DNA of 64,000 bases, from IMG/VR virus record IMGVR_UViG_3300042287_000907; one strand, written 5' to 3'. The translations under genes and the position numbers were made by a program. Within the stretch, counting starts at the first letter, position 1. The number at the start of each line of letters is the position of its first letter. A model generated the notes under the pieces. The model was given only the letters and a program-made list of their open reading frames with translations. It was not told the DNA's origin and did no database searches. This stretch comes from a virus. This document shows, one piece after another, positions 1 to 64,000 of the stretch.

Positions 1-383
1 CATGGAGTATACCCGCAGACTTTGATGTGATAGGATTTGAGACAGCAGCCAAACAAAACTTTACCTTGCTACAAGGTGCCTGGGACGGTGCAGACATCAG
101 CACACTCAGCAACATGATGACAGACACAATGTTGAAAGAAATCAAAGAACAGTTGGCACAACGTGATGCCAACGAACTGCACAGAACCGCAGTGATATCT
201 TTATCAGCAAAACTGTTGGGAATAGAAGAAACTGAAGCAGATTATATCGCCAGCGTAGAGTTCACAGGTGTAATACAAGAAACAGTAGGCGAACAAGCTG
301 AACCATTTGAAGAAGTATGGAATATGACTAAATCAAAATCACAAGGTGGCTGGCTGTTGGCAGGAATACAAACCAGGGAATAA
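1..383 (+). CDS. Tim44-domain protein, C-terminal part (5' truncated by window)
   Basis: Frame is open from the window start (..IPADFDVIGFETAAKQNF..); LQGAWD and EEVWNM..GWLLAGIQ match the Tim44 domain pattern. Confidence 0.8.
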   Translation, partial: WSIPADFDVIGFETAAKQNFTLLQGAWDGADISTLSNMMTDTMLKEIKEQLAQRDANELHRTAVISLSAKLLGIEETEADYIASVEFTGVIQETVGEQAEPFEEVWNMTKSKSQGGWLLAGIQTRE

Positions 384-385
384 TA

Positions 386-1486
386 ATGAGCAAAAGACAA
401 TACAACCTATCTAACAAAACGGATTATGCGAATCGCAAAATGTTTTTAGATCCTGCAGGTCCAGTAACCATTCAGAGATTCGAAGAAGTCAAATACAACA
501 AGATCGCTGACTATGAAAAAACAGCACGAGGATTTTTTTGGGTACCTGAAGAAATCAATCTTTCAAAAGATGCCAACGATTTCAAAGATGCTAGTGCCGC
601 GGTCAAACATATTTTTACATCCAATCTCCTGCGTCAAACTGCTCTAGACAGCCTGCAGGGCCGAGCCCCTAGTCAGGTGTTTATGCCGGTGATCAGCCTG
701 CCAGAACTAGAAGCATTGATCTACAATTGGACCTTCTTTGAAACCAACATTCACAGTCGTTCATACAGTCATATTATCCGCAACATCTACAATGTGCCCA
801 AGGATGTGTTCAACACAATCCATGACACCAAAGAGATTGTAGACATGGCTGCCAGCGTGGGTAGATACTATGATCAACTGCATGAAATCAACTGCAGAAA
901 AGAGATAGGTGAAAAGATATCTGAAAAAGATCATGTGCGAGCCATATACATGGCCCTGCATGCTTCATATGCTCTAGAAGCATTCCGCTTCATGGTATCG
1001 TTTGCCACATCATTGGCCATGGTAGAGAATCGCATATTCATTGGTAACGGCAACATCATCAGCCTAATCCTACAGGACGAACTGCTACACAAAGGGTGGA
1101 CCGCATGGTTGATCAATCAGGTAGTCAAGGAAGATCCAAGATTCGCAGCTGCCAAAGCAGAATGTGAGGCAGAAGTATATCAGTTGTATCTAGATGTTAT
1201 AGCTGAAGAAAAGTCCTGGGCAGATCATCTGTTTAAATTGGGTCCGGTGATTGGACTTAACGCAGCCATACTCAAAGATTTCGTAGACTATACCGCTGTG
1301 GGTGCGCTCAAAGACATAGGTATCAAATATCAAGCTACTGCCCCAAGATCAACTCCAATTCCTTGGTTCAACAAGCACACTGATACTTCAAAGAAACAGA
1401 GTGCTCTACAGGAAACCGAAAGTACCAATTATGTGATAGGTGTTATGGGTGAAAATCTTGACTACGATGCTCTTCCGGCTATATAA
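386..1486 (+). CDS. nrdB: Ribonucleotide reductase class Ia beta subunit
   Basis: FFWVPEE, ETNIHSRSY, LEAFRF and DELLH di-iron motifs; C-terminal QETE..Y. Confidence 0.95.
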   Translation: MSKRQYNLSNKTDYANRKMFLDPAGPVTIQRFEEVKYNKIADYEKTARGFFWVPEEINLSKDANDFKDASAAVKHIFTSNLLRQTALDSLQGRAPSQVFMPVISLPELEALIYNWTFFETNIHSRSYSHIIRNIYNVPKDVFNTIHDTKEIVDMAASVGRYYDQLHEINCRKEIGEKISEKDHVRAIYMALHASYALEAFRFMVSFATSLAMVENRIFIGNGNIISLILQDELLHKGWTAWLINQVVKEDPRFAAAKAECEAEVYQLYLDVIAEEKSWADHLFKLGPVIGLNAAILKDFVDYTAVGALKDIGIKYQATAPRSTPIPWFNKHTDTSKKQSALQETESTNYVIGVMGENLDYDALPAI

Positions 1487-1492
1487 TAAATC

Positions 1493-1660
1493 ATGTACAA
1501 AGCACAATTCAAAAGAACAAACCCATACGAGTCATGGACTACGATTGGTAGTTATGGCAACGAACAAGCAGCCATATCTGCAGCCTTGAGCTATAAAAAC
1601 AAGGGTATGCTAATGGTTCGAGTCACTGACAAAAAAGGTGCTGTGATATATTCAAGTTAA
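1493..1660 (+). CDS. Small hypothetical protein (55 aa)
   Basis: Read by hand: MYKAQFKRTNPYESWTTIGSYG...; fills the gap between two genes. Confidence 0.7.
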   Translation: MYKAQFKRTNPYESWTTIGSYGNEQAAISAALSYKNKGMLMVRVTDKKGAVIYSS

Positions 1661-1662
1661 TT

Positions 1663-2115
1663 ATGAAAACACTAAGAGAATACATAAACCTTATCGAAGG
1701 TAAAATCAACGACAGTTGGTTTAAGGACGGCAGTTTTAAAACATTTAAAAAACCTATTCCAGTACCATACAAGATTGCTGACAGTGACGGTGTAACAAAC
1801 ACTTTAGAAGGGCCAGTGGAACATAAAGCCGGTCATTACATTATGGGGCCAGGTCCTAAGAAAGAATTTTGGCCTCTTGACCCAGATAACTTCCATGACA
1901 AATATGACGATAACAATGACGGCACAGGAACTCCCAAAGGTGGTGTTGTAAAATTGGCCAAGTTAGCAGACCATGACGGTATAGTAAAAGCTAGTTGGGG
2001 TGATCTAGAATATACCTCGGGCAACGATGTTATTGTTCGGCATGGTGAGGGAGACTACGGTGTGGTTAAACTAGACATCTTCCAACAGACATATGATACA
2101 AAGGAAATGACATGA
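1663..2115 (+). CDS. PGDYG-like protein with a possible capsid-targeting N-terminus
   Basis: TLEGP and GEGDYGVV motifs; N-terminus MKTLREYINLIE. Confidence 0.6.
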   Translation: MKTLREYINLIEGKINDSWFKDGSFKTFKKPIPVPYKIADSDGVTNTLEGPVEHKAGHYIMGPGPKKEFWPLDPDNFHDKYDDNNDGTGTPKGGVVKLAKLADHDGIVKASWGDLEYTSGNDVIVRHGEGDYGVVKLDIFQQTYDTKEMT

Positions 2116-2342
2116 AAGCTGTGATATGGAGCAAATATAATTGTCCTTATTGTGATCAGGCCAAGGCACTGCTAAAACAACGAGGCATCCCATTTGAAGA
2201 AAAAAAAATCGGAGATGGATATACCAAAGAAGAATTGTTAGAGGCAGTGCCCTCAGCAAGAACAGTACCACAGATTTTTCTAGGTGAAGAACTCGTGGGT
2301 GGATTTACAGAACTAAAGAAAAGGTTAGAAAATGTTAATTGA
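2112..2342 (+). CDS. Glutaredoxin
   Basis: CPYC active site, TVPQIF and GGF motifs. Confidence 0.95.
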   Translation: MKAVIWSKYNCPYCDQAKALLKQRGIPFEEKKIGDGYTKEELLEAVPSARTVPQIFLGEELVGGFTELKKRLENVN

Positions 2343-2622
2343 TAAAGGCGTAACAGTAGGTGAAGTAATCACTCTAAAACTAACTAGTGGAGAAGAATTA
2401 GTAGCCAAGCTGGTTGATGATCAGATCATGCACTACAAACTAGCCCATCCCATGGTGATTGCTATGAGTCCAAAAGGACCTGCACTCATGCCATATCTGT
2501 TCACTGTGGATCCCAGCAAAGAAATTAGACTAGCTAAAGCTGTGGTGGCTGTGGCAGAAGCCACTGATAAATCATTTGCAGATCAATTTATACAGCAGAC
2601 CACTGGTATTGCACTGGCTTAA
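2332..2622 (+). CDS. Hypothetical phage protein (possible Sm-like fold)
   Basis: TLKLTSGEELVA N-terminus typical of small beta-barrel proteins of large phages. Confidence 0.55.
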   Translation: MLIDKGVTVGEVITLKLTSGEELVAKLVDDQIMHYKLAHPMVIAMSPKGPALMPYLFTVDPSKEIRLAKAVVAVAEATDKSFADQFIQQTTGIALA

Positions 2623-2629
2623 ATAGTTC

Positions 2630-3604
2630 ATGGCAACTACACCAACCCCACAATCGACTAGTGTTGGCCCAAGTGGCGGAATAGGGCCTTTTCCTAATCT
2701 ACCTCATCAACATTCTCCAGGCAGTTTAAATCGTCAAGAACCTCTTTACAATCCCTACAATGTGTTTGCCAATGGTGTGGAAATTGCACTTTACAACGCT
2801 GCAACCACTCCGGGAACATTTGCCTCTGCAGCAGTACCAAAAGTCACAGTAACAGCAGCTATCAAAAACGTAGAAGGTGATGATGACAATACCGCAGGTA
2901 AAGCAGAAGCTGATAGATTTCTCGCTGAAGGACGTATTACTGCTGCTGAACACAAAGAACTAACTACAACACCAACTCCAAAAACTGAAGGAGTAGCAGC
3001 CAGTAAAGACAGACCAGCAGATAGACCTACCGCCGCAGTCTCGGGTGATATTACATTTGGTACTGTGCTTACTCCGAATGGTACTACTCTTGGCCAGATG
3101 ATTAAAAATGTAACCTTTCCTAGAACCATAGCACAGTTGGCAGAACATTCACCTTTGGTATCTGGTCCGCAGGCAGTGGTCAACAATCTCGCAGGATTGG
3201 CATTGAATGTCATTGAACCTATCAAGGCCAAATATCCCAGCATGCTGATTACCAACACTTATAGACACGGTGCTAGTATCGGTGGCGGACAGCACGGCAC
3301 TGGCCAGGCTGCAGATCTGCAGTTTCGAGGAGTAGGAGCGCATGACTATTTTGAAATAGCACAATGGATCAACAAGAACATACCCTATGACCAACTGCTG
3401 TTGGAATATCTACCAGGCAAAACTGTTTGGATACACATCAGCTACGCAATTCCCGGATTGCCAAGCGGTGGGTCAAATATAAGAAAGGCCAAACCGCAAA
3501 ACATATTGGCCACGCTGAATGGTGCGGCAGGGGGAAAATTCACCCCAAATCTGCATAAAGATATCATAGTGGCTGCGGTACCTAACAGAGTGGTGGCTGC
3601 CTAA
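2630..3604 (+). CDS. Protein with a C-terminal peptidase M15-like (peptidoglycan hydrolase) domain
   Basis: YR..QHGTGQAAD and WIHIS zinc-ligand motifs. Confidence 0.75.
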   Translation: MATTPTPQSTSVGPSGGIGPFPNLPHQHSPGSLNRQEPLYNPYNVFANGVEIALYNAATTPGTFASAAVPKVTVTAAIKNVEGDDDNTAGKAEADRFLAEGRITAAEHKELTTTPTPKTEGVAASKDRPADRPTAAVSGDITFGTVLTPNGTTLGQMIKNVTFPRTIAQLAEHSPLVSGPQAVVNNLAGLALNVIEPIKAKYPSMLITNTYRHGASIGGGQHGTGQAADLQFRGVGAHDYFEIAQWINKNIPYDQLLLEYLPGKTVWIHISYAIPGLPSGGSNIRKAKPQNILATLNGAAGGKFTPNLHKDIIVAAVPNRVVAA

Positions 3605-4014
3605 TGAAAAAATTATTCTGGAATGCGTTGGGATTCCTAAGTCTAGGTATGGCCTACATAGGAGTCATTACCCCTGGCATACCCTACAGCATATTTGTGG
3701 TGTTCGCGGCCTACTGTTTCTCAAAGGGTTCAGAACGCATGCATCGTTGGATCTACAATCACCGGTTGTTTGGACCATTTCTCACAAATTGGAACACCAA
3801 AAGAGTGTTCCCGCAGAAAATGAAATATTTCATGCTGTTCATGATGTCAACCAGTTTGGTGATCATGTGGTTGACTTCAGTGCCCGTTCGTGGTATAATA
3901 TATACAGCACTGTTTATGTTGTGCGTGGCAGTTTGGGCATGGAGATTTCCTAGTTCAGTCGAGGAATATGATCGCCGAATAACTGCGGGAAAACGCATAG
4001 GTTGGATTAAATAA
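3604..4014 (+). CDS. YbaN/DUF454 family inner-membrane protein
   Basis: G..PGIP..F...[15 protein letters not shown]...H.LFGP pattern. Confidence 0.85.
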
Positions 4015-4058
4015 CACACAGAGACAGCATCTTTTTAACAACAAGGAAATTAAGTAAA

Positions 4059-4262
4059 ATGGTAACAGGAAAAGTAAAATGGTTTAACGACGCCAAAGGT
4101 TTTGGATTCATTACTCCGGACGATGGTGGCGCAGACTTATTTGCTCACTTTTCACAGATTAATTCGAGTGGCTTCAAGAGCCTACAAGAAGGACAGAGTG
4201 TAAGGTTTGAAGTAACTCAGGGTCAGAAAGGACAGCAGGCTAGTAATATTCAGCCCGCCTAA
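4059..4262 (+). CDS. cspA: Cold-shock protein
   Basis: GKVKWFN.AKGFGFI and LFAHFS RNP motifs. Confidence 0.95.
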
Positions 4263-4643
4263 GAAATTGTTGTAATCCCTTCAAAGTGAAGGCATTCTGG
4301 ACGCGGGTTCGACTCCCGCCAGGTCCACCATAAGGAGATTAGTATGGATAACGAATATAGCACATTAGTTGGCTTTATTATTGTTACTGTAGTATTTGCT
4401 CTAGTCCTTTTATGATGGGCCTGCCATGGTTTCGACAGGGTGAGATAATAGAGACGGCAACACGGTAGGCGATGACCGTAAATCAAGCAAAACTCGTAAA
4501 TGCAAACGCAGATACATTCGACTTTAGCGCAATGAGCTTCACTGGTAACACCGTTCGCGGTGCTGCTAATGAAAGCAGATTTGCTCTAGCTGCCTAAAAA
4601 ACAGCAGGTCCGGGGTAGGAAATACCTTGTAAACAAAACAACC
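4263..4643 (+). ncRNA. ssrA: Circularly permuted (two-piece) tmRNA
   Basis: T-arm GCGGG-TTCGACT-CCCGC and CAGGTCC-ACCA end at 4330, upstream of the 5' strand GGGCCTG (4417-4423). The 7-bp acceptor stem has G3:U70. Tag ORF 4502-4597 ends FALAA*. Outer ends are approximate. Confidence 0.92.
4344..4415 (+). CDS. Putative 23-aa membrane peptide in the tmRNA intervening segment
   Basis: TAAGGAG SD then MDNEYSTLVGFIIVTVVFALVLL*. Confidence 0.55.
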   Translation: MDNEYSTLVGFIIVTVVFALVLL

Positions 4644-4672
4644 AAAAAAGACTACTTCGGTAGTCTTTTTTT
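4644..4672 (+). terminator. Intrinsic terminator after tmRNA
   Basis: AAAAAAGACTAC-TTCG-GTAGTCTTTTTTT. Confidence 0.9.
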
Positions 4673-4722
4673 ATGATTACCTAAAATTTTTAGCTATATA
4701 TTATAAGTTTAAAGGAAATATT

Positions 4723-5583
4723 ATGCCATCTAGGATTTTAATAATGGGATTGCCCGGCAGCGGTAAAACATATCTTGCACAGGCTCTAAAAAATTATTTA
4801 GAAACAAATGGTGATTTAATGAAAATTAATCCCCAAAAAATATCTAACTATGAAGGTATTCCGGGTCCTGAGTTTTTCAAGATAGGAGTAGATTGGTTCA
4901 ATGCCGACGATGTTCGTAGAAAATTCAACGATTGGGATTTTTCAAAAGAAGGTAGAATTCGCCAGAGTCTGCGCATGCTCCAGTTTTCTTTAGAATGTTC
5001 GGGTGAATATGTTATCTGTGATTTTGTCGCACCATTGGTTGAAATGCGTAATAACTTTAAAGCAGATTGGACAATTTGGGTGGATACTATCCGTGAAAGC
5101 CGATATGCTGATACTAATGCAGCATTCGTTGAACCAGAAGTTTATGATTTCCGAGTTACTGAACAAAATGCAGAAAAGTGGGCAGAATTTATCGGAGATC
5201 ACATATTGACCAATCGTAGACGTCCTGCATTTGATTGGCAAAAAGAAACTGTGCAGATGTTAGGTCGCTGGCAACCTTGGCATGATGGACATCGTGCATT
5301 GTTCGAACGCTTAATAGCAAAAACCGGCCAAGTAGTCATTCAAGTTCGAGATGTGCAAGGCTGGCAAGGTAGCAATCCATTTGCTATTGAACAGGTAAAA
5401 TCATTTATCAAACGTGATTTAGATCCTATATATCAAGGACAATATGAGATTCAAGTAGTTCCTAATATTGTGCATATTGGATGGGGTCGTGGAGTAGGAT
5501 ATACTTCAGGTGAAGAATCATTCGACGAAACAGTAACAGATATTAGTGCTACAAAAATTCGCAAGGATTTAGGACTTGAGTGA
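4723..5583 (+). CDS. Adenylylsulfate-kinase-like P-loop domain fused to an HxGH nucleotidyltransferase domain
   Basis: GLPGSGKT, ADDVR, DWDFS.EGR; C-terminal GRWQPWHDGH and ISATKIR. Confidence 0.75.
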   Translation: MPSRILIMGLPGSGKTYLAQALKNYLETNGDLMKINPQKISNYEGIPGPEFFKIGVDWFNADDVRRKFNDWDFSKEGRIRQSLRMLQFSLECSGEYVICDFVAPLVEMRNNFKADWTIWVDTIRESRYADTNAAFVEPEVYDFRVTEQNAEKWAEFIGDHILTNRRRPAFDWQKETVQMLGRWQPWHDGHRALFERLIAKTGQVVIQVRDVQGWQGSNPFAIEQVKSFIKRDLDPIYQGQYEIQVVPNIVHIGWGRGVGYTSGEESFDETVTDISATKIRKDLGLE

Positions 5584-5788
5584 TACTGCTAGACGTAGTC
5601 TTGTAAAAACTATATCTTGGAGAATCACAGGATCCGGTGCGACATTTATAATTGCCTATAGCATATCGGGTAACTTTACAGTCTCCGGTATTATCGCTGC
5701 AATACAATTAGTGTGCAATACAATCCTGTACTTTATTCATGAAAGAGTTTGGAATAATATTGGTTGGGGTCGCAGCGACCTTCCTTAA
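5576..5788 (+). CDS. DUF2061 family membrane protein
   Basis: RSLVKTISWR...YFIHERVW. Confidence 0.85.
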   Translation: MSDTARRSLVKTISWRITGSGATFIIAYSISGNFTVSGIIAAIQLVCNTILYFIHERVWNNIGWGRSDLP

Positions 5789-6525
5789 GATTTTTGATAG
5801 ACAAAAAACAGTCGACCTAGTTCAGCAGGTTCACGTTTGAATTCTATCAATTTAAGATTGTAGCGTTCTGCGAACTCATTGACTATTTCAAATGTCCATG
5901 GGAATATATCAACATACGGTCCTGTTTTATGCGGAATACCCGGATTGGCTCGCAAATAGAATTTACCATTAGGAGCCAATAAATTTACGCAGTGAGAAAA
6001 CCGTTTTTCTATGTCATCTTTGCTGTTGAAATTAATCGATCCTAATGCTATTATGTGATCGTGTGTCTCAGGTCGAACTTTGTAGTCTAGAATATCGACT
6101 TCATAATCTGCGCAGTTATTATACGGATCAATGCCAATTAGGTTAGGAATACGTCCTTTAAACGGATGATAACCGCAACCCACGTCTAGCACATTTTTAG
6201 GATTCTGTTTGGCAATTTCTTCTGCTAATGCCCAACCTGAATGATCGTATTCTCCTGTACGAGGTTTCCAAATTTCTGAGAAAAATCGTTTTATATAACG
6301 TTCGCTGAGGTCTTCTACTATACGTGCTAATGTGCCACGATATTCACAAGGTAACCCTAGTTCAGCTTCTACAGTATCTTTGAACTTTCGGTATCGTACC
6401 GGAGTCCAAGGTAGATCCTCAACTATGGTATCTGGGCCAATGCTGTCTCGCACAGAGCTGTATTTGGGCAAGGCAAAAGCAGTGTCCAAATTTTTCTTAA
6501 TTAGTGCAAAAATTTTAGTATTCAT
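5785..6525 (-). CDS. Class I SAM-dependent methyltransferase
   Basis: VLDVGCG motif I, GIDP. Confidence 0.75.
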   Translation of the reverse strand: MNTKIFALIKKNLDTAFALPKYSSVRDSIGPDTIVEDLPWTPVRYRKFKDTVEAELGLPCEYRGTLARIVEDLSERYIKRFFSEIWKPRTGEYDHSGWALAEEIAKQNPKNVLDVGCGYHPFKGRIPNLIGIDPYNNCADYEVDILDYKVRPETHDHIIALGSINFNSKDDIEKRFSHCVNLLAPNGKFYLRANPGIPHKTGPYVDIFPWTFEIVNEFAERYNLKLIEFKREPAELGRLFFVYQKS

Positions 6526-6612
6526 TAGAAATTTTCCGAGATTGATAAATAAATTTACAAAAATAGCAAAAATTTTTGCTATGTCTACAAATATTTATAC
6601 AAAGGAACATTT

Positions 6613-7584
6613 ATGAAAAAATTATTGCTGGCCTTATTGATTATGCCCACCTTGGCCTGGGCACAATGGACACCTAACAAGTCCATAACCACCACCATTG
6701 GATTTGCTTCTGGAAGTGGTAATGAAATCAGCTTCCGCAAGGCCAGCGATATAGTTGCACGACAAAATCCTGGCATCACGTTCATTGTGGAAACACGACC
6801 TGGTGCTGATGCTACTATAGCCAGCAATGGTTTCATGACAGCGCCCAGCGATGGCTTGCATCTCCTGGTGCCCAGTCATATGAGTCTATTTGTAACCAAT
6901 GATATCTGGCAGCGAGACGCAAAGAAATTTGAATACAACAGCTTCAAGCCTGCTGTGACTTTGGGTAAAAGTCCCTTGGTATTAGTAGCATCTAGTAAAA
7001 GCTCAGTTAACACACCACAAGAGTTTGTGAAATATATCACCAATGGGAGTCCTATTAACATTGCTGTAGGTGGCGGCGCACATAGAATGGCCTATGAATA
7101 CATCATACACCGCACCAAGGCAGATCCTCGGCAGATACAAAGCGTGGCCTTCAATGGCCCATTGCCGGCTGTGATTAGTGTGGCCAGTTATGATGGCAAA
7201 TCCGGCACAGAATTTGGCATCATGCCCGTTGCCATTGCCAAACCCTTGATCGAAGCTGGCAAAGTCAAGCCCATTGGTCTCACTGGTGGTCCCAAACTAA
7301 AAGCATTACCAAATGTACCATTGCTCAGCGATATAATTCCAGGACTCAAAGTTTATGCTGGCTGGATAGTTGTATTACCACCACAAACCCCAAACACCAT
7401 TGTGGACTGGTATGTGGACAAGTTCAGTAAAGCAATACTAAGCAAAGAATATCAAGACTGGGCAGAACAGAACTATATAATTATAGATCGAGATGAACTT
7501 AACCCACGTGGTGTCATGGCCTACGCCGAAGAATTGCGTACAGCCTTTGCACCTATAGCTAAAAACATCAAAATAGAGAAATAA
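6613..7584 (+). CDS. Tripartite tricarboxylate transporter substrate-binding protein (TctC/Bug family)
   Basis: Signal peptide, W.P.K.IT, VETRPGA, PSDG, PNVP, W..V.LP..TP. Confidence 0.85.
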   Translation: MKKLLLALLIMPTLAWAQWTPNKSITTTIGFASGSGNEISFRKASDIVARQNPGITFIVETRPGADATIASNGFMTAPSDGLHLLVPSHMSLFVTNDIWQRDAKKFEYNSFKPAVTLGKSPLVLVASSKSSVNTPQEFVKYITNGSPINIAVGGGAHRMAYEYIIHRTKADPRQIQSVAFNGPLPAVISVASYDGKSGTEFGIMPVAIAKPLIEAGKVKPIGLTGGPKLKALPNVPLLSDIIPGLKVYAGWIVVLPPQTPNTIVDWYVDKFSKAILSKEYQDWAEQNYIIIDRDELNPRGVMAYAEELRTAFAPIAKNIKIEK

Positions 7585-8205
7585 TTGAAATATATTTTCG
7601 TAGCCGGAGCACCGGGTTCCAAGTGGAGCTCGGTAGTTAAAAACATTTATTATAGTTCTGACATTGATAGATCCGATGACAGCTCCCAACGAAGCTACGC
7701 CCATCCAGGAGCCTATGCTGGTCAGCCCATGCATCTGGGCAGCTATTTTGATCCTGGCATGGAATTTGGTTCGTGGTTTGATCGGTTGGATCACTACACC
7801 AAAGATCAATGCGAAGACGAATTTGATCGCCCTTTCAGTGGTACAGGCGTACGAATAATCAAAAGTCACATGTTCACTTATCACATAGGATTTTTAAAAC
7901 AGACCTGGCCAGATTCGCCGATTATATTGGTGCATCGTGGAGATGACGCTTGTCTGGGTTGGTGGGTGCGCTGTGGCGGATTTAACATCACCTATCCAGA
8001 TTACAATAGATATTATCGAGATTTCAATCACATGGCCGACCAAATTACTCAACAAAACAAAGGTTTAGTGCAGGCATGGCACAGTTACAGTGGAATTGAG
8101 CCACAAACAAATAGATTGTTGGCCAGTCTTTTGAAAATTAAATGCCCTCCGATTGAATACATACAGGATTACTCAGCGAACGACATAGCAGTGAAAGTAA
8201 TATGA
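7585..8205 (+). CDS. Hypothetical protein, sulfotransferase-like
   Basis: IFVAGAPGSKWS N-terminus, IIKSH, WPD..IILVHR resemble a sulfotransferase fold. Confidence 0.5.
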   Translation: MKYIFVAGAPGSKWSSVVKNIYYSSDIDRSDDSSQRSYAHPGAYAGQPMHLGSYFDPGMEFGSWFDRLDHYTKDQCEDEFDRPFSGTGVRIIKSHMFTYHIGFLKQTWPDSPIILVHRGDDACLGWWVRCGGFNITYPDYNRYYRDFNHMADQITQQNKGLVQAWHSYSGIEPQTNRLLASLLKIKCPPIEYIQDYSANDIAVKVI

Positions 8206-8225
8206 AATCTAACGCAAATATGCAG

Positions 8226-8246
8226 AAGGACCTAAGGTCCTTTTTT
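8226..8246 (+). terminator. Intrinsic terminator
   Basis: AAGGACC-TAA-GGTCCTT followed by a T run. Confidence 0.7.
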
Positions 8247-8381
8247 GATATTGAAAAAATCTATTGACCCTATAAAAAAATATTTAGACAAAACCTATTG
8301 ATTTTGTAGATCAATAGGATATATAATGTACGTATACAATAACAGATTGTTATTAGTTTTCAACACACACAAGGAGAAGAT

Positions 8382-8921
8382 ATGAAAACAGTTGGTGATA
8401 AATTAGCCCCATTCGCAGTAACAGGTGTTCGCCCAGGACAACCAGAAGACGCATTCTATACAATTACAGATCAAAGTTTTGAAGGCAAGTGGAAAGTAAT
8501 TGTCTACTATCCAAAAGATTTTACATTCGTATGCCCTACAGAAATTGTAGCCTACGACAAACTAGCAGGTGACTTTGCCGACCGTGATGCAGTATTGCTA
8601 ACAGGCAGCACAGACAACGAGTTCTGCAAAGTTAGCTGGCAGAACGCCCATGCTGATCTAAAGAAAATCACACACAATCAATTCGCTGACACCCAACGTG
8701 GTGAAATGAGTTTGATCGAGCAGTTGGGCGTATTCTATGCTCCGGCAGGTGCAGCCCTTCGTGCTACATTCATCGTTGACCCAGACAACGTTATTCAACA
8801 CGTGACAGTTAACAACTTGAACGTTGGCCGTAGCCCAGAAGAGACACTTCGTGTATTAGATGCGCTACAAACTGGCGAACTATGTGCTTGCAATCGTACA
8901 GTCGGCGGCGAGACATTGTAA
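8382..8921 (+). CDS. ahpC: Peroxiredoxin AhpC
   Basis: YPKDFTFVCPTE, GRS..E.LR..DALQ.GELC. Confidence 0.95.
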   Translation: MKTVGDKLAPFAVTGVRPGQPEDAFYTITDQSFEGKWKVIVYYPKDFTFVCPTEIVAYDKLAGDFADRDAVLLTGSTDNEFCKVSWQNAHADLKKITHNQFADTQRGEMSLIEQLGVFYAPAGAALRATFIVDPDNVIQHVTVNNLNVGRSPEETLRVLDALQTGELCACNRTVGGETL

Positions 8922-9334
8922 TGTTAGACTGCCTAATAGTAGGAGATAGCATAGCAGTAGGTACCGCCATGGCTCGTCCAGAATGTGTCGCTTACGCAAA
9001 AGGTGGTTGGAACTCGTGGCAATGGAACAAGGACTACTTGGCCAAAGCCTCTGCTCAACCTGCTCGAACTATAATCATTAGTCTTGGCGCCAATGACCAC
9101 AAAGGTGTCAAGACAGAGGCGGAACTTCGTAAAATGCGACAAGCCATTAAAGGTGATCGAGTATTTTGGATTGACCCTGGACAAGATCGTAAACCCGTTC
9201 CACACGATGCAATCGTTCGCATTGCCAAGGAATACGGCGATACAATATTGCCTAGGCCAAAGAATCATATGAGTGCCGACGGCGTTCATCCTACAGGCCG
9301 TGGTTATAAGATTTTAGGAGAACAGACACGATGA
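8921..9334 (+). CDS. SGNH/GDSL hydrolase-like protein
   Basis: GDSI, LGAND, DGVHP blocks; start placed at the ATG overlapping the ahpC stop. Confidence 0.8.
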   Translation: MLDCLIVGDSIAVGTAMARPECVAYAKGGWNSWQWNKDYLAKASAQPARTIIISLGANDHKGVKTEAELRKMRQAIKGDRVFWIDPGQDRKPVPHDAIVRIAKEYGDTILPRPKNHMSADGVHPTGRGYKILGEQTR

Positions 9335-9837
9335 GTTTTATTGACACAGTAAAAGGCGCATTACCAGATTACGCAAAGGACACTAAGTTAAATCTTGATG
9401 CTGTACTAGTACGTAGTACACTAGATGCTGATGTTGCCTTGGGATGTGCTGTAGCTGCATTAGCCGCAACTGGCAACGGAAAGATACTATCAGTAATTTT
9501 AGCAGATGCTCCAGTACATGCCGAGTCAGCAATGACTGCCGCAAGTATTATGGCACAGAACAATGTGTGGTATCCATTCGTTGAAATGGCTGACGATCCT
9601 AGTCTTAAGGGCTTGCCAGCGCAACTGCGTATGAATGCTATTGCTAGCCACGGTGGAACTACCAAGGCAAACTTTGAAGCATTTAGTCTTGCCGCAAGTA
9701 TTGTTGGCAAGTGTCATTTCTGTGTTAAAGCACATTACGAAACATTGAAGCAAGAAGGTTATACTGTAGAGAACCTACGTGATATTGGCCGCATTGCCGC
9801 AGTTATGAATTCAGTAGCCAAAGTATTGAATAGTTAA
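9331..9837 (+). CDS. ahpD: Alkylhydroperoxidase AhpD
   Basis: LPDYAKD.KLNL, MAQNNVWY, KCHFCV.AH; next to ahpC. Confidence 0.92.
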   Translation: MSFIDTVKGALPDYAKDTKLNLDAVLVRSTLDADVALGCAVAALAATGNGKILSVILADAPVHAESAMTAASIMAQNNVWYPFVEMADDPSLKGLPAQLRMNAIASHGGTTKANFEAFSLAASIVGKCHFCVKAHYETLKQEGYTVENLRDIGRIAAVMNSVAKVLNS

Positions 9838-9854
9838 TTTAGTTGCAACAATAG

Positions 9855-9882
9855 ATAAACCCGCTCCGGCGGGTTTATTTTT
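9855..9882 (+). terminator. Intrinsic terminator
   Basis: ATAAACCCGC-TCCG-GCGGGTTTAT followed by a T run. Confidence 0.85.
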
Positions 9883-9985
9883 GGTAATATTTCTAAATTA
9901 TTGTGTCGAAGTTGTGCGTACACGCACATGTTCTGTTTGATAGTTCACGTATAATTGTAGGATCATATCATTAAAAGGAAAACGT

Positions 9986-10882
9986 ATGACAACAACAATC
10001 ACAATTAAAGACAAACCAATTAACGCAACCTATCAAAATGTTACAGGCCTAACAGGCGGTTCAGGAGACGGTGCCACATTTGATGTTACAAAAACCAACG
10101 GAACATATTCTGTTGTTCTTGACTCATTAGTAGCCAGCGCAGGCACAGGTTATGTTGCAGGCGATACAATTACCCTTGCCGGTACGGCACTAGGCGGAAC
10201 AACAGCTAACAATCTAATAGTCACTGTTGCCACAGTTGGCGCCGCTGGTAAAGTTGCTACCTTTGGTGTAGTAGGTACAGGCCGTGTTGGCGATGGAACA
10301 GTAGACGTTCAAGTTGATGTTACTGGTACTACCGGAATTGATACCTACACATTCGGAGGCGCAAGCTCAGAATTCACAGTTGCTAAAGCTGCCGATGAGA
10401 TCACAGCCACTAGCACACTAGCTACTAATGTTTCATATACACTAGCAGACCATGAACGTGTAGTGTTTACGGATAAAGCTATTGCGTTTGATGCCGCAGG
10501 TCGTGCTGGCGATGTCTATGCTTTGTTAGCAGCCGCATTAGGTACCACTGATGTTACCAAAGCCTATACAGGTGTCGGTATCCATCTTGCTGACGCAGGT
10601 TGGGCAAACAAACAATTAGCCGAAGCATTGTTAGCTACAGATGTTTATAAAACAGACGCAGGTGGTGTTAGTAATGAAACATTTATCAAACACGTTTACA
10701 AAAATGTCTTTGGTACTGATGCTACATTGCTACAGGTCGCCGAATACACCAATTGGATGACTGCTAGTAATCTAACTCAAGCTGATGTTTTAGTTGCCGC
10801 TAGCGAGCTGACAGCATTTGAAACTACAATTGGATTGGTAGGGTTAGCAACAACTGGTATTGAGTATACTCCTGTAATCTAA
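9986..10882 (+). CDS. Thr/Gly-rich surface or virion protein with a DUF4214-like C-terminus
   Basis: GTGYVAGDTITL repeat-like motif; SNETFIKHVYKNVFG...ADVL...SE. Confidence 0.6.
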   Translation: MTTTITIKDKPINATYQNVTGLTGGSGDGATFDVTKTNGTYSVVLDSLVASAGTGYVAGDTITLAGTALGGTTANNLIVTVATVGAAGKVATFGVVGTGRVGDGTVDVQVDVTGTTGIDTYTFGGASSEFTVAKAADEITATSTLATNVSYTLADHERVVFTDKAIAFDAAGRAGDVYALLAAALGTTDVTKAYTGVGIHLADAGWANKQLAEALLATDVYKTDAGGVSNETFIKHVYKNVFGTDATLLQVAEYTNWMTASNLTQADVLVAASELTAFETTIGLVGLATTGIEYTPVI

Positions 10883-10889
10883 TTTGAAC

Positions 10890-10918
10890 TTGACAACTTC
10901 CAAACCTTCTGTTATACT
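10890..10918 (+). promoter_or_regulatory. Sigma70-type promoter
   Basis: TTGACA-17-TATACT. Confidence 0.8.
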
Positions 10919-10951
10919 AGTTGTATAGTTTAACAAGTTTGGAGGTTTCTT

Positions 10952-11347
10952 TTGAGTATGCACTTAGAAGGTCCGTGGCTTTCAACCACAGGCAAGCGTA
11001 AAGGCAAGAAGAAATTCGCCTCGGCTGAACATGCTAGAAAGGCTAGAGAATTGGACGAATCGTGGAAAGAACTACAGAAGCGTTGGGCCGTCGAGGCTGA
11101 AGATAAAAAACGTAGATCTGGATTGGCTGCGGCTCCCCTTAAGGGATCTTACAGCCTTACCATTCCCGAAGGTAGAAACACTACTGCACACATTAAAAGT
11201 GTCGACACTGGCGGTAACGCCCTGTTGAAGCCCAGTCCTGTTTATACCGGAACCAAAGTTAAAGGAATCGCTACAATGCACAAGAGCAATGCTGTGCCTG
11301 TGTTTTCAGATGAAGAAGCACAAGATATCTCCAAAATGCGTCGATAA
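10952..11347 (+). CDS. Conserved hypothetical phage protein
   Basis: C-terminal YTG..GIATMHKSNAVPVF motif seen in T4-like phage proteins. Confidence 0.65.
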   Translation: MSMHLEGPWLSTTGKRKGKKKFASAEHARKARELDESWKELQKRWAVEAEDKKRRSGLAAAPLKGSYSLTIPEGRNTTAHIKSVDTGGNALLKPSPVYTGTKVKGIATMHKSNAVPVFSDEEAQDISKMRR

Positions 11348-11389
11348 TCACCAGTATAAGACTATGAATCCAAAATATCGACTATATAT

Positions 11390-11638
11390 TAAACGTTTCG
11401 CAAAGAAACTGAGATAGTAGAACCAAAGTATGTCAAAAGCTGAAACGGTTCCGCGGGTCTTGGCCAATGAGAAACCCGTATTTTCGGGATGCCAAGGGTC
11501 GCCAAAGGCACACAATGTTATGAGCTTGTGCGTCCAATGGAGACAACTACACGAAAGTAGGGTTCTTTCAGAGCCTCGTGAAGTTAACTCCCTTAATGTA
11601 TTGTGCAAAACATCGCACACTAAATGAAAGGAGGACTT
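11390..11638 (+). ncRNA. Candidate structured 5' leader RNA of the cell-wall hydrolase gene
   Basis: About 250 nt with serial hairpins; the last one pairs CTCC with the GGAG Shine-Dalgarno. Confidence 0.45.
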
Positions 11639-12193
11639 ATGGAAAAGTCAATTCGTATTATATCCTACATCGTAGGATTTATTCTAGTAGTCGTGCTGGT
11701 TCAAACTTTAACCGCTACTAAATTTTTAGGTCTCAAAGAGAAAAATGGATATTATAGTCAAGATGTGATATCTATCAAAACTCGAGAGCAACAGTTAGAT
11801 TGTTTAGCCATTAACATTTATCGCGAAGCAGGTTATGAGCCGTTCGAAGGTAAGGTAGCAGTGGCTCAGGTCACACTGAACCGTGTACAAGCCGGCGTAT
11901 TTGGTAAGGATGTCTGCGGAGTTGTGTACCAAAAAAATGTTGTTATGGAAAAAGTTGTATGCCAGTTCTCATGGTACTGCGACTCTACACATAAAAATCG
12001 TCCCATAAACAAGGAAGCCTACAATGAAAGCTATGAAGTCGCTAAGAAAGTTCTTTTGGAAGGATTTAGATTGTCTGTTCTCAAAGATGCTTTGTATTAT
12101 CATGCCACCTACGTTAACCCAAGATGGAATTTACCAAAAATTGGACAAATAGGTCAACACGTTTTTTATCGAGCAAAGGAATCTAAAATATGA
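11639..12193 (+). CDS. Cell-wall hydrolase (SleB/Hydrolase_2 family)
   Basis: CLA.NIY.EA..E...GKVAVAQVTLNRV, CQFSW, YYHATYV.P.W, IG.H.FY; start after GGAGGA. Confidence 0.9.
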   Translation: MEKSIRIISYIVGFILVVVLVQTLTATKFLGLKEKNGYYSQDVISIKTREQQLDCLAINIYREAGYEPFEGKVAVAQVTLNRVQAGVFGKDVCGVVYQKNVVMEKVVCQFSWYCDSTHKNRPINKEAYNESYEVAKKVLLEGFRLSVLKDALYYHATYVNPRWNLPKIGQIGQHVFYRAKESKI

Positions 12194-12492
12194 TGACAAA
12201 TATCAATCAACTGAAAGAATTTATCCAAACTAAAATTTCTGTGATTTCGGCAGAAACATTTGGATGGTTAGCAGTAATAGTATTGCATGCATCAACAATA
12301 CCCAGTCTACTGGCAGTGATGGCAGGACTAACAGACAGATTACCGGGTGTAGATTTGGTGCTGTTGGTTTGGACAGGATTAACCTTGTTGTTTGTCAAAG
12401 CCACTATCCAGAAAGACATGTTAAACATCGTCACAATTGGGTTTGGATTCATTATTCAAGCAGTGTTAATGGCATTGATCTTCTTCAAGTAA
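12190..12492 (+). CDS. Membrane protein (3 predicted TM helices), possible holin
   Basis: Hydrophobic segments; coupled to the hydrolase gene. Confidence 0.55.
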   Translation: MMTNINQLKEFIQTKISVISAETFGWLAVIVLHASTIPSLLAVMAGLTDRLPGVDLVLLVWTGLTLLFVKATIQKDMLNIVTIGFGFIIQAVLMALIFFK

Positions 12493-12572
12493 TTTGGTAA
12501 ACACCGTGGTTGACTTTGATCGGCCACGGTGCTATACTTGTACTGTATTAATTCACACACAGAAAGGTTTTT

Positions 12573-13052
12573 ATGAAAAAGGCACTAGCAGTTGGTTTGA
12601 TGGCAGCAGCCATTTCTGGTTGTTCGTCAATGAAGAGTATTGACGATCGTAAAACTTATGCACAGCCAGACTGGTATCAAGAATGCCAGCAAGCAGGTGT
12701 TAAGGGTTGGTTTTGGTGGAAGAAAGAGTTTGCCTACGCCTGTGGTGGGGGCGAAAGCATTCATGCACAGGCCGCAGAAGAACAGATGTATGCTATTGCA
12801 ATGAATAATTTTGCAAAACGCATCAATTCAGAAGTCAACAGCGAAACCAAGATTGATTTTGTCAATGATAAGAAGAACACAAAAACTTCTATCTCGTATG
12901 TGGTCAAGAGCACTACTATTCGCGAACATTTGAAAACTGAGACTGCACATTTTACCATGCAAGGTCGTCACTATACCTTTGTGCGTCTTGAAATGCCAAA
13001 GCCTGTGTTCGATCAGTTGATCGCTGAAGCTAAACAAGCCAAGGCACAGTGA
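12573..13052 (+). CDS. Putative lipoprotein (LPP20-like)
   Basis: Lipobox ISGC; P.WY motif. Confidence 0.65.
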   Translation: MKKALAVGLMAAAISGCSSMKSIDDRKTYAQPDWYQECQQAGVKGWFWWKKEFAYACGGGESIHAQAAEEQMYAIAMNNFAKRINSEVNSETKIDFVNDKKNTKTSISYVVKSTTIREHLKTETAHFTMQGRHYTFVRLEMPKPVFDQLIAEAKQAKAQ

Positions 13053-13375
13053 TGAAAATTCTAGCTCTAACGATCCTTGCGGTATCGTTGGTTGGCTGTA
13101 GTTCTTCACCAAAGGTTTCAGCCAACAAGCCGCAGTACTGCTATACCAATCAAACCATTGTTACAGAAAATGGTGAGAGAGTTAACAGCCGTACCACTGT
13201 GGAATGCTCAGACGATCAAGTCAAGCGACTCACAGTGGCCAGAGTTGGAATAGGTTCTAACTGTGGATACTTTAATGGATGGATGAAGAAAGGTGGAACC
13301 GATGTTCAATACCGTGCGCTCAGTTGCCAGCTGCCTGATGGTAGTTGGGAAATTGTTGATACTCACGGCCAGTAG
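13049..13375 (+). CDS. Putative lipoprotein
   Basis: Lipobox LVGC; C-terminal CQLPDGSW. Confidence 0.65.
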   Translation: MMKILALTILAVSLVGCSSSPKVSANKPQYCYTNQTIVTENGERVNSRTTVECSDDQVKRLTVARVGIGSNCGYFNGWMKKGGTDVQYRALSCQLPDGSWEIVDTHGQ

Positions 13376-13730
13376 TTCGGTACTGGCCAATGATCTAGAG
13401 AATCCCAGATTCTTTAACTACAGTTCTGCCGCTTGGTCTAATAGATTGGCAGACCTTACTTTTGGTTGGTTCAAGACTCTGGATGATGAACAAAAGACCG
13501 CTTATAATCAGGCCATACATCATGCAGTGATGTACGCAGACAATGGTGAAGTAGTGCGTTGGTACAAGAAAGATGCCAGCGGTATGGCTATGACATCTGC
13601 TACATGGCCCAGCGGTGCAGGCTACTGTCGTAGATTGCACGTACAGGCCATTGCCTACAATGTAGAAAAAACCATGAGAGCTACTGCGTGTTTTAACGAC
13701 GTAGATAATCGGTGGACGTGGTCCAACTAA
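13338..13730 (+). CDS. Secreted protein, 17-kDa surface-antigen-like
   Basis: GE...W, YCRR, TAC....RW pattern; start uncertain. Confidence 0.55.
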   Translation: MVVGKLLILTASSSVLANDLENPRFFNYSSAAWSNRLADLTFGWFKTLDDEQKTAYNQAIHHAVMYADNGEVVRWYKKDASGMAMTSATWPSGAGYCRRLHVQAIAYNVEKTMRATACFNDVDNRWTWSN

Positions 13731-13740
13731 ATATTAGTTC

Positions 13741-15225
13741 ATGAGAATTCATACAAGCGACAAATTCATTGCCTGGTCGGCCTTACTCAGCGGATTAACT
13801 GTATCCGCAGTGGCTATTTGGTATAGTGTGGCAGGACTAATGGCCATATTCTCGGCGGCAGTTATTCCTATTATCGTGATGGGTGTGGCCCTAGAAATCA
13901 GCAAACTGGCTGGCACCGTGTGGCTCAAACAAAACTGGTTTCGAGCACCATATTTTATTCGAGCCTATCTGTTAGCTGCCATTGCCATTCTGATGTTGAT
14001 CACTAGCATGGGCATCTTTGGGTTCCTATCAAAAGCACACAGTGATCAAAGTCTAGTATCAGGTGATGTACAGAGCAGGATCGCGATCTACGATGAAAAA
14101 ATTCGAACAGCCAAGGATAATATAGATGCGAACCGTAAGGCGCTTAAACAGATGGATGAGGCTGTGGACCAAGTCATGGGCCGAAGCCAAGATGAAAAGG
14201 GTGCTGACAAAGCAGTGGCAATTCGGAGAGGACAACAAAAAGAACGTACTCGTCTCCAATCTGAGATCACTGCCGAACAGAAAATTATTAGTCAATTATC
14301 TGAAGAAAGGGCGCCTATTGCCGCTGAGGTACGTAAAGTTGAAGCAGAAGTAGGTCCAATCAAATATATCGCTAATTTCATCTACGGCGATAATCCAGAT
14401 GCCAACGTATTAGAAAAAGCAGTTACCTGGGTGATCATTATCATTGTCGTGGTGTTTGATCCACTGGCTGTTATTTTGTTATTGGCTAGCCAATATTCAT
14501 TCCAGTGGTTCCGCAAACAGGAAGAAATCACGGAGGGTGACAGCCCTATAAGCAGTGTGTCCGTTGATACACCTACTGTCACAACTGAAGAGACAGAAAG
14601 AATAGATCCCCCACATCTAATGGCTAGTCCATATTGGCCGTTCCCAGTCAAAGCTGGGTCTGACCAAATGGATCTGTTTGAAAACACAAAATATCAAGAC
14701 AAGGCACAAGAAGCTCCTCATGATATCGCGGTGAAAGATGATGATGCTGGTATGGAATCTAGGCTGGAAGAATGGAACACCCTGATTGCCGAAGCTGAAA
14801 AAGCTGTGAATCAAGAACGTGAACTTGAAGATCAAGAATTATTAGAATCTGCTCCTCAGAATGAAAAGCAGGCCATGACTGCCTGGAAACATGATCATCC
14901 TGACATGAGTCTTAAATTACAAAGACGCCTTCTAGAAAAAGGAGTAATTGATCACCTGCCGTGGGAGGACTATCTCAAACCTCGGGCAGATTTTCAAGAC
15001 GCGGTCTCAGAGGCCAAGAAATGGGCAGAAGAAAATCCAGATATCGAAGAATCGGCCAAGGCCAAAGAATGGGCTGAAGAAAAGGCTGATCCAGATACGT
15101 CTGTAAGCTGGATGGAACACGACGAACAAGGCAATCAGATAAAAAAAATCAAAGAAACCTACACACAAAACGCTGAACAGAATGAGCGCACTCTTTGGCA
15201 GAGAATACAAGAAATTAAAAAATGA
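13741..15225 (+). CDS. Membrane-anchored coiled-coil phage protein
   Basis: N-terminal TM helices (SVAGL, TSMGIFGFLSKAH), coiled coil, EVGPIKY, FDPLA, acidic tail. Confidence 0.7.
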   Translation: MRIHTSDKFIAWSALLSGLTVSAVAIWYSVAGLMAIFSAAVIPIIVMGVALEISKLAGTVWLKQNWFRAPYFIRAYLLAAIAILMLITSMGIFGFLSKAHSDQSLVSGDVQSRIAIYDEKIRTAKDNIDANRKALKQMDEAVDQVMGRSQDEKGADKAVAIRRGQQKERTRLQSEITAEQKIISQLSEERAPIAAEVRKVEAEVGPIKYIANFIYGDNPDANVLEKAVTWVIIIIVVVFDPLAVILLLASQYSFQWFRKQEEITEGDSPISSVSVDTPTVTTEETERIDPPHLMASPYWPFPVKAGSDQMDLFENTKYQDKAQEAPHDIAVKDDDAGMESRLEEWNTLIAEAEKAVNQERELEDQELLESAPQNEKQAMTAWKHDHPDMSLKLQRRLLEKGVIDHLPWEDYLKPRADFQDAVSEAKKWAEENPDIEESAKAKEWAEEKADPDTSVSWMEHDEQGNQIKKIKETYTQNAEQNERTLWQRIQEIKK

Positions 15226-15611
15226 CAGATAAGATACTGGTAGTAACTGCTCCAGATGACATACTGCAGAGTGGTATCAGAATTGCACACATTAATCTCT
15301 CTCAGCCACAATCTCAGATAATTTCACAGGCATTAATGCAGAGCACACTGCCACATATCATAATCAACTACGTGTGGAATCAGGGAGATTCTAAACTGTG
15401 GTTGTTTGATAAGATTACAAAGACAGATTTAATACTGTTTAATGCTGAGTGTGATATAGAATCCTCAATGTTAATTGGTTGGCTAAGTGCTGATCCGAGA
15501 TCGTATTATTTTGGCGATCTTCGTGATTTAAACATCGTTAATGATCGTGTGCTATATAATAGTGATGACATTTCAAAACTACTGGAGAAGACTTCGAAAC
15601 CACATGGCTAA
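15222..15611 (+). CDS. Hypothetical protein
   Basis: ORF coupled to its neighbours. Confidence 0.6.
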   Translation: MTDKILVVTAPDDILQSGIRIAHINLSQPQSQIISQALMQSTLPHIIINYVWNQGDSKLWLFDKITKTDLILFNAECDIESSMLIGWLSADPRSYYFGDLRDLNIVNDRVLYNSDDISKLLEKTSKPHG

Positions 15612-15843
15612 AATCTACAATACACTCAAAGGCAACAGTGTTACTGTCAAAGAAAATGAGAACATAAATCAAGCTCTGCGTAGATTCAAAAAGAAAGTAG
15701 ATGAATCTGGCATGCTGGATACACTACGCACGAAAGAATTTTACGAAAAACCAACCACTGAACGCAAACGCAAAAAAGGTGCTGCCAAAGCACGTTGGCG
15801 TAAAAAACTCCGCGATCAACAATTACCACCAAAACTTTATTAA
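15604..15843 (+). CDS. rpsU: Ribosomal protein bS21
   Basis: V.V...E.I..ALRRFKKKV...G.....R..EFYEKPT..RKRK. Confidence 0.92.
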   Translation: MAKIYNTLKGNSVTVKENENINQALRRFKKKVDESGMLDTLRTKEFYEKPTTERKRKKGAAKARWRKKLRDQQLPPKLY

Positions 15844-15846
15844 TCA

Positions 15847-15875
15847 TTGACCTAGAGTCAGAAAGGTAGTATAAT
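15847..15875 (+). promoter_or_regulatory. Sigma70-type promoter, probably giving a leaderless mRNA
   Basis: TTGACC-17-TATAAT; ATG 6 nt after the -10 box. Confidence 0.75.
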
Positions 15876-15881
15876 AACTGT

Positions 15882-16463
15882 ATGAACACAGATATTATGA
15901 TCGATTTAGAGACGCTTGACGTACTCCCCTCAGCAACTATTTTATCAATCGGAGCAGTTAAATTTGATCCCTTTGGTGATGAAATTAATGAATCTTCTGC
16001 TATTAAATTCTACACCCGTGTAGACATTGACAGTTGCGATAGTATAGGAGCAACAGTTAGTCAAAGCACACTGGATTGGTGGGCCAATCAAAGCAAAGAA
16101 GCACAAGAAGAAGCGTTTAATCCTGATGATAGGATTAACGTACATATTGCTCTTGACCAACTATATAAATTCTGTTGGGGAGCCAAGCGTGTATGGAGTC
16201 ACGGTGCTGGCTTTGACGTTACTATTCTAGAATGGTATTTCCGTAAAATTGGTAAAGCTATTCCTTGGCAGTTCTGGGAAGTTCGAGATACTCGCACAAT
16301 CTTTGATGTAGGTATCAATCCCAATCGTCCTCCTGTGCTAAAACATCATGCACTGGAAGATGCATGGAATCAGGCAGTGGGTGTACAAAATGTCTATAAA
16401 GCTCTGCGTACCAGTACAATGAGCAACGGTAATTATATTGCACCATTTGCAAATCAAAGGTAA
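15882..16463 (+). CDS. DEDD 3'-5' exonuclease (Rv2179c/exodeoxyribonuclease VIII-like)
   Basis: MIDLETL, WSHGAGFD, RDTRT, HHALEDA. Confidence 0.85.
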   Translation: MNTDIMIDLETLDVLPSATILSIGAVKFDPFGDEINESSAIKFYTRVDIDSCDSIGATVSQSTLDWWANQSKEAQEEAFNPDDRINVHIALDQLYKFCWGAKRVWSHGAGFDVTILEWYFRKIGKAIPWQFWEVRDTRTIFDVGINPNRPPVLKHHALEDAWNQAVGVQNVYKALRTSTMSNGNYIAPFANQR

Positions 16464-16466
16464 TAT

Positions 16467-16751
16467 ATGGACAGTCAGACAAAAGAAGTAATGGACATTC
16501 TACAAGAAGAATGTGCAGAAGTAATTCAAGCAGTAAGCAAAATCAGCCGCTTCGGTTTGGATAATTTCAAGCCAGGTAAACCTAAAACTAACAGGCAACA
16601 CTTGGAAGAAGAGCTGGGCGATATGCTAGCTATGATTGATATCTTGCAGAGCATGGATATTGTTAGTTACACTAACATAGAGCAAGCACAGGCAGCAAAA
16701 ATTGAAAAATTGAAAAAATGGTCAAATATTCAGAATCTAGAGAATATCTGA
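16467..16751 (+). CDS. MazG-like NTP pyrophosphohydrolase
   Basis: EECAEVIQA.SK..RFG, LEEELGD. Confidence 0.8.
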   Translation: MDSQTKEVMDILQEECAEVIQAVSKISRFGLDNFKPGKPKTNRQHLEEELGDMLAMIDILQSMDIVSYTNIEQAQAAKIEKLKKWSNIQNLENI

Positions 16752-16836
16752 TATAAATAAAATTGCAAACTGCACCGTCAAGGGCGATTTGTAGAGCATA
16801 GTGCTCAAATAGATCTTACTTTAAAGGAGATAGAAC

Positions 16837-18741
16837 ATGTCTAAGATCATCGGTATTGACCTCGGCACCACCAACTCATGCGTGGCTGTTATCGAGAATG
16901 GAAAATCCAAAGTTATTGAAAATTCAGAAGGTGCAAGAACTACACCCTCAATCGTGGCCTACACACAAGATGAAATCATCGTTGGCGCTTCAGCCAAGCG
17001 TCAGGCAGTAACAAATCCCAAAAACACAATCTATGCCAGCAAGCGATTGATTGGTCGCAAGTTCAAAGAACAGGCAGTGCAAAAAGATCTCGATCTAATG
17101 CCCTACGAGATCTATGAAAATTCTAATGGTGATGCGTGGGTTAGAGCACAGGGTAAAGAATTAGCACCACCGCAGATTTCAGCAGAAGTTCTGCGCAAAA
17201 TGAAACAGACCGCGGAGGATTATCTTGGTACAACAGTTACACAAGCAGTTATTACAGTGCCTGCGTACTTTAACGACAGCCAAAGACAAGCTACTAAGGA
17301 TGCTGGACAGATCGCAGGCTTGGAGGTACTCCGTATTATTAACGAGCCTACTGCGGCAGCTCTTGCTTATGGTGTTGATAAAGCTGATAAGAAAGATAGG
17401 AAAATTGCTGTTTACGACCTTGGTGGCGGTACATTCGATGTTTCGATCATCGAGATAGCCAACGTTGACGGCGACAAGCAGATCGAAGTACTAAGCACCA
17501 ACGGTGACACATTCTTGGGTGGTGAAGACTTTGACCAACGCATCATGGATTTCTTGGTAGATGAGTTCAAGAAAGATCAAGGAGTGGATCTCAGCAAAGA
17601 CATGTTGGCTCTGCAACGTTTGAAAGATGCTGCTGAAAAAGCCAAGATTGAATTATCAAGCTCAGCTCAGACAGACGTCAATCTTCCGTATGTCACAGCA
17701 GATGCCAGCGGTCCAAAACATCTGGCGATAAAATTAAGTCGTAGCAAACTAGAACAACTAGTTGCCGAACTGATTACACGCTCATTAGAGCCATGCCGTA
17801 TTGCTCTCAAAGATGCAGGCGTAAGTGCCTCAGATATCGACGAGGTTATCCTTGTTGGTGGTCAAACACGCATGCCTAAGGTGCAAGAAGAAGTTGAAAA
17901 ACTGTTTGGTAAAGCACCACGTAAAGATGTCAACCCAGACGAAGCCGTTGCAGTTGGTGCTGCTATTCAAGGTGCTGTGCTAGGTGGCGATCGTAATGAC
18001 GTGCTGTTGTTAGACGTCACTCCACTCTCCTTGGGCATTGAAACCATGGGTGGCGTGATGTCAAAGATCATTCAAAAGAATACAACTATCCCAACCAAGG
18101 GACAGCAGACATTCTCCACAGCAGAAGACAATCAACCCGCAGTAGATATCAAAGTATTCCAAGGGGAACGTGAGCTTGTGCAATATAACAAGCTATTGGG
18201 CGAATTCAAACTTGACGGCATTGCACCTGCACGTAGAGGACAGCCACAGGTTGAAGTTACCTTTGACATTGATGCCAACGGTATCATGCATATCTCTGCC
18301 AAAGACAAAGCCACAGGCAAAGAAAACAAGATCACTATTAAATCTAACAGCGGACTAACAGAAGCTGAAATTCAAGACATGATCAAAGATGCCGAATTAA
18401 ATGCAGAAGCAGATAAAAAAGCACGTGAATTGATTGATGCAAGAAATTCAGCAGAGGCGCAGGTACATGAAGTTAAAAAAGATCTTGAAGAATTCCGTGC
18501 AGAGCTCACAGAAGCAGAAATCACAGAAATTGAAACAGTGATCACTGCAGTTGAAACAGCAGCCAAAGGCGATGACACTGAAAAGATCACCGAAGAGCTT
18601 AATAAAGTTTTCCCGGCAATGAAAACATTGCTGGAAAAAAAGCAGGCTAAAGATCAGGCAACAGCACAAGCTGAAGCAGGACCTATGCCCGACCAAGATG
18701 ATGTAGTTGATGCTACCTTCACAGAGAAGAAAGCAGACTAA
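16837..18741 (+). CDS. dnaK: Chaperone DnaK (Hsp70)
   Basis: [32 protein letters not shown]. Confidence 0.98.
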
Positions 18742-18798
18742 TCATAAACAAGGGTACTTTCGAGGCCCTTATTGTTCTTACTTTAAAAGGAGACTACT

Positions 18799-19233
18799 AT
18801 GAACAATCAATTAGCTAGAATAGATGCTCTAAACAGAGCACTTGTGGGATTTGACACGATGTTTGATCAAATGGAACGCAGATTTGCCAACAGTGTATCA
18901 AATAACTATCCTCCACATAATATAATAAAATTAGACGAAAACGAATATGCGATTCAACTAGCTGTGACTGGTTTTGATAAGACCGAGATTTCAGTAACAG
19001 TTGAAAGCAACGTTCTTGTTGTTAAAGGGGAAAGCCAAACAACAGACTATGCAGCAGATCAGTACATGCATCGCGGTCTCGCAACTCGTGATTTTGTCAA
19101 AGAATTTCCTCTGGCAGAACACATCGAGGTGGTAGGTGCGGAAACCAAGAATGGCATGCTAACCGTGAAGTTGATTCGTAACATTCCAGAATCAGCCAAG
19201 CCTAAGGTCATTGACATTGTTGATGTAAAGTAG
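18799..19233 (+). CDS. Small heat-shock protein (Hsp20/IbpA-like)
   Basis: NYPPHNI, AVTGF, Y.HRGLA.R.F, NGML. Confidence 0.92.
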   Translation: MNNQLARIDALNRALVGFDTMFDQMERRFANSVSNNYPPHNIIKLDENEYAIQLAVTGFDKTEISVTVESNVLVVKGESQTTDYAADQYMHRGLATRDFVKEFPLAEHIEVVGAETKNGMLTVKLIRNIPESAKPKVIDIVDVK

Positions 19234-19239
19234 TATACT
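19211..19239 (+). promoter_or_regulatory. Sigma70-type promoter
   Basis: TTGACA-17-TATACT. Confidence 0.7.
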
Positions 19240-19292
19240 ACAAGAGAGGGAAACCTCTCTTGTTAAATACATCAATAAACCCAGGATCGTAA

Positions 19293-19592
19293 ATGTCTAC
19301 AGAAATTGAAGTCAAAGAAAAAACCACAGTTCAGTTAGCTCCCCCGAGGTTGTGGAAGGTGATATTTCTCAATGACGATAAAACTCCTATGGAACTAGTC
19401 ATAGAACTACTCACAGGTATTTTTAAACACACAGAATCCAAAGCCAAAGAAATCACTCTAGAGATACACGAAACCGGTAGTTCTATAGTAGGCATATATC
19501 CTTTTGAGATAGCAGAGCAAAAAGGCATCGAAGCCACAACAATAGCAAGACAGAATGGTTCGCCATTGCGAATCTCAGTGGAGCAGGAATGA
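19293..19592 (+). CDS. clpS: ATP-dependent Clp protease adaptor ClpS
   Basis: PP..WKVIFLNDD.TPME.V, IHETG, EIAEQK, PL. Confidence 0.9.
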   Translation: MSTEIEVKEKTTVQLAPPRLWKVIFLNDDKTPMELVIELLTGIFKHTESKAKEITLEIHETGSSIVGIYPFEIAEQKGIEATTIARQNGSPLRISVEQE

Positions 19593-20134
19593 GCCTGAGA
19601 GAAATTACCAAAGATCTGCATCACGAAGCAGAAACAACAAAGTTTGCCAAGATATTACTCAGCGGCAAGATTGAAAAACAAGACTACAGAAACTATCTCT
19701 ATAATCTTTTGGCCATATATGATCCAATTGAATGGTATAGCAAGCGTCAAGGATTTTTTGCTAACATGCATGATCTACCAAGACTTAAGGCCATCTATGC
19801 AGACTTCACAGAATTAGATGAATGTGAATACTACTATCTAACTCCTGCTACACTAGAATACCAAGCATACTTACACAGGTTAGGCAATGATCAAGAACGC
19901 AAACATCTTATTAAGGCGCATTTATACTGCCGTCATATGGGCGACTTGTTCGGTGGTCAAATCATTAAGAAACAGGTAGCACATATTTCAAGCGGCAAGT
20001 TCTACGAGTTCGAAAACGCAGATTCTATGAAGATGGCTATCAGAGAATTGCTCACTGACGATTTAGGAGACGAAGCTCGTTTAGCATTTGAATATGCTAT
20101 TAAGATGATGCGGGACCTATATCGTGGAGAGTAA
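19589..20134 (+). CDS. Heme oxygenase
   Basis: LRE.TK.LH.EAE, AHLYCRHMGDLFGGQII. Confidence 0.9.
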   Translation: MSLREITKDLHHEAETTKFAKILLSGKIEKQDYRNYLYNLLAIYDPIEWYSKRQGFFANMHDLPRLKAIYADFTELDECEYYYLTPATLEYQAYLHRLGNDQERKHLIKAHLYCRHMGDLFGGQIIKKQVAHISSGKFYEFENADSMKMAIRELLTDDLGDEARLAFEYAIKMMRDLYRGE

Positions 20135-20807
20135 GGTTTGGGACACACTAATTGAGATCCAACATCTACTGGAAGATAACTTCAGCCGTACGGGTCAAGA
20201 GATTGATGAGCCTGGAATGGAAAGATTTAATCAGCCTGGCTGGGTTAATCGTGTGTGGACTAGTGATCGGTATCGTCGTGCTCACGTTGATGTAGTAGAC
20301 GCTAGAGAAACTAAAGGCTTGTGGATGATGCACTGTTGTATCTTCCCGCATACGCACAATCCTGCTCCAATTTACGGCTTTGATGTTATTGCCGGCAAGA
20401 ATAAGATCACAGGCTGTTTCCACGATTACTCAAAAGCAGGCGATGCTGACCATCCTATGATGCAATGGTTTGCAGATGAAGTGGCCAAACTGGAATGGCG
20501 CAAACAACGTGCATTACCTGAATGGGCTACTAATATATTCAGTGGCAGCATGGTAGCTGCGGGCAATGTCAGTGATGAAGAAGAATTAGAACAGATCACA
20601 GATCTAGCTCGAACTACCATAGAACACTATCTAAGCACAGTAGCGGAAACTAATAATACCGCTGAAAATACCACAGAAGCACAGAACTACTACGCACAAA
20701 ATCAAAAATGTAACCCGCATACACCACGGGTGATGGTAAGTTTAGGGTTAAGTGAGGATGATGTTCAGCATTTTATCCAGGAATGCCTGTTTCCAGAAAT
20801 CCGCTAA
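20124..20807 (+). CDS. Ferredoxin-dependent bilin reductase (PcyA/PcyX-like)
   Basis: YRRAH, MHCCIFP, PIYGFDVI, LPEWA.NIFS, Q..NPHT; coupled to heme oxygenase. Confidence 0.88.
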   Translation: MESKVWDTLIEIQHLLEDNFSRTGQEIDEPGMERFNQPGWVNRVWTSDRYRRAHVDVVDARETKGLWMMHCCIFPHTHNPAPIYGFDVIAGKNKITGCFHDYSKAGDADHPMMQWFADEVAKLEWRKQRALPEWATNIFSGSMVAAGNVSDEEELEQITDLARTTIEHYLSTVAETNNTAENTTEAQNYYAQNQKCNPHTPRVMVSLGLSEDDVQHFIQECLFPEIR

Positions 20808-20815
20808 ATAATTGT

Positions 20816-21910
20816 ATGAGAAAATATGAATTTATAGCAGAAAAAATTAGTGCGAAATCGGCGAGTAATGCTGGAGATTCTAGTGCATTAACAAATGTTA
20901 AACAAGCAATCATTAATAAAATTGATGTAGTAACTGATATAGACGAACTACATCAGATTTATTCTTATGTCCGTAAAATTGATATTGGTGGTGGTGTAGA
21001 CACCATTCTACAAAAAGATGAAGATCTGCGACAAGTTCATACGGTTGTATCCAGAGCAATAATTGATGCCAAAGCACCCTACGAAGAAAAAGAAGGGTTT
21101 GCTATGGAACTGGCAACAAAAGGAATTATCAATATTAAAAAATTGTTATCCCCGGGTGTTTCACTAAATCTCGAATCTATAATTCAAACACAATTTCCTA
21201 ATGTGTATAAACAAGTTGCTCCAGAGCTGATTGCCATTCAAGGACTATTTAAAACAGGTAAAACAAAAACACAAAAAGGTCCAGGCGAAATGTTTTTGGC
21301 TATCTGTAGTCCTAATATTATGTTAAGCAAAGATGCAGGTGATTTAGTAATAAATGGAAAATTAATCGAGGTGAAGGGCAATGGCGGAAGGATAAAGGGA
21401 GTGAGAGGATATGGAAACAGTTCCTCTACTCTAACCGCGGTAAAAACTTCAGCAGCAGCACTTCCTAAGAAACTTAAATTGAAAACAGCAATAAATGCAC
21501 CATCGAATGTAAATGTAGGAAAAACTTCAGATTTTTGGACCAATTTCGGACCATCGTTAATCGCTGCAGGCGCACCGGCCGCCGGGGTAGTGAAATTTAT
21601 TAGAACTTCTCTAAGTGGCATTATTAATTCAATCTATCTTGATGCTACTCCTGCAGAACTTCAACAGTTAGTAGCACCTGTTAATAATAAAGGTATGGTT
21701 TTATTCGATTCATTTATTGCCGCACAAAAAAGATACGCATTTGATTACTACAAAAAACATGACGAATTCAAGGGCATACTGTTCATAAATACAGGTTCTG
21801 GAACCACTATCTATATCGAAACTGCTGAACAATTCGCACAAACGATGATCATACAAAAAATAGGGCTTAATGGTGGTGCTCAAAATGGTATGCAGGTTAA
21901 GGTACCGTAA
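20816..21910 (+). CDS. Hypothetical protein, possible PD-(D/E)XK nuclease
   Basis: GPGE....GDL.....IEVK; N-terminus MRKYEFIAE after TAAATA. Confidence 0.5.
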   Translation: MRKYEFIAEKISAKSASNAGDSSALTNVKQAIINKIDVVTDIDELHQIYSYVRKIDIGGGVDTILQKDEDLRQVHTVVSRAIIDAKAPYEEKEGFAMELATKGIINIKKLLSPGVSLNLESIIQTQFPNVYKQVAPELIAIQGLFKTGKTKTQKGPGEMFLAICSPNIMLSKDAGDLVINGKLIEVKGNGGRIKGVRGYGNSSSTLTAVKTSAAALPKKLKLKTAINAPSNVNVGKTSDFWTNFGPSLIAAGAPAAGVVKFIRTSLSGIINSIYLDATPAELQQLVAPVNNKGMVLFDSFIAAQKRYAFDYYKKHDEFKGILFINTGSGTTIYIETAEQFAQTMIIQKIGLNGGAQNGMQVKVP

Positions 21911-22000
21911 TTAATTACCTTTTTAATCTAGATTAAACTCGTCACATAATTCTTCATCCTCACCGTGTAAATACTAATAGTAACTACCGGGAGCGAATCG

Positions 22001-22483
22001 ATGGTTAAGTCTACAACCACCGCCGTGTTGATTATTGCATCATCAATGGTCGGCGCAGCAGAATTACAACACAGTTTTAATAGTCCATCCTTTTCAGGCA
22101 TTGGCTACAGTTCACACGTACTCACAATACATCAACTAGAAACACAGGCCAGAGACAAAAACAAAAACGCCGCCGATGCACTTAAAGCAAAAGCAGAAAG
22201 CGATGCATTAAACACTCCACAGGCCAAGTTTCAAGCCAACTTGGAAAGCCGTATCTATTCACAGTTGGCAAAACAGATCACAGATAGTCTGTTTGGAGTC
22301 GACGGAGTGCCGGTGTGTTCAGCCAATAGTGCAGGAAATTGCGGACAAATGGAAGTTGCAGGCAACAACATCACGTGGAAAGTAGTAGGAACTAACATTG
22401 TTGTTAGAATTGAAAACGTCTTGGATCCTAGGCAGTTTACAGAAATTACAGTGCCAAGTGGTACGTTTGGATTTGGGGGATAA
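22001..22483 (+). CDS. csgF: Curli assembly protein CsgF-like
   Basis: Signal peptide, EL.HSF.SPSFSG, F..NLESRIYSQL, TEITVP; directly upstream of csgG. Confidence 0.8.
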   Translation: MVKSTTTAVLIIASSMVGAAELQHSFNSPSFSGIGYSSHVLTIHQLETQARDKNKNAADALKAKAESDALNTPQAKFQANLESRIYSQLAKQITDSLFGVDGVPVCSANSAGNCGQMEVAGNNITWKVVGTNIVVRIENVLDPRQFTEITVPSGTFGFGG

Positions 22484-22486
22484 GCA

Positions 22487-23791
22487 ATGAAACACACATT
22501 GATATCTCTAGCAGTAGTGGCAGTATTATCTGGTTGCGCATCAAGTTCAGCCGTACGTGAAAAAATAACCAGCAATCAATTTGATGCACCTCGAGTCGAA
22601 GCCAGTAAGTTTCTAAAGCAAGAACAAAACAAACTACGACCACCACAAGGCGGGCCAGTGGCTGTGGCTGTTTATGGGTTCCGTGATCTAACAGGACAAC
22701 GTAAAAGCCAGCCCTTGATTGCTAGTTTGAGTTCAGCTGTGACACAGGGCGCTGAAAACTATCTAATCAAAGCTCTGCAAGACGTAGGTGATCAACGTTG
22801 GTTCACTGTATTAGAACGTGGGGGACTGGACAATCTGATCAAAGAACGACAGATGATTCGTCAGATGCGTGAACAGTATCAAGGTAAGGATGCCAAATCG
22901 CTACCGCCAATGATGTTTGCTGGTATCATTATGGAAGGTGGTATTGTTGGCTACGATTCGAATACACTCACAGGTGGTTCGGGTGTGAGAATTTTTGGTA
23001 TTGGTGCATCAACACAATATCAAAGCGACACAGTGACAGTGACTCTAAGAACAGTTAGTGTGGCCACTGGTGAAATACTCACAACTGTGACCGTGACCAA
23101 AACTGTGTTGAGCTACATGGACAAATTGACCTTGCTGCGTTTCGTGGGCGATGGCACCACACTAGGAGCCAATGCCAATGCCGTGGAAGGTGAGATTGGC
23201 GGCAGCATTAACGAAAGTATCAACCGAGCAGTGGACGTAGCTGTGCAGGCAGCAGTGGTCCAGACTATTAATGAAGGTGCCCGTAAAGGACATTGGAGTT
23301 TCAAGGAGGAAAAGAATGAGTTGGTTCAAACACAAACCCCCAAAGAATCCGCCCCCACCAAAAGTGCACCTAACCCCGCACCACAGCAGTCCAATGGCGG
23401 ACAAGGCAATGGAACAGGCAAAGCTAACGAGCCCGCACCAGAAGTCAAACCTGAAATCAAGCCAGAAATCAAGCCAGAAATCAAGCCAGAAGTAAAGAAG
23501 GAGGAACCTAAAAATGATGTCAAACCTATTACAACAGTTGTTCCACCAGCGCCAGCAGCAGTACCAACAGTAACACCAAAAGAAGAAGTCAAAGTTGGTG
23601 ACGTGAAATTTTTTAAAGAGCCGTATTATGTTAGAGCCAAAGCTATCGAAGCAAGCACAAGGCAATGGTTGTTTTTAAAAGGCACAGAAGTAAAAGTAAT
23701 TGAAGTTGATAATAATTGGGTTAAGGTACAAACTCGAGATGGCAAAAAAGGATTCGTTCCAATTAGTATGTTGAGTCCAATTAAGCCATAA
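22487..23791 (+). CDS. csgG: Curli secretion channel CsgG-like lipoprotein with Pro-rich linker and C-terminal SH3b-like domain
   Basis: Lipobox LSGC, VAVYGFRDLTGQRK, S.AVTQGA, WF.VLER.GLDNL.KERQ.IR, EGGIVGYD. Confidence 0.92.
   Translation: MKHTLISLAVVAVLSGCASSSAVREKITSNQFDAPRVEASKFLKQEQNKLRPPQGGPVAVAVYGFRDLTGQRKSQPLIASLSSAVTQGAENYLIKALQDVGDQRWFTVLERGGLDNLIKERQMIRQMREQYQGKDAKSLPPMMFAGIIMEGGIVGYDSNTLTGGSGVRIFGIGASTQYQSDTVTVTLRTVSVATGEILTTVTVTKTVLSYMDKLTLLRFVGDGTTLGANANAVEGEIGGSINESINRAVDVAVQAAVVQTINEGARKGHWSFKEEKNELVQTQTPKESAPTKSAPNPAPQQSNGGQGNGTGKANEPAPEVKPEIKPEIKPEIKPEVKKEEPKNDVKPITTVVPPAPAAVPTVTPKEEVKVGDVKFFKEPYYVRAKAIEASTRQWLFLKGTEVKVIEVDNNWVKVQTRDGKKGFVPISMLSPIKP
23438..23497 (+). repeat. 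12-nt tandem repeat encoding (PE[IV]K)x5
   Basis: CCAGAAATCAAG-like units in the csgG linker. Confidence 0.85.
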
Positions 23792-23947
23792 GTGTTGATA
23801 TTTTTACATGTTGGAAAATACACATGTAAGAATTTTAACAGCGGCATTTAATTTTTGTGCAGTGAGTATTAAATAAATTACAAGGAACATTAACGGTCTT
23901 AGACCAAGGAACTTGTTGGCAAATAATAAACCAACATTAGACACAAG

Positions 23948-24763
23948 ATGAAAAAAAGAATGACAGGCAATAGCGAGTTGTCGAGAAAATTACTCGCAGC
24001 AGTAATGGTTCTAGGAACCAGCTTAGTCTGGGCACAATCTGCTACAGGACCTAATAAGGTCTATATTGAGCAGGTTGGTAGCAGTAACGTTATTACCATT
24101 GAACAAGTTGGTGGCACCAACAATGTTGGCGGAGTGACCACAACCACGGCCACCGTAGTGGCTGGCACAGGTATCACTACACTGACTCCAGACGCACCTA
24201 GTGCCAGTAACTATGGCACCATTACAGGCAGCAACAACATAGTAGGTATCACGCAGACCGGCAATGCTAACTCTGCGCAGTACAACATCATGGGCAATCT
24301 CAACACCTACAACAGCACTGTGACAGGCAACAGCAATCAAACTAGATTGACTGTGGGCAATGTCAATGCAGCGGCCAATCAGGACAATGTGATCACAGAA
24401 ACTATCACTGGCAACAGCAACATGATCATACAGAATCTAGTGGGCAACGAAATTGTCACTACTACCACGATCACTGGCAACAGCAATCAAATTACCAGTG
24501 ACCTGCTCAGCAGTCGTGGCACAGTGACCAACGCTATTACAGGCGACAGCAATGTGTTTAACATACAGCAGATTGATGCAGCTGGCGCCAACGGTCATGT
24601 ATTGGCCATGGCCACAGTGGGCGATTTCAATAGCATTACCACACAGCAACAAGGTACCAACGACACTACTGTGAATATTCAAACACAAGGCAGCAACAAC
24701 ACTGTCACAGTGAGAACCAGCAGTTCAGCCATTGTGGCACCTGTGTCAGCCATAGCGAGATAA
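23948..24763 (+). CDS. Curlin-like repeat protein
   Basis: Signal peptide; repeated Q.G..N and ITGNSN units. Confidence 0.75.
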   Translation: MKKRMTGNSELSRKLLAAVMVLGTSLVWAQSATGPNKVYIEQVGSSNVITIEQVGGTNNVGGVTTTTATVVAGTGITTLTPDAPSASNYGTITGSNNIVGITQTGNANSAQYNIMGNLNTYNSTVTGNSNQTRLTVGNVNAAANQDNVITETITGNSNMIIQNLVGNEIVTTTTITGNSNQITSDLLSSRGTVTNAITGDSNVFNIQQIDAAGANGHVLAMATVGDFNSITTQQQGTNDTTVNIQTQGSNNTVTVRTSSSAIVAPVSAIAR

Positions 24764-24765
24764 CA

Positions 24766-25863
24766 GTGCGGTGGCTGATGCTGGCACTGTTGTTGGCCGC
24801 AGTGAGTCCTGCATGGGCTGGCATTGGCACGGTGAGCGAAAACAAGGGCACTGCCTGCGAAGTTGAACGCAACAAGAAAAAATTGTCTGGCATCAAAGGC
24901 GCTGCCATTGAAAGCATGGACACTTATACCACTGGTGCATGCGTCAGCAGCATTACGTTTCGTGATGAAACCAAAGTCAAGGTCACTGAGAATTCTAGAC
25001 TAGTGATTGACGATTTTGTATACGATCCAAAAAACTCAGACGCAGGCAAGTTGGCTATGAAAGTAGGCATGGGAACTGTGCGTTATGCGTCAGGGCAGAT
25101 CGCCAAAAACAATCCCCAACAGGTCAACATCAAAACCCCCACTGCCACTGTGGCGGTACGCGGCACTGACTTTACCATGACTGTGGACGAAACTGGACAG
25201 AGTCTCATTGTGTTGGTGCCCAGTTGCAAGGATGATCGCGACATCAAGACCTATGAGCTAGAGGAAAACCGTTGCAAAGTAGGCAGTATTTTGGTCACCA
25301 CGGACGCAGGTACAGTCACATTAGATAAGGCATTTGAAGCCACATTCGTGGCCAGTGCCAACAACATGCCCACTGCACCCACTGTGATCAACACTGTAGA
25401 AAGTAAAATCAGCAACAATTTGATCTTGCTGGCACCACCTGAGATCACACAGGCCATCCGAGAACAGGCACGCAGCAAACGAGACCGAGAAGCCGATGAA
25501 GCTGAGGCAGAAGCACAACGACAAATTGCACAGCGAGCACGTGAAGCAGACGAATCTATCGAACGTGCTAGACTATTATTGTTGGAAGAATATCTAGGTC
25601 GAGCAGGTTGCAATCCCAGCACATCAGTGTGTGTGGCTTGGGAAAAGTCAGATTCGCCGGACATTGAAAGTCGAGGACGCGGTATAGCCTATCGTACCAA
25701 CATTGATCACTATGCTGAGGTGAAAACATCAGGCTACAATTCCAACACATTTGTCGCCATCAGTCATGATGATCAATATGCCTACACTATTGTTGGCAGT
25801 GGCGATCCGGGTGGCAACGTTGTAAACATTGTACAGAAGACTGGAGTGTTGAGACGTCCATGA
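24766..25863 (+). CDS. FecR-domain protein
   Basis: F.DET.V.V.ENS.L.ID, G.VRYASG, TPTATVAVRGTDF. Confidence 0.85.
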   Translation: MRWLMLALLLAAVSPAWAGIGTVSENKGTACEVERNKKKLSGIKGAAIESMDTYTTGACVSSITFRDETKVKVTENSRLVIDDFVYDPKNSDAGKLAMKVGMGTVRYASGQIAKNNPQQVNIKTPTATVAVRGTDFTMTVDETGQSLIVLVPSCKDDRDIKTYELEENRCKVGSILVTTDAGTVTLDKAFEATFVASANNMPTAPTVINTVESKISNNLILLAPPEITQAIREQARSKRDREADEAEAEAQRQIAQRAREADESIERARLLLLEEYLGRAGCNPSTSVCVAWEKSDSPDIESRGRGIAYRTNIDHYAEVKTSGYNSNTFVAISHDDQYAYTIVGSGDPGGNVVNIVQKTGVLRRP

Positions 25864-27533
25864 AACGGTTCTTACTAATATTTTCATTCCTAATTACATT
25901 CTGTTTATCTGCACACAGTCAAGCAACAGGCCTTGTTGATCTAAAGTTTGGACGATATCAAATAGCAGACAGTCAATGGAACGTTCAGGCTTGTATGTAC
26001 ACAACTACATGTCAAATCTACAGTAAAAACCCAGGTACAGCATATCAAATACCCTGGTACAACGGACAATTAAGTTGGGCCGCTGGCGACTATGTTAAAT
26101 TTGCCACCACTGGAGATGCTACAAATCCATGGAATGCTATTCAGTACACATCGGCAGGCACGCAAAAAGCAGTAATGGGCACTGGCCACATTATCAACAT
26201 GGGCACGGACTATTTCTTCTTTGTGGGCAATGACAATAACACCGGACAGTTGTTTAGTATGACTCAAGGATTTGCCAACACAAGTGGTGTTACATGGACT
26301 GGTACATTGAACCCAACAGTAGCGCAGGTTAATAATTATGCTACTAACGGATCAACGACTCCCTTAGCCGCAGGTCAAACTGCCGCGCCGGCCGGGCCGC
26401 CACCGCCTGCTCCTACGGCAATCTATATGAATAACGCTACTGTAAATATTATAAGAGCAATTCCAACTAGTAATAACAGCCCTGGTAGCGAAGGACCTAA
26501 CAACGCTTTTGACAATAATCCTAACACAAAATATCTAAACTTCGATAAAAAGAATGCTGGAGTCACAATACAACTAACTTCTGGTAGAGTAGTCACACAT
26601 TTTACAGTCACAACAGCAAATGATTTTAGTGGACGAGATCCTACTAGTTATAAACTTTACGGAAGCAATGATGGCGCAACATGGACATTAATTAAACAAG
26701 ATTCAATTTCTTTAAGTGAATCTCGCTATACAACTTCGGCCGTTATAGATATTGGCAATACTACTGCTTATGCTTATTACTTTATGTTATTTCCGACAAC
26801 AAAGGCGGGAGATGGGTGTGGTTTAAACTGTGACAGTATGCAGATTGCTGAGATTACCTATTACTACGATGCCAACAGTACAACAACATCAACTGCTTCT
26901 AGCAATACCATTGTTGATCCTGTAACTGCGGCCGCAAATACCCTATGTTGCGGAGGCAGTGCAGCGTCATTTAACGCTACGACTACTAACACAGCCAAAG
27001 TTTTAACATTTGTCAATAGAACAACAGCAGATAGTCAGGTTCATATAGAACAAATTGGCACACAGAACGTAGTTGAAGTAAATCAAAGCGGCACTAGAAA
27101 TAATTATGTTGAATACTACGGCAATGGTCTAAGCAATGATATTAATATTACACAAACTGGAAATGCTGCAACACAAGCAAATTATGTCGACTTAAGAGTT
27201 GTGGGTAATTTTAACACAGTAGATTTACAACAAACTAGCACAGGTGGTACTAAAGGAATATTTGCTGATGTCAGCGGTAATAATAATAGTTTGCTGGTAC
27301 AACAAAAAGACAGCGGCAGCCATTATGCTGAAATTACTCTAAGTGGCGGTAATAAGAATGTTGATATAACACAGCAGGGTTCAGCTGGACATATGGCCAA
27401 AGTTAATCTAAGCGGCACACCTACTGATCTAAGTCTAACGCAAAGCGGCAGCACACAGAATTATTACTCAATTACACATAACTGCACCACAGCAGGTGGC
27501 TGTGCCAAAATCACAGTGACGCAAGGCCAATAA
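25860..27533 (+). CDS. Secreted protein with a discoidin/F5-8-like domain and C-terminal curlin repeats
   Basis: NAFDNN..TKY, RDP.S..LYGSNDG..W; C-terminal IEQ.G..N repeats. Confidence 0.75.
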   Translation: MKRFLLIFSFLITFCLSAHSQATGLVDLKFGRYQIADSQWNVQACMYTTTCQIYSKNPGTAYQIPWYNGQLSWAAGDYVKFATTGDATNPWNAIQYTSAGTQKAVMGTGHIINMGTDYFFFVGNDNNTGQLFSMTQGFANTSGVTWTGTLNPTVAQVNNYATNGSTTPLAAGQTAAPAGPPPPAPTAIYMNNATVNIIRAIPTSNNSPGSEGPNNAFDNNPNTKYLNFDKKNAGVTIQLTSGRVVTHFTVTTANDFSGRDPTSYKLYGSNDGATWTLIKQDSISLSESRYTTSAVIDIGNTTAYAYYFMLFPTTKAGDGCGLNCDSMQIAEITYYYDANSTTTSTASSNTIVDPVTAAANTLCCGGSAASFNATTTNTAKVLTFVNRTTADSQVHIEQIGTQNVVEVNQSGTRNNYVEYYGNGLSNDINITQTGNAATQANYVDLRVVGNFNTVDLQQTSTGGTKGIFADVSGNNNSLLVQQKDSGSHYAEITLSGGNKNVDITQQGSAGHMAKVNLSGTPTDLSLTQSGSTQNYYSITHNCTTAGGCAKITVTQGQ

Positions 27534-27566
27534 TACCGCTAAATACCATACAGGTACGGAGCGACA

Positions 27567-27722
27567 ATGGACCTAATTCTAAGCATATTTCTGGCAGGGT
27601 TAAACCCCAACGAACCTCGGTGCGTAAAATGGACATGGACTGGTGATGTTTATAGTAGAAAAGTCGTCTGCGTAGAATGGTCAAAACCGCAGCCCAAAGA
27701 TAAGGATCCTAAGAAAACATGA
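27567..27722 (+). CDS. Small hypothetical protein (51 aa)
   Basis: Read by hand: MDLILSIFLAGLNPNEPRCVKWTWTGDVYSRKVVCVEW...; GGAG upstream. Confidence 0.6.
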   Translation: MDLILSIFLAGLNPNEPRCVKWTWTGDVYSRKVVCVEWSKPQPKDKDPKKT

Positions 27723-28201
27723 TCGATCCTATCACAATTGGCCTTGCTTTCACAGCCGCACAACAATCAGTAGGTTATATTAAAAAAGCCATTGCTCTGG
27801 GCAAGGATGTCAACAGTCTTTACGGACAGTTTGCCAAGTTCTTTGAAAACAGCGATAAGATTCATAGTGCTAATGTAGCAGCACAAACCAGCAAAAAGAT
27901 TCTCACAGACGGACAGATTAGAGCCATGTCAATAGAAATTGCCATGCAGAGCAAAGCACTTAGAGACGCAGAAAAACAACTGAAAGAATTATTGATATAT
28001 TCCGGGAACAGTGATGTGTGGGATCAGATGATGGCCGAACGTGTGAGAATGTACAAAGAACGTGCTAAACTAGAAGCAGACATAAAAAATGCCAGAATCC
28101 AAGCACAGTCCGACATGATAGATAGACTACTTATAGGTACAAGTTTTATGGCAATAGCCGTGCCTACTGTGCTTTTCACTTTTGCAATGATAACTAGATA
28201 A
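27719..28201 (+). CDS. Hypothetical membrane-anchored protein
   Basis: MIDPITI N-terminus, C-terminal TM helix. Confidence 0.65.
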   Translation: MIDPITIGLAFTAAQQSVGYIKKAIALGKDVNSLYGQFAKFFENSDKIHSANVAAQTSKKILTDGQIRAMSIEIAMQSKALRDAEKQLKELLIYSGNSDVWDQMMAERVRMYKERAKLEADIKNARIQAQSDMIDRLLIGTSFMAIAVPTVLFTFAMITR

Positions 28202-28230
28202 CTGGTAAATATTAGTTTAAGGAGCTGGTA

Positions 28231-28524
28231 ATGCGAATGCTTTTACTGGCGTTTCTTGTCTGCTTATCCAGCCCGGCCAACGCTCAATTCAGATATGACT
28301 ATCCTATCGTCTGTGACGATACTCAAAAAATTATCTCAGTACTAGAGAAAGAATTTGAAGAAAAATTATCCTGGAAAGGTTCACACGTCAACGATAAATC
28401 TGTATATTCTCTTTGGATCAATGAAAAAACTCAAAACTGGACATTGCTTAAAATGACTCCAACCACTACGTGCATATTGGGAACAGGCTCTAACTCCGTT
28501 TCAAATTTTGGTACGCCTATATAA
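28231..28524 (+). CDS. Hypothetical secreted protein
   Basis: Signal peptide; P.VC...WTL....CILG.G. Confidence 0.65.
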   Translation: MRMLLLAFLVCLSSPANAQFRYDYPIVCDDTQKIISVLEKEFEEKLSWKGSHVNDKSVYSLWINEKTQNWTLLKMTPTTTCILGTGSNSVSNFGTPI

Positions 28525-28665
28525 ATTAACTAAGGAACTCAATGACAGACGACGATTTTAAAAGACACCTACATCGACAACTAGAAGCAGATAAAAAAAA
28601 TCACGGACAGTTGACTAATAGAATTTTTGCTAAACCTAAAACGAATGGTTCAAATAAATATAGTC

Positions 28666-30717
28666 ATGCAAAAACTAATCAAAAAAATCCTAACTAGTCC
28701 GTGGACTGCACTGCTGACATTAGCACTTATTATAAGTATAAGAATCGCTGATCCTGTCTTTGTAGAAAGTGTAAGACTACGCTACTTCGATACCTTAATC
28801 ACTGCCAAAGCACCGACAGCCAATAACATCTACGCAGTAAACATAGATGAAGCAGCCTTAGACAAATATGGTCAATGGCCTTTACCGAGGGCAGAGTATG
28901 CAAAAATTATTAAAGATCTCTATAATCGTGGTGCTGGCCTTGTTGTGCTCAATGTTATCATGGCTGAGCCTGACCGCACTGGTGGTGATGCTGTTTTCGC
29001 AACGGCTCTAAAACAATATCCAGTAGTGCTAGGATCAGTGCCTAGCCAACGAACAAAAAATACGCCACGCAATCCAGGTTCAGCAGTGCTAGGCCCAGAG
29101 TGGCAGGACCAAATCGTCCAATATCCGGGACTGATTGCTAACATACCCCAATTAGAAAATGCGGCAGCAGGCATTGGAATAGTTGGCACACTACCAGAAG
29201 TTGACGGCGTGAATCGTAGACTGCCGTTGATTGTGTCTGTAGACGGTAAACTGTATCCTAGTATCGCTATGGAAACACTTCGTGTTGCTGCTGGCGACTC
29301 TACGTTCCAGGTTAAGCTCAACGAAGGTGGCGTTGAGAAAATGCGCATACCTAAGTTTGGTCCTATTACTACAGACAACCTAGGTCGTGTATGGATCGAT
29401 TGGAGTCAAGAAAACCAACAGGTGAGTCTAATGAACTTACCTAAAACTTTTAATGGTGCTATAGTTATTGTAGGCCCAACAGCCGCTGGTATTAGTAATC
29501 CATTGCCTACGGCCAAAGGCGCAGTATTTCCACAAGATGCACAAGCTGCCGCAATTGGCACCATGATAAATGGTGTGGTAATACAGCGTCCCGACTATGC
29601 TGATGGTTTAGAAATCATTGCGATTCTAGCAGTGGGAATACTATTGTTATTTTTAACGAGGTGGGTATATGCGGGACTTGCGAGTGTTATCATTATATGT
29701 GTTGGTGTGGTCTTTGGTAGTCACTACGCTTTCTCTAATTTTCTATTCTTATTTGACGCTACTGCCATTCTTGTTGGCACAATCTTGGTCGCTCTGCATG
29801 CCTACGGTGTCAAGTTTGTAAGTGAGTTTCTACAGAAACAGGCCATAAAGAAACAGTTTGCCGGATATGCCAGTCCAACAGTTGTACGTATGCTTGCTGA
29901 GAATCCTGCACTCATCAAGGATGGAATGAAGCGTGAAGTTTCAATATGTTTTAGTGATCTACGTGGGTTTACACCATTAGGTGAAAGTTTCGGTGACGAC
30001 GTTAAAGGACTAACACGTATCATGAACGGGTATATGGATGCTATTACACAACCTGTGTTAGATGCTGATGGTATGATCATCAAGTATATCGGTGATGCCA
30101 GTATGCACATACACAATGCTCCTATTGAAGATCCTAACCATCCAAAAACAGCAGTTCGTACAGGACTTAACATGTTGAAGGCAGTAAAACAATTTAATGA
30201 TAAGATTGTTGCAGAAGGCCGTCCTGCTATTGCTATGGGTGCAGGTATCAACACGGGCCTAGGCTACATTGGAGAGATGGGATCTACTGCAAGGCACAGC
30301 TATGATATCCTAGGTGATGCTGTCAGTACTGCGGCACGTATTGAAAGCAAATGCAAAGAATATGGGTGTGTGCTATTAGTCGGTGGGGCCACAGTAGACC
30401 AGTGTGGTGATGATTTCTTCTTTCTAAAAATAGACGATCTAGCAGTCAAGGGCAAGACAGTAGGTATCGCTATCTATACAGTCTTAGACGACGTCACTCC
30501 TGACTACCATGTGTCTAAGAAAATACACAATGCCATGCATGGTGCATATAGATCACAGAATTTCAGTACCGCAATCAGCATGTGCAAACAGCTGAGAGAT
30601 CAGTTCGACGGCAGATTAAGTGGTTATTATGATATGTGGATCGAACGTTGCGAGTTCCAATCGACACAGAAATTGCCTGAAGATTGGGATGGAATTTTCC
30701 ACGCTTCGACAAAATAG
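28666..30717 (+). CDS. CHASE2-domain class III adenylate/guanylate cyclase
   Basis: IDE.AL..YGQWPLPR, DGV.RR (CHASE2); FSDLRGFT, KYIGDA, GINTG, YDILGDAV..AAR.E. Confidence 0.92.
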   Translation: MQKLIKKILTSPWTALLTLALIISIRIADPVFVESVRLRYFDTLITAKAPTANNIYAVNIDEAALDKYGQWPLPRAEYAKIIKDLYNRGAGLVVLNVIMAEPDRTGGDAVFATALKQYPVVLGSVPSQRTKNTPRNPGSAVLGPEWQDQIVQYPGLIANIPQLENAAAGIGIVGTLPEVDGVNRRLPLIVSVDGKLYPSIAMETLRVAAGDSTFQVKLNEGGVEKMRIPKFGPITTDNLGRVWIDWSQENQQVSLMNLPKTFNGAIVIVGPTAAGISNPLPTAKGAVFPQDAQAAAIGTMINGVVIQRPDYADGLEIIAILAVGILLLFLTRWVYAGLASVIIICVGVVFGSHYAFSNFLFLFDATAILVGTILVALHAYGVKFVSEFLQKQAIKKQFAGYASPTVVRMLAENPALIKDGMKREVSICFSDLRGFTPLGESFGDDVKGLTRIMNGYMDAITQPVLDADGMIIKYIGDASMHIHNAPIEDPNHPKTAVRTGLNMLKAVKQFNDKIVAEGRPAIAMGAGINTGLGYIGEMGSTARHSYDILGDAVSTAARIESKCKEYGCVLLVGGATVDQCGDDFFFLKIDDLAVKGKTVGIAIYTVLDDVTPDYHVSKKIHNAMHGAYRSQNFSTAISMCKQLRDQFDGRLSGYYDMWIERCEFQSTQKLPEDWDGIFHASTK

Positions 30718-30721
30718 ATTG

Positions 30722-31051
30722 TTACTTCTTTGATTGTTCAGTGCCGACCAATGCATCTTTGAACTTGGCGTTGGCTTCTTCTTCAGTTTTCTGTTGTTCT
30801 ATCACACGCTCTGATTCGATGATCTTACCACGCAGATGTAGAACTGTATTGACCTTTTGATTCAGTCTGATTAAATCGTTGTCCAACATGCGGATTCGAT
30901 CAATCAATGCTATCAATACAGTGTTGGCCTCACTAAGCACAGGCTTGACTTCTTTGGTGGCCCAAGTCCACACATAGAAAATCATGTAGCCCATACCGCC
31001 TGCTGCAACGATAGGAAACCCGTATTTGTTAATCAGCTCTACCACGTCCAT
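30722..31051 (-). CDS. Small membrane protein (GFPI motif, YvrJ/holin-like)
   Basis: YGFPIVAA TM helix then coiled coil; similar to 31568-31849. Confidence 0.6.
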   Translation of the reverse strand: MDVVELINKYGFPIVAAGGMGYMIFYVWTWATKEVKPVLSEANTVLIALIDRIRMLDNDLIRLNQKVNTVLHLRGKIIESERVIEQQKTEEEANAKFKDALVGTEQSKK

Positions 31052-31196
31052 TTGTCATCTCCTTTTCGTTCCAAACTTCACCCCAGGGGTTCCATATTTT
31101 CTTTGGTGCGGTTTTAGGCACATGATAGTACCAAACTGCCACAGAGATTAATACTAGGCATTCTAACAAATAGAATACCATAAATGCTTCAAACAT
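31029..31196 (-). CDS. Small hypothetical membrane protein (55 aa)
   Basis: Read by hand: MFEAFMVFYLLECLVLISVAVWYYH... Confidence 0.5.
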   Translation of the reverse strand: MFEAFMVFYLLECLVLISVAVWYYHVPKTAPKKIWNPWGEVWNEKEMTNGRGRAD

Positions 31197-31387
31197 CATC
31201 CCACCAACGGCCTAAACACAGTAATTACAGGTTGATAGGCCCATTCAAAGCCGACCAATATCCCAACGATGAACCCGATTACAGCACCCCAAAGCGATGA
31301 TTTAAATAAATCTCTTCCATGGTATATAGGCTGTGACTCGAGGTAGGTCTTGGTATGTTCAGGAAGATTATTATACCAGTTGCTCAT
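31196..31387 (-). CDS. Small hypothetical membrane protein
   Basis: One TM helix; coupled in a minus-strand operon. Confidence 0.55.
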   Translation of the reverse strand: MSNWYNNLPEHTKTYLESQPIYHGRDLFKSSLWGAVIGFIVGILVGFEWAYQPVITVFRPLVG

Positions 31388-31571
31388 TGCGCTCTCCGTC
31401 TTTGATAAATTTTACTAAAGGATCTACTTTTTTGAGATAGCAGCGACCGTTAACATTTACCAATTGGAAGTAATCGCCGCCTTTCCATCCTAGTTTATCT
31501 ACGTTAAGTTCTTCATCCAAGATTATCCCATTTGGACTTAAATCCCACGAATAGTCAAAATGTAACATCAA
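31371..31571 (-). CDS. Hypothetical protein
   Basis: LGWK.GD motif, AbrB-like. Confidence 0.55.
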   Translation of the reverse strand: MMLHFDYSWDLSPNGIILDEELNVDKLGWKGGDYFQLVNVNGRCYLKKVDPLVKFIKDGERNEQLV

Positions 31572-31849
31572 TCTCTCCTTGCATCGTTCTTGCCATCTGC
31601 ACGAGCTATGCGCTCTACATCTGGACGAAGACCCAAAGCATTAGACACCACTGCATCTATGCGTATGACATCGTGATTCATGGTTTTTACACGGTTGTCT
31701 AAGGCTGTGATTATGCCGCTCAGACCTTTTACTGAACTCATAACAGAGCCCAACACCAATTTGAGAGTTAGAAATACAAAGTATCCACCTGCCAGCGCCG
31801 CAGCAATTGGAAATCCTAGTTCCGCTACTAGTTTGAAAAATTCGCCCAT
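31568..31849 (-). CDS. Small membrane protein (GFPI motif)
   Basis: LGFPIAAA TM helix; LDNRV..MN.D. Confidence 0.6.
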   Translation of the reverse strand: MGEFFKLVAELGFPIAAALAGGYFVFLTLKLVLGSVMSSVKGLSGIITALDNRVKTMNHDVIRIDAVVSNALGLRPDVERIARADGKNDARRD

Positions 31850-31884
31850 CGATTCGCTCCCGGGTTATACTAGTATTTAACTGA

Positions 31885-31913
31885 TTGACAACATCGTTAA
31901 CTGATGCTATAAT
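31885..31913 (+). promoter_or_regulatory. Sigma70-type promoter
   Basis: TTGACA-17-TATAAT, perfect consensus. Confidence 0.9.
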
Positions 31914-31942
31914 ATACACATAGAAAGTGAGTATAACCTGCC

Positions 31943-32746
31943 ATGAAAATCCAAATCGTATCCGATCTACATCTAGAGTTCTCGGACATACTGATCAAAA
32001 ACACCAATAACGCCGATGTATTGATTCTCGGTGGTGACATTATGATCGCTGAGAAAGTTCTCAAGCCTGAAAGTGAATTGGGTGTCCGTTTCAGAGATTT
32101 CTTGAAACGTTGCAGTTTTCAATTTCCGCATGTGATCTATATCGCTGGCAATCATGAGTTCTATGGCGGCTATTGGTCTAAAAGTCTAGAACAACTGCGC
32201 ATGGCTTGTGGTGTTCACGATAACATCTACTTCCTTGAGCGTGATACTAAAATCATCGATGATGTGGTGTTTGTAGGTGGCACACTTTGGACAGATATGA
32301 ATAGACATGATCCATTGACTCTGCACGGTGTTCGTGACATGATGAATGATTTCAGATCTATCACTGATGACACCTTGGGCTATATCAAACTCAAGCCTGC
32401 TACCACTGCAGAACGTCATAGACAGACTCGACAGTATATCGAGTTAATTGTCAAAGAACACGCAGACAAGCGGGTAGTGGTAGTGGGGCATCACACTCCT
32501 AGTTTTCAGAGCTGTCACGAGATGTACAAATCAGACTATATCATGAACGGTGCGTATCACAGTGACCTTTCAGAGATTATGTTGGATCATCCGCAGATCA
32601 AACTGTGGACACATGGTCATACACATCATTGTTTTGATTATGTCATAGGTGAGACTCGAGTGGTGTGTAATCCACGTGGTTACCATCAAGCCAGTGGATG
32701 GAGTGAAGATACTGGATGGGATCCAGAGAAAGTAGTTGAAGTATGA
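31943..32746 (+). CDS. Calcineurin-like metallophosphoesterase
   Basis: SDLH, GGD, GNHE, HH.P, HGHTH. Confidence 0.9.
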   Translation: MKIQIVSDLHLEFSDILIKNTNNADVLILGGDIMIAEKVLKPESELGVRFRDFLKRCSFQFPHVIYIAGNHEFYGGYWSKSLEQLRMACGVHDNIYFLERDTKIIDDVVFVGGTLWTDMNRHDPLTLHGVRDMMNDFRSITDDTLGYIKLKPATTAERHRQTRQYIELIVKEHADKRVVVVGHHTPSFQSCHEMYKSDYIMNGAYHSDLSEIMLDHPQIKLWTHGHTHHCFDYVIGETRVVCNPRGYHQASGWSEDTGWDPEKVVEV

Positions 32747-33213
32747 AAAAAATCTATTACGAAAAAGTTGGGCGTAGGTATGTGCCTGTGAGTGAGTATG
32801 ACAACGACTTTCTGGACAGCTTTACCAAAGGCAATCATCTCGTGATGAGCTATCCGGGAGGAACCAGCCGTAGGTACAACATCGATCCTGCGCTGGCTCC
32901 TATGATCGCTGCTGGCCGGTATGCTGAAGATGCTATGTGCAAGGCGCTGAATCGAGCCAGCGAAATGCGGCCTGCGAAGACCCCAATCACCCCAGGACAG
33001 CAACGAGCATGGAAAAAGTTGGCCAAAGAGTTTGGTGATGAATTGTGTACTCTCCACGGTGCCAGCATACACGATATCGCAGAAGCTGGGGTCAAGGCCA
33101 TGCAAGTGGAGGCAGACAAGCTTCTGCAACACGAAGGTGTACGTAAGGCCTATGATCATTTCCAATTGATGTGCAAATTAACCAAAGACAATCAACCTCG
33201 CATTGACAATTAA
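32743..33213 (+). CDS. Hypothetical protein
   Basis: ORF coupled to its neighbour. Confidence 0.65.
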   Translation: MKKIYYEKVGRRYVPVSEYDNDFLDSFTKGNHLVMSYPGGTSRRYNIDPALAPMIAAGRYAEDAMCKALNRASEMRPAKTPITPGQQRAWKKLAKEFGDELCTLHGASIHDIAEAGVKAMQVEADKLLQHEGVRKAYDHFQLMCKLTKDNQPRIDN

Positions 33214-33231
33214 ACAGAAATATGCTATACT
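33203..33231 (+). promoter_or_regulatory. Sigma70-type promoter
   Basis: TTGACA-17-TATACT. Confidence 0.8.
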
Positions 33232-33258
33232 ATAGTATCTTAATGAAAGGATTTAACC

Positions 33259-33819
33259 GTGATTACTCTTAAAGAATGGATGGAATTGGTAGACTATCGT
33301 ATCACCGAGGGCAGTGAATACTGTTGGCAGTGCTATGGTCCCGATGCTTACTCTCTAGATAGTTGGAATGGTGATCAAAATGGATATAGTTTTTGTATCA
33401 TTTTTGATAATAAAACACAGGTAGTCTATGAAGTTCAGGCTCACGACTATGTGCATAATCGTGCCTATCGACTTATCAATCCTGACTTCCAAAGTAACCA
33501 TTCCGATGAAAGTGAAGAGCGTGGCATCAGTGTCAATAATGCCTGGGATGATGTTAATTACATCGATCTAGATGTAGATGACGATTTCTTCCAAAAAGCT
33601 CTGGCTATTCGTGAAGGTGAAGACTACGATACTCGTGTACAGATTCAGGTAGATTTCGACGATGCAGAACTGTTAGAGTATATGAAGATCGCACACGATC
33701 GTGACATCACTTTTAACGAATTGGTTGAGATCGCTCTACAAGAAGCCATCGACCAACATCGCATGTTAAATGATATTGATTTTTCTGTAAAGAAGAAAAA
33801 GAAAAAGAAAGGCCGGTAA
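33259..33819 (+). CDS. Hypothetical protein
   Basis: AAAGGA SD; C-terminal AH.RDITFN..V resembles a ribbon-helix-helix; poly-Lys tail. Confidence 0.65.
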   Translation: MITLKEWMELVDYRITEGSEYCWQCYGPDAYSLDSWNGDQNGYSFCIIFDNKTQVVYEVQAHDYVHNRAYRLINPDFQSNHSDESEERGISVNNAWDDVNYIDLDVDDDFFQKALAIREGEDYDTRVQIQVDFDDAELLEYMKIAHDRDITFNELVEIALQEAIDQHRMLNDIDFSVKKKKKKKGR

Positions 33820-34145
33820 TGGGCGAAACTCAAAAGTTTTTAGAAGATCTAAAAACTGGTATCAGACATATAGTGATCAATGACTGCTATGGCGGGTTTG
33901 GTCTCAGTGATCGTGCTCGTGAAGAATATAAAAAACTTGCAGGCATCACAGATTCTGGATGGTATGATCGAGATGTTGCTCGTGATGATCCCTATCTGGT
34001 CAAGGTAGTCAAGGAACTAGGCTCTGCTGCCAGCGGCGGCCATGCCAAACTCAAGATAGTAGAAATACCCGGCGATGTGTCGTGGCACATTGGTGAGTAC
34101 GACGGTGTAGAATGGGTGGCTGAAGATCATCGTACTTGGAAATGA
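33819..34145 (+). CDS. Conserved hypothetical phage protein
   Basis: VIN.CYGGFGLS, RDDP.LV.VV.ELG, I.EYDG.E.V.E.H. Confidence 0.7.
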   Translation: MGETQKFLEDLKTGIRHIVINDCYGGFGLSDRAREEYKKLAGITDSGWYDRDVARDDPYLVKVVKELGSAASGGHAKLKIVEIPGDVSWHIGEYDGVEWVAEDHRTWK

Positions 34146-36430
34146 CATTAGTAGCAGTAAACGGTGGATGGGTAAAAATGCGCAAAACATCAGTGCACCA
34201 TTGGCGGTTTGAAGATGGCAAGACCTGTCCTAATCCTGATAGTCAGTGGAAAATGGATCCGCCCCCTCGCGGTTGGTACTGTTGGGTATATCCTAGCGAC
34301 CATCAAGAATTTCAAGAGTGGATGAGTAAAATGTGCCCTACAACAGATATCACGCATCGGTTTAACAGTGGTGATCCTATGTGGACTGTCTACATCAGCG
34401 ACGATACTGAAGCAACATTATTTCAATTAAAGTGGTTATAATGAGCAAACCTGTAGTTATGAGTTCTGACCAGTGGAATGCGGTACTCGATCGTATCAAG
34501 CAACGAGAAAAGCCCAGCGTTTATCTTTCACGAACAAAGATGAAAGAAGTCCTGGGCTTCACTGTACGTGATCACAGAGAGTATGTCAAAGACCCAGATT
34601 ATGTAAAATTACCATCAACAGGTGAATGGCACGATCTGGAACTTGGTTGGTATGAAGGCAAAAAGAATGTACATACCGTTCGATTGGATTTCTACGATGA
34701 TCAAAAACGCACAATGTTTCTATTAAAATATGGTAACGGACAAACTTAAAATTAGTTCGCTTAATGAGATACTAGCCACCCGTGTTAGAACAGTTTACCC
34801 GTATCGTGTAAACTTTAATAATATCACACGTAATCAAATTGAAGAAATGTCCTCTTGGTGTATTAACAACTGCAAAGAACTCTGGCGTGAAGAACATGTT
34901 CATGCACTATATTTTCAATTCACAGACGATCACGATGCCATGATGTTTATGTTAAAGTTTGGCGGAAGGGGTAACGTATGATACCAGATTGGCAAACAAA
35001 TGTGCTGAATAAACTTCAAGGCATCAAACCCAGTCAGCTGATATTGACCATGGCAGGCCGAGGGACTGGCAAGAGCGTGATGAATAGCCAAGCATTTCAG
35101 AGACTTTGGGATGACTTGCATGCTCGTCCAGTAGAAGATCTCAAACTCACAGAGGGCACAGTCTACGGCTGCCAATACTACTGTGTAGAACCAGTGGGCG
35201 GAGTTTGGCATGAAATGGAAGCGTGGTGCATAAAAACTTTTGATTCCACACAGGGATCTATCTGGGGAGAAAATCCTACGCTCGCACCTGCACAGCGTTG
35301 GTATATGAACAATCGCAAGTTTTGGTTCCGCGATGATGCAGATCGTTTGATGTTTGTGATGAGGTGGCGATGACTCTAGAAGAAGAAATGCTGAATAAGG
35401 CAGGTATAGAAATGGCTCGCGAAATTGACCGCGAGGTGCTTTGGGGCATGCTCAAGGATATAGGTTGGCGCAGAGTCATGTTGGATAGATTTACAGACAA
35501 CAACCATGCTGTGGATATTACACATTGGTTAGAATCAAATTGTAAAAATCCCTTTGAACGCAGCGGTGCAGATTTTATCTTTGAATCTACAGTAGATGCT
35601 GTGAATTTTACACTAAGATGGAAGTGATAATTAAAAATCTGTCCCCTAATGATGCTATAGATATTGTTAGAGACGTTCGAGAACAGGGCTTAGTGCAGGG
35701 GAAAGATTTTGATTTTGCATTTTATCAAACTCGTTGGGATTCAATGGTTGGAGAAATACCCAAATATACAAAATTTATTTTCCATCAAGATAAATGGGCG
35801 GTTTGGTTTAGTTTAAAATATGGCGATACATAAATTCAAAGGATACCAGTTTGACCCTGCTCAGGGTTACCTAGGGCCTGCACCCGAAGGAGATACATAT
35901 AGGTATATGATAGTCAACGATCGAGTAGAGGAAATACGAGAAGTCGTTGTCCATTCGTTTACAATGGGCGACGTAGAAGATCCAGACCTGTATGCTGCAG
36001 AACCACTTTGGAAATGGCAACAAAGTGAAGAAGGTGCGTGGGTCATGTCTCACGCAGTGGAAACTCCTAGCTGGAATAGAATCCCAGATCAACTGCAATA
36101 CGGATATCGGTACGAGATTCGAGCTAAACTGTCAGGTGCTAGACTCACAGAATATCTGTTAAGGCACGGAAAATGATAGATCCGAATCCCACAGTGACAA
36201 TTTTGCGGGCTCAGAAAGCAGAAGAGCATCTCAAGGTTGATGAAAGATTGATGCAGTTATTAGATACGTATCACGCCATTGTGCTCAAAGATGATGACTT
36301 TTCAGAAAAACTCACATGGTGTTTGGAAAACTGTCAAAGCAAGTTTCGTGACCTCAGTGATCCAAATGGCCGTGCTTGGTATTTCCAAAATGAACAAGAT
36401 GCCATGCTGTTTGCGATGAGGTGGTCGTGA
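34136..36430 (+). other. Tandem array of 8 small coupled ORFs sharing a C-terminal F..D..A..F.L[KR]W-like motif
   Basis: ORFs 34136-34441, 34432-34749, 34730-34981, 34978-35373, 35364-35627, 35618-35833, 35820-36176, 36173-36430. Confidence 0.7.
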
Positions 36431-36436
36431 TAATAC

Positions 36437-36465
36437 TTGACATTTGACCTAGACGATGTTATAAT
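36437..36465 (+). promoter_or_regulatory. Sigma70-type promoter
   Basis: TTGACA-17-TATAAT. Confidence 0.85.
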
Positions 36466-36489
36466 ATTATATCATTTAGAAAGTATTAT

Positions 36490-36732
36490 ATGAACGAACA
36501 ATTAATTGGTAATTTATTTGCAGAAGCACAACGTCAAATGACCGGTAGTTCAAGCAAAGAGTTTAGCGAAAAGTTTGCCGAGTTGATTGTTCGGGAATGT
36601 ATTGACAAGATTGAAACACATCGTATTCCTGTTAGTAATAGTGCCGCAGGTGAGATGGCTTGCGAATGGACCTATGCCGCGTTGAAAGAGATTAGGGACG
36701 AGATTAAAGAACATTTCGGAGTTAAAGAATGA
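36490..36732 (+). CDS. Hypothetical phage protein
   Basis: EKFAELIVREC...IKEHFGV pattern. Confidence 0.65.
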   Translation: MNEQLIGNLFAEAQRQMTGSSSKEFSEKFAELIVRECIDKIETHRIPVSNSAAGEMACEWTYAALKEIRDEIKEHFGVKE

Positions 36733-37133
36733 AAATAGGATTTAGTTTTGGTCGATGTATTCGTGATATTGTTAACGGTGAAGTCGGCATCGATGATGTG
36801 GCATTTTTAATCACTGCCACCAACATTAAAGATGTCAGTCACTTAGACCATGTGATAGATGTGTATATGGGAGAGCCCGGATATCTTCTAGGACTAGATC
36901 ACCACAGTTGCAAAGAAGTCGCACATCTGCTTTGGAATTCTAATAGAGTGTTGCAACCAAGAGCACAGGGCATGCACAGACATGCACAGCCAGAAAATTC
37001 AGTTTGGGTAGATATGTTTCCCACAGAATGCAGTAAAAATCCTTCGGTCAAAACAGCCTGGGATCATTACAGATTTATGCTACATATAACTGAGAACGTT
37101 GATAATGAAGCAGTAGAGATTTTTAAACAATAG
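36729..37133 (+). CDS. Hypothetical protein
   Basis: MKIG.S..RCIRDIV.G.V..DDV. Confidence 0.65.
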   Translation: MKIGFSFGRCIRDIVNGEVGIDDVAFLITATNIKDVSHLDHVIDVYMGEPGYLLGLDHHSCKEVAHLLWNSNRVLQPRAQGMHRHAQPENSVWVDMFPTECSKNPSVKTAWDHYRFMLHITENVDNEAVEIFKQ

Positions 37134-37141
37134 GAGATGCC

Positions 37142-37327
37142 ATGGTCAAAGAGGGATCAAGATGGGAAGGTAACGAAGGACAAAAATTTCATGTACTACA
37201 TGTAATTGAAATCGACGGGCATACATGGGTTCATTATATCAAAGAAAATGCACCCGAAGATTCTAATCGTGAATATAGCTGTTACATAGAAAGCTTCTTA
37301 CAACGATTCAGGTCACTGCCAGAATGA
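37142..37327 (+). CDS. Hypothetical protein
   Basis: AGGAG SD. Confidence 0.6.
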   Translation: MVKEGSRWEGNEGQKFHVLHVIEIDGHTWVHYIKENAPEDSNREYSCYIESFLQRFRSLPE

Positions 37328-37593
37328 TTAGTTTTAGTTTTAATATTCGAGTACCCGGATCAAACAGGTTCAACAATATCAAATGTTGGCATGGATCTAC
37401 GCCATTCAAGCACAAATTTTGGGAACTGCAGATCTATCAATCCGCTGATATCGTAGATCTGTTTGTGAGAATAACCCACAATCAAAGTCACGCTGGTCTA
37501 CATATGGGTATTGGAATGGTGGGATATAATCTAGAATTCCAGGTCTATGATATAAGACATTGGAACCCTGAAACCCGCAGATGGCAAACTTGA
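37324..37593 (+). CDS. Hypothetical protein
   Basis: ORF coupled to its neighbour. Confidence 0.55.
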   Translation: MISFSFNIRVPGSNRFNNIKCWHGSTPFKHKFWELQIYQSADIVDLFVRITHNQSHAGLHMGIGMVGYNLEFQVYDIRHWNPETRRWQT

Positions 37594-37649
37594 GATAATA
37601 TACGCACTTAATTATGTTATAATACAACTAGGATAAGTAAAGTATACGC

Positions 37650-38225
37650 ATGGAGCAAAAAGTGAAAAAATCGGAATATTTCAATGCTGAGGATCAGATT
37701 GATCTCAAACTGCTAGAATCTAGCACATTTTTCCTTAACGGTGAAATCAACGAAGAATCTGTAGGAGAATGTGTGCGGTGGTTTCTCTATGAGAATCTTG
37801 ATGTAGCCAAGGAAAAAACACTGACACTTTATATTAATTCCACAGGCGGTGATCTTTATCAGGCATTTGCACTCATAGATGTCATGCAGGCCAGTCCTCA
37901 TAAAGTACGATGTGTAGGCATCGGTGCAGTGATGAGTGCGGCATTCTTGATCTTTGCTTCAGGCACACACGGTGAACGATACGCTGCCAAAAACACCAGT
38001 TTCATGTGCCACCAATTTTCCGAAAGTATGGACAATAAATATCACGATCTCAAAGCCACTATGCGAGAAAATGACAGCTGTAATGAACGTATGGTCTCAG
38101 TTTTGAAAGCAGCCACTGGATTGGCACCCTCGGTGATCAAGAAACGCCTGCTGCCAGCATCAGACGTTTATCTAACCGCAGAAGAAACTGTGGAAATTGG
38201 CGTAGCAGATCATCTACTGGGATAA
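37650..38225 (+). CDS. clpP: ClpP-like protease subunit
   Basis: LYINS.GG, MSAA (Ser), FMCHQ (His), D.YLTAEE....G..D. Confidence 0.88.
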   Translation: MEQKVKKSEYFNAEDQIDLKLLESSTFFLNGEINEESVGECVRWFLYENLDVAKEKTLTLYINSTGGDLYQAFALIDVMQASPHKVRCVGIGAVMSAAFLIFASGTHGERYAAKNTSFMCHQFSESMDNKYHDLKATMRENDSCNERMVSVLKAATGLAPSVIKKRLLPASDVYLTAEETVEIGVADHLLG

Positions 38226-38228
38226 TCA

Positions 38229-38477
38229 ATGAACAATGTCTATACCTTTGATCCCAAGGCCAAGGAAGATGAAGAGCGCAAGCAATCACTTTTAGAAGTC
38301 ATAGATGCTGTGCGAGATCAGATAGAGCGAGGCGAGATTCGAGAACTAGTGGCCTGCAGTTTAGACAAGGATGGCGAGGCACAGATACATGTCAGTGCCT
38401 TGGATCTACCAGGCAGTGTCGGACTGTTTGAAATTGGCAAGCATCTGCTGATCTCACAGACCAATGATGTGTTGTAA
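38229..38477 (+). CDS. Hypothetical protein
   Basis: ORF following clpP. Confidence 0.6.
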   Translation: MNNVYTFDPKAKEDEERKQSLLEVIDAVRDQIERGEIRELVACSLDKDGEAQIHVSALDLPGSVGLFEIGKHLLISQTNDVL

Positions 38478-38506
38478 AAAAGCCACATAAACTGCAATGA
38501 TCTAGG

Positions 38507-38535
38507 TTGACACATAAATAAAAAGACCGTATACT
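38507..38535 (+). promoter_or_regulatory. tRNA-array promoter P1
   Basis: TTGACA-17-TATACT with TAAATA in the spacer. Confidence 0.85.
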
Positions 38536-38590
38536 AGCAGTTGTGTTTAGCAAAGAGTCAAAACTTTTTTGCCAGAAGTGCAAATAGAGG

Positions 38591-38619
38591 TTGACACAGA
38601 GACTAAATAAATGTATAAT
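38591..38619 (+). promoter_or_regulatory. tRNA-array promoter P2
   Basis: TTGACA-17-TATAAT with TAAATA in the spacer. Confidence 0.9.
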
Positions 38620-38670
38620 TAACACATGCACTAAAAATAGTGTGTGACTTTCAAGGAAATGAAGAAGACA

Positions 38671-38814
38671 ATGAAACACGTATCATTACATATATCTTGT
38701 AAATCCGTAGCCCAGGTGGGAGGCTTTATGCCCTCATATTGGCTCGCGATTGATAGTATATCTAATGATCGTACACCAGAGCTATTACCGGGGTCCGTGG
38801 AGATGTTAGTGTAA
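38671..38814 (+). CDS. Putative attenuator leader peptide (47 aa, all 20 amino acids)
   Basis: MKHVSLHISCKSVAQVGGFMPSYWLAIDSISNDRTPELLPGSVEMLV*; AAGGA upstream; alternative in-frame ATG at 38659. Confidence 0.75.
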   Translation: MKHVSLHISCKSVAQVGGFMPSYWLAIDSISNDRTPELLPGSVEMLV

Positions 38815-38876
38815 ACATAAAATACACAGCTACTTCAAAGGACCCCAGGAATAAACACCCTGGGGTTTTTGTTTTT
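38790..38876 (+). terminator. Attenuator: antiterminator 38790-38846 overlapping terminator 38841-38876
   Basis: GGGGTCC (38790-96) pairs with GGACCCC (38840-46); alternatively GACCCCAGG pairs with CCTGGGGTT, followed by TTTGTTTTT. Confidence 0.8.
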
Positions 38877-38888
38877 ATAAAGGAAAAA

Positions 38889-39068
38889 ATGGAACAGATA
38901 GATTACAAAAAATTAAATGAACGAGTCGTTGAACAGGCTTATGAAGCTGCTTTTAATCGAAATGAACTTTCGAAAGAACAACTTCAAAAACTTATTCAAG
39001 ATAAGTTTGAACGTGCTAGAACATATCACGAATCGTTGGCAAAATTGTCGACGTTTAATGTAAACTAA
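38889..39068 (+). CDS. Small helical hypothetical protein (59 aa)
   Basis: AAGGA SD; MEQIDYKKLNERVVEQAYEAAFNRNELSKEQLQKLIQDKFERARTYHESLAKLSTFNVN*. Confidence 0.7.
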   Translation: MEQIDYKKLNERVVEQAYEAAFNRNELSKEQLQKLIQDKFERARTYHESLAKLSTFNVN

Positions 39069-39084
39069 TAGCACAAAGTGTGAA

Positions 39085-39296
39085 TATCAGGAAACGAGGT
39101 CCTGGCTCCGCACTATAAACACGGAGCGAACGGGCGGCCTGTAGGATGAAACTCTTCTTCTAGAGCGAAAAATTACAGCGTATTAAAGAGCATAGACCTG
39201 ACCTGGACTGAGATGTCGCAGACTGTGTTCTTTAATACACACTCTCCTACTCCACTTTACAAGGAGGACAGATTGACATAGTCGATGGAGAGTGTT
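39085..39296 (+). ncRNA. Structured non-coding leader of the tRNA array
   Basis: Hairpins CAGG/CCTG, GCTCCG/CGGAGC, CTGTA/TACAG, GTATTAAAGAGCA/TGTTCTTTAATAC, ACACTCTCC/GGAGAGTGT. Confidence 0.55.
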
Positions 39297-39304
39297 ACAA
39301 ATTT

Positions 39305-39393
39305 GGAGCTTGATCCCTACGGCGGACTGTAAATCCGTTGCCTTAATATGTAGGGTGGCTGGCAGTTAGGTTCGATTCCTTCAGGCTCCACCA
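39305..39393 (+). tRNA. tRNA-Tyr(GTA), atypical (9-bp acceptor, 3-bp T stem, no D arm)
   Basis: Anticodon arm GCGGA-CTGTAAA-TCCGT; ends ACCA. Confidence 0.7.
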
Positions 39394-39399
39394 AGTTTT

Positions 39400-39475
39400 G
39401 CCTCGTTCATATAACGGTCTATTATATCCGCCTGTCTAGCGGAATACAGGGGTTCGACTCCCCTACGAGGCGCCA
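39400..39475 (+). tRNA. tRNA-Asp(GTC)
   Basis: Cloverleaf, loop CTGTCTA, ends GCCA. Confidence 0.9.
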
Positions 39476-39481
39476 GTTTAT

Positions 39482-39557
39482 TCCCCAGTAGCACAGCGGT
39501 AGTTGCACTTGACTGTTAATCAAGGTGTCCGTGGTTCGATCCCACGCTGGGGAGCCA
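39482..39557 (+). tRNA. tRNA-Asn(GTT)
   Basis: Cloverleaf, loop CTGTTAA. Confidence 0.95.
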
Positions 39558-39565
39558 AGTTTTAT

Positions 39566-39640
39566 GGACCGTTCGTCTATCGGTTAGGACACTAGGTTTT
39601 CATCCTGGTAAGAGGGGTTCGACTCCCCTACGGTCTTCCA
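39566..39640 (+). tRNA. tRNA-Glu(TTC)
   Basis: Cloverleaf, loop TTTTCAT. Confidence 0.9.
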
Positions 39641-39646
39641 TATAAT

Positions 39647-39720
39647 GCGGGATTAGTTTAATGGTCAAACGAAACCTTGCCAAGGTTTAGTCAGGAGTTC
39701 GATTCTCCTATCCCGCTCCA
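39647..39720 (+). tRNA. tRNA-Gly(GCC)
   Basis: Cloverleaf, loop TTGCCAA, ends TCCA. Confidence 0.93.
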
Positions 39721-39726
39721 AGTTAT

Positions 39727-39801
39727 ATGCCCTTAGTGTTAACGGCAGCACAACGGTCTCCAAAACCGCTAGTGGGGGTTCGAATCCCTCAGGGTATGCC
39801 A
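39727..39801 (+). tRNA. tRNA-Trp(CCA)
   Basis: Cloverleaf, loop CTCCAAA. Confidence 0.9.
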
Positions 39802-39877
39802 ATTAGTATTATAAGTAATATGCTCGGCCCGGTAATTGCTATATTATGCTATCGAGCAATAATTTAGAGGATATTGC

Positions 39878-40462
39878 ATGAACGACATCATTATACTAGA
39901 CAATTTCTTACCTAAGTCATATGAAGATGAAATTGAAAAACATTTTTCTTCATTGGAGTTTCCCTGGTATTATAATCCGGGTGTTTCTTATTCACAAGAA
40001 GAGAACGCTAAATTTATTGCTAACGATAGCAATATAAAAGAAACCGACGGCTTCGTACATAGATTGATCATAGAAAATGCAAAGGTAAGTGGGTATGGCG
40101 ATCTAGTTAGGCCTATAATGTATTTTGTAGAAGACAAATTTAAAGTAAAGGTTAATTATATCATCAGAGCAAGAGCCGTAATGATTTATAAAAATTCAGT
40201 GTTTGGAGAATTTTATAATGTTCCTCATGTTGACGATATGAACAGGCATATGACATTAATTTACTATGTCAACGACAGCGATGGAGACACTGTTATCTTC
40301 AAAGAGAAATATGTAAATGATATTAGTTACAGTAAAAAGACTGTGGAACGTAGAGTTGAACCTAGAAAAGGTAGAGCTGTTTTGTTTGACGGGCACCGTT
40401 ATCATACAGGATCTGTGCCAAAATACAATAACAGAATGTTAATTAATTTCAATTTCAATTAA
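39878..40462 (+). CDS. 2OG-Fe(II) oxygenase-like protein
   Basis: PHVD, YYVNDSDGDT, H.GS.P...R..INFN. Confidence 0.8.
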   Translation: MNDIIILDNFLPKSYEDEIEKHFSSLEFPWYYNPGVSYSQEENAKFIANDSNIKETDGFVHRLIIENAKVSGYGDLVRPIMYFVEDKFKVKVNYIIRARAVMIYKNSVFGEFYNVPHVDDMNRHMTLIYYVNDSDGDTVIFKEKYVNDISYSKKTVERRVEPRKGRAVLFDGHRYHTGSVPKYNNRMLINFNFN

Positions 40463-40463
40463 T

Positions 40464-40541
40464 AGTGCGGTGGCAGAGAGGCCCAATGCAAGAGTCTGCA
40501 AAACTCTAAAGCCGTGGGTTCAAATCCCACCCGCACTTCCA
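40464..40541 (+). tRNA. tRNA-Cys(GCA) copy 1
   Basis: Loop CTGCAAA, U73. Confidence 0.9.
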
Positions 40542-40546
40542 ACAAT

Positions 40547-40638
40547 GCCAGCGAGACTTGGTAGTCAGAGAGGTTTTATAAACCTTTTAGCGCCAGATTA
40601 GCGTTCTTGAGAGGGTTCGATTCCCTCCGCTGGTACCA
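40547..40638 (+). tRNA. tRNA with TAT anticodon (nominally Ile) and long variable arm
   Basis: GCCAGCG/CGCTGGT acceptor, loop TTTATAA, T arm GAGGG-TTCGATT-CCCTC. Confidence 0.75.
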
Positions 40639-40642
40639 TTAT

Positions 40643-40720
40643 GTGTCGGTGGCAGAGAGGCCCATTGCAACGGATTGCAAATCCGTAAAACCGTCAGTTC
40701 AAATCTGACCCGACACTCCA
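40643..40720 (+). tRNA. tRNA-Cys(GCA) copy 2
   Basis: Loop TTGCAAA, U73. Confidence 0.9.
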
Positions 40721-40731
40721 GTAGAGTAAAT

Positions 40732-41325
40732 ATGTCTATGCTACCTGTTTATGAAAAATATGCGTTATTGTCTAATAATGAAAAATTATTTTTATTCAAT
40801 TTCGTATCTGGATTAAAATCAAATTCAATAATTTTAGAAGTAGGAACTTTTCTCGGTGGAAGTGCTGCTATAATGGCATCTTCTAATCCACAAGTAATCG
40901 TTCATACTATAGATGATTATAATGACAGACACGACAGGCATAAGCAATCAGTAAGTCTTATGTTGCTAGAGTCTCTAGGTGAGAACCCTAGAACTAAAGA
41001 AAATGTAGAATTGTTATTAAAAGATTACAAAAATATATTTTTCCATAAAGGTAAAAGCCCTGATAATTTTAAAAATTGGGGAACACCGATTGATGTCTAT
41101 TTCGAAGATGGTCTTCATAGAAATCCTACGTTAGAAAATAATGTAAATTACTGGACAAAATTCTTATCAAAAAATGGTTACGTGATATTTCATGATCATC
41201 GACCGTTTCTTGAAACAGATCATCCTAGTAGATTTGAAGACGTAATTGATATCGTTCAAAGATTATCTAGTAATTTTGAGATAATCTCACAAGAAGAATC
41301 TTTGATTATTTTACAACAAAAATAA
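40732..41325 (+). CDS. Class I SAM methyltransferase (Methyltransf_24-like)
   Basis: ILEVGTFLGGS, IDVYFEDG.H, G.VIFHD. Confidence 0.8.
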   Translation: MSMLPVYEKYALLSNNEKLFLFNFVSGLKSNSIILEVGTFLGGSAAIMASSNPQVIVHTIDDYNDRHDRHKQSVSLMLLESLGENPRTKENVELLLKDYKNIFFHKGKSPDNFKNWGTPIDVYFEDGLHRNPTLENNVNYWTKFLSKNGYVIFHDHRPFLETDHPSRFEDVIDIVQRLSSNFEIISQEESLIILQQK

Positions 41326-41332
41326 AATTTAT

Positions 41333-41410
41333 GCCCCTCTAGCCCAATTGGTATGAGGCGTTTCTCTCAAAAGGAAAATCGTCCCGGTTCGAGTCCGGGG
41401 AGGAGTACCA
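41333..41410 (+). tRNA. tRNA-Leu(CAA) with short variable loop
   Basis: Loop CTCAAAA; about 5-nt variable region. Confidence 0.8.
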
Positions 41411-41415
41411 AGTTT

Positions 41416-41506
41416 GGATGTAATAGTTGGTACGAGTGGGCATAAATTGCTTGCCCATGACATGTTTCGAGCATGAAGGTTGGTTCGATTCCAACAGCAT
41501 CCATCA
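41416..41506 (+). pseudogene. tRNA-like element / degenerate tRNA
   Basis: GGATG/CATCC acceptor, intact T arm, variable arm, 9-nt anticodon-position loop, ends ATCA. Confidence 0.55.
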
Positions 41507-41512
41507 AGTTAT

Positions 41513-41602
41513 GGAAGTGTGGCTGAGTCTGGCTTAAGGCAGCAGTCTTGAAAACTGAAGTTCCGCAAGGGGCCGTGGGTTCGAATCCTACCACTTCCGC
41601 CA
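41513..41602 (+). tRNA. tRNA-Ser(TGA)
   Basis: Loop CTTGAAA, long variable arm, ends GCCA. Confidence 0.93.
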
Positions 41603-41608
41603 ATGTAT

Positions 41609-41682
41609 TCCCGGATAGTTAAATGGTATAACAGTCGGCTGATAACCGGCCATTACAAGTTCGATTCTTGTTCTGGGAACCA
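41609..41682 (+). tRNA. tRNA-Ile(GAT)
   Basis: Loop CTGATAA. Confidence 0.9.
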
Positions 41683-41733
41683 ATTTTTAAAAAGGAGATC
41701 TGTCATGACAAGTGACAAGAGTGATAAGATGTC

Positions 41734-41808
41734 GGGGGTATAACTTAACGGCTAAAGTAGTAGGCTTTTAACCTATTAATCAGAGTTCGATTCTCTGTGC
41801 CCCTACCA
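41734..41808 (+). tRNA. tRNA-Lys(TTT)
   Basis: Loop CTTTTAA. Confidence 0.92.
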
Positions 41809-41875
41809 TATAAAAACACATTTTTCTGAACGCCAGTCAGTTGCCGTGCAGAGTAAGATTAGTGTGTTTCTATAT

Positions 41876-41950
41876 GGTAATGTAGCATAATGGTAGTGCA
41901 GCACCTTCATACGGTGTACAGTGAAAGTTCGACTCTTTCCATTACCACCA
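41876..41950 (+). tRNA. tRNA-Met(CAT), elongator or Ile2 type
   Basis: Loop TTCATAC, paired G1:C72. Confidence 0.85.
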
Positions 41951-41955
41951 ATTAT

Positions 41956-42031
41956 CTCTCTAAAGTGTTATCTGGTTGCATCCGCGGTTTGGGGCCGTGT
42001 GGTCTAGGTTCGAATCCTAGTAGGGAGACCA
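41956..42031 (+). tRNA. tRNA-Pro(TGG)
   Basis: Loop TTTGGGG, C1:G72. Confidence 0.9.
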
Positions 42032-42034
42032 AGT

Positions 42035-42247
42035 TTTGTAAGTGTCAGCAAGTGAAGTCACGCTGTTCAGTATTCTTCGAAGGTACTGTGCAGTAGAAGG
42101 CAAGCGGGTTCGATGCCTGGCCTATCTGTAATGGATAGGCGATAGATGGAATCCACGCTGGATGAATCCCAAGTGACGTACCGACTCCCGTCCGGACTTG
42201 TATAATCGGGTGAATGGTGCTGATAACGTGGTAGCACTACTTACAAA
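42035..42247 (+). ncRNA. Unknown structured RNA of about 210 nt between tRNA-Pro and tRNA-Gln
   Basis: Closed by TTTGTAAGT/ACTTACAAA; multiple internal helices. Confidence 0.6.
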
Positions 42248-42257
42248 TTCAATCTGT

Positions 42258-42331
42258 TGGGGGTTAGTGTAGCGGTAACACTACAGACTTTGACTCTGTC
42301 ATCACTGGTTCGATCCCAGTACCCTCTGCCA
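42258..42331 (+). tRNA. tRNA-Gln(TTG)
   Basis: Loop CTTTGAC, weak 1:72 pair, ends GCCA. Confidence 0.92.
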
Positions 42332-42335
42332 CAGA

Positions 42336-42420
42336 GTTCCGATCATCGCGGTAAGTGTAGCCGGCCGCCTATAAGGTCATCGATGATCGTGCCGTCGCGG
42401 GTAAGCGGCATCTCGGGAAC
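42336..42420 (+). ncRNA. Unknown GC-rich structured RNA of about 85 nt
   Basis: GTTCC/GGAAC closing stem, GATCATCG/CGATGATC, TGCCG/CGGCA. Confidence 0.55.
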
Positions 42421-42422
42421 AT

Positions 42423-42497
42423 CGGTCCGTAGCTCAGTGGAAGAGTTCTGGTCTTCGAAACCAGCTGTCGGGAGTTCGAATCTCTCCGGACCGGCCA
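42423..42497 (+). tRNA. tRNA-Arg(TCG)
   Basis: Loop CTTCGAA. Confidence 0.9.
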
Positions 42498-42510
42498 TTA
42501 CAAGGAGATT

Positions 42511-42717
42511 ATGATGAAACCTATGACTTTTAAAAATCGTATGAATAATGAACGTTTTGTCTGTGATGACGTCCGTGCTGTGGAAGTTATAGACGGAGAA
42601 GAATATCTCATAGTTCATCGACCCAATGAACATCGTGTTTTTAAGATGCGAAAAGATGCTTTGGAAAAAGATACCACTGTAGTGAAAGGGATATCACGAA
42701 ACTTTGCGAAAGTTTAA
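42511..42717 (+). CDS. Hypothetical protein whose 3' end overlaps tRNA-Arg(GCG)
   Basis: AAGGAG SD; 68 aa. Confidence 0.65.
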   Translation: MMKPMTFKNRMNNERFVCDDVRAVEVIDGEEYLIVHRPNEHRVFKMRKDALEKDTTVVKGISRNFAKV

Positions 42718-42747
42718 GTTCACGTTCGACTCGTGGCAGTGGTACCA
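42673..42747 (+). tRNA. tRNA-Arg(GCG)
   Basis: ACCACTG/CAGTGGT acceptor, AAACT-TTGCGAA-AGTTT, ends ACCA. Confidence 0.85.
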
Positions 42748-42753
42748 AACAAT

Positions 42754-42828
42754 GGAGTCTGTGATGTAATGGTAGCATCCGAGATTGTGATTCTCGTCGC
42801 GTGGGTTCGATTCCCATCATTCTCCCCA
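42754..42828 (+). tRNA. tRNA-His(GTG)
   Basis: G-1:C73, loop TTGTGAT; two acceptor-stem mismatches. Confidence 0.85.
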
Positions 42829-42833
42829 AAAAT

Positions 42834-42909
42834 GCTGCTTTAGCTGATGTGGTCATAGCGGCGGTCTGAAGAACCGTTGAACCAGGTTCGATTCCTGGAG
42901 GCAGCACCA
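42834..42909 (+). tRNA. tRNA-Phe(GAA)
   Basis: Loop CTGAAGA. Confidence 0.92.
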
Positions 42910-42997
42910 TATAACACTCTAGTGAAAGAACGAGCGTAGCTCTTAGGGCCTAGCCTGCGGCATTGCGGATTGCGGTGGCTAGTGTGTTTTTATATAT

Positions 42998-43081
42998 GCG
43001 AGTGTGGAGAAATGGTATACTCAGGAGACTTAAAATCTCCCGTCTTAGGGCATGAGGGTTCGAGTCCCTCCACTCGCACCA
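42998..43081 (+). tRNA. tRNA-Leu(TAA)
   Basis: Loop CTTAAAA, variable arm. Confidence 0.93.
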
Positions 43082-43106
43082 GAAATTTAGCATTGCTGTG
43101 TTAATA

Positions 43107-43742
43107 TTAATCAAAAATTCTAGCAGCTTCTTCAAAGCTACTAATTTGATTTATTGGAAATCTTAGACTAAGGCTTAATCTCGAATAATATCCTCGATTA
43201 TAATACACATTGTGAGGAATGTCTGTCCGAACCAATAAAGGGTGTGTAGCAGTTAGTTCACATTGATCAATACAGATTACATCTTCGGTGCAGTAGTTTT
43301 TATATGTAATACCACTACCATACAAGTAATCGAACATTGAAGATTTATATGGATTCGGTTGTAAAATCGGAAAGACTTCACAATTTTTTTTGAACGTCCA
43401 CCACTTGAATGCAGATTCTGAATCTGTTAATTCAAAATTAATTGCAAACGGAGTTTTTATCCATTTATTATTTTCTAAAAAAACATCAGTATGTATATGA
43501 GGATCTTCTTTGTGTTTGCTTGGATCACCTACGTGTCCAAAAATTATCATAACATTAGGAAATACGTTTTTTGATCTAAAAAAATGTTTCGCTTCGTTTG
43601 ACAGAAAATATCCTGTTTTTAAAGATGTATACAAATATTGTCTTGAGTTTGGATGTTTGTTAGATTTAGATTGAATGAGCTCGTCGAGAACATTTTCCAT
43701 TAATGGATTGAATGAAATAGATAGTTGTTTAAAACACTGCAT
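43107..43742 (-). CDS. Hypothetical protein, 2OG-Fe(II)/cupin-like
   Basis: HIHTD, FAINF, PHNV, R.SLSLRF. Confidence 0.6.
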   Translation of the reverse strand: MQCFKQLSISFNPLMENVLDELIQSKSNKHPNSRQYLYTSLKTGYFLSNEAKHFFRSKNVFPNVMIIFGHVGDPSKHKEDPHIHTDVFLENNKWIKTPFAINFELTDSESAFKWWTFKKNCEVFPILQPNPYKSSMFDYLYGSGITYKNYCTEDVICIDQCELTATHPLLVRTDIPHNVYYNRGYYSRLSLSLRFPINQISSFEEAARIFD

Positions 43743-43764
43743 CTGATATTTATTTCTAAAACTC

Positions 43765-43793
43765 TTGACAAGAGACTAAAATTGTCGTATAAT
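43765..43793 (+). promoter_or_regulatory. Internal sigma70-type promoter in the tRNA array
   Basis: TTGACA-17-TATAAT. Confidence 0.9.
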
Positions 43794-43807
43794 AGTTGTT
43801 GTAGTTA

Positions 43808-43891
43808 GCCCCGGTGGTGGAATGGTAGACACGTCGGTCTTAGAAGCCGATGTCGCAAGGCGTGAGAGTTCGAGTCTCTCCTGGGGCACCA
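43808..43891 (+). tRNA. tRNA-Leu(TAG)
   Basis: Loop CTTAGAA, variable arm. Confidence 0.93.
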
Positions 43892-44055
43892 TTAAGAAAT
43901 AGCATTAGCGGGTATCGTCTATGGACGCATAGACTTATGAAGAATAGGGCCATCTTACTCTTCTGAAATAACCGTGGACAATGGCTGATGAGGAGAATCG
44001 AACTCCACTCAGAAATCCGTCTCATCCCATAGGGTGTAATGTTATTTTTTAATGG
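43889..44055 (+). ncRNA. Unknown structured RNA of about 165 nt
   Basis: 19-bp closing stem CCATTAAGAAATAGCATTA/TAATGTTATTTTTTAATGG; internal hairpins. Confidence 0.6.
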
Positions 44056-44059
44056 TTAT

Positions 44060-44133
44060 GCCTCGTTAATTTAATGGTAGAATGCCCTCCTTACAAGTGG
44101 GATACGGCAGTTCGATTCTGTCACGAGGTACCA
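44060..44133 (+). tRNA. tRNA-Val(TAC)
   Basis: Loop CTTACAA. Confidence 0.9.
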
Positions 44134-44140
44134 GTAATAC

Positions 44141-44226
44141 GGAAGACTCCCATAATGGTATTGGAGCGGCTTGCTAAGCCGTCGATCGGCAACGGTTTCG
44201 GGGTTCGAGTCCCCGGTCTTCCGCCA
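44141..44226 (+). tRNA. tRNA-Ser(GCT)
   Basis: Loop TTGCTAA, variable arm. Confidence 0.9.
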
Positions 44227-44245
44227 AATTTTAAAAAGGAAATAT

Positions 44246-44425
44246 ATGAAACCTACTAAGAACTACAAGATGTCAAAGCCACTCAAGGCCAGCCTTGCAC
44301 TGTCAACATTCCAAGATCCACATCAAAAGGGGCAGTGGAAACGTGCTATGATTGACGCTGAACTATGTGCGGCCATCCAACCTAAACGTGAAAAAGGTCG
44401 CAAGCCCGACGCAGTCAAGCAATAA
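44246..44425 (+). CDS. Small basic hypothetical protein (59 aa)
   Basis: AAGGA SD; MKPTKNYKMSK... Confidence 0.65.
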   Translation: MKPTKNYKMSKPLKASLALSTFQDPHQKGQWKRAMIDAELCAAIQPKREKGRKPDAVKQ

Positions 44426-44431
44426 AATTCT

Positions 44432-44505
44432 GGGGGATTAGTTAAATGGGATAACATCGGCTTTGCAAGCCGAGATTGAGAGTTCGATTCTCTCATCCTC
44501 CACCA
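44432..44505 (+). tRNA. tRNA-Ala(TGC)
   Basis: G3:U70, loop TTTGCAA. Confidence 0.93.
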
Positions 44506-44522
44506 GAGATATATAGTATTAG

Positions 44523-44596
44523 GCCCTTTTAGTATAATGGTATTACACCTGTTTTGTAATCAGGTTACGGCAGTTCGATTCTGTCAAGGGGCACCA
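44523..44596 (+). tRNA. tRNA-Thr(TGT)
   Basis: Loop TTTGTAA. Confidence 0.9.
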
Positions 44597-44612
44597 ATTT
44601 TACCAAAAAGTA

Positions 44613-44641
44613 TTGACAAACACAGTAAAGAATGTTATACT
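44613..44641 (+). promoter_or_regulatory. Sigma70-type promoter
   Basis: TTGACA-17-TATACT. Confidence 0.85.
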
Positions 44642-44933
44642 TGTTTTGTTGCGTTAGAAATAACGTGACCGGCGAGATGAAGGGTAGATGAGAAAAGACA
44701 CAAGGCGTGAGCTTCATGCTTACTCCGAACTTACAATCCAACTGAACATTGGAACGTGTTTGTGTGATCCGATCCCTAATAGAATGTCATTTGTTAATCG
44801 GAAATATATGGACCTCTGTGTATTGTTAATTGCACATTGTCAAAGGAAGATTACAAACCTTCCGTTGTCCTTTGTCCGGTCTTTTACTTGACCTTTCGTC
44901 AAACCGTTATATTTTTAAAAAGAGAGAAAATCA

Positions 44934-45509
44934 ATGAACATCACACTGCGCAAGGCCAATGCTGTACAACACAGCATCACAGAAGCAATCAAGAACATCA
45001 AAATTGATCTCACTGTAGAGATCAATGAGTTCCAAACAGTCGAGGACGTTATCACTAAAGCTAACTCCACCTTGGTAGAAAATGACGGCCGCCGTCAGAA
45101 GCTGACCATGGCTCTGTACAATATCCGTGCTCTAGTAGGCACAGCCAATACCGCCAGTGGTATCGACACTGCATTGGCCAAAGCAGCCTTTATCGACAAG
45201 CGTATTGGTCAGCTAGAGGAATTGGCCAAGGCCACAGAAATCACTGCTCTAGATGTAATCAAAGGCAAGCTGGACAAAATCCGCAACGACAAGAGCGAAT
45301 CTACTCGCAGTCGCATCTACGGCTACAGCGACACAGTTACCACAGGTGTGCTAGGACTAGAACAGATCGCACAGGCCAAAGCAGAAGTGTTGAGTCTTAA
45401 AAAGCAGAAACAGAAGATCAACGACGAAGTGTTAGAACTCAACATCAAGACAGAGATTCCTCTTTCAGAAGATGTAGTTGCTGTATTGCAGGCCGAAGCA
45501 TTAATTTAA
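44934..45509 (+). CDS. Hypothetical coiled-coil protein
   Basis: Heptad-rich 191-aa ORF behind a long structured leader. Confidence 0.75.
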   Translation: MNITLRKANAVQHSITEAIKNIKIDLTVEINEFQTVEDVITKANSTLVENDGRRQKLTMALYNIRALVGTANTASGIDTALAKAAFIDKRIGQLEELAKATEITALDVIKGKLDKIRNDKSESTRSRIYGYSDTVTTGVLGLEQIAQAKAEVLSLKKQKQKINDEVLELNIKTEIPLSEDVVAVLQAEALI

Positions 45510-45515
45510 AACTAT

Positions 45516-45589
45516 CGCGGGATAGAGAAACGGTAACTCACGAGTCTCATAAGCTCGAGATCCTGGTTCGATTCCGGGTCCCGCAACCA
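45516..45589 (+). tRNA. Initiator tRNA-fMet(CAT)
   Basis: C1:A72 mismatch, CGCGGG start, loop CTCATAA. Confidence 0.88.
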
Positions 45590-45603
45590 ACCATAAGGTA
45601 CGT

Positions 45604-45831
45604 ATGAAAAATAAATCACTGAGTCGTGGTCCCGAAATTGACACAGAAAAATGTGTGGAAAATATAGGCGGTAATAGATTTGACTTGGTGCTGATTGCAT
45701 CAGCTCGTGCCAGAGAGCTCAGTCGCAGACACAAGGCAGCTGAACTACAGACGCAGATGAACGCACCTGTGGCAGCACTGTTAGATGTGCAGTCAGGTGC
45801 GGTGGGTCGAGAATACCTGAAAAAAGTCTAG
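45604..45831 (+). CDS. rpoZ: RNA polymerase omega subunit-like protein
   Basis: CVE.IGGNRFDLVLIASARAREL...V.AL..V..G. Confidence 0.85.
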   Translation: MKNKSLSRGPEIDTEKCVENIGGNRFDLVLIASARARELSRRHKAAELQTQMNAPVAALLDVQSGAVGREYLKKV

Positions 45832-45860
45832 TCTTAAGATTATAGATTAAATAAATCTAT

Positions 45861-45934
45861 GCGGGGTTCGTATAGTGGTAATACCTGAGCCTTCCAAGCT
45901 CATGCGGAGAGTTCGATTCTCTTACCCCGCTCCA
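45861..45934 (+). tRNA. tRNA-Gly(TCC)
   Basis: Loop CTTCCAA, ends TCCA. Confidence 0.93.
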
Positions 45935-45948
45935 AATAAAATAACAAG

Positions 45949-46485
45949 ATGAAAATAATCGTTACCGGACATACGAGAGGTCTAGGAAAAGGCATTTATG
46001 ATTATTTTTCTAAAGACAATGAAGTTGTTGGATTTTCAAAAAGTAATGGGTTTGATATCACTGACCCTGATTGTAGAACAGAAATAGTAAATGCATCTGA
46101 AGATGCAGATATTTTTGTGAATAACGCACATGTTAATGGAGATTCTGCACAACTGCATTTACTTAAAGATATGCACGAACTTTGGAAACATCAAAATAAA
46201 ATTATAATTAATGTAAGTAGTTTTAGATCCACTTTTGTAGATGGCAATTTTGAATTTTCAGAGTCTTTTCGAGTTAAGAAAGAGTTGGATCTTTTTTGTA
46301 CAAAAAATCAACACGTATTAAAATATCCTTATCTAATAAATCTTAGACCCGGCCTTATTGATACAGACAGAACACGCAATGAACAGGGTAAAAAAATGAA
46401 TGTCCAAGACGTAATTGTGGTATTAGATTTTATTTTGAAAAACAAAGATATTTTTAAGATACTAGATATAGGCTTTAAAGGCTGA
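45949..46485 (+). CDS. Short-chain dehydrogenase-like protein
   Basis: VTGHTRGLG, FVNNA, IINVSS, PGLIDT. Confidence 0.8.
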   Translation: MKIIVTGHTRGLGKGIYDYFSKDNEVVGFSKSNGFDITDPDCRTEIVNASEDADIFVNNAHVNGDSAQLHLLKDMHELWKHQNKIIINVSSFRSTFVDGNFEFSESFRVKKELDLFCTKNQHVLKYPYLINLRPGLIDTDRTRNEQGKKMNVQDVIVVLDFILKNKDIFKILDIGFKG

Positions 46486-46515
46486 AAAAATTATTAAATT
46501 CTCAGAAGACACATA

Positions 46516-47091
46516 ATGTACAAAACGATAGACAAAAATGAAATTTTTCAAAAATTTGATTTCTCATCGTTGATCACCAAGCAAGATGATCTCGAAGCCT
46601 GTGAAATTATCAAGACGATCATAGCTGACGGTAACTATTTTACTAATTCGCCTAAGTATCAAACCAAAGAAAACATCTTTGCTAGATCAGAAGCTGTATG
46701 GTTAAAATACCGTGTGAGTTTCATGATGAGTGCGTTCATGTATCTAGGCCGTGAAGCCAAAATATCTAACATGATGGCCTGGAGTTTTATGACCAATCTC
46801 GAGGGTGCCGAAAACCGTGATAATCTCTGGCATCATCATTGGCATCCTACTACCCCCACCGCACAAATACTCAGTGGTATTTGGTATCTACACATACCCG
46901 AGGATGTTAAAGATCGAGACTATTGCGGTACAGAGATGGCACCGGGGGGTCCTCAATCTGATGACAGATATTTTGTGCGTCCCGCAGATGGTAATTGGTT
47001 GATCTATCCCGGCAACATGTGGCATCGCCCCGGAATCGTACAGAGCGATCAATACAGATTTGTCTTAGCCGCAGACATTCAAATAGACTAA
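46516..47091 (+). CDS. Hypothetical protein, 2OG-Fe(II)/cupin-like
   Basis: WHHH, SGIWYL, YP...WHRP, RFV.AAD. Confidence 0.6.
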   Translation: MYKTIDKNEIFQKFDFSSLITKQDDLEACEIIKTIIADGNYFTNSPKYQTKENIFARSEAVWLKYRVSFMMSAFMYLGREAKISNMMAWSFMTNLEGAENRDNLWHHHWHPTTPTAQILSGIWYLHIPEDVKDRDYCGTEMAPGGPQSDDRYFVRPADGNWLIYPGNMWHRPGIVQSDQYRFVLAADIQID

Positions 47092-47092
47092 A

Positions 47093-47167
47093 CTGGCCAT
47101 AGTATAATGGATAATACAGCGAGCTTCTACCTCGCGAATGTGGGTTCGATTCCTGCTGGCCGGACCA
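47093..47167 (+). tRNA. tRNA-Arg(TCT)
   Basis: Loop CTTCTAC. Confidence 0.9.
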
Positions 47168-47171
47168 CGCC

Positions 47172-47245
47172 GCTCTCATAGTATAAAAGCATTACACTAC
47201 ATTGGTAATGTAGAAACGGTGGAGCATTACCACCTGAGAGCACCA
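47172..47245 (+). tRNA. tRNA-Thr(GGT) with non-canonical T loop
   Basis: Loop TTGGTAA; T arm GGTGG-AGCATTA-CCACC. Confidence 0.8.
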
Positions 47246-47246
47246 C

Positions 47247-47275
47247 TTGACAAAAATTGATAAATGTAGTATAAT
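47247..47275 (+). promoter_or_regulatory. Sigma70-type promoter
   Basis: TTGACA-17-TATAAT. Confidence 0.9.
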
Positions 47276-47303
47276 ACTAGTATACAAATTATCAAAGGCA
47301 TAT

Positions 47304-47726
47304 ATGCAGATCATCATGGAAGGTAGGGCTAGTCCTACCAAATCAATCATAGAAACCTCCGCGAATTTCTTTGCCAAAGAACTGGGATTGAGCCGTAGCC
47401 GGTTCACTCTGTTGATCATGACTGAACGAGGAATGGCCCGTAAAGAAGGCATGCGAGGTGCGGTGCATAAAGTAGGTCCAAAATTTCTTACCATGATCAT
47501 AGACTCTGGGCTAGAGTTTGAAAGACTGATAATCACCCTGGCACACGAAATGATACATGTCAAACAATATGCTCGCGGTCAGATCAAATCCAGCCGCAGT
47601 TGCAAAACACACTATTGGATGGGCCGGCACATACGTAAAAGCTATTACGATCAACCTTGGGAAATCGAAGCCTATACCAAAGAACGTGTGCTAGCCAATA
47701 AAATTTTTGCGATAACAGGAGCATGA
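47304..47726 (+). CDS. Zinc metallopeptidase-like protein
   Basis: LAHEMIHVKQ (HExxH), PWEIEAY. Confidence 0.8.
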   Translation: MQIIMEGRASPTKSIIETSANFFAKELGLSRSRFTLLIMTERGMARKEGMRGAVHKVGPKFLTMIIDSGLEFERLIITLAHEMIHVKQYARGQIKSSRSCKTHYWMGRHIRKSYYDQPWEIEAYTKERVLANKIFAITGA

Positions 47727-47727
47727 C

Positions 47728-48267
47728 ATGAATCCATGGATACAAAACGTAGCACTCAGCGATATCCGTAAAGGACATCACATCGACGCAGGCATAAACT
47801 CTATGCTGATCCAGATCTGCGATCCGCCCGGAGATTTTCCTACTCCTAAACATCAGTTCAAAGAAGTCCATCAGTTCCAATTCTTGGACATCGAAGAAAA
47901 AGACTTTGCATTGGAAGAAGTCATGCGTTGCAGTCAATCACAGGCTGATGAGCTGGTTCGATTACTGCAACACGCACTAGAGAATCGTATGAATGTAGTT
48001 GTTCACTGTCACGCCGGCGTTTGCCGCAGCGGGGCGGTTTGCGAAATCGGTGTTATGCTAGGCTTCCGCGACACTGAAGCGTTTCGTTCACCGAACCTAC
48101 TTGTCAAGCATCGCATGATGCGAGCATTGGGTTGGCTCTACGATGAACAGGAACCTCACTCGATCAATGGAGTACCGGTTCCAGAAGATTGGACCAACGA
48201 CAACGAGAAAGTCTTTATGCTAGCCGCTGAACGCAGAGCTCGAAGAGAAAGAGAAGGTGACATATGA
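47728..48267 (+). CDS. Protein-tyrosine/dual-specificity phosphatase-like protein
   Basis: VHCHAGVCRS (CX5R), F.DI, PN. Confidence 0.85.
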   Translation: MNPWIQNVALSDIRKGHHIDAGINSMLIQICDPPGDFPTPKHQFKEVHQFQFLDIEEKDFALEEVMRCSQSQADELVRLLQHALENRMNVVVHCHAGVCRSGAVCEIGVMLGFRDTEAFRSPNLLVKHRMMRALGWLYDEQEPHSINGVPVPEDWTNDNEKVFMLAAERRARREREGDI

Positions 48268-48458
48268 ATATATCAAGTATCCAACGATATCAAATACAAC
48301 AGTACAATCTGGAACAAAGAAATCTGCAAGAAAAGCGAGAAGAAGATTATCGTAAGTTAGTAGAACGAAAAAACTTTGAGCAGATTGTTGCAGAACGGGT
48401 GGCAAGAAATCTACGGTTAGATCTAGACAAAGGTAGAAACATTGATCTAGAATGTTAA
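48264..48458 (+). CDS. Hypothetical protein
   Basis: Coupled ORF; KGRNID C-terminus. Confidence 0.6.
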   Translation: MNISSIQRYQIQQYNLEQRNLQEKREEDYRKLVERKNFEQIVAERVARNLRLDLDKGRNIDLEC

Positions 48459-48499
48459 ACTGTTGTAAAAATACAACATCTAGACCCTGTTAATTTCGA

Positions 48500-48528
48500 T
48501 TGACAGGGTTTCTTTTTGGTGCTATAAT
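48500..48528 (+). promoter_or_regulatory. Sigma70-type promoter overlapping a terminator-like hairpin
   Basis: TTGACA-17-TATAAT; ACCCTGT/ACAGGGT stem followed by a T run. Confidence 0.8.
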
Positions 48529-48534
48529 AGAACA

Positions 48535-48735
48535 ATGATAGAAGTAAAAAGCAAAACAAAAACACAAGAATTTGAAACATTAGCCCTAGCAATGACGTGG
48601 GCTAAGACTGTGAATGAGTTTGTTGTCATCACAGTTAACGGAATGGAAATAGTAGGGCGGTTTGGCGCAGACAGCGTTGTCAACGGCAAGTGCCCAGATG
48701 GTGTAGATTACACCTGGAAAAAACGTAGAATCTAA
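48535..48735 (+). CDS. Hypothetical protein (probably leaderless)
   Basis: ATG 6 nt after the -10 box. Confidence 0.65.
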   Translation: MIEVKSKTKTQEFETLALAMTWAKTVNEFVVITVNGMEIVGRFGADSVVNGKCPDGVDYTWKKRRI

Positions 48736-48752
48736 AATGAAAGGAGGGCAAG

Positions 48753-49358
48753 ATGCCTAGTGTATTTTTAGTATCAGACACGCACTTTGGACACACAGGT
48801 GTTTGCCGCTTCACCCGTGATGATGGCACTAAATTGCGCCCTTGGGACTCTGCTGAAGAAATGGACGAAGCCATGGTCAAGGCATGGAATGAACGTGTAA
48901 AACCCACTGACAAGGTCTACCATTTGGGCGATGTTGTCATCAACCGCAAAGCGTTGAGTATTTTGCATCGTTTAAATGGCGACAAGGTGTTGATCCGTGG
49001 TAACCACGATATTTTCAAAGACACGGATTATATCCAACACTTCCGCGAATTACGTGCCTATCATGTGATGAACGGTATGATCTTAAGTCATATCCCTGTA
49101 CACGAAGCCAGTTTGGGTCGATTTGGTGTTAACATACACGGACACCTGCACTCAAATCGTGTGCGTAAAGCTCGCGGGGTTGATGCTAGAACAGGTGCTG
49201 TGTTGTACGGTGATGAAATAGATGTTCGTTATCACTGTGTATGTGTGGAACAGACACCGGATTTTGCCCCTATATTGTTCGAAGATGTCATAGCACGTAT
49301 ACAAGCAGAAGGCGGCGAAGTAGGTTTCCGCAATGGCAACGGACCTACAGTGGATTAG
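48753..49358 (+). CDS. Calcineurin-like phosphoesterase
   Basis: SDTHFGH, HLGD, GNHD, HGHLH. Confidence 0.9.
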   Translation: MPSVFLVSDTHFGHTGVCRFTRDDGTKLRPWDSAEEMDEAMVKAWNERVKPTDKVYHLGDVVINRKALSILHRLNGDKVLIRGNHDIFKDTDYIQHFRELRAYHVMNGMILSHIPVHEASLGRFGVNIHGHLHSNRVRKARGVDARTGAVLYGDEIDVRYHCVCVEQTPDFAPILFEDVIARIQAEGGEVGFRNGNGPTVD

Positions 49359-49406
49359 AACATAGTTCTATTTGAGCGTCAGCCCCTAGGCGCTATACAA
49401 AAGGGC

Positions 49407-49435
49407 AAAATAGCACCTTCGGGTGCTATTTTTTT
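49407..49435 (+). terminator. Intrinsic terminator
   Basis: AAAATAGCACC-TTCG-GGTGCTATTTTTTT. Confidence 0.92.
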
Positions 49436-49497
49436 GGCTATATGTTCTGGACTCTGCGACATAAATATATGAGTAGGAATAATCCAGGAGTTTAAAC

Positions 49498-51546
49498 ATG
49501 CCCTTACAGATTCGCAGAGGCACAAACGCACAAAGACAAGCCATGACACAGGCCCTAGCTCAGGGCGAACTGTTGTATGTTACTGATGAACAAAAATTAT
49601 ATGTTGGTAATGGCAGCACACTAGGTGGCATACAAATTACCGGTTATACTGATGAAAATGCACAGGATGCTGCTGCAGGATTGTTTGCCAACGGCACACA
49701 CAGTGGTATAACTTTCGCATATAATGACGCAGGCGCTAGTATATCTGCCGAATTAGATCTAACTACCAACACAGGTACAATAGGCGGAGTATTTAAAGGC
49801 GACGTAGTAGCAGAAGATTCTACTCTACTCATAGATGCTACTTTGGGCAGAATTGTTGGACCTGTATTTTCTAATGTCACAGGCAATGTCACAGGCAATG
49901 TCACAGGCAATGTCACAGGCAATGTCACAGGTAATGCAGACACTGCTACAACAGCTACCACAGCCACCACAGTAGCACTTACTGCTACTAATTTTACCGC
50001 AACTGGACACTTTATCACATTCGTTGATACCGCTACTGGCAATGAAACCTTAAGAACAGATACCGCCCTAACATATAACCCAAGCACTGATACATTAACT
50101 GCCGGCATTTTTTCGGGCACTTTATCCGGTAATACTGTCGGATATCATACAGGTGACGTTAAAGGTTCTGTATTTGCAGATGATTCAACTATGTTGGTAG
50201 ATGCAACCGGCGGACGATTCTTTGGAGATCTAACAGGTAATGTCAGTGGTAACATTGAGACTAACTTAATTTCTTCTGCAACATCTACTACCATTGTTGT
50301 AGATACCCCCGTTAATTTTCAGACTGCGGTAACTGTTGAGGGTGATTCGAATTTTTACAGTGAAGGTACCTTCATAACCAATGAAACAAATCTTCGGACT
50401 ATAGCATTAGATCAATTCCATGATGACTCTGTATCGGCTTCTTTTCTTAATCTAAGAAGAGCTCGAGGAAATGATTTATCCCCATTAAACGTGTTAGATG
50501 GTGACACAATAGGTGCAGTTATATCTAGTGCCAAGGTTACTGACGGATATGACACAGTTGCTGGTATTTTTACAAAAATTCAAGGAACACCAACATCATC
50601 TATAGCGCCAGCTGGTTTTGAATTCTGGACTAGATCATCTACCACAAACACGTTCGGACCGCGATTAAGAATAAGAAATGATGGGCAATTATTTCAAAAT
50701 ATCGATGACTTCTCTACAGCTCCTGCTTATAGATTGGTGCAAATTCATAACAACCAGGAAAGCAGAGATTTTAGATTAACCAAGGCTAGGGAATCTGGAG
50801 GATTACCAATCGCTGTTCAACCCGACGACGTGCTTGCTAAATTTAATTTTGCAGGTTACGACGGTGCTGACTATTCAAATTCTGCTCAAATAAGATCAGT
50901 TGTAGAAACCGGATCTACGGTAACTACTGGCAGAGTGCCGGGAAGACTTGATTTTTATGTTGCGAATAGTGTCGGTACCTTGATAGAAAAAATGTCGATA
51001 GGCGCTGTTTCTACATTAATCAATGGACAATTGATCGTAGCTTCGGCAACTGCGAACTCATTACCATTGTATCTTCAAAATAATACCAGTTCGGTTACTG
51101 ATGGTGCTAGATTAGGAATGCGTAGATCTAGGGGAACATATACTGCACCGACTGCTGTTCAAAACGGTGATGTGTTGTATAGACTAGGATGGGGCGGCTA
51201 CGACGGATCGGTCTACAGAGACAGTGCCTTTATAACAGGTACCGTAACCGGAGCTGTGAGTTCAGGGGTAATACCGACTAAGTTGAGTATCTTAACTGAA
51301 AACTCTTCAGGAACTAAAACCCTTGCATTAGAAATCACAGACAGTCAGGTTGTAAAAATTGATACCATAGCATCCTTGACCGGACAGTCTACTAATTTCA
51401 GTAATGCTGTTCGTTTAGTTGTATATGCTGATAATACAGCCAGAGATGCTGCAATAACTTCACCTACTGCTGGTATGATGGTGTTTAATACCACCGGAAC
51501 AAAATTCCAAGGATATACAGGCGCAGCCTGGGTTGATCTAAATTAA
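49498..51546 (+). CDS. Virion fibre/structural protein
   Basis: LQIRRGT..GEL.Y.TD..KLYVG.G N-terminal motif, GNVT repeats, repeated R.RG....P..V..GD modules. Confidence 0.75.
   Translation: MPLQIRRGTNAQRQAMTQALAQGELLYVTDEQKLYVGNGSTLGGIQITGYTDENAQDAAAGLFANGTHSGITFAYNDAGASISAELDLTTNTGTIGGVFKGDVVAEDSTLLIDATLGRIVGPVFSNVTGNVTGNVTGNVTGNVTGNADTATTATTATTVALTATNFTATGHFITFVDTATGNETLRTDTALTYNPSTDTLTAGIFSGTLSGNTVGYHTGDVKGSVFADDSTMLVDATGGRFFGDLTGNVSGNIETNLISSATSTTIVVDTPVNFQTAVTVEGDSNFYSEGTFITNETNLRTIALDQFHDDSVSASFLNLRRARGNDLSPLNVLDGDTIGAVISSAKVTDGYDTVAGIFTKIQGTPTSSIAPAGFEFWTRSSTTNTFGPRLRIRNDGQLFQNIDDFSTAPAYRLVQIHNNQESRDFRLTKARESGGLPIAVQPDDVLAKFNFAGYDGADYSNSAQIRSVVETGSTVTTGRVPGRLDFYVANSVGTLIEKMSIGAVSTLINGQLIVASATANSLPLYLQNNTSSVTDGARLGMRRSRGTYTAPTAVQNGDVLYRLGWGGYDGSVYRDSAFITGTVTGAVSSGVIPTKLSILTENSSGTKTLALEITDSQVVKIDTIASLTGQSTNFSNAVRLVVYADNTARDAAITSPTAGMMVFNTTGTKFQGYTGAAWVDLN
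49873..49932 (+). repeat. 12-nt tandem repeat x5 (NVTG)
   Basis: AATGTCACAGGC x4 then AATGTCACAGGT. Confidence 0.92.
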
Positions 51547-52512
51547 CTCTGACATAAGATTGTCAACTAGATCTTGAAGAGGTAATATTTTGTCGATAAA
51601 ATCGACGGATGACCCCATACATATGTGACCAACATTGGAGTTTTTAATTCCTTGTTTCAAAGATAGACTATGATTGATATCATCTTTATCTATTTCAGAA
51701 AAAATAATACTGTTCTGACCTGTTTGAAATCTTGATAAATCATGCCGTGTTGATCTAATAATTTTTTCTTTGACATCGGTTGATATCTCACATTCTATAG
51801 CAGTGATAAAATATGATCCTATTCCTATGATTTCTGCGCCGGCATTGATAAATTCTTTTACCTGCGAACCAGAATGTATGCCACCAGTTGGAACAAAAAC
51901 TTTATCAGGAGATGCAGTCTCTAGTTGTAAAAATTCTTCAATCAGTGTTTTTCTATCGTTGTGAACTATGGTTTTTCCTGACGCATCACTTGATTTAATT
52001 ATTGCTCCTGAAAACAAATCTTTAACGCGATCGGTTTTTTTAATCCAATGATCTGGTATTAAACATTTAAATAGACATTTTATTCCTGCTCTTTCTATAT
52101 CTAAAAAAATAGATTCTAGTCTTGACATATTTTTTTCAAAAACATCTTTGTTGTCATCGATTTCAGACCTGTAAATATGTCCTGTTTCGTCTATAACTTC
52201 TAGATGAGAAAATAACTTTTTAGAACAAATATTTAAAAATTCTGGCTTACACATGTCAAAAAGTTCTACACTTACTATTAAATTATTTGTTCCGGTTAAG
52301 TTATTGAATATTGTTAGGTCTTTTTCGAACTGATGAACATCAAACAATTCCTTCCCATAATAATAGTTATATGCTGATATAGAAGGAAAAATTCCAACCC
52401 GATTACATGCAACAGCGAAATTCATCGTTGAAACTTTATTCATAGCCGCTAGCATTATCGGATATTTGCTATCAAACAATTTCAACGGCCTAGATAGAAA
52501 TCGTTGATTCAT
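51538..52512 (-). CDS. Nitronate monooxygenase-like flavin TIM-barrel protein
   Basis: KYPIMLAAM, TGGI, GA..IGIGS.F...E. Confidence 0.7.
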   Translation of the reverse strand: MNQRFLSRPLKLFDSKYPIMLAAMNKVSTMNFAVACNRVGIFPSISAYNYYYGKELFDVHQFEKDLTIFNNLTGTNNLIVSVELFDMCKPEFLNICSKKLFSHLEVIDETGHIYRSEIDDNKDVFEKNMSRLESIFLDIERAGIKCLFKCLIPDHWIKKTDRVKDLFSGAIIKSSDASGKTIVHNDRKTLIEEFLQLETASPDKVFVPTGGIHSGSQVKEFINAGAEIIGIGSYFITAIECEISTDVKEKIIRSTRHDLSRFQTGQNSIIFSEIDKDDINHSLSLKQGIKNSNVGHICMGSSVDFIDKILPLQDLVDNLMSELI

Positions 52513-53481
52513 CTATTTTTGAACCACTGTCCTTTCAGCCAACGGCTGATATAGTTTTTTGGCATCTAGTATAACTTTTTTGATTCCGTTGGGGCTAAGG
52601 TATTCTTTTTCTATTGTTTCAAAATTATCTTCGAAACTTTTAGATATTACCGGGTTTTCCAGAGCCACTCGCATTTCTTTATTAAACCATGCTACGATTT
52701 CTGGTTTTGTCTTAGGAGGCAAAACAATCAGCCTGTAGATATAGAAATTCAAATCTTTAATTTCTCTATTAAAAACTTGATACTGAGGGGAAGTCGCAAA
52801 AGGCGAATTTGCTGTGATGCCTATTATTTTAATTTTTCCAGTTGATTCTGCGGTCTTTATCAGCCCTGCAGGTATTACTCCGAAATCTAAATTTCCGGAA
52901 GCAACGTCCATCATTACTTCTCTTGCTGCTTTATATCTAATTTCTTTTACTTTAGACTTATCGGCTTTACTGTGATGCATGATAGAATAATACGGTATTG
53001 CTTGCGTACCAGTGGCTGTGCCAAAATTTAAATTTTTATTATTCAAGTTTAAATATTGAATTAACTCTTTGGGATTGTTCACTGGACTATTAATTGGAGA
53101 GATAATAACTGCAGGATCAGATGGTAATCCAATTACATATTCAAAACTATCTGCGTTCCATTTAACTCTATCTTTGAATACAATTTCGCTCCAAATAAAT
53201 ACATCACCAAAAAAAGGCATCAACATATGATGTCCATCATTTGGCATAGATATGAAATTGTTTGTTACCTCTACCTGTCCCGGACCTGGTTTATAGTGGT
53301 AACTAAAAGAAACGTTGGTTCTTTTGGTAATGTCATCTGTGACTCGCCTTAGTGCGATTTCTGCTGTGGTTCCTGGACCAGCACCTATGTAGATGTTTAC
53401 CGGTTGATTCGGCTGCCATGCGTGAGCATTGATAACTCCGTTGCAGATTAAAAACAAAGTAAATAAAATTTTTTTCATCAA
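52513..53481 (-). CDS. TctC/Bug family substrate-binding protein
   Basis: WQPNQPV, GPG, KPG, PNDGH, Y......DVASG.LD. Confidence 0.8.
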   Translation of the reverse strand: MMKKILFTLFLICNGVINAHAWQPNQPVNIYIGAGPGTTAEIALRRVTDDITKRTNVSFSYHYKPGPGQVEVTNNFISMPNDGHHMLMPFFGDVFIWSEIVFKDRVKWNADSFEYVIGLPSDPAVIISPINSPVNNPKELIQYLNLNNKNLNFGTATGTQAIPYYSIMHHSKADKSKVKEIRYKAAREVMMDVASGNLDFGVIPAGLIKTAESTGKIKIIGITANSPFATSPQYQVFNREIKDLNFYIYRLIVLPPKTKPEIVAWFNKEMRVALENPVISKSFEDNFETIEKEYLSPNGIKKVILDAKKLYQPLAERTVVQK

Positions 53482-53500
53482 ATATACCTTTTAAAATTTT

Positions 53501-54748
53501 TCATTGTGTATAGCTTCCTATTTTGACAGGTATAGAAAATATAGGCTTATACCCTGTAGGAAGTCCGGCAGAATCGTGGTGTAGAAATTCAGAATCGATC
53601 CCACGTAAATAACTATATATGTGATGATTCCATTTGTCTCTTACTAATTTGGTTTCATGATGTTCCCAAAAAACCCAATCCTGTGGTTTTCCGTTGTGTA
53701 TTCCGTTTAAAAACTTAATATCTTTGACTACCTGAAATCTATCAAAAGACCAATAAGGATATAATACCTTTTTGGAAATATCACTTTTCTTGTTAAATTT
53801 TAAACTTGCTATAGATAATGGATCGTATCCCTCTAGATTTTCATATTTGTATTTTTCTTCGAGCAACCACCGATCTTCTGGATTATTCTTATAATACAGA
53901 AAATTCTGATATGCCATTTCTACAGCCAATAACGGCATGTCAGGAGTCCAATAAAAATATTCACCTCCATTACCAGTGTAGGTTACATTGTGCTGCAACG
54001 TCCAATCAACAAAATGCATTTTCACTGTGTTCGGATCATCATCTAGAACTATCAAATTAGGTTTGTCTGCTCCCTCGATTAACCCAACTTTGAGGCCTTT
54101 GTTACTTAGATTTTTTTCATGATCTGAAAACCATTGCATCCTATAAAAACTAGTTGGACTGTGATAGTGATTTTGTTTTTCAAACATCGCATCTTCAACA
54201 TTTTTTTCTCTAGTTATATCTGATAGCCAATCATCGATATGTATTTCTATCTCCGGATAATTTTTGGAGATCCAATCTAAGTCAGGCTTGATCACAAAGT
54301 CCCATTCACTCAACTCGTTTCGGGGAGAAAAGTCTATGTTATTAGGCTTGTACAACCCTTTTCCGATAGCAGAGACTGGCCAATTCACATAGATAGCATC
54401 TAATTTTATCTTGTTTTTAAGAAAGGTCATTAACACATTGTGGCTATCGGATCCTCCGCTATAACGTAAAATTAGATAATCATACTTGTCTCGCAGTTGT
54501 TGAGCTCTTTCTTTATAGAGATTTTCTAGGGGAGTAGTTCCCAACAACCTGTAATCTATACTTTTAAATAGATCAAAATAATACATAAAAACTACACGAG
54601 CATTTATGCCTTGTTTTCTAAGACGAGTGGCCTCTAAAAGTGCTTCTACTTTATTAAAGTAATCATTGATCTTTTGACGAGTAGTACAATTATAAACTCT
54701 ATAGCATCCCGAAGGGGTTGCCGATAAATCTATTTCATTCATGATCAA
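53501..54748 (-). CDS. PP-loop (adenine nucleotide alpha hydrolase) protein, paralog 1
   Basis: LYKERAQQLRDKYDYLIL.YSGGSDS, G.DKP, EYFYW.PD. Confidence 0.75.
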   Translation of the reverse strand: MIMNEIDLSATPSGCYRVYNCTTRQKINDYFNKVEALLEATRLRKQGINARVVFMYYFDLFKSIDYRLLGTTPLENLYKERAQQLRDKYDYLILRYSGGSDSHNVLMTFLKNKIKLDAIYVNWPVSAIGKGLYKPNNIDFSPRNELSEWDFVIKPDLDWISKNYPEIEIHIDDWLSDITREKNVEDAMFEKQNHYHSPTSFYRMQWFSDHEKNLSNKGLKVGLIEGADKPNLIVLDDDPNTVKMHFVDWTLQHNVTYTGNGGEYFYWTPDMPLLAVEMAYQNFLYYKNNPEDRWLLEEKYKYENLEGYDPLSIASLKFNKKSDISKKVLYPYWSFDRFQVVKDIKFLNGIHNGKPQDWVFWEHHETKLVRDKWNHHIYSYLRGIDSEFLHHDSAGLPTGYKPIFSIPVKIGSYTQ

Positions 54749-56055
54749 CCTTTTTCAAAAATTCCCAAACAATGTTTATTCAGTAATTCAAAAACGTCAG
54801 GAAGAACTTCTTTCCACTTGGTGTTTCTTTTTAGATCTAGAATATCCATTTTAGTTACAAAATCTTTTACATGATCTAAATTAACATGATCCATATATGT
54901 CTCAAGCATGTTTATTTCTATCCTAGCATACTTGAGGTATTGGGGATCATGTGAATAATCTAATAAATTTTTTATGATTTCTTCTTTTGCTGATCTGGGT
55001 AAGTGCCTTATATTCAACCACTCTGGACCATCTAAAAATCTATATTGTTGTTGTTTGATTCCGTGTTTTTTACAAAATTCGTAAACTCTTTGAACGCTGT
55101 AAATACTGGCTATTCCTATGCAGGTGCTGAGATAACTAATGTCTATGTTGTGTTCTTTAATGTAAATTAAATTTTTTTCAAAGGTTTCAAAATTTCCCAT
55201 GTAACGAATTAGATCATATCTTTCTTCAGTTTCGTCTATGCTTATGCACAAAAATACATTTTTAAAATTTATCCATTTGTCTATAACTTTTTTGTTAATG
55301 ACGCTGAGATTCGTATCATACCTCAATTGTATATTTTTGGATAATCCTCTTTCAATCAACTTATCTAGACATTCCTGCATCTGAGGCACTAATAACGGCT
55401 CCCCGCCTGTGAAATAAATGTACTCGAGTTGCGGAGCAATTTTATCAAACATTTCCCACCATCTCTCTGATTCCCACCAAGGCTCGTATCCAGCCATCCG
55501 ATATTTTCCGTTGTTGTCTTGATATATAGGAAATTCTTTTCTTTTGAGAACAAAATTGCTGCTACCAGTTAGAGCCACCCAATCTTCATACCACTGATTG
55601 CTGTGTAAAGGACTACACATGATGCATTTTTGATTACACAAATTTCCAAAGCGAAGATCTAAATTTATCACTTTAGGATTCAATAATGTTCCGTCCGACA
55701 GTGTGACGTCTTTGGCCGTTTCAACATTTATATAATTTTTTAATTCTACGGCGGTCTGTTGAAGTACACGTTGACGTTTGCTTGCACCATTAGCACATTC
55801 GACATCATAACAATTTGTACACCTCAAAGGTTGTATATTTCGAGACATGTCTCTTCTATGTTTTTTGTGTGTCTCACTGTTCATTGCTTCATCAATAGAA
55901 TGCGTCATCACATTGAGAACTTTGTCGTTGATATCTCTGGCCATTCCGTAATCTGTGTCATAGTTAGCTAGACAACATATCTTGTAATCTCCTTGTCCAT
56001 CTATTTCAATTTGGCTCCATGCCTCAGGACAAAAAGATTCTAAATTAAAGCTCAT
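54745..56055 (-). CDS. Radical SAM protein with an N-terminal twitch/SPASM-like Cys cluster
   Basis: CNQKCIMC, FTGGEP, YDTN; N-terminal C..W...G...CC and C..C. Confidence 0.9.
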   Translation of the reverse strand: MSFNLESFCPEAWSQIEIDGQGDYKICCLANYDTDYGMARDINDKVLNVMTHSIDEAMNSETHKKHRRDMSRNIQPLRCTNCYDVECANGASKRQRVLQQTAVELKNYINVETAKDVTLSDGTLLNPKVINLDLRFGNLCNQKCIMCSPLHSNQWYEDWVALTGSSNFVLKRKEFPIYQDNNGKYRMAGYEPWWESERWWEMFDKIAPQLEYIYFTGGEPLLVPQMQECLDKLIERGLSKNIQLRYDTNLSVINKKVIDKWINFKNVFLCISIDETEERYDLIRYMGNFETFEKNLIYIKEHNIDISYLSTCIGIASIYSVQRVYEFCKKHGIKQQQYRFLDGPEWLNIRHLPRSAKEEIIKNLLDYSHDPQYLKYARIEINMLETYMDHVNLDHVKDFVTKMDILDLKRNTKWKEVLPDVFELLNKHCLGIFEKG

Positions 56056-56100
56056 GTGATTTCCTCCGCAATTTACTTAGCAAAAATTCTAAGTAGAAAA

Positions 56101-56862
56101 ATGAATACTGATAAATACCTTGTGATTAAACTTGTCAATAATGAACTATTTGTAGGACTTGAATCTTTTTTGGATCTCAAAAAATTAGACGATTTGCATG
56201 ATAAAATATCTTATGCTATCGGAAAGAGCGCAGATTCAATTTATCCTGCTAGCCCCCCTTCCTACTCGTTTGCTGAGTCTGAATTGATGTCTCATCATCA
56301 ATTGAAAGAGGAATTGAGGAAGGAAACTCCCGAACTAAACAATTTTCAATTAGATTGGTATGCATTGATGCATGGATGTGCTGGTCACGGATTTTGTCTT
56401 TTCCTTAGAAACATCAGCAACTATCCGGCAGATTTTAGATTTAAATGTTTAAATTCTTACACATCGTTAACTCCCGCCGGACATAATTTTGATTTTCTGT
56501 TTAATTGGATTGACGATCAAAATTGTTTCAAGGAATATGGTAGAGTGTTATTTTTTATATCACCTGCTGGATCCGAGGGAATCATACATCGTGACAACAA
56601 AGGTTTAGATGAATATGTAGATAATTTTATTTGGATAACTGGTAAACATCCTAAAAAGTTATTTTTATTCGACACAGACACCGGCGAACGACACGTGTCT
56701 GATCATAGAGCAATGTATTTCATGAACCATAATTATCATGGCACTGTTAATGATTCGGATTACTGGAGTTGGAGTCTTAGAATTGACGGGGTGTTTACTG
56801 ACGAGTTCTTAGAAAAAACTCATTTAAATAATTTTTTCGAAAATTCTAAACCCAATCATTGA
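56101..56862 (+). CDS. Hypothetical protein, 2OG-Fe(II)-like
   Basis: IHRD, YHG, SLRIDG; start uncertain. Confidence 0.55.
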   Translation: MNTDKYLVIKLVNNELFVGLESFLDLKKLDDLHDKISYAIGKSADSIYPASPPSYSFAESELMSHHQLKEELRKETPELNNFQLDWYALMHGCAGHGFCLFLRNISNYPADFRFKCLNSYTSLTPAGHNFDFLFNWIDDQNCFKEYGRVLFFISPAGSEGIIHRDNKGLDEYVDNFIWITGKHPKKLFLFDTDTGERHVSDHRAMYFMNHNYHGTVNDSDYWSWSLRIDGVFTDEFLEKTHLNNFFENSKPNH

Positions 56863-57362
56863 TGTTCATTTACGGACATTACCAGATGAATTCTACCTAA
56901 AGTTTCATGTCCATTTAAAAAAGTATGTAACTTGGTAGTGTCAGTCGAATAGATTCTACCTTCTAGCAATCTAAAACATTGTTTTTCAATCGGCCAAACC
57001 ATCCAGCACTGATCGTTTGTTACAATAGGAATATGTATTCTTTTAAACGGATCAGCATGAACAGAATAGCATTTTCTTGGATCCATCAAAATAATTCTGC
57101 TTCTGAAACCTTTAAATCGTTGTATAAGACCTTCAATGGATGATCCCTTTAAAACTGAATTAATCACTTGATATTTGGTTTCATCTTGTTCACTCAAGGC
57201 CTTCAAGGACCCAGTATTATTGTACCAATCATCTTGTCCTTCATAGAGATTTTGTAATGATATTTGATTATCTTTAAACCCTATGTTGGCAATGATATCG
57301 TTGATATCCTTGGTTAACTCAGAAAAATTTTCTAGTTTTTCAATATGTGTAAACAGCATGAA
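56856..57362 (-). CDS. Aspartyl/asparaginyl beta-hydroxylase-like oxygenase
   Basis: YSVHAD...RIHIPI.TN, HTFLN....RIHLV; start uncertain. Confidence 0.7.
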   Translation of the reverse strand, partial: FMLFTHIEKLENFSELTKDINDIIANIGFKDNQISLQNLYEGQDDWYNNTGSLKALSEQDETKYQVINSVLKGSSIEGLIQRFKGFRSRIILMDPRKCYSVHADPFKRIHIPIVTNDQCWMVWPIEKQCFRLLEGRIYSTDTTKLHTFLNGHETLGRIHLVMSVNEHQ

Positions 57363-57402
57363 TTTATTTATGACCAGGCAATTGCTTATAAATATTTGTA
57401 AC

Positions 57403-58590
57403 ATGGATTATCAGAAATACCCTAAACTTCTTTCAAAATACGGATGTTGGATTGTAGATAACAAGGGGTTTACAAAAAAATTCGACGCCTTTCAATACGC
57501 TTCGATACATAAAAAAGATCAAATTCATTTTTATTACCATAATCATATCTGGGAAAATTTTGATAGATCTCTGTTAGGAAAAATTCCTCTACCCAATCTT
57601 TACAAGCAACGAGCTGAACAGCTGAGAGATCGATATTCGCATCTAGTTTTGCATTTCAGCGGTGGTTCGGACAGTTACAATATACTACATACTTTTTTAA
57701 CACACAAAATAAAATTAGACGAAATAGTAGTGAAATGGCCTAAAATTTTATCTGACAAAAAATTTTACACGCCTAATGTCAACGACACCTCTGCTAGAAA
57801 TAGTCTAAGTGAATGGGACTATGCTATTGAGCCTGTTTTAAAAAGAATATCAAAATCTAATCCAGAGATCAAAATTACCATAGTCGATTATGTAGAAAAT
57901 CTTATGTCTAAAAATATCACAGACATTATAGAGGAAAAATTAGATCACAACAACTATTTCTATTCTAATTATACTCCGGCAGTTTTTTTTATGTCAGCGA
58001 ACATAGATAAATTCGATGCTAGATATACACCAGAAAATACTGCCCACATTTTCGGAATAGAAAAGCCAGTGCTATCAGAAAAACCTGATGGAATATATTT
58101 ACATTTTGCAGATCATGCATTTGATATGTTAGCTGTAGATCCTAACCTAGGTACCAAAGAACCTTTTTATTGGACTGCAGATTTACCGATCTTACCTATG
58201 GAGCAGGCATATCAATGTGCCTTACATATGGTAGCTGATTCTAAATTTAATAATTTTTTGTATAAAAATAGTTTAGTGAGTGCAGCCCGGGGCAACAGGA
58301 TCATGAAAGCACAAAATAAAATTTTTAAAAAAGTTCTTTACGCCGAATCATGGAATGATGATATTTTCCAGGCAGAAAAACCCAATATACAAAGAAATGA
58401 TTGGTACTACTGGATGTACGAGATTGCTGATTTAAGTTGTGCAAGAAACATTTTTTCCAATGTTGTAAAAGACATAACTATTGATGTAAACAGCAAATTT
58501 TTTCAAGATCCGACAAATATAAATTACGGACTAAGAAAACTTAAAACCAGAGCATTTAAGGTGTTAGATTTAAAAATAAATAACTTTTAA
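57403..58590 (+). CDS. PP-loop protein, paralog 2
   Basis: LYKQRAEQLRDRY..LVL.FSGGSDS, GIEKP, EPFYW..D. Confidence 0.75.
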   Translation: MDYQKYPKLLSKYGCWIVDNKGFTKKFDAFQYASIHKKDQIHFYYHNHIWENFDRSLLGKIPLPNLYKQRAEQLRDRYSHLVLHFSGGSDSYNILHTFLTHKIKLDEIVVKWPKILSDKKFYTPNVNDTSARNSLSEWDYAIEPVLKRISKSNPEIKITIVDYVENLMSKNITDIIEEKLDHNNYFYSNYTPAVFFMSANIDKFDARYTPENTAHIFGIEKPVLSEKPDGIYLHFADHAFDMLAVDPNLGTKEPFYWTADLPILPMEQAYQCALHMVADSKFNNFLYKNSLVSAARGNRIMKAQNKIFKKVLYAESWNDDIFQAEKPNIQRNDWYYWMYEIADLSCARNIFSNVVKDITIDVNSKFFQDPTNINYGLRKLKTRAFKVLDLKINNF

Positions 58591-58603
58591 TTAAGGGGAA
58601 AAA

Positions 58604-58906
58604 ATGTCTTTTCAGGTTATACACATCTTTAGAAGAGTCGATGAGTCTATACCATGGCACATCGAATATTTCAGCAAACTTCCTAAAAAAAGATTTGAAT
58701 ATATAAAGGCGCAGGAAACATTCAAAGTATCTAGAATCGTATTGGAATTAGATCCGTTAACATTAGAAGTTACACAGGATTGGGAAAGCGAGGCTTTATA
58801 TGAAGATTATATGCAATACCCGGCGGTGGTCGGAATGCAGAAAGAGTTTGATTTATACAATCAAAATAATGGAATATCCAAAGAATCAAAAATGTTAACA
58901 ACATAA
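58604..58906 (+). CDS. Hypothetical protein
   Basis: AAGGGG SD; 100 aa. Confidence 0.6.
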   Translation: MSFQVIHIFRRVDESIPWHIEYFSKLPKKRFEYIKAQETFKVSRIVLELDPLTLEVTQDWESEALYEDYMQYPAVVGMQKEFDLYNQNNGISKESKMLTT

Positions 58907-58927
58907 CAGTGCTCAATTAATCATAGA

Positions 58928-59974
58928 ATGCCTTTTAGAATTACTAATTTAGAAACAGTCGTTATAAAAATTCCGCTGAAAAATCCTATGTTTCTTTCTG
59001 GTAGGTGCATAAGTCATGCAGAAAATATAATTGTCAAAATTGAATCAGATGGATTAGTCGGTTGGGGCGAATCAGCATCAGCTCCTAGAATGACTGGTGA
59101 CACAGTTTCTGGCATGAACGAAATTATTAATCGTTGGTTCAAAACTTTTGTTATTGGTCAAGAAATTTCAAATTACAAAAAAATTATTTCAGACATAGAC
59201 AAAATGTTCTATGGTAATACCGGAGCTAAATTTGCGGTATACTCGGCTTTACTAGATTTATATTGCAGAGCTAACGATGTGTCATTGCATCAATTATTAG
59301 GAAAAAAAATTAGAAATGATATTGCAAGTTTAAGAATATTAGCTAACGAAACCATAGAGGACGATCTTAACGAAGCTGAAGCATGTTACCTGTCCGGAGT
59401 TAAATTTTTCAAAGTTAAAATAGGCAAACACAATATTGACGATGAGATTTCGTTGATACATCGCCTAAGAGAAATTACACATAATTCCAATCTTTGTGTT
59501 GATTCAAACAGTGGAATTTCTACAGAATCTTTTCAAAAGTTTGTTCGAGAAACATCTAGAGATAACATACTCTTTATCGAAGATTGTAATTCTCTCGACC
59601 TAGGTGTAAGTGTGTGTCTAGATCAAGACATTTTTACCTGTAAAGATATTCGCGAAATGATGAATCTAGGCACTGGTCAGGGGGTAAATTTAAAACTAAT
59701 GAAATTCAGTGATCCCTTCAAACTGGTCGAGGCCGCCAATCTAACAAACGATCTAGGATTGAATATAAATTTGTCCGGTAAGATAGCCGAGACTGGCATT
59801 GCTAGTTCGGTTCTGTTAAACTGTGCTGCCGTGGCACCTAATATAAATTGGGGTGTAAGCACTACTAATCAATATCTGCTTCAAGACATTATTACAAAAA
59901 CAGACTCGTCAAACTTCGAGCCTGTGACTGTAGATGAATATCTTGTAAAGCAATTTAAGTATACCGATGTATAG
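58928..59974 (+). CDS. Enolase-superfamily enzyme (muconate cycloisomerase/dipeptide epimerase-like)
   Basis: G.VGWGE, KVKIG, VDSN, IED, NLKLMK, ET. Confidence 0.85.
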   Translation: MPFRITNLETVVIKIPLKNPMFLSGRCISHAENIIVKIESDGLVGWGESASAPRMTGDTVSGMNEIINRWFKTFVIGQEISNYKKIISDIDKMFYGNTGAKFAVYSALLDLYCRANDVSLHQLLGKKIRNDIASLRILANETIEDDLNEAEACYLSGVKFFKVKIGKHNIDDEISLIHRLREITHNSNLCVDSNSGISTESFQKFVRETSRDNILFIEDCNSLDLGVSVCLDQDIFTCKDIREMMNLGTGQGVNLKLMKFSDPFKLVEAANLTNDLGLNINLSGKIAETGIASSVLLNCAAVAPNINWGVSTTNQYLLQDIITKTDSSNFEPVTVDEYLVKQFKYTDV

Positions 59975-60728
59975 TATCTGCGGTACAGTCTTTTAGAATT
60001 TTATCGCTCTCGTCTGTACGAACTGCGGTTATAATCATTACCACTCTAGGTTTATAACTCATGTTTGCAGTACAGTGAGGAATATTTAACGTGTCAAAAA
60101 TATGTACATCACCGGCACGCCACTGTGTTAGAACAGAATTACCATAAACCATTATCTGTCCCGGCTCGTAATCTTCTAAAAATATTACCATTCTAGACAT
60201 TTTATGCGGAGCCAACGGATTCCTGTGCCAAAGTTTGTCTACGTGCCAAGTAAATAGCTGTCCGGGCATTTGCACATGCACTCGAGTTCTTAATCTTTTG
60301 AACTTCCAATATTCTCCCATCTTCTGTAAGGAAGGAATATGACACATGTCTGGTTCCGGAACCATTTGAACAAAATCGTTTGTTACTCCGCTTTGTTCTA
60401 GATCGTAATCTTCTTGATTTTGAAGAGGACTCACTCCACCAGGGAACCCTGGATGGACACCGATTTTCGAAAGGTCTGACCAACCTACATCTTTGGATTT
60501 TTCAATCAGCCAAGGAATGATTTTTGGTATCTCTGGGTCTAATTCAAATCTTCCTAACTGATGATACCAATCTCCTTCTTCTTCTTTTTTCCATTTATCG
60601 AAATGATAACTGCTGAAATTTTCTTTGATATATTCTAAATTGCTTTGGTACTTTTCAGCCCCTTGATATTGAAAATCAGCAGGCAAAGAATGATACCTAG
60701 CTCTCGATTCATAAATTTTTGGATCCAT
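59955..60728 (-). CDS. 2OG-Fe(II)/beta-hydroxylase-like oxygenase
   Basis: Q.PGQ...WHVD, W.AGD, PHCTAN....R. Confidence 0.7.
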   Translation of the reverse strand: MDPKIYESRARYHSLPADFQYQGAEKYQSNLEYIKENFSSYHFDKWKKEEEGDWYHQLGRFELDPEIPKIIPWLIEKSKDVGWSDLSKIGVHPGFPGGVSPLQNQEDYDLEQSGVTNDFVQMVPEPDMCHIPSLQKMGEYWKFKRLRTRVHVQMPGQLFTWHVDKLWHRNPLAPHKMSRMVIFLEDYEPGQIMVYGNSVLTQWRAGDVHIFDTLNIPHCTANMSYKPRVVMIITAVRTDESDKILKDCTADTIHRYT

Positions 60729-60916
60729 TATTTTTCCTCTGTTTCATAAGCTATAACAATGAGCCAATCCACAAAGTCTGTGTCATCCTCATCTAATACA
60801 CCGGTTTTTCCATCGTAGCAGTACATGACTTTACATCTAGGACGCTTGGCATCTGGGGGTGGTAACACTCCCTCTTTCCATGGTCGAATCTTCATGGTTG
60901 AAGAATCAGTATTCAT
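60728..60916 (-). CDS. Small hypothetical protein
   Basis: Coupled in a minus-strand operon. Confidence 0.55.
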   Translation of the reverse strand: MNTDSSTMKIRPWKEGVLPPPDAKRPRCKVMYCYDGKTGVLDEDDTDFVDWLIVIAYETEEK

Positions 60917-60918
60917 AT

Positions 60919-61845
60919 TTATTTGAATTCTATTTTATATTTTTTGATCAACTCACTCTGTCGGTTGATAACTTCAAACACGTATTCACGATCTCCAACA
61001 TCTTTTCCGAAATAAGCCTTAGTGTAGGTATCTTCTGTTTGTTTATCATTTAGATATTCTTTTAAAAGTGTAGACCATGCATTATGTACTTTTTTATCAG
61101 TCCCTGGTGGTAATCCAATAAAAAACAATTCGCCGTGTTGCCACGAAGGTATTTTACTTTTGAGATCTAAGACACCCGTCGGTAACCCAGACTTGCCTGC
61201 AGAAAAACCAAAGATAATTTTAACCTTCCCGGATTCTGCCAAAGGCAATGCCGTTGACATGGGAACCAATGCCAACGGAATATGTTTTCCTGCCACATCT
61301 CTACTTGACTCGGTTGATGTTTTGTACGGTATTAGCAGAGGTTTAGGCGCTTCGAGTTTTTCTACAAGCTGATTTAGATTTATGAGATTGGCCACCGCAT
61401 GCCAACCTATTTTTGTTTCTGGATCGTTGGATTTAAGAATACGAACGAAATCATTGTAATTTTCATACCTGCTACCAGGAAATGTTATGAAAGCATTAGC
61501 ATTTCCGCCAGTGGTCACAATCGGATCGATTACTTCTCTACTTAATCGTTCTTTAGCTAACCATGAATTGCTGGTTGAATTTATCATCAACACAGATCCG
61601 TCTTTATTTGATGTTGCTAATTCATTTGCGGCTATTGTGCTGTTACCTCCAGGCTTGTAAATAGGATTCAAATTGATTCCTCTTTTTGCCAGCCACAGTG
61701 AAAGATGACGCACCTGTATATCTGAAATTCCGCCCGGACCATACGGTACTAAGATATTAACATCTTTTGGAATTTCTACGGTGGGGTTTGCCCACAGTGG
61801 ATTTGTTACAAAAATCATCGCCAACCAAACTAAAATTCTTTTCAT
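60919..61845 (-). CDS. TctC/Bug family substrate-binding protein
   Basis: LVPYGPGGISD, KPGG...IA, DG, IPYK. Confidence 0.8.
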   Translation of the reverse strand: MKRILVWLAMIFVTNPLWANPTVEIPKDVNILVPYGPGGISDIQVRHLSLWLAKRGINLNPIYKPGGNSTIAANELATSNKDGSVLMINSTSNSWLAKERLSREVIDPIVTTGGNANAFITFPGSRYENYNDFVRILKSNDPETKIGWHAVANLINLNQLVEKLEAPKPLLIPYKTSTESSRDVAGKHIPLALVPMSTALPLAESGKVKIIFGFSAGKSGLPTGVLDLKSKIPSWQHGELFFIGLPPGTDKKVHNAWSTLLKEYLNDKQTEDTYTKAYFGKDVGDREYVFEVINRQSELIKKYKIEFK

Positions 61846-61931
61846 TAGTATTTTCCTTGATGCCTTCAGTTGATATTTATAAAACGTTCATTTTTAAATT
61901 TTCAAATATGACACAATATAAATAGTCCACC

Positions 61932-63095
61932 ATGATAAAAAAAGCGTTAGGCTACTACAAGGTAGATAATATAGAATTTGATTCCAAGATACAGGCATGT
62001 TTGTTTGCAACTAAATTTTCAAAACCAGTAACATGGATCTTCAACGACGACATATTTTCAAACTATGATTGGTCCCTAGAACCTTCACTGTCATTAGATG
62101 CCTTGTATGATATGAGATCTAGATCTCTTAGAGAAAAATATGACTATATTATTATTAGCTACAGCGGCGGTGCCGATAGCCATAATATCGTTGAAAGTTT
62201 CCTAAGGCAGGGATTGCATATAGATGAATTGTTGATCAACACAATGTCTGAAGGAAATGGAAATTTTATGAACATTTCCCAAGACAACAAAAGTTCTCAT
62301 AATGCTGCTGCTTCCGAACATGTTCTACAGACATTACCCCGACTACAAGAAATACAAAATAGGTCTCCTAAAACTAAGATCACTATTGTGGATCTAACTA
62401 AATTTTTATTTTCTTTTTTTGATGATCACGGAGATGCCAGTTGGATTGAAACAAAGAGAGAAGGTCTGAATCCGTTAAATGTAACAAGATATAATTATCT
62501 GTATTTTTCAGAAATAAGAAAAAAATTCGATAAAGATAAAAAAATTGCTATCATTTTAGGAGTGGAGAAACCCCGCACATATATACACAGCCAGACCAAT
62601 GACTTTTACATACGTTTCAATGATAGAGCTTCTAACATAGCCAGTGTAAATGATTTCGTTAAAGATTATCCAAATTCGACCGTAGAATATTTTTATTGGA
62701 GTCCTGAATCTGTAGATATGTTGTGTAAACAGGCACATGTTATAAAACGTTGGCTTGAACTTACACCGATGTATTTGGATCTATGGAGCGGGAAATCTTT
62801 ATCTAAAGAAGTTTTTAGATTGGTTCATGAAAGGGTGCTTAGAAATCTAATTTATTCGACATGGAACGAATCCTGGTACCAGGCTGATAAATCAACAAGA
62901 GATTGGTATAGTGAATTTGATTCGTGGTTTATTCAAGGTCATAGGGGTACTAAAACGCATTCCATATGGTTAGAAGGGTTGTCTTATGTACAATCGAACG
63001 CAGGAAATTTTGTAAACGTAAAAAACGGCATCGCAGATGGACTCGTTATGTTTAATCATGATTATAAAATAGGACCAATGAGTATTCATAAATAA
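61932..63095 (+). CDS. PP-loop protein, paralog 3
   Basis: LREKYDYIIISYSGGADS, GVEKP, EYFYWSP. Confidence 0.75.
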   Translation: MIKKALGYYKVDNIEFDSKIQACLFATKFSKPVTWIFNDDIFSNYDWSLEPSLSLDALYDMRSRSLREKYDYIIISYSGGADSHNIVESFLRQGLHIDELLINTMSEGNGNFMNISQDNKSSHNAAASEHVLQTLPRLQEIQNRSPKTKITIVDLTKFLFSFFDDHGDASWIETKREGLNPLNVTRYNYLYFSEIRKKFDKDKKIAIILGVEKPRTYIHSQTNDFYIRFNDRASNIASVNDFVKDYPNSTVEYFYWSPESVDMLCKQAHVIKRWLELTPMYLDLWSGKSLSKEVFRLVHERVLRNLIYSTWNESWYQADKSTRDWYSEFDSWFIQGHRGTKTHSIWLEGLSYVQSNAGNFVNVKNGIADGLVMFNHDYKIGPMSIHK

Positions 63096-63113
63096 ACCCA
63101 CAAAAGGTCAAAT

Positions 63114-63554
63114 ATGAAATTCAACGAAAACCATCCACGAAGTATTGCCAAGGTTATTTCCTGGCGGGTATTGATAACTGTATCTCACATAGTAAACGCC
63201 TTTGTGGTCACGGGTAGTTTGCTGATTGGAGTAAAGATAGCAGGGCTAGCTCTGGTAATTAACAGTGTAATGTTTTGGGTGCATGAACGTAGCTGGAACG
63301 TTATACAGTGGAATCGAAAAGAAAATGAAAAAATTAAATTCACAGAAGGACAATCGAGATCAATTTCAAAAGTTGTATCATGGAGAATTTTTATCACAGT
63401 CAGCAATTTTGTAATACCCTTTATTATGACTGGAAGTTGGGGGCAGGCTGCGTTATTTGCAGGAATGGCCACTGTTGTTAACATAGTCTTATATTGGAGT
63501 CACGAAAGATTATGGAACTGGATTCGATGGGGCAAACACTCAGTGATTGTTTAA
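63114..63554 (+). CDS. Tandem DUF2061 membrane protein
   Basis: Two RS..K..SWR...HER.W units. Confidence 0.85.
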   Translation: MKFNENHPRSIAKVISWRVLITVSHIVNAFVVTGSLLIGVKIAGLALVINSVMFWVHERSWNVIQWNRKENEKIKFTEGQSRSISKVVSWRIFITVSNFVIPFIMTGSWGQAALFAGMATVVNIVLYWSHERLWNWIRWGKHSVIV

Positions 63555-63555
63555 T

Positions 63556-64000
63556 ATGAACATACCTTTTCAATCAACCGGTCTCGATAACGATTGGTAT
63601 TACGGTTTCGAGGACGACAAATATATTCTTAAAATCAATCCTGCAGAACACACTAATCTTAATTTCAAAGAAGCATGTATGTTTCTTGCCGGCGAGTTAC
63701 ATAAAAATTTAAAATTTCCAGTTATTTCGCTGAGCGGCGGACTCGATGGTCAAATAGTATTAAATTCGTTCTATGATCAAAACCTAAAAGTAGACTGTGT
63801 GTTTAGACACTATCCTGGGTTTAATGATATAGAACTAGAATGGGTAAACGCTCTACAGAAAAAATACAATTTTAAATTAACTAAAATTGTAATTAATCCA
63901 TACGAAATTAGAGAAGAAATTTTAAAAGAACATCAAGAAACTAAGATCTTTCCTGGCGAATTGATGTATAAAAAATTTGTTTCTATGCTCCCGGAAGACA
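63556..64000 (+). CDS. PP-loop-like protein (3' truncated by window)
   Basis: Read by hand: MNIPFQSTG...VISLSGGLDGQ...; open to the window end. Confidence 0.65.
   Translation, partial: MNIPFQSTGLDNDWYYGFEDDKYILKINPAEHTNLNFKEACMFLAGELHKNLKFPVISLSGGLDGQIVLNSFYDQNLKVDCVFRHYPGFNDIELEWVNALQKKYNFKLTKIVINPYEIREEILKEHQETKIFPGELMYKKFVSMLPED

Follow-up and report, generated by a model that had tools for sequence, protein, structure and literature searches.

A putative leader-peptide attenuator at the head of the tRNA operon of an uncultured giant phage

We analyzed a stretch of 64,000 nt (the window) from IMG/VR record IMGVR_UViG_3300042287_000907, an uncultured freshwater giant phage, and found that its large tRNA array is preceded by a conserved leader ORF and two mutually exclusive RNA helices. 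We consider it likely that this leader is a ribosome-mediated (leader-peptide) transcription attenuator heading the phage tRNA operon, its translation, the kinetic race and the response being inferred. The phage would then probably transcribe its own tRNAs only when the leader codons are read too slowly. This reading has a direct basis in the conservation of the leader, its coding signature, the covariation of both helices, the selection for a complete set of amino acids and the match between leader and array. A sequence-only reading of the window had already interpreted the locus as an attenuator. Our analysis supports that interpretation, with translation and regulated read-through still inferred and no experimental data at hand.

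RESULTS

Organization of the locus

The order leader, 59-aa gene, tRNA array is preserved in every relative examined (Table 1). Two near-consensus promoters had been noticed upstream of the leader in the sequence-only reading, and both were borne out. The two hexamers of P2 are kept in the alignment of relatives, and tandem promoters precede the leader in the distant relatives G001, G003, G008 and G010 too. The 5' hairpin is also kept, with differing sequences (CACTA/TAGTG, CGTTA/TAACG and GACAGCA/TGTTGTC), and AAGAGAAAGCAAATG-type purine runs are found at the same place as the purine-rich region of the window. The ribosome-binding site itself is weak or oddly spaced, with AAGGA 13 nt before the ATG, which counts against reading the leader as an attenuator. 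As a whole, the region 38626-38880 is strongly structured (-79.8 kcal/mol, z = -5.0).

No promoter was found in the sequence between the terminator and the 59-aa gene, which is 46-81% identical in relatives and unchanged in position. Downstream of the leader, ARAGORN predicted 27 tRNAs and Rfam added further ones; the 30 genes for all 20 amino acids originally counted are about right. A weak Rfam tRNA match lies at 39304-39390, where relatives carry tRNA-Tyr, and the array contains internal consensus promoters at 43765, 44613 and 47247.

Table 1. Features of the leader region and of the genes behind it (positions in the window)
Feature	Position	Strand	Basis and remarks
Promoter P1, TTGACA-17-TATACT	38507..38535	+	11/12 consensus matches
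Promoter P2, TTGACA-17-TATAAT	38591..38619	+	12/12 consensus matches; transcript start would be near 38626
5' stem-loop, start of transcript	38626..38645	+	Folding
Purine-rich ribosome-binding region, AAGGA then GAAGAAGA, before the conserved ATG	38653..38668	+	Sequence reading; function inferred
Leader ORF, 47 codons + TAA	38671..38814	+	Conserved ATG and stop
Putative sensing head, leader codons 1-37	38671-38781	+	Remaining 10 codons fall within the hairpin II 5' arm
Hairpin I, long and imperfect, built from ORF codons 3-34	38678..38772	+	-35.2 kcal/mol, z = -2.9
Near-invariant motif AATGATCGTACACCAGAG (Asn-Asp-Arg-Thr-Pro-Glu)	38764..38781	+	Alignment of relatives
Hairpin II, antiterminator	38788..38849	+	Basal helix 38790-96 with 38840-46; -27.6 kcal/mol, z = -4.3
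Leader stop TAA, apical end of the hairpin II 5' arm	38812..38814	+	Folded relatives
Intrinsic terminator	38841..38876	+	G+C-rich stem of 9 bp, 38841-49 with 38859-67, 9-nt loop, T run to 38876; -18.2 kcal/mol
59-aa gene, conserved, first read-through product, no promoter of its own	38889..39068	+	Homologues in relatives
tRNA array, about 30 genes, all 20 amino acids	39304..47242	+	ARAGORN and Rfam

The leader ORF conserves a complete set of amino acids

The 47-codon ORF first recognized in the window (ATG at 38671, TAA at 38812-38814) is present in all 129 different homologous leaders that we recovered from IMG/VR phage contigs, and every locus found by its terminator motif had a leader ORF, without exception. 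Among 44 unique close homologues, 40 share the ATG and the stop, with ORFs of 46-51 codons, and the remaining 4 carry a diverged leader ORF with the same end point. The other two reading frames contain 3-4 stops, and of 200 gap runs in the head, 184 have a length divisible by 3. Judged as a short ORF, the leader thus has a strong coding signature, with frame-preserving indels and stop-rich other frames; translation itself is inferred from it.

All 20 amino acids occur by codon 37 of the window's leader, as the sequence-only reading had stated. The same complete set was found in 39/40 close homologues and in 95/127 leaders of the wider set obtained by the terminator scan. The rates expected are 2.1% if 47-residue stretches are taken from proteins of the window itself, 2.5% if residues are drawn independently and 5% if nucleotides are shuffled. 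Complete leaders are distributed over 29 of 51 clusters at 70% identity, and one leader of 35 codons is complete (expectation, 0.17%). The codons themselves are similarly diverse: the 31 different ones counted earlier among the 32 at 38698-38793 were confirmed, and none of about 14,500 windows of 32 codons, taken from the long ORFs of the 64-kb window itself, reaches this number (maximum, 30).

Cysteine occurs exactly once in 39/40 peptides, spread over 12 alignment columns, and histidine is found in 10 columns; both are present at about one copy per peptide at a shifting position. Shuffling the residues within columns left 7.8 of 40 peptides complete, against the 39 observed. It is the amino acid set that is conserved and not the peptide sequence.

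Part of the conservation is at the level of the nucleotides. GGGTCC is read in two frames among relatives (..PGSVEMLV and ..RVRRTVV), and GATCG in the 38764..38781 motif is invariant across 39 sequences, third codon positions included, indicating that the constraint acts on nucleotides. We infer that this motif is a pause signal. Hairpin I, which has an equivalent in 30 diverged representatives (mean z, -2.2), is a candidate RNA-polymerase pause or synchronizing hairpin, a role that is likewise inferred. Per-leader permutation did not show that the complete set lies upstream of the hairpin significantly more often than expected by chance (P about 0.3). The aggregate (80/94, against about 31 expected) is suggestive only and not phylogenetically independent.

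A DNA search of cultured phage genomes with 38200-39400 returned no match, and IMG/VR contigs are the only source of the family in this analysis. Neither the leader peptide nor the 59-aa protein has a family in Pfam, PHROGs or Atlas. Rfam cmscan of 36000-49000 (E up to 1) found nothing in 38500-38900, the only matches being of the tRNA clan, together with three sub-threshold Plastid-ycf2 chance matches antisense to tRNAs. The leader matched neither the T-box riboswitch nor the His, Trp, Thr, Leu and Phe leader covariance models (cmscan, E up to 1).

Two exclusive helices share one strand

The sequence-only reading had paired GGGGTCC (38790-96) with GGACCCC (38840-46), adding the inner helices TGGAG/CTTCA and GTGTA/TACAC, and had proposed an intrinsic terminator overlapping this antiterminator. 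Both structures were recovered, with 38841-46 common to the two; a simple terminator scan had overlooked 38841-38876 only because of the 9-nt loop. RNAalifold on a MAFFT alignment gave the terminator as consensus structure and, besides it, only two short helices, because the variable arms were misaligned. We therefore folded the relatives singly and counted pairs on anchored columns.

Folded in this way, hairpin II is kept in all relatives with differing inner-helix sequences. Its basal helix is 96.5% paired and includes a covarying pair (G:C in 29 sequences, A:U in 24 and G:U in 7), and 100% of the terminator cells are paired, with compensatory changes at 4 pairs (66 sequences). One base takes part in both helices: column 120 of alignment A2, corresponding to 38846, has column 44 as its antiterminator partner, with the covariation just given, and column 136 as its terminator partner (CG 31, UA 24, UG 11). 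On the tree, at least 14 changes of column 120 are counted, and among independent pairs the partner followed 4.7 times versus 0.1 times for the opposite. A second triple change is found in leader L076. In all relatives that were folded, the leader stop has an unchanged place in the structure, and it precedes the GGACCC arm by 20-31 nt.

We then considered the position of the ribosome. Without a ribosome, the probability of the terminator in the window leader is 0.00, and it rises to 0.68-0.97 once the A site is at codons 37-47. The predicted switch point is at about codon 37, the terminator being favored only when the ribosome has entered the final ~10 codons. The majority of 30 diverged representatives follow the same pattern, in a ribosome-mask fold in which only the segment downstream of the ribosome was folded and no pairs enclosing the ribosome were allowed. 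Equilibrium folds were intermediate or terminator favoring at some upstream ribosome positions, including codons 14-16 of the window and positions in leaders L103, L010 and L219. The logic proposed at the outset, in which stalling upstream lets the antiterminator form and arrival at the ORF end lets the terminator form, is supported by this folding.

The terminator that an attenuator requires after its leader ORF and ahead of the genes it regulates is present. An attenuator also requires an antiterminator that is exclusive with the terminator and controlled by ribosome position, which is met here within a thermodynamic model only. Overall, aligning the relatives, a check suggested by the sequence-only reading, turned out in its favor: ORF, antiterminator, terminator and the all-20 property are conserved, with covariation, across more than 100 diverged relatives.

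The sensing head mirrors the downstream tRNA array

What is new here is that the sensing head, by its sequence, mirrors the tRNAs encoded downstream. An amino acid with a downstream tRNA is missing from the head in 4.1% of the cases, compared to 50% when its tRNA lies upstream only. Over 25 clusters, head and array agree in 404/475 cells, versus 377.5 ± 5.4 when the heads are shuffled among genomes (p = 5e-5). The two amino acid sets are identical in G008 (17/17) and in attenuator 2 of G006 (15/15), and in both, the tRNAs for the missing amino acids are upstream of the switch. G006 carries two attenuators that divide the codon classes (AGA/TCN/GGG versus CGY/AGC/GGY) as its tRNA blocks do. Similarly, AGR is found in the head of 20/26 leaders with tRNA-Arg(TCT) downstream and of 0/6 leaders with this tRNA upstream only. 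Regulatory codons matching the product of the controlled genes, a further attribute of attenuators, are thus met at the level of sequence.

The match has exceptions. The G003 leader is devoid of Cys and Leu, and those tRNAs are 5.8 kb downstream; the G010 leader is devoid of Asp with tRNA-Asp downstream; and a clade without Cys and Glu retains Tyr with tRNA-Tyr upstream. Furthermore, several matching cases are of common ancestry, so that independent events are fewer than the counts. A strict rule that a missing residue always corresponds to an upstream tRNA was rejected, G003, G010, L235 and L129 being counterexamples.

The leader had also been said to sample nearly every tRNA. Not all tRNAs are covered: in the window, 23/27 phage tRNA species are represented in the head, and tRNA-Arg(TCG) is never sampled in the family (0/53 leaders). 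The idea that each leader samples every phage tRNA was likewise rejected, since sampling of Arg(TCG), Lys(CTT), Val(GAC) and Leu(CAA) is rare or absent.

DISCUSSION

In the mechanism that we propose, host RNA polymerase would start at P1 or P2 and transcribe the 47-codon leader, whose first ~37 codons would act as a panel presenting every amino acid and most of the codon classes read by the downstream-encoded tRNAs. A ribosome keeping pace to the last ~10 codons or the stop would melt the 5' arm of hairpin II, the freed GGACCCC would allow the terminator to form, and transcription would end at about 38870-76. If the ribosome were delayed at any panel codon, hairpin II would form first and sequester the terminator 5' arm, and the polymerase would read through into the 59-aa gene and the tRNA array. 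Slow decoding would thus give more phage tRNA, and enough tRNA would give shut-off, a closed feedback loop that appears most likely because the panel coevolves with the tRNA set behind the switch. The leader codon content tracking the downstream tRNAs favors, as a sequence-based argument, a feedback gauge for the phage's own tRNA supply.

Translation of the ORF, the kinetic race, a pause role for hairpin I, and how strongly and in which direction the switch responds are inferred. Since extra tRNA is no cure for amino acid starvation, the physiological signal is uncertain. We lean slightly toward a codon-resolved homeostat, in which the tRNA block would be transcribed in proportion to the decoding delay at its own codons, with the panel rewritten as tRNA genes move in and out, and which would also be a tripwire for host tRNA-cleaving defenses. 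A role against host anticodon nucleases is possible, but there are no data on it.

The alternative that survives best, although we consider it unlikely, is a translation-coupled attenuator of opposite or different logic. The coupled ribosome might promote read-through, as in pyrBI, or the leader might gauge general translation capacity or the stage of infection (ribosome shut-off, antibiotics or ribosome-targeting defense) rather than particular tRNAs. Attenuators built in this way also respond to global ribosome slowing, as shown for the whiB7 uORF (PMC10274678), and in some of the relatives, certain ribosome positions give ambiguous equilibrium folds, kinetics not having been measured. However, with 26 nt between the stop codon and the terminator stem, a ribosome that terminates there is unable to cover the terminator in the manner of pyrBI, and in the folding model, the terminator arm is freed once the ribosome occupies the last 10 codons. 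Nor would a general gauge need a complete set, or one that shrinks as tRNA genes move upstream of the switch.

We give very little credence to an ordinary gene for a functional 47-aa protein with its own promoters and terminator, in which the RNA structures would only stabilize or end the transcript. Such a gene would account for the conserved ORF with its coding signature, for a core, W..(I/L)N S L S (N/Y) D R T P E, that is recognizable in many relatives, and for a unit with its own strong promoter and terminator. It would not account for a peptide that is poorly conserved outside this core, while the core nucleotides are invariant even at third positions, nor for a C-terminal part that is read in two frames with the RNA motif kept. 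Rare residues shift position but are never lost, the amino acid content tracks the downstream tRNA set, and one base covaries with partners in two exclusive helices; in addition, the downstream gene has no promoter of its own and no protein family matches. No more credible is that the ~250-nt terminated transcript is mainly a stable trans-acting regulatory RNA, possibly of dual function, with read-through as leakage: the highly structured transcript (38626-38880), the conserved 5' stem-loop and the existence of attenuator-derived small RNAs such as rnTrpL (PMC6614838) would fit, but the complete amino acid set and the downstream tRNA match are left unexplained, no Rfam family matches, and such a role is compatible with an attenuator rather than exclusive of it.

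In its layout, the leader-peptide attenuator that we favor resembles those of amino acid operons: a short leader ORF (translated there, inferred to be translated in the phage) and an intrinsic terminator before the regulated genes, an antiterminator overlapping the terminator 5' arm with ribosome position picking the helix, and regulatory codons matching what the operon supplies. trpL, hisL, leuL, thrL, pheL and the multivalent ilv leaders are the leader-peptide transcription attenuators of such operons. They regulate biosynthetic enzymes, whereas the phage leader would regulate tRNAs, and they repeat one to three codon kinds, whereas in the phage leader almost all amino acids occur about once each, and 23/27 tRNA classes are covered. 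Untranslated, they give super-attenuation, whereas the predicted default of the phage leader is read-through because the antiterminator forms alone in folding. The phage ORF also differs from theirs in its length of 47 codons and in that most of it folds into a hairpin, and neither sequence nor Rfam relates the two.

Among published systems, the mycobacterial whiB7 uORF comes closest. In the whiB7/wblC uORFs of Actinobacteria, efficient translation leads to termination and stalling leads to antitermination (PMC10274678). The Mycobacterium smegmatis uORF encodes 19/20 amino acids, many of which it was demonstrated to sense, and removal of its Trp or His codons abolishes the response to that starvation (PMC10274678), indicating that amino acid content sets what is sensed. 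This is an experimentally supported precedent for broad sensing, whereas the sequence-only reading knew of no description of a sensor for all tRNAs. The whiB7 uORF is Ala rich (25-40%) and not kept complete, that of Mycobacterium tuberculosis being without several amino acids (PMC10274678). Moreover, it controls a transcription factor, whereas the phage leader would control tRNAs, is under selection for completeness and matches the tRNA gene set. With 2 Ala among 47 residues and a 59-aa ORF and tRNAs downstream, the phage leader does not have what marks the whiB7 class (in Actinobacteria, an Ala-rich uORF ahead of a WhiB-family regulator). It would work like a whiB7 uORF without being a member of the class, and there is no homology.

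T-box riboswitches also use a leader RNA and a terminator/antiterminator choice to report tRNA status and control translation-related genes. A T-box, however, works without an ORF and by direct binding of a single uncharged tRNA, whereas in the phage leader an ORF is conserved, specifier and T-box motifs are absent and Rfam gives no match. In leaders of the ermC, bmrCD, vmlR and msrD type, stalling in a short ORF likewise switches downstream expression via alternative RNA structures, but these need nascent-peptide or drug arrest motifs, whereas the phage leader conserves a codon set and not an arrest sequence.

tRNA genes are usually described as controlled at their promoters, by growth rate and the stringent response, and we found no description of leader-peptide attenuation of tRNA genes, in cells or phages, in the literature searched. 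Coevolution of leader and array makes the hypothesis directly testable by codon swaps, and the arms race between phage tRNAs and host tRNA nucleases becomes measurable with a simple reporter. If true, the switch would be a compact part of about 250 nt able to report the availability of any aminoacyl-tRNA and a natural sensor of overall decoding speed, codon by codon. A codon-resolved homeostat would place tRNA genes under direct feedback from the decoding performance of their own products. The switch, if true, would also answer how giant phages time the expression of their large tRNA sets.

Organization of the leader region and its relatives

The window comes from a contig of an uncultured freshwater jumbo phage, for which a DNA-level search of cultured phage genomes gave no match. 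Its relatives, IMG/VR contigs with lengths up to 364 kb, showed 70-93% DNA identity in the leader region. Scans with the neighboring ClpP-like protein, an anchor of 25-95% identity, and with the 59-aa protein gave 115 loci, and a scan for the terminator motif gave 120 further loci. The sequence-only reading had proposed an all-codon-sensing attenuator gating the phage tRNA array at 38507-38876, and all the elements that it named there, i.e., promoters, ORF, hairpin, terminator and downstream tRNAs, were found. Furthermore, the transcript (38626-38880) folded far more stably than shuffled sequences (z = -5.0). An Rfam search returned no family matching it.

Features of the window around the leader, in the tRNA array and at the tmRNA gene
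Feature	Position	Strand	Description
Permuted (two-piece) tmRNA gene	4238-4688	+	Tag ANADTFDFSAMSFTGNTVRGAANESRFALAA
ClpP-like serine protease gene	37650-38225	+	Just 5' of the leader; PF00574, E = 3e-31
Promoter 1, sigma-70-type	38507-38535		11/12 consensus matches
Promoter 2, sigma-70-type	38591-38619		12/12 consensus matches
5' stem-loop of the transcript			Found by folding
Leader ORF	38671-38814		ATG 38671 to TAA 38812-38814; 47 codons
Hairpin I	38678-38772		Long; formed from ORF codons 3-34
Hairpin II (antiterminator)	38788-38849		-27.6 kcal/mol; 5' arm is the ORF end, stop codon in apical part
Intrinsic terminator	38841-38876		-18.2 kcal/mol; 38841-38846 common to hairpin II
59-aa gene	38889-39068	+	Starts 13 nt past the T run; good Shine-Dalgarno, no promoter; tRNA array next
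Probable tRNA-Tyr	39304-39390	+	Missed by ARAGORN; only a weak tRNA-Sec-like match in Rfam, 28.6 bits
2OG-Fe(II) oxygenase-family gene	39878-40462	+	Between tRNA-Trp and tRNA-Cys; PF13640, E = 8e-8; phrog_274
tRNA, anticodon TAT (Ile, reads ATA)	40547-40638	+	92 nt; tRNA-Sec-like in Rfam, 35.7 bits

The gene order leader, 59-aa gene, tRNA array was constant throughout the relatives. The 59-aa protein is conserved and charged, and it is encoded first after the terminator in most relatives; where the first tRNA follows too closely, as at locus L118, its gene is missing. The protein matched no family in Pfam or PHROG, and Atlas gave no lead.

The leader keeps its amino-acid set while its sequence drifts

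Counting verified that the first 37 codons of the leader (the head) contain all 20 amino acids and that 31 different codons occur in a run of 32. By comparison, all 20 amino acids were present in 2.1% of the 47-residue stretches in the window's own long ORFs, and none of the 32-codon stretches in these ORFs reached 31 different codons (maximum, 30). The claim that nearly every tRNA is sampled held in part. Under strict wobble rules, the head reads 23 of the 27 phage-encoded tRNA species, compared to a mean of 16.4 in gene stretches of equal length, 0.014% of which reach 23. However, some isoacceptors are never sampled, e.g., Arg(TCG), for which the count was 0 of 53 leaders.

Both the ATG and the stop of the leader were retained in 40 of 44 unique close homologues, with ORFs of 46-51 codons, and the remaining four had a diverged leader ORF with the same end point. 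A leader ORF was present at every terminator-motif locus, without exception. The other two reading frames contained three to four stops on average, and of the 200 gap runs in the heads, 184 had a length divisible by three. All 20 amino acids occurred in 39 of 40 close homologues. In the wider set of 127 unique peptides, 95 had all 20, while 20 had 19, 11 had 18 and one had 16; one 35-codon leader also holds the complete set (expectation, 0.17%). Grouped by single linkage, complete sets were found in 29/51 clusters at 70% identity and in 7/13 at 50%, against null rates of 2-5%.

Exactly one Cys is present in 39 of the 40 peptides, yet it is spread over 12 alignment columns. Similarly, His is spread over 10 columns, and Tyr switches between two sites. 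Shuffling residues within columns left only 7.8 of 40 peptides complete (maximum, 17 in 3000 trials). Near the C terminus, two frames are used to translate the RNA motif GGGTCC (..PGSVEMLV or ..RVRRTVV); it is the RNA and not the peptide that is conserved there. The motif AATGATCGTACACCAGAG is invariant, third codon positions included. Judged by sequence comparison, the complete amino-acid set is the conserved property of the leader, whereas the peptide sequence drifts, in line with the earlier proposal.

Antiterminator and terminator covary through a common base

Hairpin II forms in every relative despite differing inner helices (GTGTA/TACAC, GAGTT/AACTC, CTAAGT/ACTTAG and GGTTAC/GTAAC), and the stop codon lies at the apical end of its 5' arm in all of them. 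Pairing and covariation were counted across 66 representatives. In these, pairing reached 96.5% in the basal helix of the antiterminator and 100% in the terminator, which had four compensatory pairs; both exceeded shuffled and slid controls. Base 38846 formed G:C in 29, A:U in 24 and G:U in 7 with 38790 in the antiterminator, and C:G in 31, U:A in 24 and U:G in 11 with 38862 in the terminator. It changed at least 14 times on the tree of the region, and a second triple change was found at locus L076. Among independent pairs, the antiterminator partner of 38846 changed in the same direction 4.7 times and in the opposite direction 0.1 times, the sign test being limited by only six supported pairs. 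One base covarying with two partners is the most telling of these results and the pattern expected of two functional, mutually exclusive structures, and the covarying stems anticipated by the sequence-only reading were indeed present in the relatives.

In the folding model, the antiterminator won in the absence of a ribosome (P(terminator) = 0.00), and the terminator won with the ribosomal A site at codons 37-47 (0.68-0.97). When only the RNA 3' of the ribosome was folded, most of 30 diverged representatives behaved in this way: the terminator was favored while the ribosome was on the last 8-13 codons, and at earlier positions either the antiterminator or a mixed state was favored; the exceptions were L103, L010, L219 and L196. 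Because of this pattern, which comes from equilibrium models, completed translation should lead to termination and any upstream delay to read-through. A kinetic race is inferred, as is a pause role for hairpin I, which is kept in the relatives (mean z, -2.2).

Amino-acid gaps in the leader follow the position of tRNA genes

The amino-acid gaps in the leaders are not random. In one clade (L118, L122, L134, L157, L164 and L202), the leader lacks Cys and Glu and is located inside the array, with tRNA-Asp, Glu, Tyr and Cys upstream of it. Similarly, the leader of L192 lacks Asp and Glu, and tRNA-Glu and tRNA-Asp are upstream. The head of contig G008 holds 17 amino acids, without Asp, Glu and Tyr; its downstream tRNAs serve the identical 17, and those for Glu, Tyr and Asp are located upstream of the leader. 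Contig G006 carries two attenuators. Its second head holds 15 amino acids, without Cys, Asp, Glu, Leu and Tyr, and the corresponding 16-tRNA block serves exactly those 15. Ser (TCN) and Leu are abundant in the first leader, whose head has AGA as its sole Arg codon; tRNA-Ser(TGA), tRNA-Arg(TCT) and three tRNA-Leu genes come directly after it. Codon classes are divided between the two leaders as they are between their blocks (AGA, TCN and GGG versus CGY, AGC and GGY). Furthermore, the homologous leaders of G008 and G006 (second) show Leu-to-Thr and Cys-to-Arg differences, and these contigs also differ in the placement of tRNA-Leu and tRNA-Cys, downstream in one of them but upstream in the other.

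Over all loci, 4.1% (54/1319) of the amino acids with a downstream tRNA were missing from the head, versus 50% (19/38) of those with a tRNA seen only upstream. Head and array agreed in 404 of 475 cells, compared to 377.5 ± 5.4 after shuffling heads among genomes (p = 5e-5; 25 clusters, each with at least 17 downstream tRNAs). AGR was present in the head of 20/26 leaders with tRNA-Arg(TCT) downstream and of 0/6 with it only upstream, and ATA in that of 35/36 leaders with a downstream tRNA-Ile(TAT). Many of the loci are truncated, and several clades in this comparison share common ancestry. The rule that the panel mirrors the array is not strict. The leader of G003 lacks Cys and Leu, yet the corresponding tRNAs are found 5.8 kb downstream, past an internal promoter; the leader of G001 lacks Cys, its tRNA-Cys being 20.7 kb away; and in G010, Asp is missing from the leader despite a downstream tRNA-Asp.

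Other features of the array and its relatives

The feature at the first array position is probably the array's tRNA-Tyr, as relatives have a tRNA-Tyr(GTA) of 83-89 nt at the same position. The length of tRNA(TAT) is conserved in many relatives. A permuted tmRNA gene is likewise present in L082, L083, L088, L122 and L134, and the relatives' tags are shorter (e.g., ANDEQFALAA). In the complete relatives G003 and G001 (~360 kb), a lone tRNA with a CTA anticodon (amber suppressor) lies far from the main array (L239, G003:C1:349900-350600; L241, G001:C1:174000-174800), preceded in G001 by a consensus promoter; this may hint at stop-codon recoding in this phage group. In several clades, tRNA-Met(CAT) ends just 50-90 nt 5' of the leader ATG (L118, 4358-4433; L157, L219, L229 and L193). 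Since this leaves almost no space for a separate promoter, such leaders may share a transcript with that tRNA gene or be transcribed from inside it.

Discussion

The best explanation of these data is a leader-peptide attenuator whose putative leader serves as a panel of codons corresponding to the tRNAs under its control; translation and regulated read-through have not been shown. The comparative evidence supports the reading proposed earlier and narrows it from a pan-tRNA sensor to a panel that fits the tRNAs it controls. A small functional protein explains less, leaving unexplained the rare residues that move but are never lost, the two-frame GGGTCC, the three-way covariation and the panel/array match. 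An attenuator of reversed or purely global logic accounts for none of these four features either, nor does a trans-acting sRNA.

The phage leader has the same build as trp/his-type attenuators. However, the regulated genes are tRNAs, nearly everything is sampled once instead of one codon being repeated, and without translation the default is read-through. Among published systems, the one nearest in function is the mycobacterial whiB7 uORF, in which efficient translation leads to termination and stalling to antitermination (PMC10274678). In M. smegmatis, this uORF contains 19 amino acids, and its response to Trp or His starvation was lost when the respective codons were removed (PMC10274678). 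Unlike the phage leader, it is Ala-rich, its completeness is not maintained, and it controls a transcription factor. A full-text literature search, with incomplete journal coverage, turned up no account of tRNA genes controlled by attenuation.

Host tRNA depletion, by starvation or anticodon nucleases, would throw the same switch, a step for which there are no supporting test data. With its translation and regulated read-through remaining to be shown, the leader is best read as a variant of leader-peptide attenuation, a feedback gauge in which slow decoding would bring more tRNA transcription and fast decoding would bring termination.

Follow-up and report, generated by a model that had tools for sequence, protein, structure and literature searches.

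A phage-encoded tyrosine tRNA gene with a putative strand-swapped, pseudoknotted core

The tRNA array and its first gene

The window, that is, the whole 64,000-nucleotide stretch of viral DNA analysed here (IMG/VR record IMGVR_UViG_3300042287_000907), carries an array of tRNA genes. The array opens with an 89-nt gene bearing the anticodon GTA, to which we refer as the rewired gene (Table 1), and a tRNA-Asp gene starts at 39400, 6 nt past its end. Just 9 nt separate the 8-bp acceptor stem from the anticodon stem, a distance shared by all members of the family, so that a D hairpin, already reported as absent in the initial annotation, is impossible. Instead, CCCTAC (strand A) is perfectly complementary to GTAGGG (strand B), as had been noticed before, and strand B lies in a variable-arm loop closed by (T)GCC at 39339-42 and GGC(A) at 39361-64. 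Topologically, strand A has the role of the 3' strand of a canonical D stem. The connector ahead of strand B is 4-12 nt long and A/U- or A-rich in all members. The GTA anticodon arm, A73 and CCA are intact, again as first described. In addition to the pairing listed in Table 1, GGAGCTTGA (39305-13) is able to pair with TCAGGCTCC (39381-89).

Table 1. Parts of the rewired tRNA-Tyr(GUA) gene and their positions in the window
Feature	Position	Strand	Remarks
Rewired tRNA-Tyr(GUA), whole gene	39305..39393	+	89 nt including encoded CCA; from the sequence
Acceptor stem, 5' strand GGAGCTTG, 8 bp	39305..39312	+	98.6-100% paired with 39382-39389; 7-8 of 8 pairs compensatory
Linker AT, 2 nt (TT in most relatives)	39313..39314	+	In the place of U8-A9; alignments A1, A2
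Strand A, CCCTAC	39315..39320	+	D-arm position; leads straight into the anticodon stem; pairs with 39350-39355
Anticodon arm GCGGA/TCCGT, loop CTGTAAA	39321..39339	+	5-bp stem plus a sixth pair, G39321.T39339
Anticodon GTA	39329-31	+	Within loop CTGTAAA
Variable-arm stem, 5' strand GCC, optionally with T39339	39340..39342	+	Pairs with 39361-39363(64)
A/U-rich connector TTAATAT	39343..39349	+	Inside the variable-arm loop
Strand B, GTAGGG	39350..39355	+	In the variable-arm loop; pairs with strand A, crossing the V stem to give a pseudoknot
Elbow motif TGG	39356..39358	+	Directly 3' of strand B; proposed G18-G19 counterpart contacting the T loop
Spacer CT	Between TGG and variable-stem 3' strand	+	From the sequence
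Variable-arm stem, 3' strand GGCA	39361..39364	+	Pairs with (T)GCC 39339-42
Spacer GT	Between variable-stem 3' strand and T arm	+	From the sequence
T arm: T39367.T39381 (U.U), AGG/CCT, loop TTCGATT	39367..39381	+	From the sequence
Acceptor stem, 3' strand CAGGCTCC	39382..39389	+	Pairs with 39305..39312
Discriminator A73 and CCA	39390; 39391-93	+	CCA encoded

Standard gene finders pass over this gene. ARAGORN called 28 tRNAs for 19 amino acids in the window together with a permuted tmRNA; neither the rewired gene nor any other Tyr tRNA was among these calls, and the rewired gene was left uncalled by ARAGORN at 66 loci. Rfam added one tRNA, which reads Thr-GGT. By ARAGORN and Rfam together, no second tRNA with a GTA anticodon was found in the window, in agreement with the early remark that the array holds no other Tyr tRNA. 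A search of 39000-47500 with RF00005 at E<=1 gave no match to the rewired gene; the other tRNAs of the window scored 46-68 bits by Rfam. The Rfam tRNA-Sec model (RF01852) matched the rewired gene at 28.6 bits, below the gathering score of 47. With this sub-threshold score, a GUA rather than a UCA anticodon and a 12-bp rather than a 13-bp branch, the gene does not qualify as a tRNA-Sec. The covariance model R1 gave the window gene a score of 102.4 bits.

Several other elements of the window were recorded along the way. At 40547-40638 (+) lies a 92-nt class II tRNA with the anticodon UAU, whose D arm is tiny (GACT-TGGT-AGTC) and whose variable arm is long; it scores 35.7 bits on the Rfam tRNA-Sec model and resembles the allo-tRNA(UAU) group of Mukai 2017. 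A tRNA-like element at 41416-41502 (+) combines a good T arm (GTTGG TTCGATT CCAAC) with an acceptor stem of 6 bp, lacks a clean anticodon arm, ends in TCA instead of CCA and scores 23 bits on tRNA-Sec. The tmRNA gene (4238-4688, +) is of the permuted, two-piece type and encodes a tag ending in ALAA, here on a phage contig. The 682-aa ORF at 49498-51546 (+) begins with an Mtd_N (major tropism determinant) N-terminal domain and is possibly the target of a diversity-generating retroelement. Unusual phage cargo is found at 16837-18741, 22487-23791, 28627-30717, 37650-38225, 39878-40462 and 46516-47091: a full-length DnaK/Hsp70, a CsgG-like protein with SH3 domains, a CHASE2-adenylate/guanylate cyclase, ClpP, and 2OG-Fe(II) oxygenases interleaved with tRNA genes. 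A blastn search with a 2-kb region and a protein search with RNR-beta found no close relative of the window phage among isolated phages; the nearest RNR-beta matches, at 53-61% identity, belong to phages of Xanthomonas and Stenotrophomonas and are not diagnostic.

Immediately upstream of the rewired gene is the motif GTGTTACAAAT (39273-39304), which is kept in many relatives. It includes TTGACA-17-TACAAA with a TG (39273-39301), which we did not assign as a promoter: it ends 4 nt before the 5' end of the tRNA. Two near-perfect sigma-70-like promoters lie about 700 nt upstream, at 38507-38535 and 38591-38619. The window phage is common in lake-water metagenomes, and metatranscriptome contigs from three studies cover 39309-39426, some of them with a relative's acceptor variant. 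They leave the ORF that separates the tRNA blocks (39805-40339) essentially without cover, which is not evidence of absence. These RNA-library contigs, which reveal nothing of ends, strand or processing and may come from DNA carry-over or from relatives, offer a weak hint at expression.

Relatives in phages and bacteria

An exact 23-mer search of IMG/VR returned 39 loci, and a second pattern, in which the anticodon arm and the T loop were fixed and the D and variable regions left free, added further loci. Alignment A1 contains 46 distinct phage sequences. Alignment A2 (52 sequences) consists of the A1 set and 7 bacterial genome sequences from a pattern scan, and the addition of the Planctomycetota covariance-model matches and of Lyrsu brings the total to about 60 distinct relatives. 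Most homologues were found with a fixed anticodon loop and T loop, and the conservation of these parts is partly ascertainment; the bias is partly relieved by the covariance-model search and by a pattern with a free anticodon. Overall, the relatives lie on lake and other phage contigs, in the Pseudomonas syringae phages Lyrsu01-03 and in accessory tRNA arrays of Planctomycetota. In the cultured phages Lyrsu01-03, a perfect 8/4 member (8-bp acceptor stem and 4-bp T stem; strands CCUGUC/GACAGG and V stem CGUG/CACG in Lyrsu03) stands unannotated just before the single annotated tRNA-Pro, the only tRNA that the Lyrsu annotation lists (PMC11256456). The three phages have the accessions PP179323, PP179324 and PP179314, and in PP179314 the rewired gene occupies 463-550.

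A strict pattern scan over one genome per bacterial species gave 7 matches, 5 of them in Planctomycetota, including the complete chromosome CP030884.1, and covariance model R1 gave 6 strong matches over 151 sampled Planctomycetota genomes. The Planctomycetota members have entirely different yet complementary helix sequences, with strand A/B helices such as CCCCUC/GAGGGG, CCCGCG/CGCGGG and CCCCCC/GGGGGG, and they keep UGG. In bacteria the rewired gene belongs to accessory tRNA arrays, where its neighbours are tRNA-Leu genes of just 75-79 nt, unusually short; in genome G001 it stands alone among housekeeping genes. A canonical tRNA-Tyr is also present in 4 of these Planctomycetota genomes, in the usual Thr-Tyr-Gly-Thr cluster, and an RF00005 search found one alongside the rewired gene in G001. 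Because a canonical tRNA-Tyr coexists with it, the rewired gene is dispensable in Planctomycetota.

Two further observations concern these arrays. In another Planctomycetota genome (G006), an 18-tRNA array contains a gene of the rewired 8/4 pseudoknotted design (L161:1501-1584) with the anticodon UAU, the T loop UGCAAAU, the strand helix CCGCC/GGCGG and the V stem CUCC/GGAG; therefore the design is not strictly Tyr-only. The short tRNA-Leu genes have a class I-like variable region and occur both in the window (Leu-CAA, 41333-41410, +) and at L137, L138 and L156-L160, several of them adjoining the rewired Tyr gene in Planctomycetota arrays. Of the three class II tRNA types, these arrays seem to have remodelled two, Leu and Tyr.

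Covariation of the five helices

All five helices covary, including the strand A/B helix and the V stem, which cross each other. For the whole structure with the pseudoknot, 95.5% of cells were paired, compared with 84.6% in shuffles, and none of 500 shuffles reached 95.5%; double changes were seen at 17-19 pairs across the structure. The strand A/B helix was 98.8% paired overall. Its 6 core pairs were 100% paired across 46 distinct homologues, 4 of the 6 with compensatory changes, and the two strands occurred in 27 distinct sequence combinations, all complementary. Variants in phages include CCCAAC/GTTGGG, CCCTTCA/TGAAGGG, CCTGAC/GTCAGG, CTCTAC/GTAGAG, CCCTGC/GCAGGG, CCTCTC/GAGAGG, CCACAC/GTGTGG and CCACCCA/TGGGTGG. 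Controls in which the partner was slid along the sequence gave 35-58% pairing, which places the complementarity of strands A and B far above chance. The initial annotation had proposed a search of homologues for covariation of CCCTAC and GTAGGG and had named random decay there as the outcome that would speak against it; the covariation is found, and decay is contradicted by every helix.

The remaining helices behave in the same way. In A1, the 8-bp acceptor stem was 98.6% paired with 7 of 8 pairs compensatory, and the V stem, in which 97.3% of cells were paired, had compensatory changes at 3 of its 4 pairs, with versions such as TGCC/GGCA, TACC/GGTA, TGAC/GTCG, GGCA/TGCC, CGTG/CACG and TGTC/GACG. 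A scrambling control for the V stem discriminated weakly, the best chance helix measuring 3.3 bp against the 4-6 bp observed, so that the support for this stem comes from positional covariation. The anticodon stem was 100% paired (A1), its sixth pair being G.U in 40 sequences and A-U in 6, and compensation in this stem also appeared in L209, L211 and Planctomycetota members. RNAalifold, unprompted, returned the 8-bp acceptor stem and a 6-bp strand A/B helix continuous with the 6-bp anticodon stem. The minimum-free-energy fold of the single sequence was an unrelated long hairpin (z = -2.0); it was rejected, being blind to pseudoknots and contradicted by the alignment.

The division of the acceptor/T branch needs a correction. 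The gene had been described as having a 9-bp acceptor stem and a 3-bp T stem, as in allo-tRNAs. Such a 9/3 arrangement can be drawn in the subgroup of the window, the ninth pair A39313-T39381 being A-U in 3 of 46 distinct sequences, including that of the window; as a feature of the family it does not hold, and the family is 8/4. The fourth T-stem position is U.U in most members, and divergent members have a clean 4-bp T stem (GAGG/CCTC, GTGG/CCAC, AAGG/CCTT). What a tRNA is expected to have is present: a 12-bp acceptor/T branch (8+4), a CUGUAAA loop with U33, a UUCGAUU T loop and A73-CCA. One Planctomycetota member has C33 instead of U33. Judging from the alignments, the pseudoknotted secondary structure is almost certainly real and conserved.

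Tyrosine identity and the empty tyrosine slot

G1-C72 was found in 49/50 sequences and A73 in 52/52 (A2), and CCA is encoded in 44/46 phage sequences of A1. When the anticodon was left free in the pattern, every family member recovered still read GUA, with compensatory changes in the anticodon stem. That scan returned no phage member with another anticodon, and 4 matches were chance hits to non-tRNA sequence. The identity elements of bacterial tRNA-Tyr, namely A73, G1-C72 and G34-U35-A36, are all present. A free long variable hairpin for the C-terminal domain of TyrRS is missing: the V stem measures 3-4 bp, and strand A pairs with its loop.

We counted the amino acids served in the 31 arrays with >=16 ARAGORN tRNAs. 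ARAGORN called Tyr in 2 of these arrays, and each of the other 19 amino acids in 23-31. The two Tyr calls do not stand as canonical Tyr genes. They are odd class II tRNAs with GUA, U73 and a Ser/Leu-like D arm (L020:4399-4486, -; L028:10753-10841, +), and both coexist with a rewired Tyr gene. In eight arrays, including that of the window, 19 amino acids were covered and Tyr alone was missing. There was exactly one strong R1 match per array, and in dozens of phage tRNA clusters the rewired gene is the sole tyrosine tRNA. By gene content, the rewired gene fills the Tyr slot that would otherwise stand empty in near-complete phage tRNA sets.

The elbow motif

Where the T loop is UUCRAUU, strand B is directly followed by UGG (56 of 56 members); where it is AGCGUUA, the triplet is AAG (3 of 3 members). 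In ordinary cloverleaf tRNAs whose T loop is AGCRUUA, the D loop has AAAG at the usual place of G18G19. This pattern, which reflects few independent events, fits the idea that the triplet after strand B is the D-loop counterpart that would dock on the T loop. Such a cloverleaf tRNA is present in the window: the tRNA-Thr(GGT) at 47172-47242 (+), which ARAGORN missed and Rfam scored at 51 bits, has the non-canonical T loop AGCATTA and, in its D loop, AAAAG instead of GG. The alternative AGCRUUA/AAAG elbow pair recurs in other tRNAs of these phages (L041, L131).

Proposed fold and function

The reading that we favour, with a probability of roughly 0.7, is that the gene encodes an elongator tRNA-Tyr that is functional and whose core is strand-swapped and pseudoknotted. 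The earlier suggestion of a functional, rewired tRNA-Tyr gains support from the covariation, from the conservation of G1-C72, A73 and GUA, and from the filled Tyr slot, all of these being properties of the sequences. In the proposed molecule, the usual 12 bp of the acceptor/T branch would be split 8/4, with 9/3 also drawable for the window sequence. After the 2-nt linker, one uninterrupted strand would pass from the 6-bp helix straight into the anticodon stem of 5-6 bp. The loop of the variable arm, which is short (3-4 bp), would supply the other strand of this helix, making the helices cross and form a pseudoknot. Strand A would take the place of the 3' strand of the canonical D stem (22-25), strand B that of the 5' strand (10-13), and UGG that of G18-G19, locking onto the T loop at the elbow. 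The new connections would run from 8, at the acceptor end, to 21-22, from 44-45 to 10 through the A/U-rich connector, and from 19-21 to the 3' strand of the variable stem near 46-48. In a normal tRNA core the two sites of each connection already lie side by side, so that the molecule could plausibly take up an L shape, an argument based on textbook tRNA geometry.

We infer the three-dimensional fold, charging, decoding and nuclease escape from these features. With G1-C72, A73 and GUA, the RNA would be charged by a bacterial TyrRS and would decode UAY on behalf of the phage, supplying Tyr in a phage tRNA set that serves all 20 amino acids. Bacterial TyrRS recognises the long variable arm of tRNA-Tyr. 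Charging is therefore not guaranteed, since the variable arm is short and tied up in the pseudoknot. The same remodelling suggests an advantage. The stem of the tRNA-Tyr variable arm is where Septu and retron-Eco7 PtuAB cut, and the tRNA-Tyr of T5 escapes cleavage via its distinctive variable loop (PMC13096335; PMC11555353). A shortened variable arm locked in the core is a plausible form of escape from variable-arm nucleases, a possibility raised in the initial annotation as nuclease resistance, and the likely benefit would be that the PtuAB cut site is remodelled and buried. That escape from Septu/PtuAB-type nucleases drove the rewiring is plausible, and we hold it tentatively. The tRNA cargo of Lyrsu, the rewired gene and tRNA-Pro alone, fits an anti-defence role. 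A joint reading, in which a fully translation-active strand-swapped tRNA evolved as a counter-defence, cannot be cut by PtuAB-type nucleases and spread between phages and bacterial accessory arrays, is possible but doubtful as a whole.

An unlikely alternative, raised as a mimic or decoy in the initial annotation, is a tRNA-like decoy or sponge: a folded, stable RNA, unused in translation, that binds or titrates a host defence nuclease directed at tRNA-Tyr or another tRNA-binding factor, or, once charged, feeds a non-ribosomal reaction dependent on aminoacyl-tRNA. The non-canonical core may impair use by TyrRS, EF-Tu or the ribosome, and some allo-tRNAs are charged yet unused in translation (PMC5389517). 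The tRNA content of Lyrsu, a 47-kb podovirus with just the rewired gene and tRNA-Pro (PMC11256456), is in keeping with this, single-tRNA cargo of this sort being known for anti-defence tRNAs (PMC11555353), and so is the canonical tRNA-Tyr kept alongside in Planctomycetota. On the other hand, a decoy for a variable-arm nuclease should keep the variable arm, yet this is the part that has changed. The parts needed for charging and decoding are kept, namely the 12-bp branch, G1-C72, A73, CCA, the 7-nt loop with U33, and GUA, and otherwise complete arrays with no other Tyr tRNA are hard to explain if the RNA does not decode.

The unusual core could also be seen as a functional D-armless tRNA-Tyr with a large structured variable arm, the complementarity of strands A and B serving some other end, such as the folding or processing of the precursor, rather than the native fold. 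In the mitochondria of nematodes and mites, D-armless tRNAs are functional (PMC7609411). Nevertheless, a helix that lies inside the mature RNA and is 100% paired, with 4 compensatory pairs and 27 versions in phages and at least 2 bacterial phyla, makes this account very improbable, and the switch between UGG and AAG that tracks the type of T loop fits a structural role in the mature fold. The idea of a decaying pseudogene, or of a tRNA-like stretch arisen by chance, is hardly credible, even though both an ARAGORN call and a match to the Rfam tRNA model are absent: there is one copy per array at >60 loci, every helix has compensatory changes, and the anticodon loop, A73 and CCA are intact.

Comparison with known systems

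Outside animal mitochondria, the cloverleaf is considered near-universal among tRNAs. A literature search on unusual tRNA architectures found descriptions of 8/4, 9/3 and D-armless mitochondrial tRNAs and did not find a strand-swapped pseudoknot design. If the joint reading of a fully active tRNA that arose as a counter-defence holds, the L shape of tRNA can be reached through another secondary-structure topology. A conserved tRNA of bacteria and phages with a pseudoknot in place of the D hairpin would widen the known design space of tRNAs. It would also explain the systematic Tyr gap in many phage tRNA sets, standard finders missing the rewired gene, and would provide a natural, possibly orthogonal scaffold for tRNA engineering. 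It also offers a link to the newly described nucleases that cut the variable arm of tRNA-Tyr, and a cultured phage-host pair carries the rewired gene.

Canonical bacterial class II tRNA-Tyr has in common with the rewired gene GUA, A73, G1-C72, an extra arm, the T loop and a length of about 85 nt; it differs in that its branch is divided 7/5, its D hairpin has 3-4 bp and a loop with G18G19, and its variable hairpin is free and contacted by TyrRS. The T5 tRNA-Tyr is likewise phage-encoded, with an altered variable arm linked to PtuAB escape (PMC11555353, PMC13096335), but it is a normal cloverleaf with a different variable loop, and escape is experimental for T5, whereas for the rewired gene it is predicted. 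Allo-tRNAs and the (8/4) tRNA-Ser and tRNA-His of bacteria and alpha-proteobacterial phages share the 12-bp branch divided 8/4, with 9/3 possible in the window (PMC5389517). Like these tRNAs, the rewired gene has six base pairs both in the helix at the D position and in the anticodon stem, carries an extra arm, weakly resembles the tRNA-Sec model and occurs in phage tRNA clusters, and the 6+6-bp stack and 8/4 branch resemble the dimensions of tRNA-Sec and allo-tRNAs (PMC5389517, PMC7609411). By contrast, allo-tRNAs have a D hairpin with a long stem and a tetraloop, a closed long V arm, Ser-type identity and diverse anticodons (PMC5389517), while the rewired gene has no D hairpin, a V-loop pseudoknot, Tyr identity and, in phages, always GUA.

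The D-armless mitochondrial tRNAs, such as Ascaris tRNA-Ser(UCU), also lack a D hairpin and have a short connector between acceptor and anticodon stems (PMC7609411). They are truncated, floppy and dependent on adapted mitochondrial factors, whereas the rewired gene, found in bacteria and phages, is of full length, with a canonical T loop, a GG elbow motif and a new helix for the D stem. In the tRNA-like structures of plant viruses of the TYMV type, a pseudoknot forms the acceptor stem at the 3' end of an mRNA. Both are tRNA-like by way of a pseudoknot, but the rewired tRNA is a stand-alone gene in which the pseudoknot would replace the D arm.
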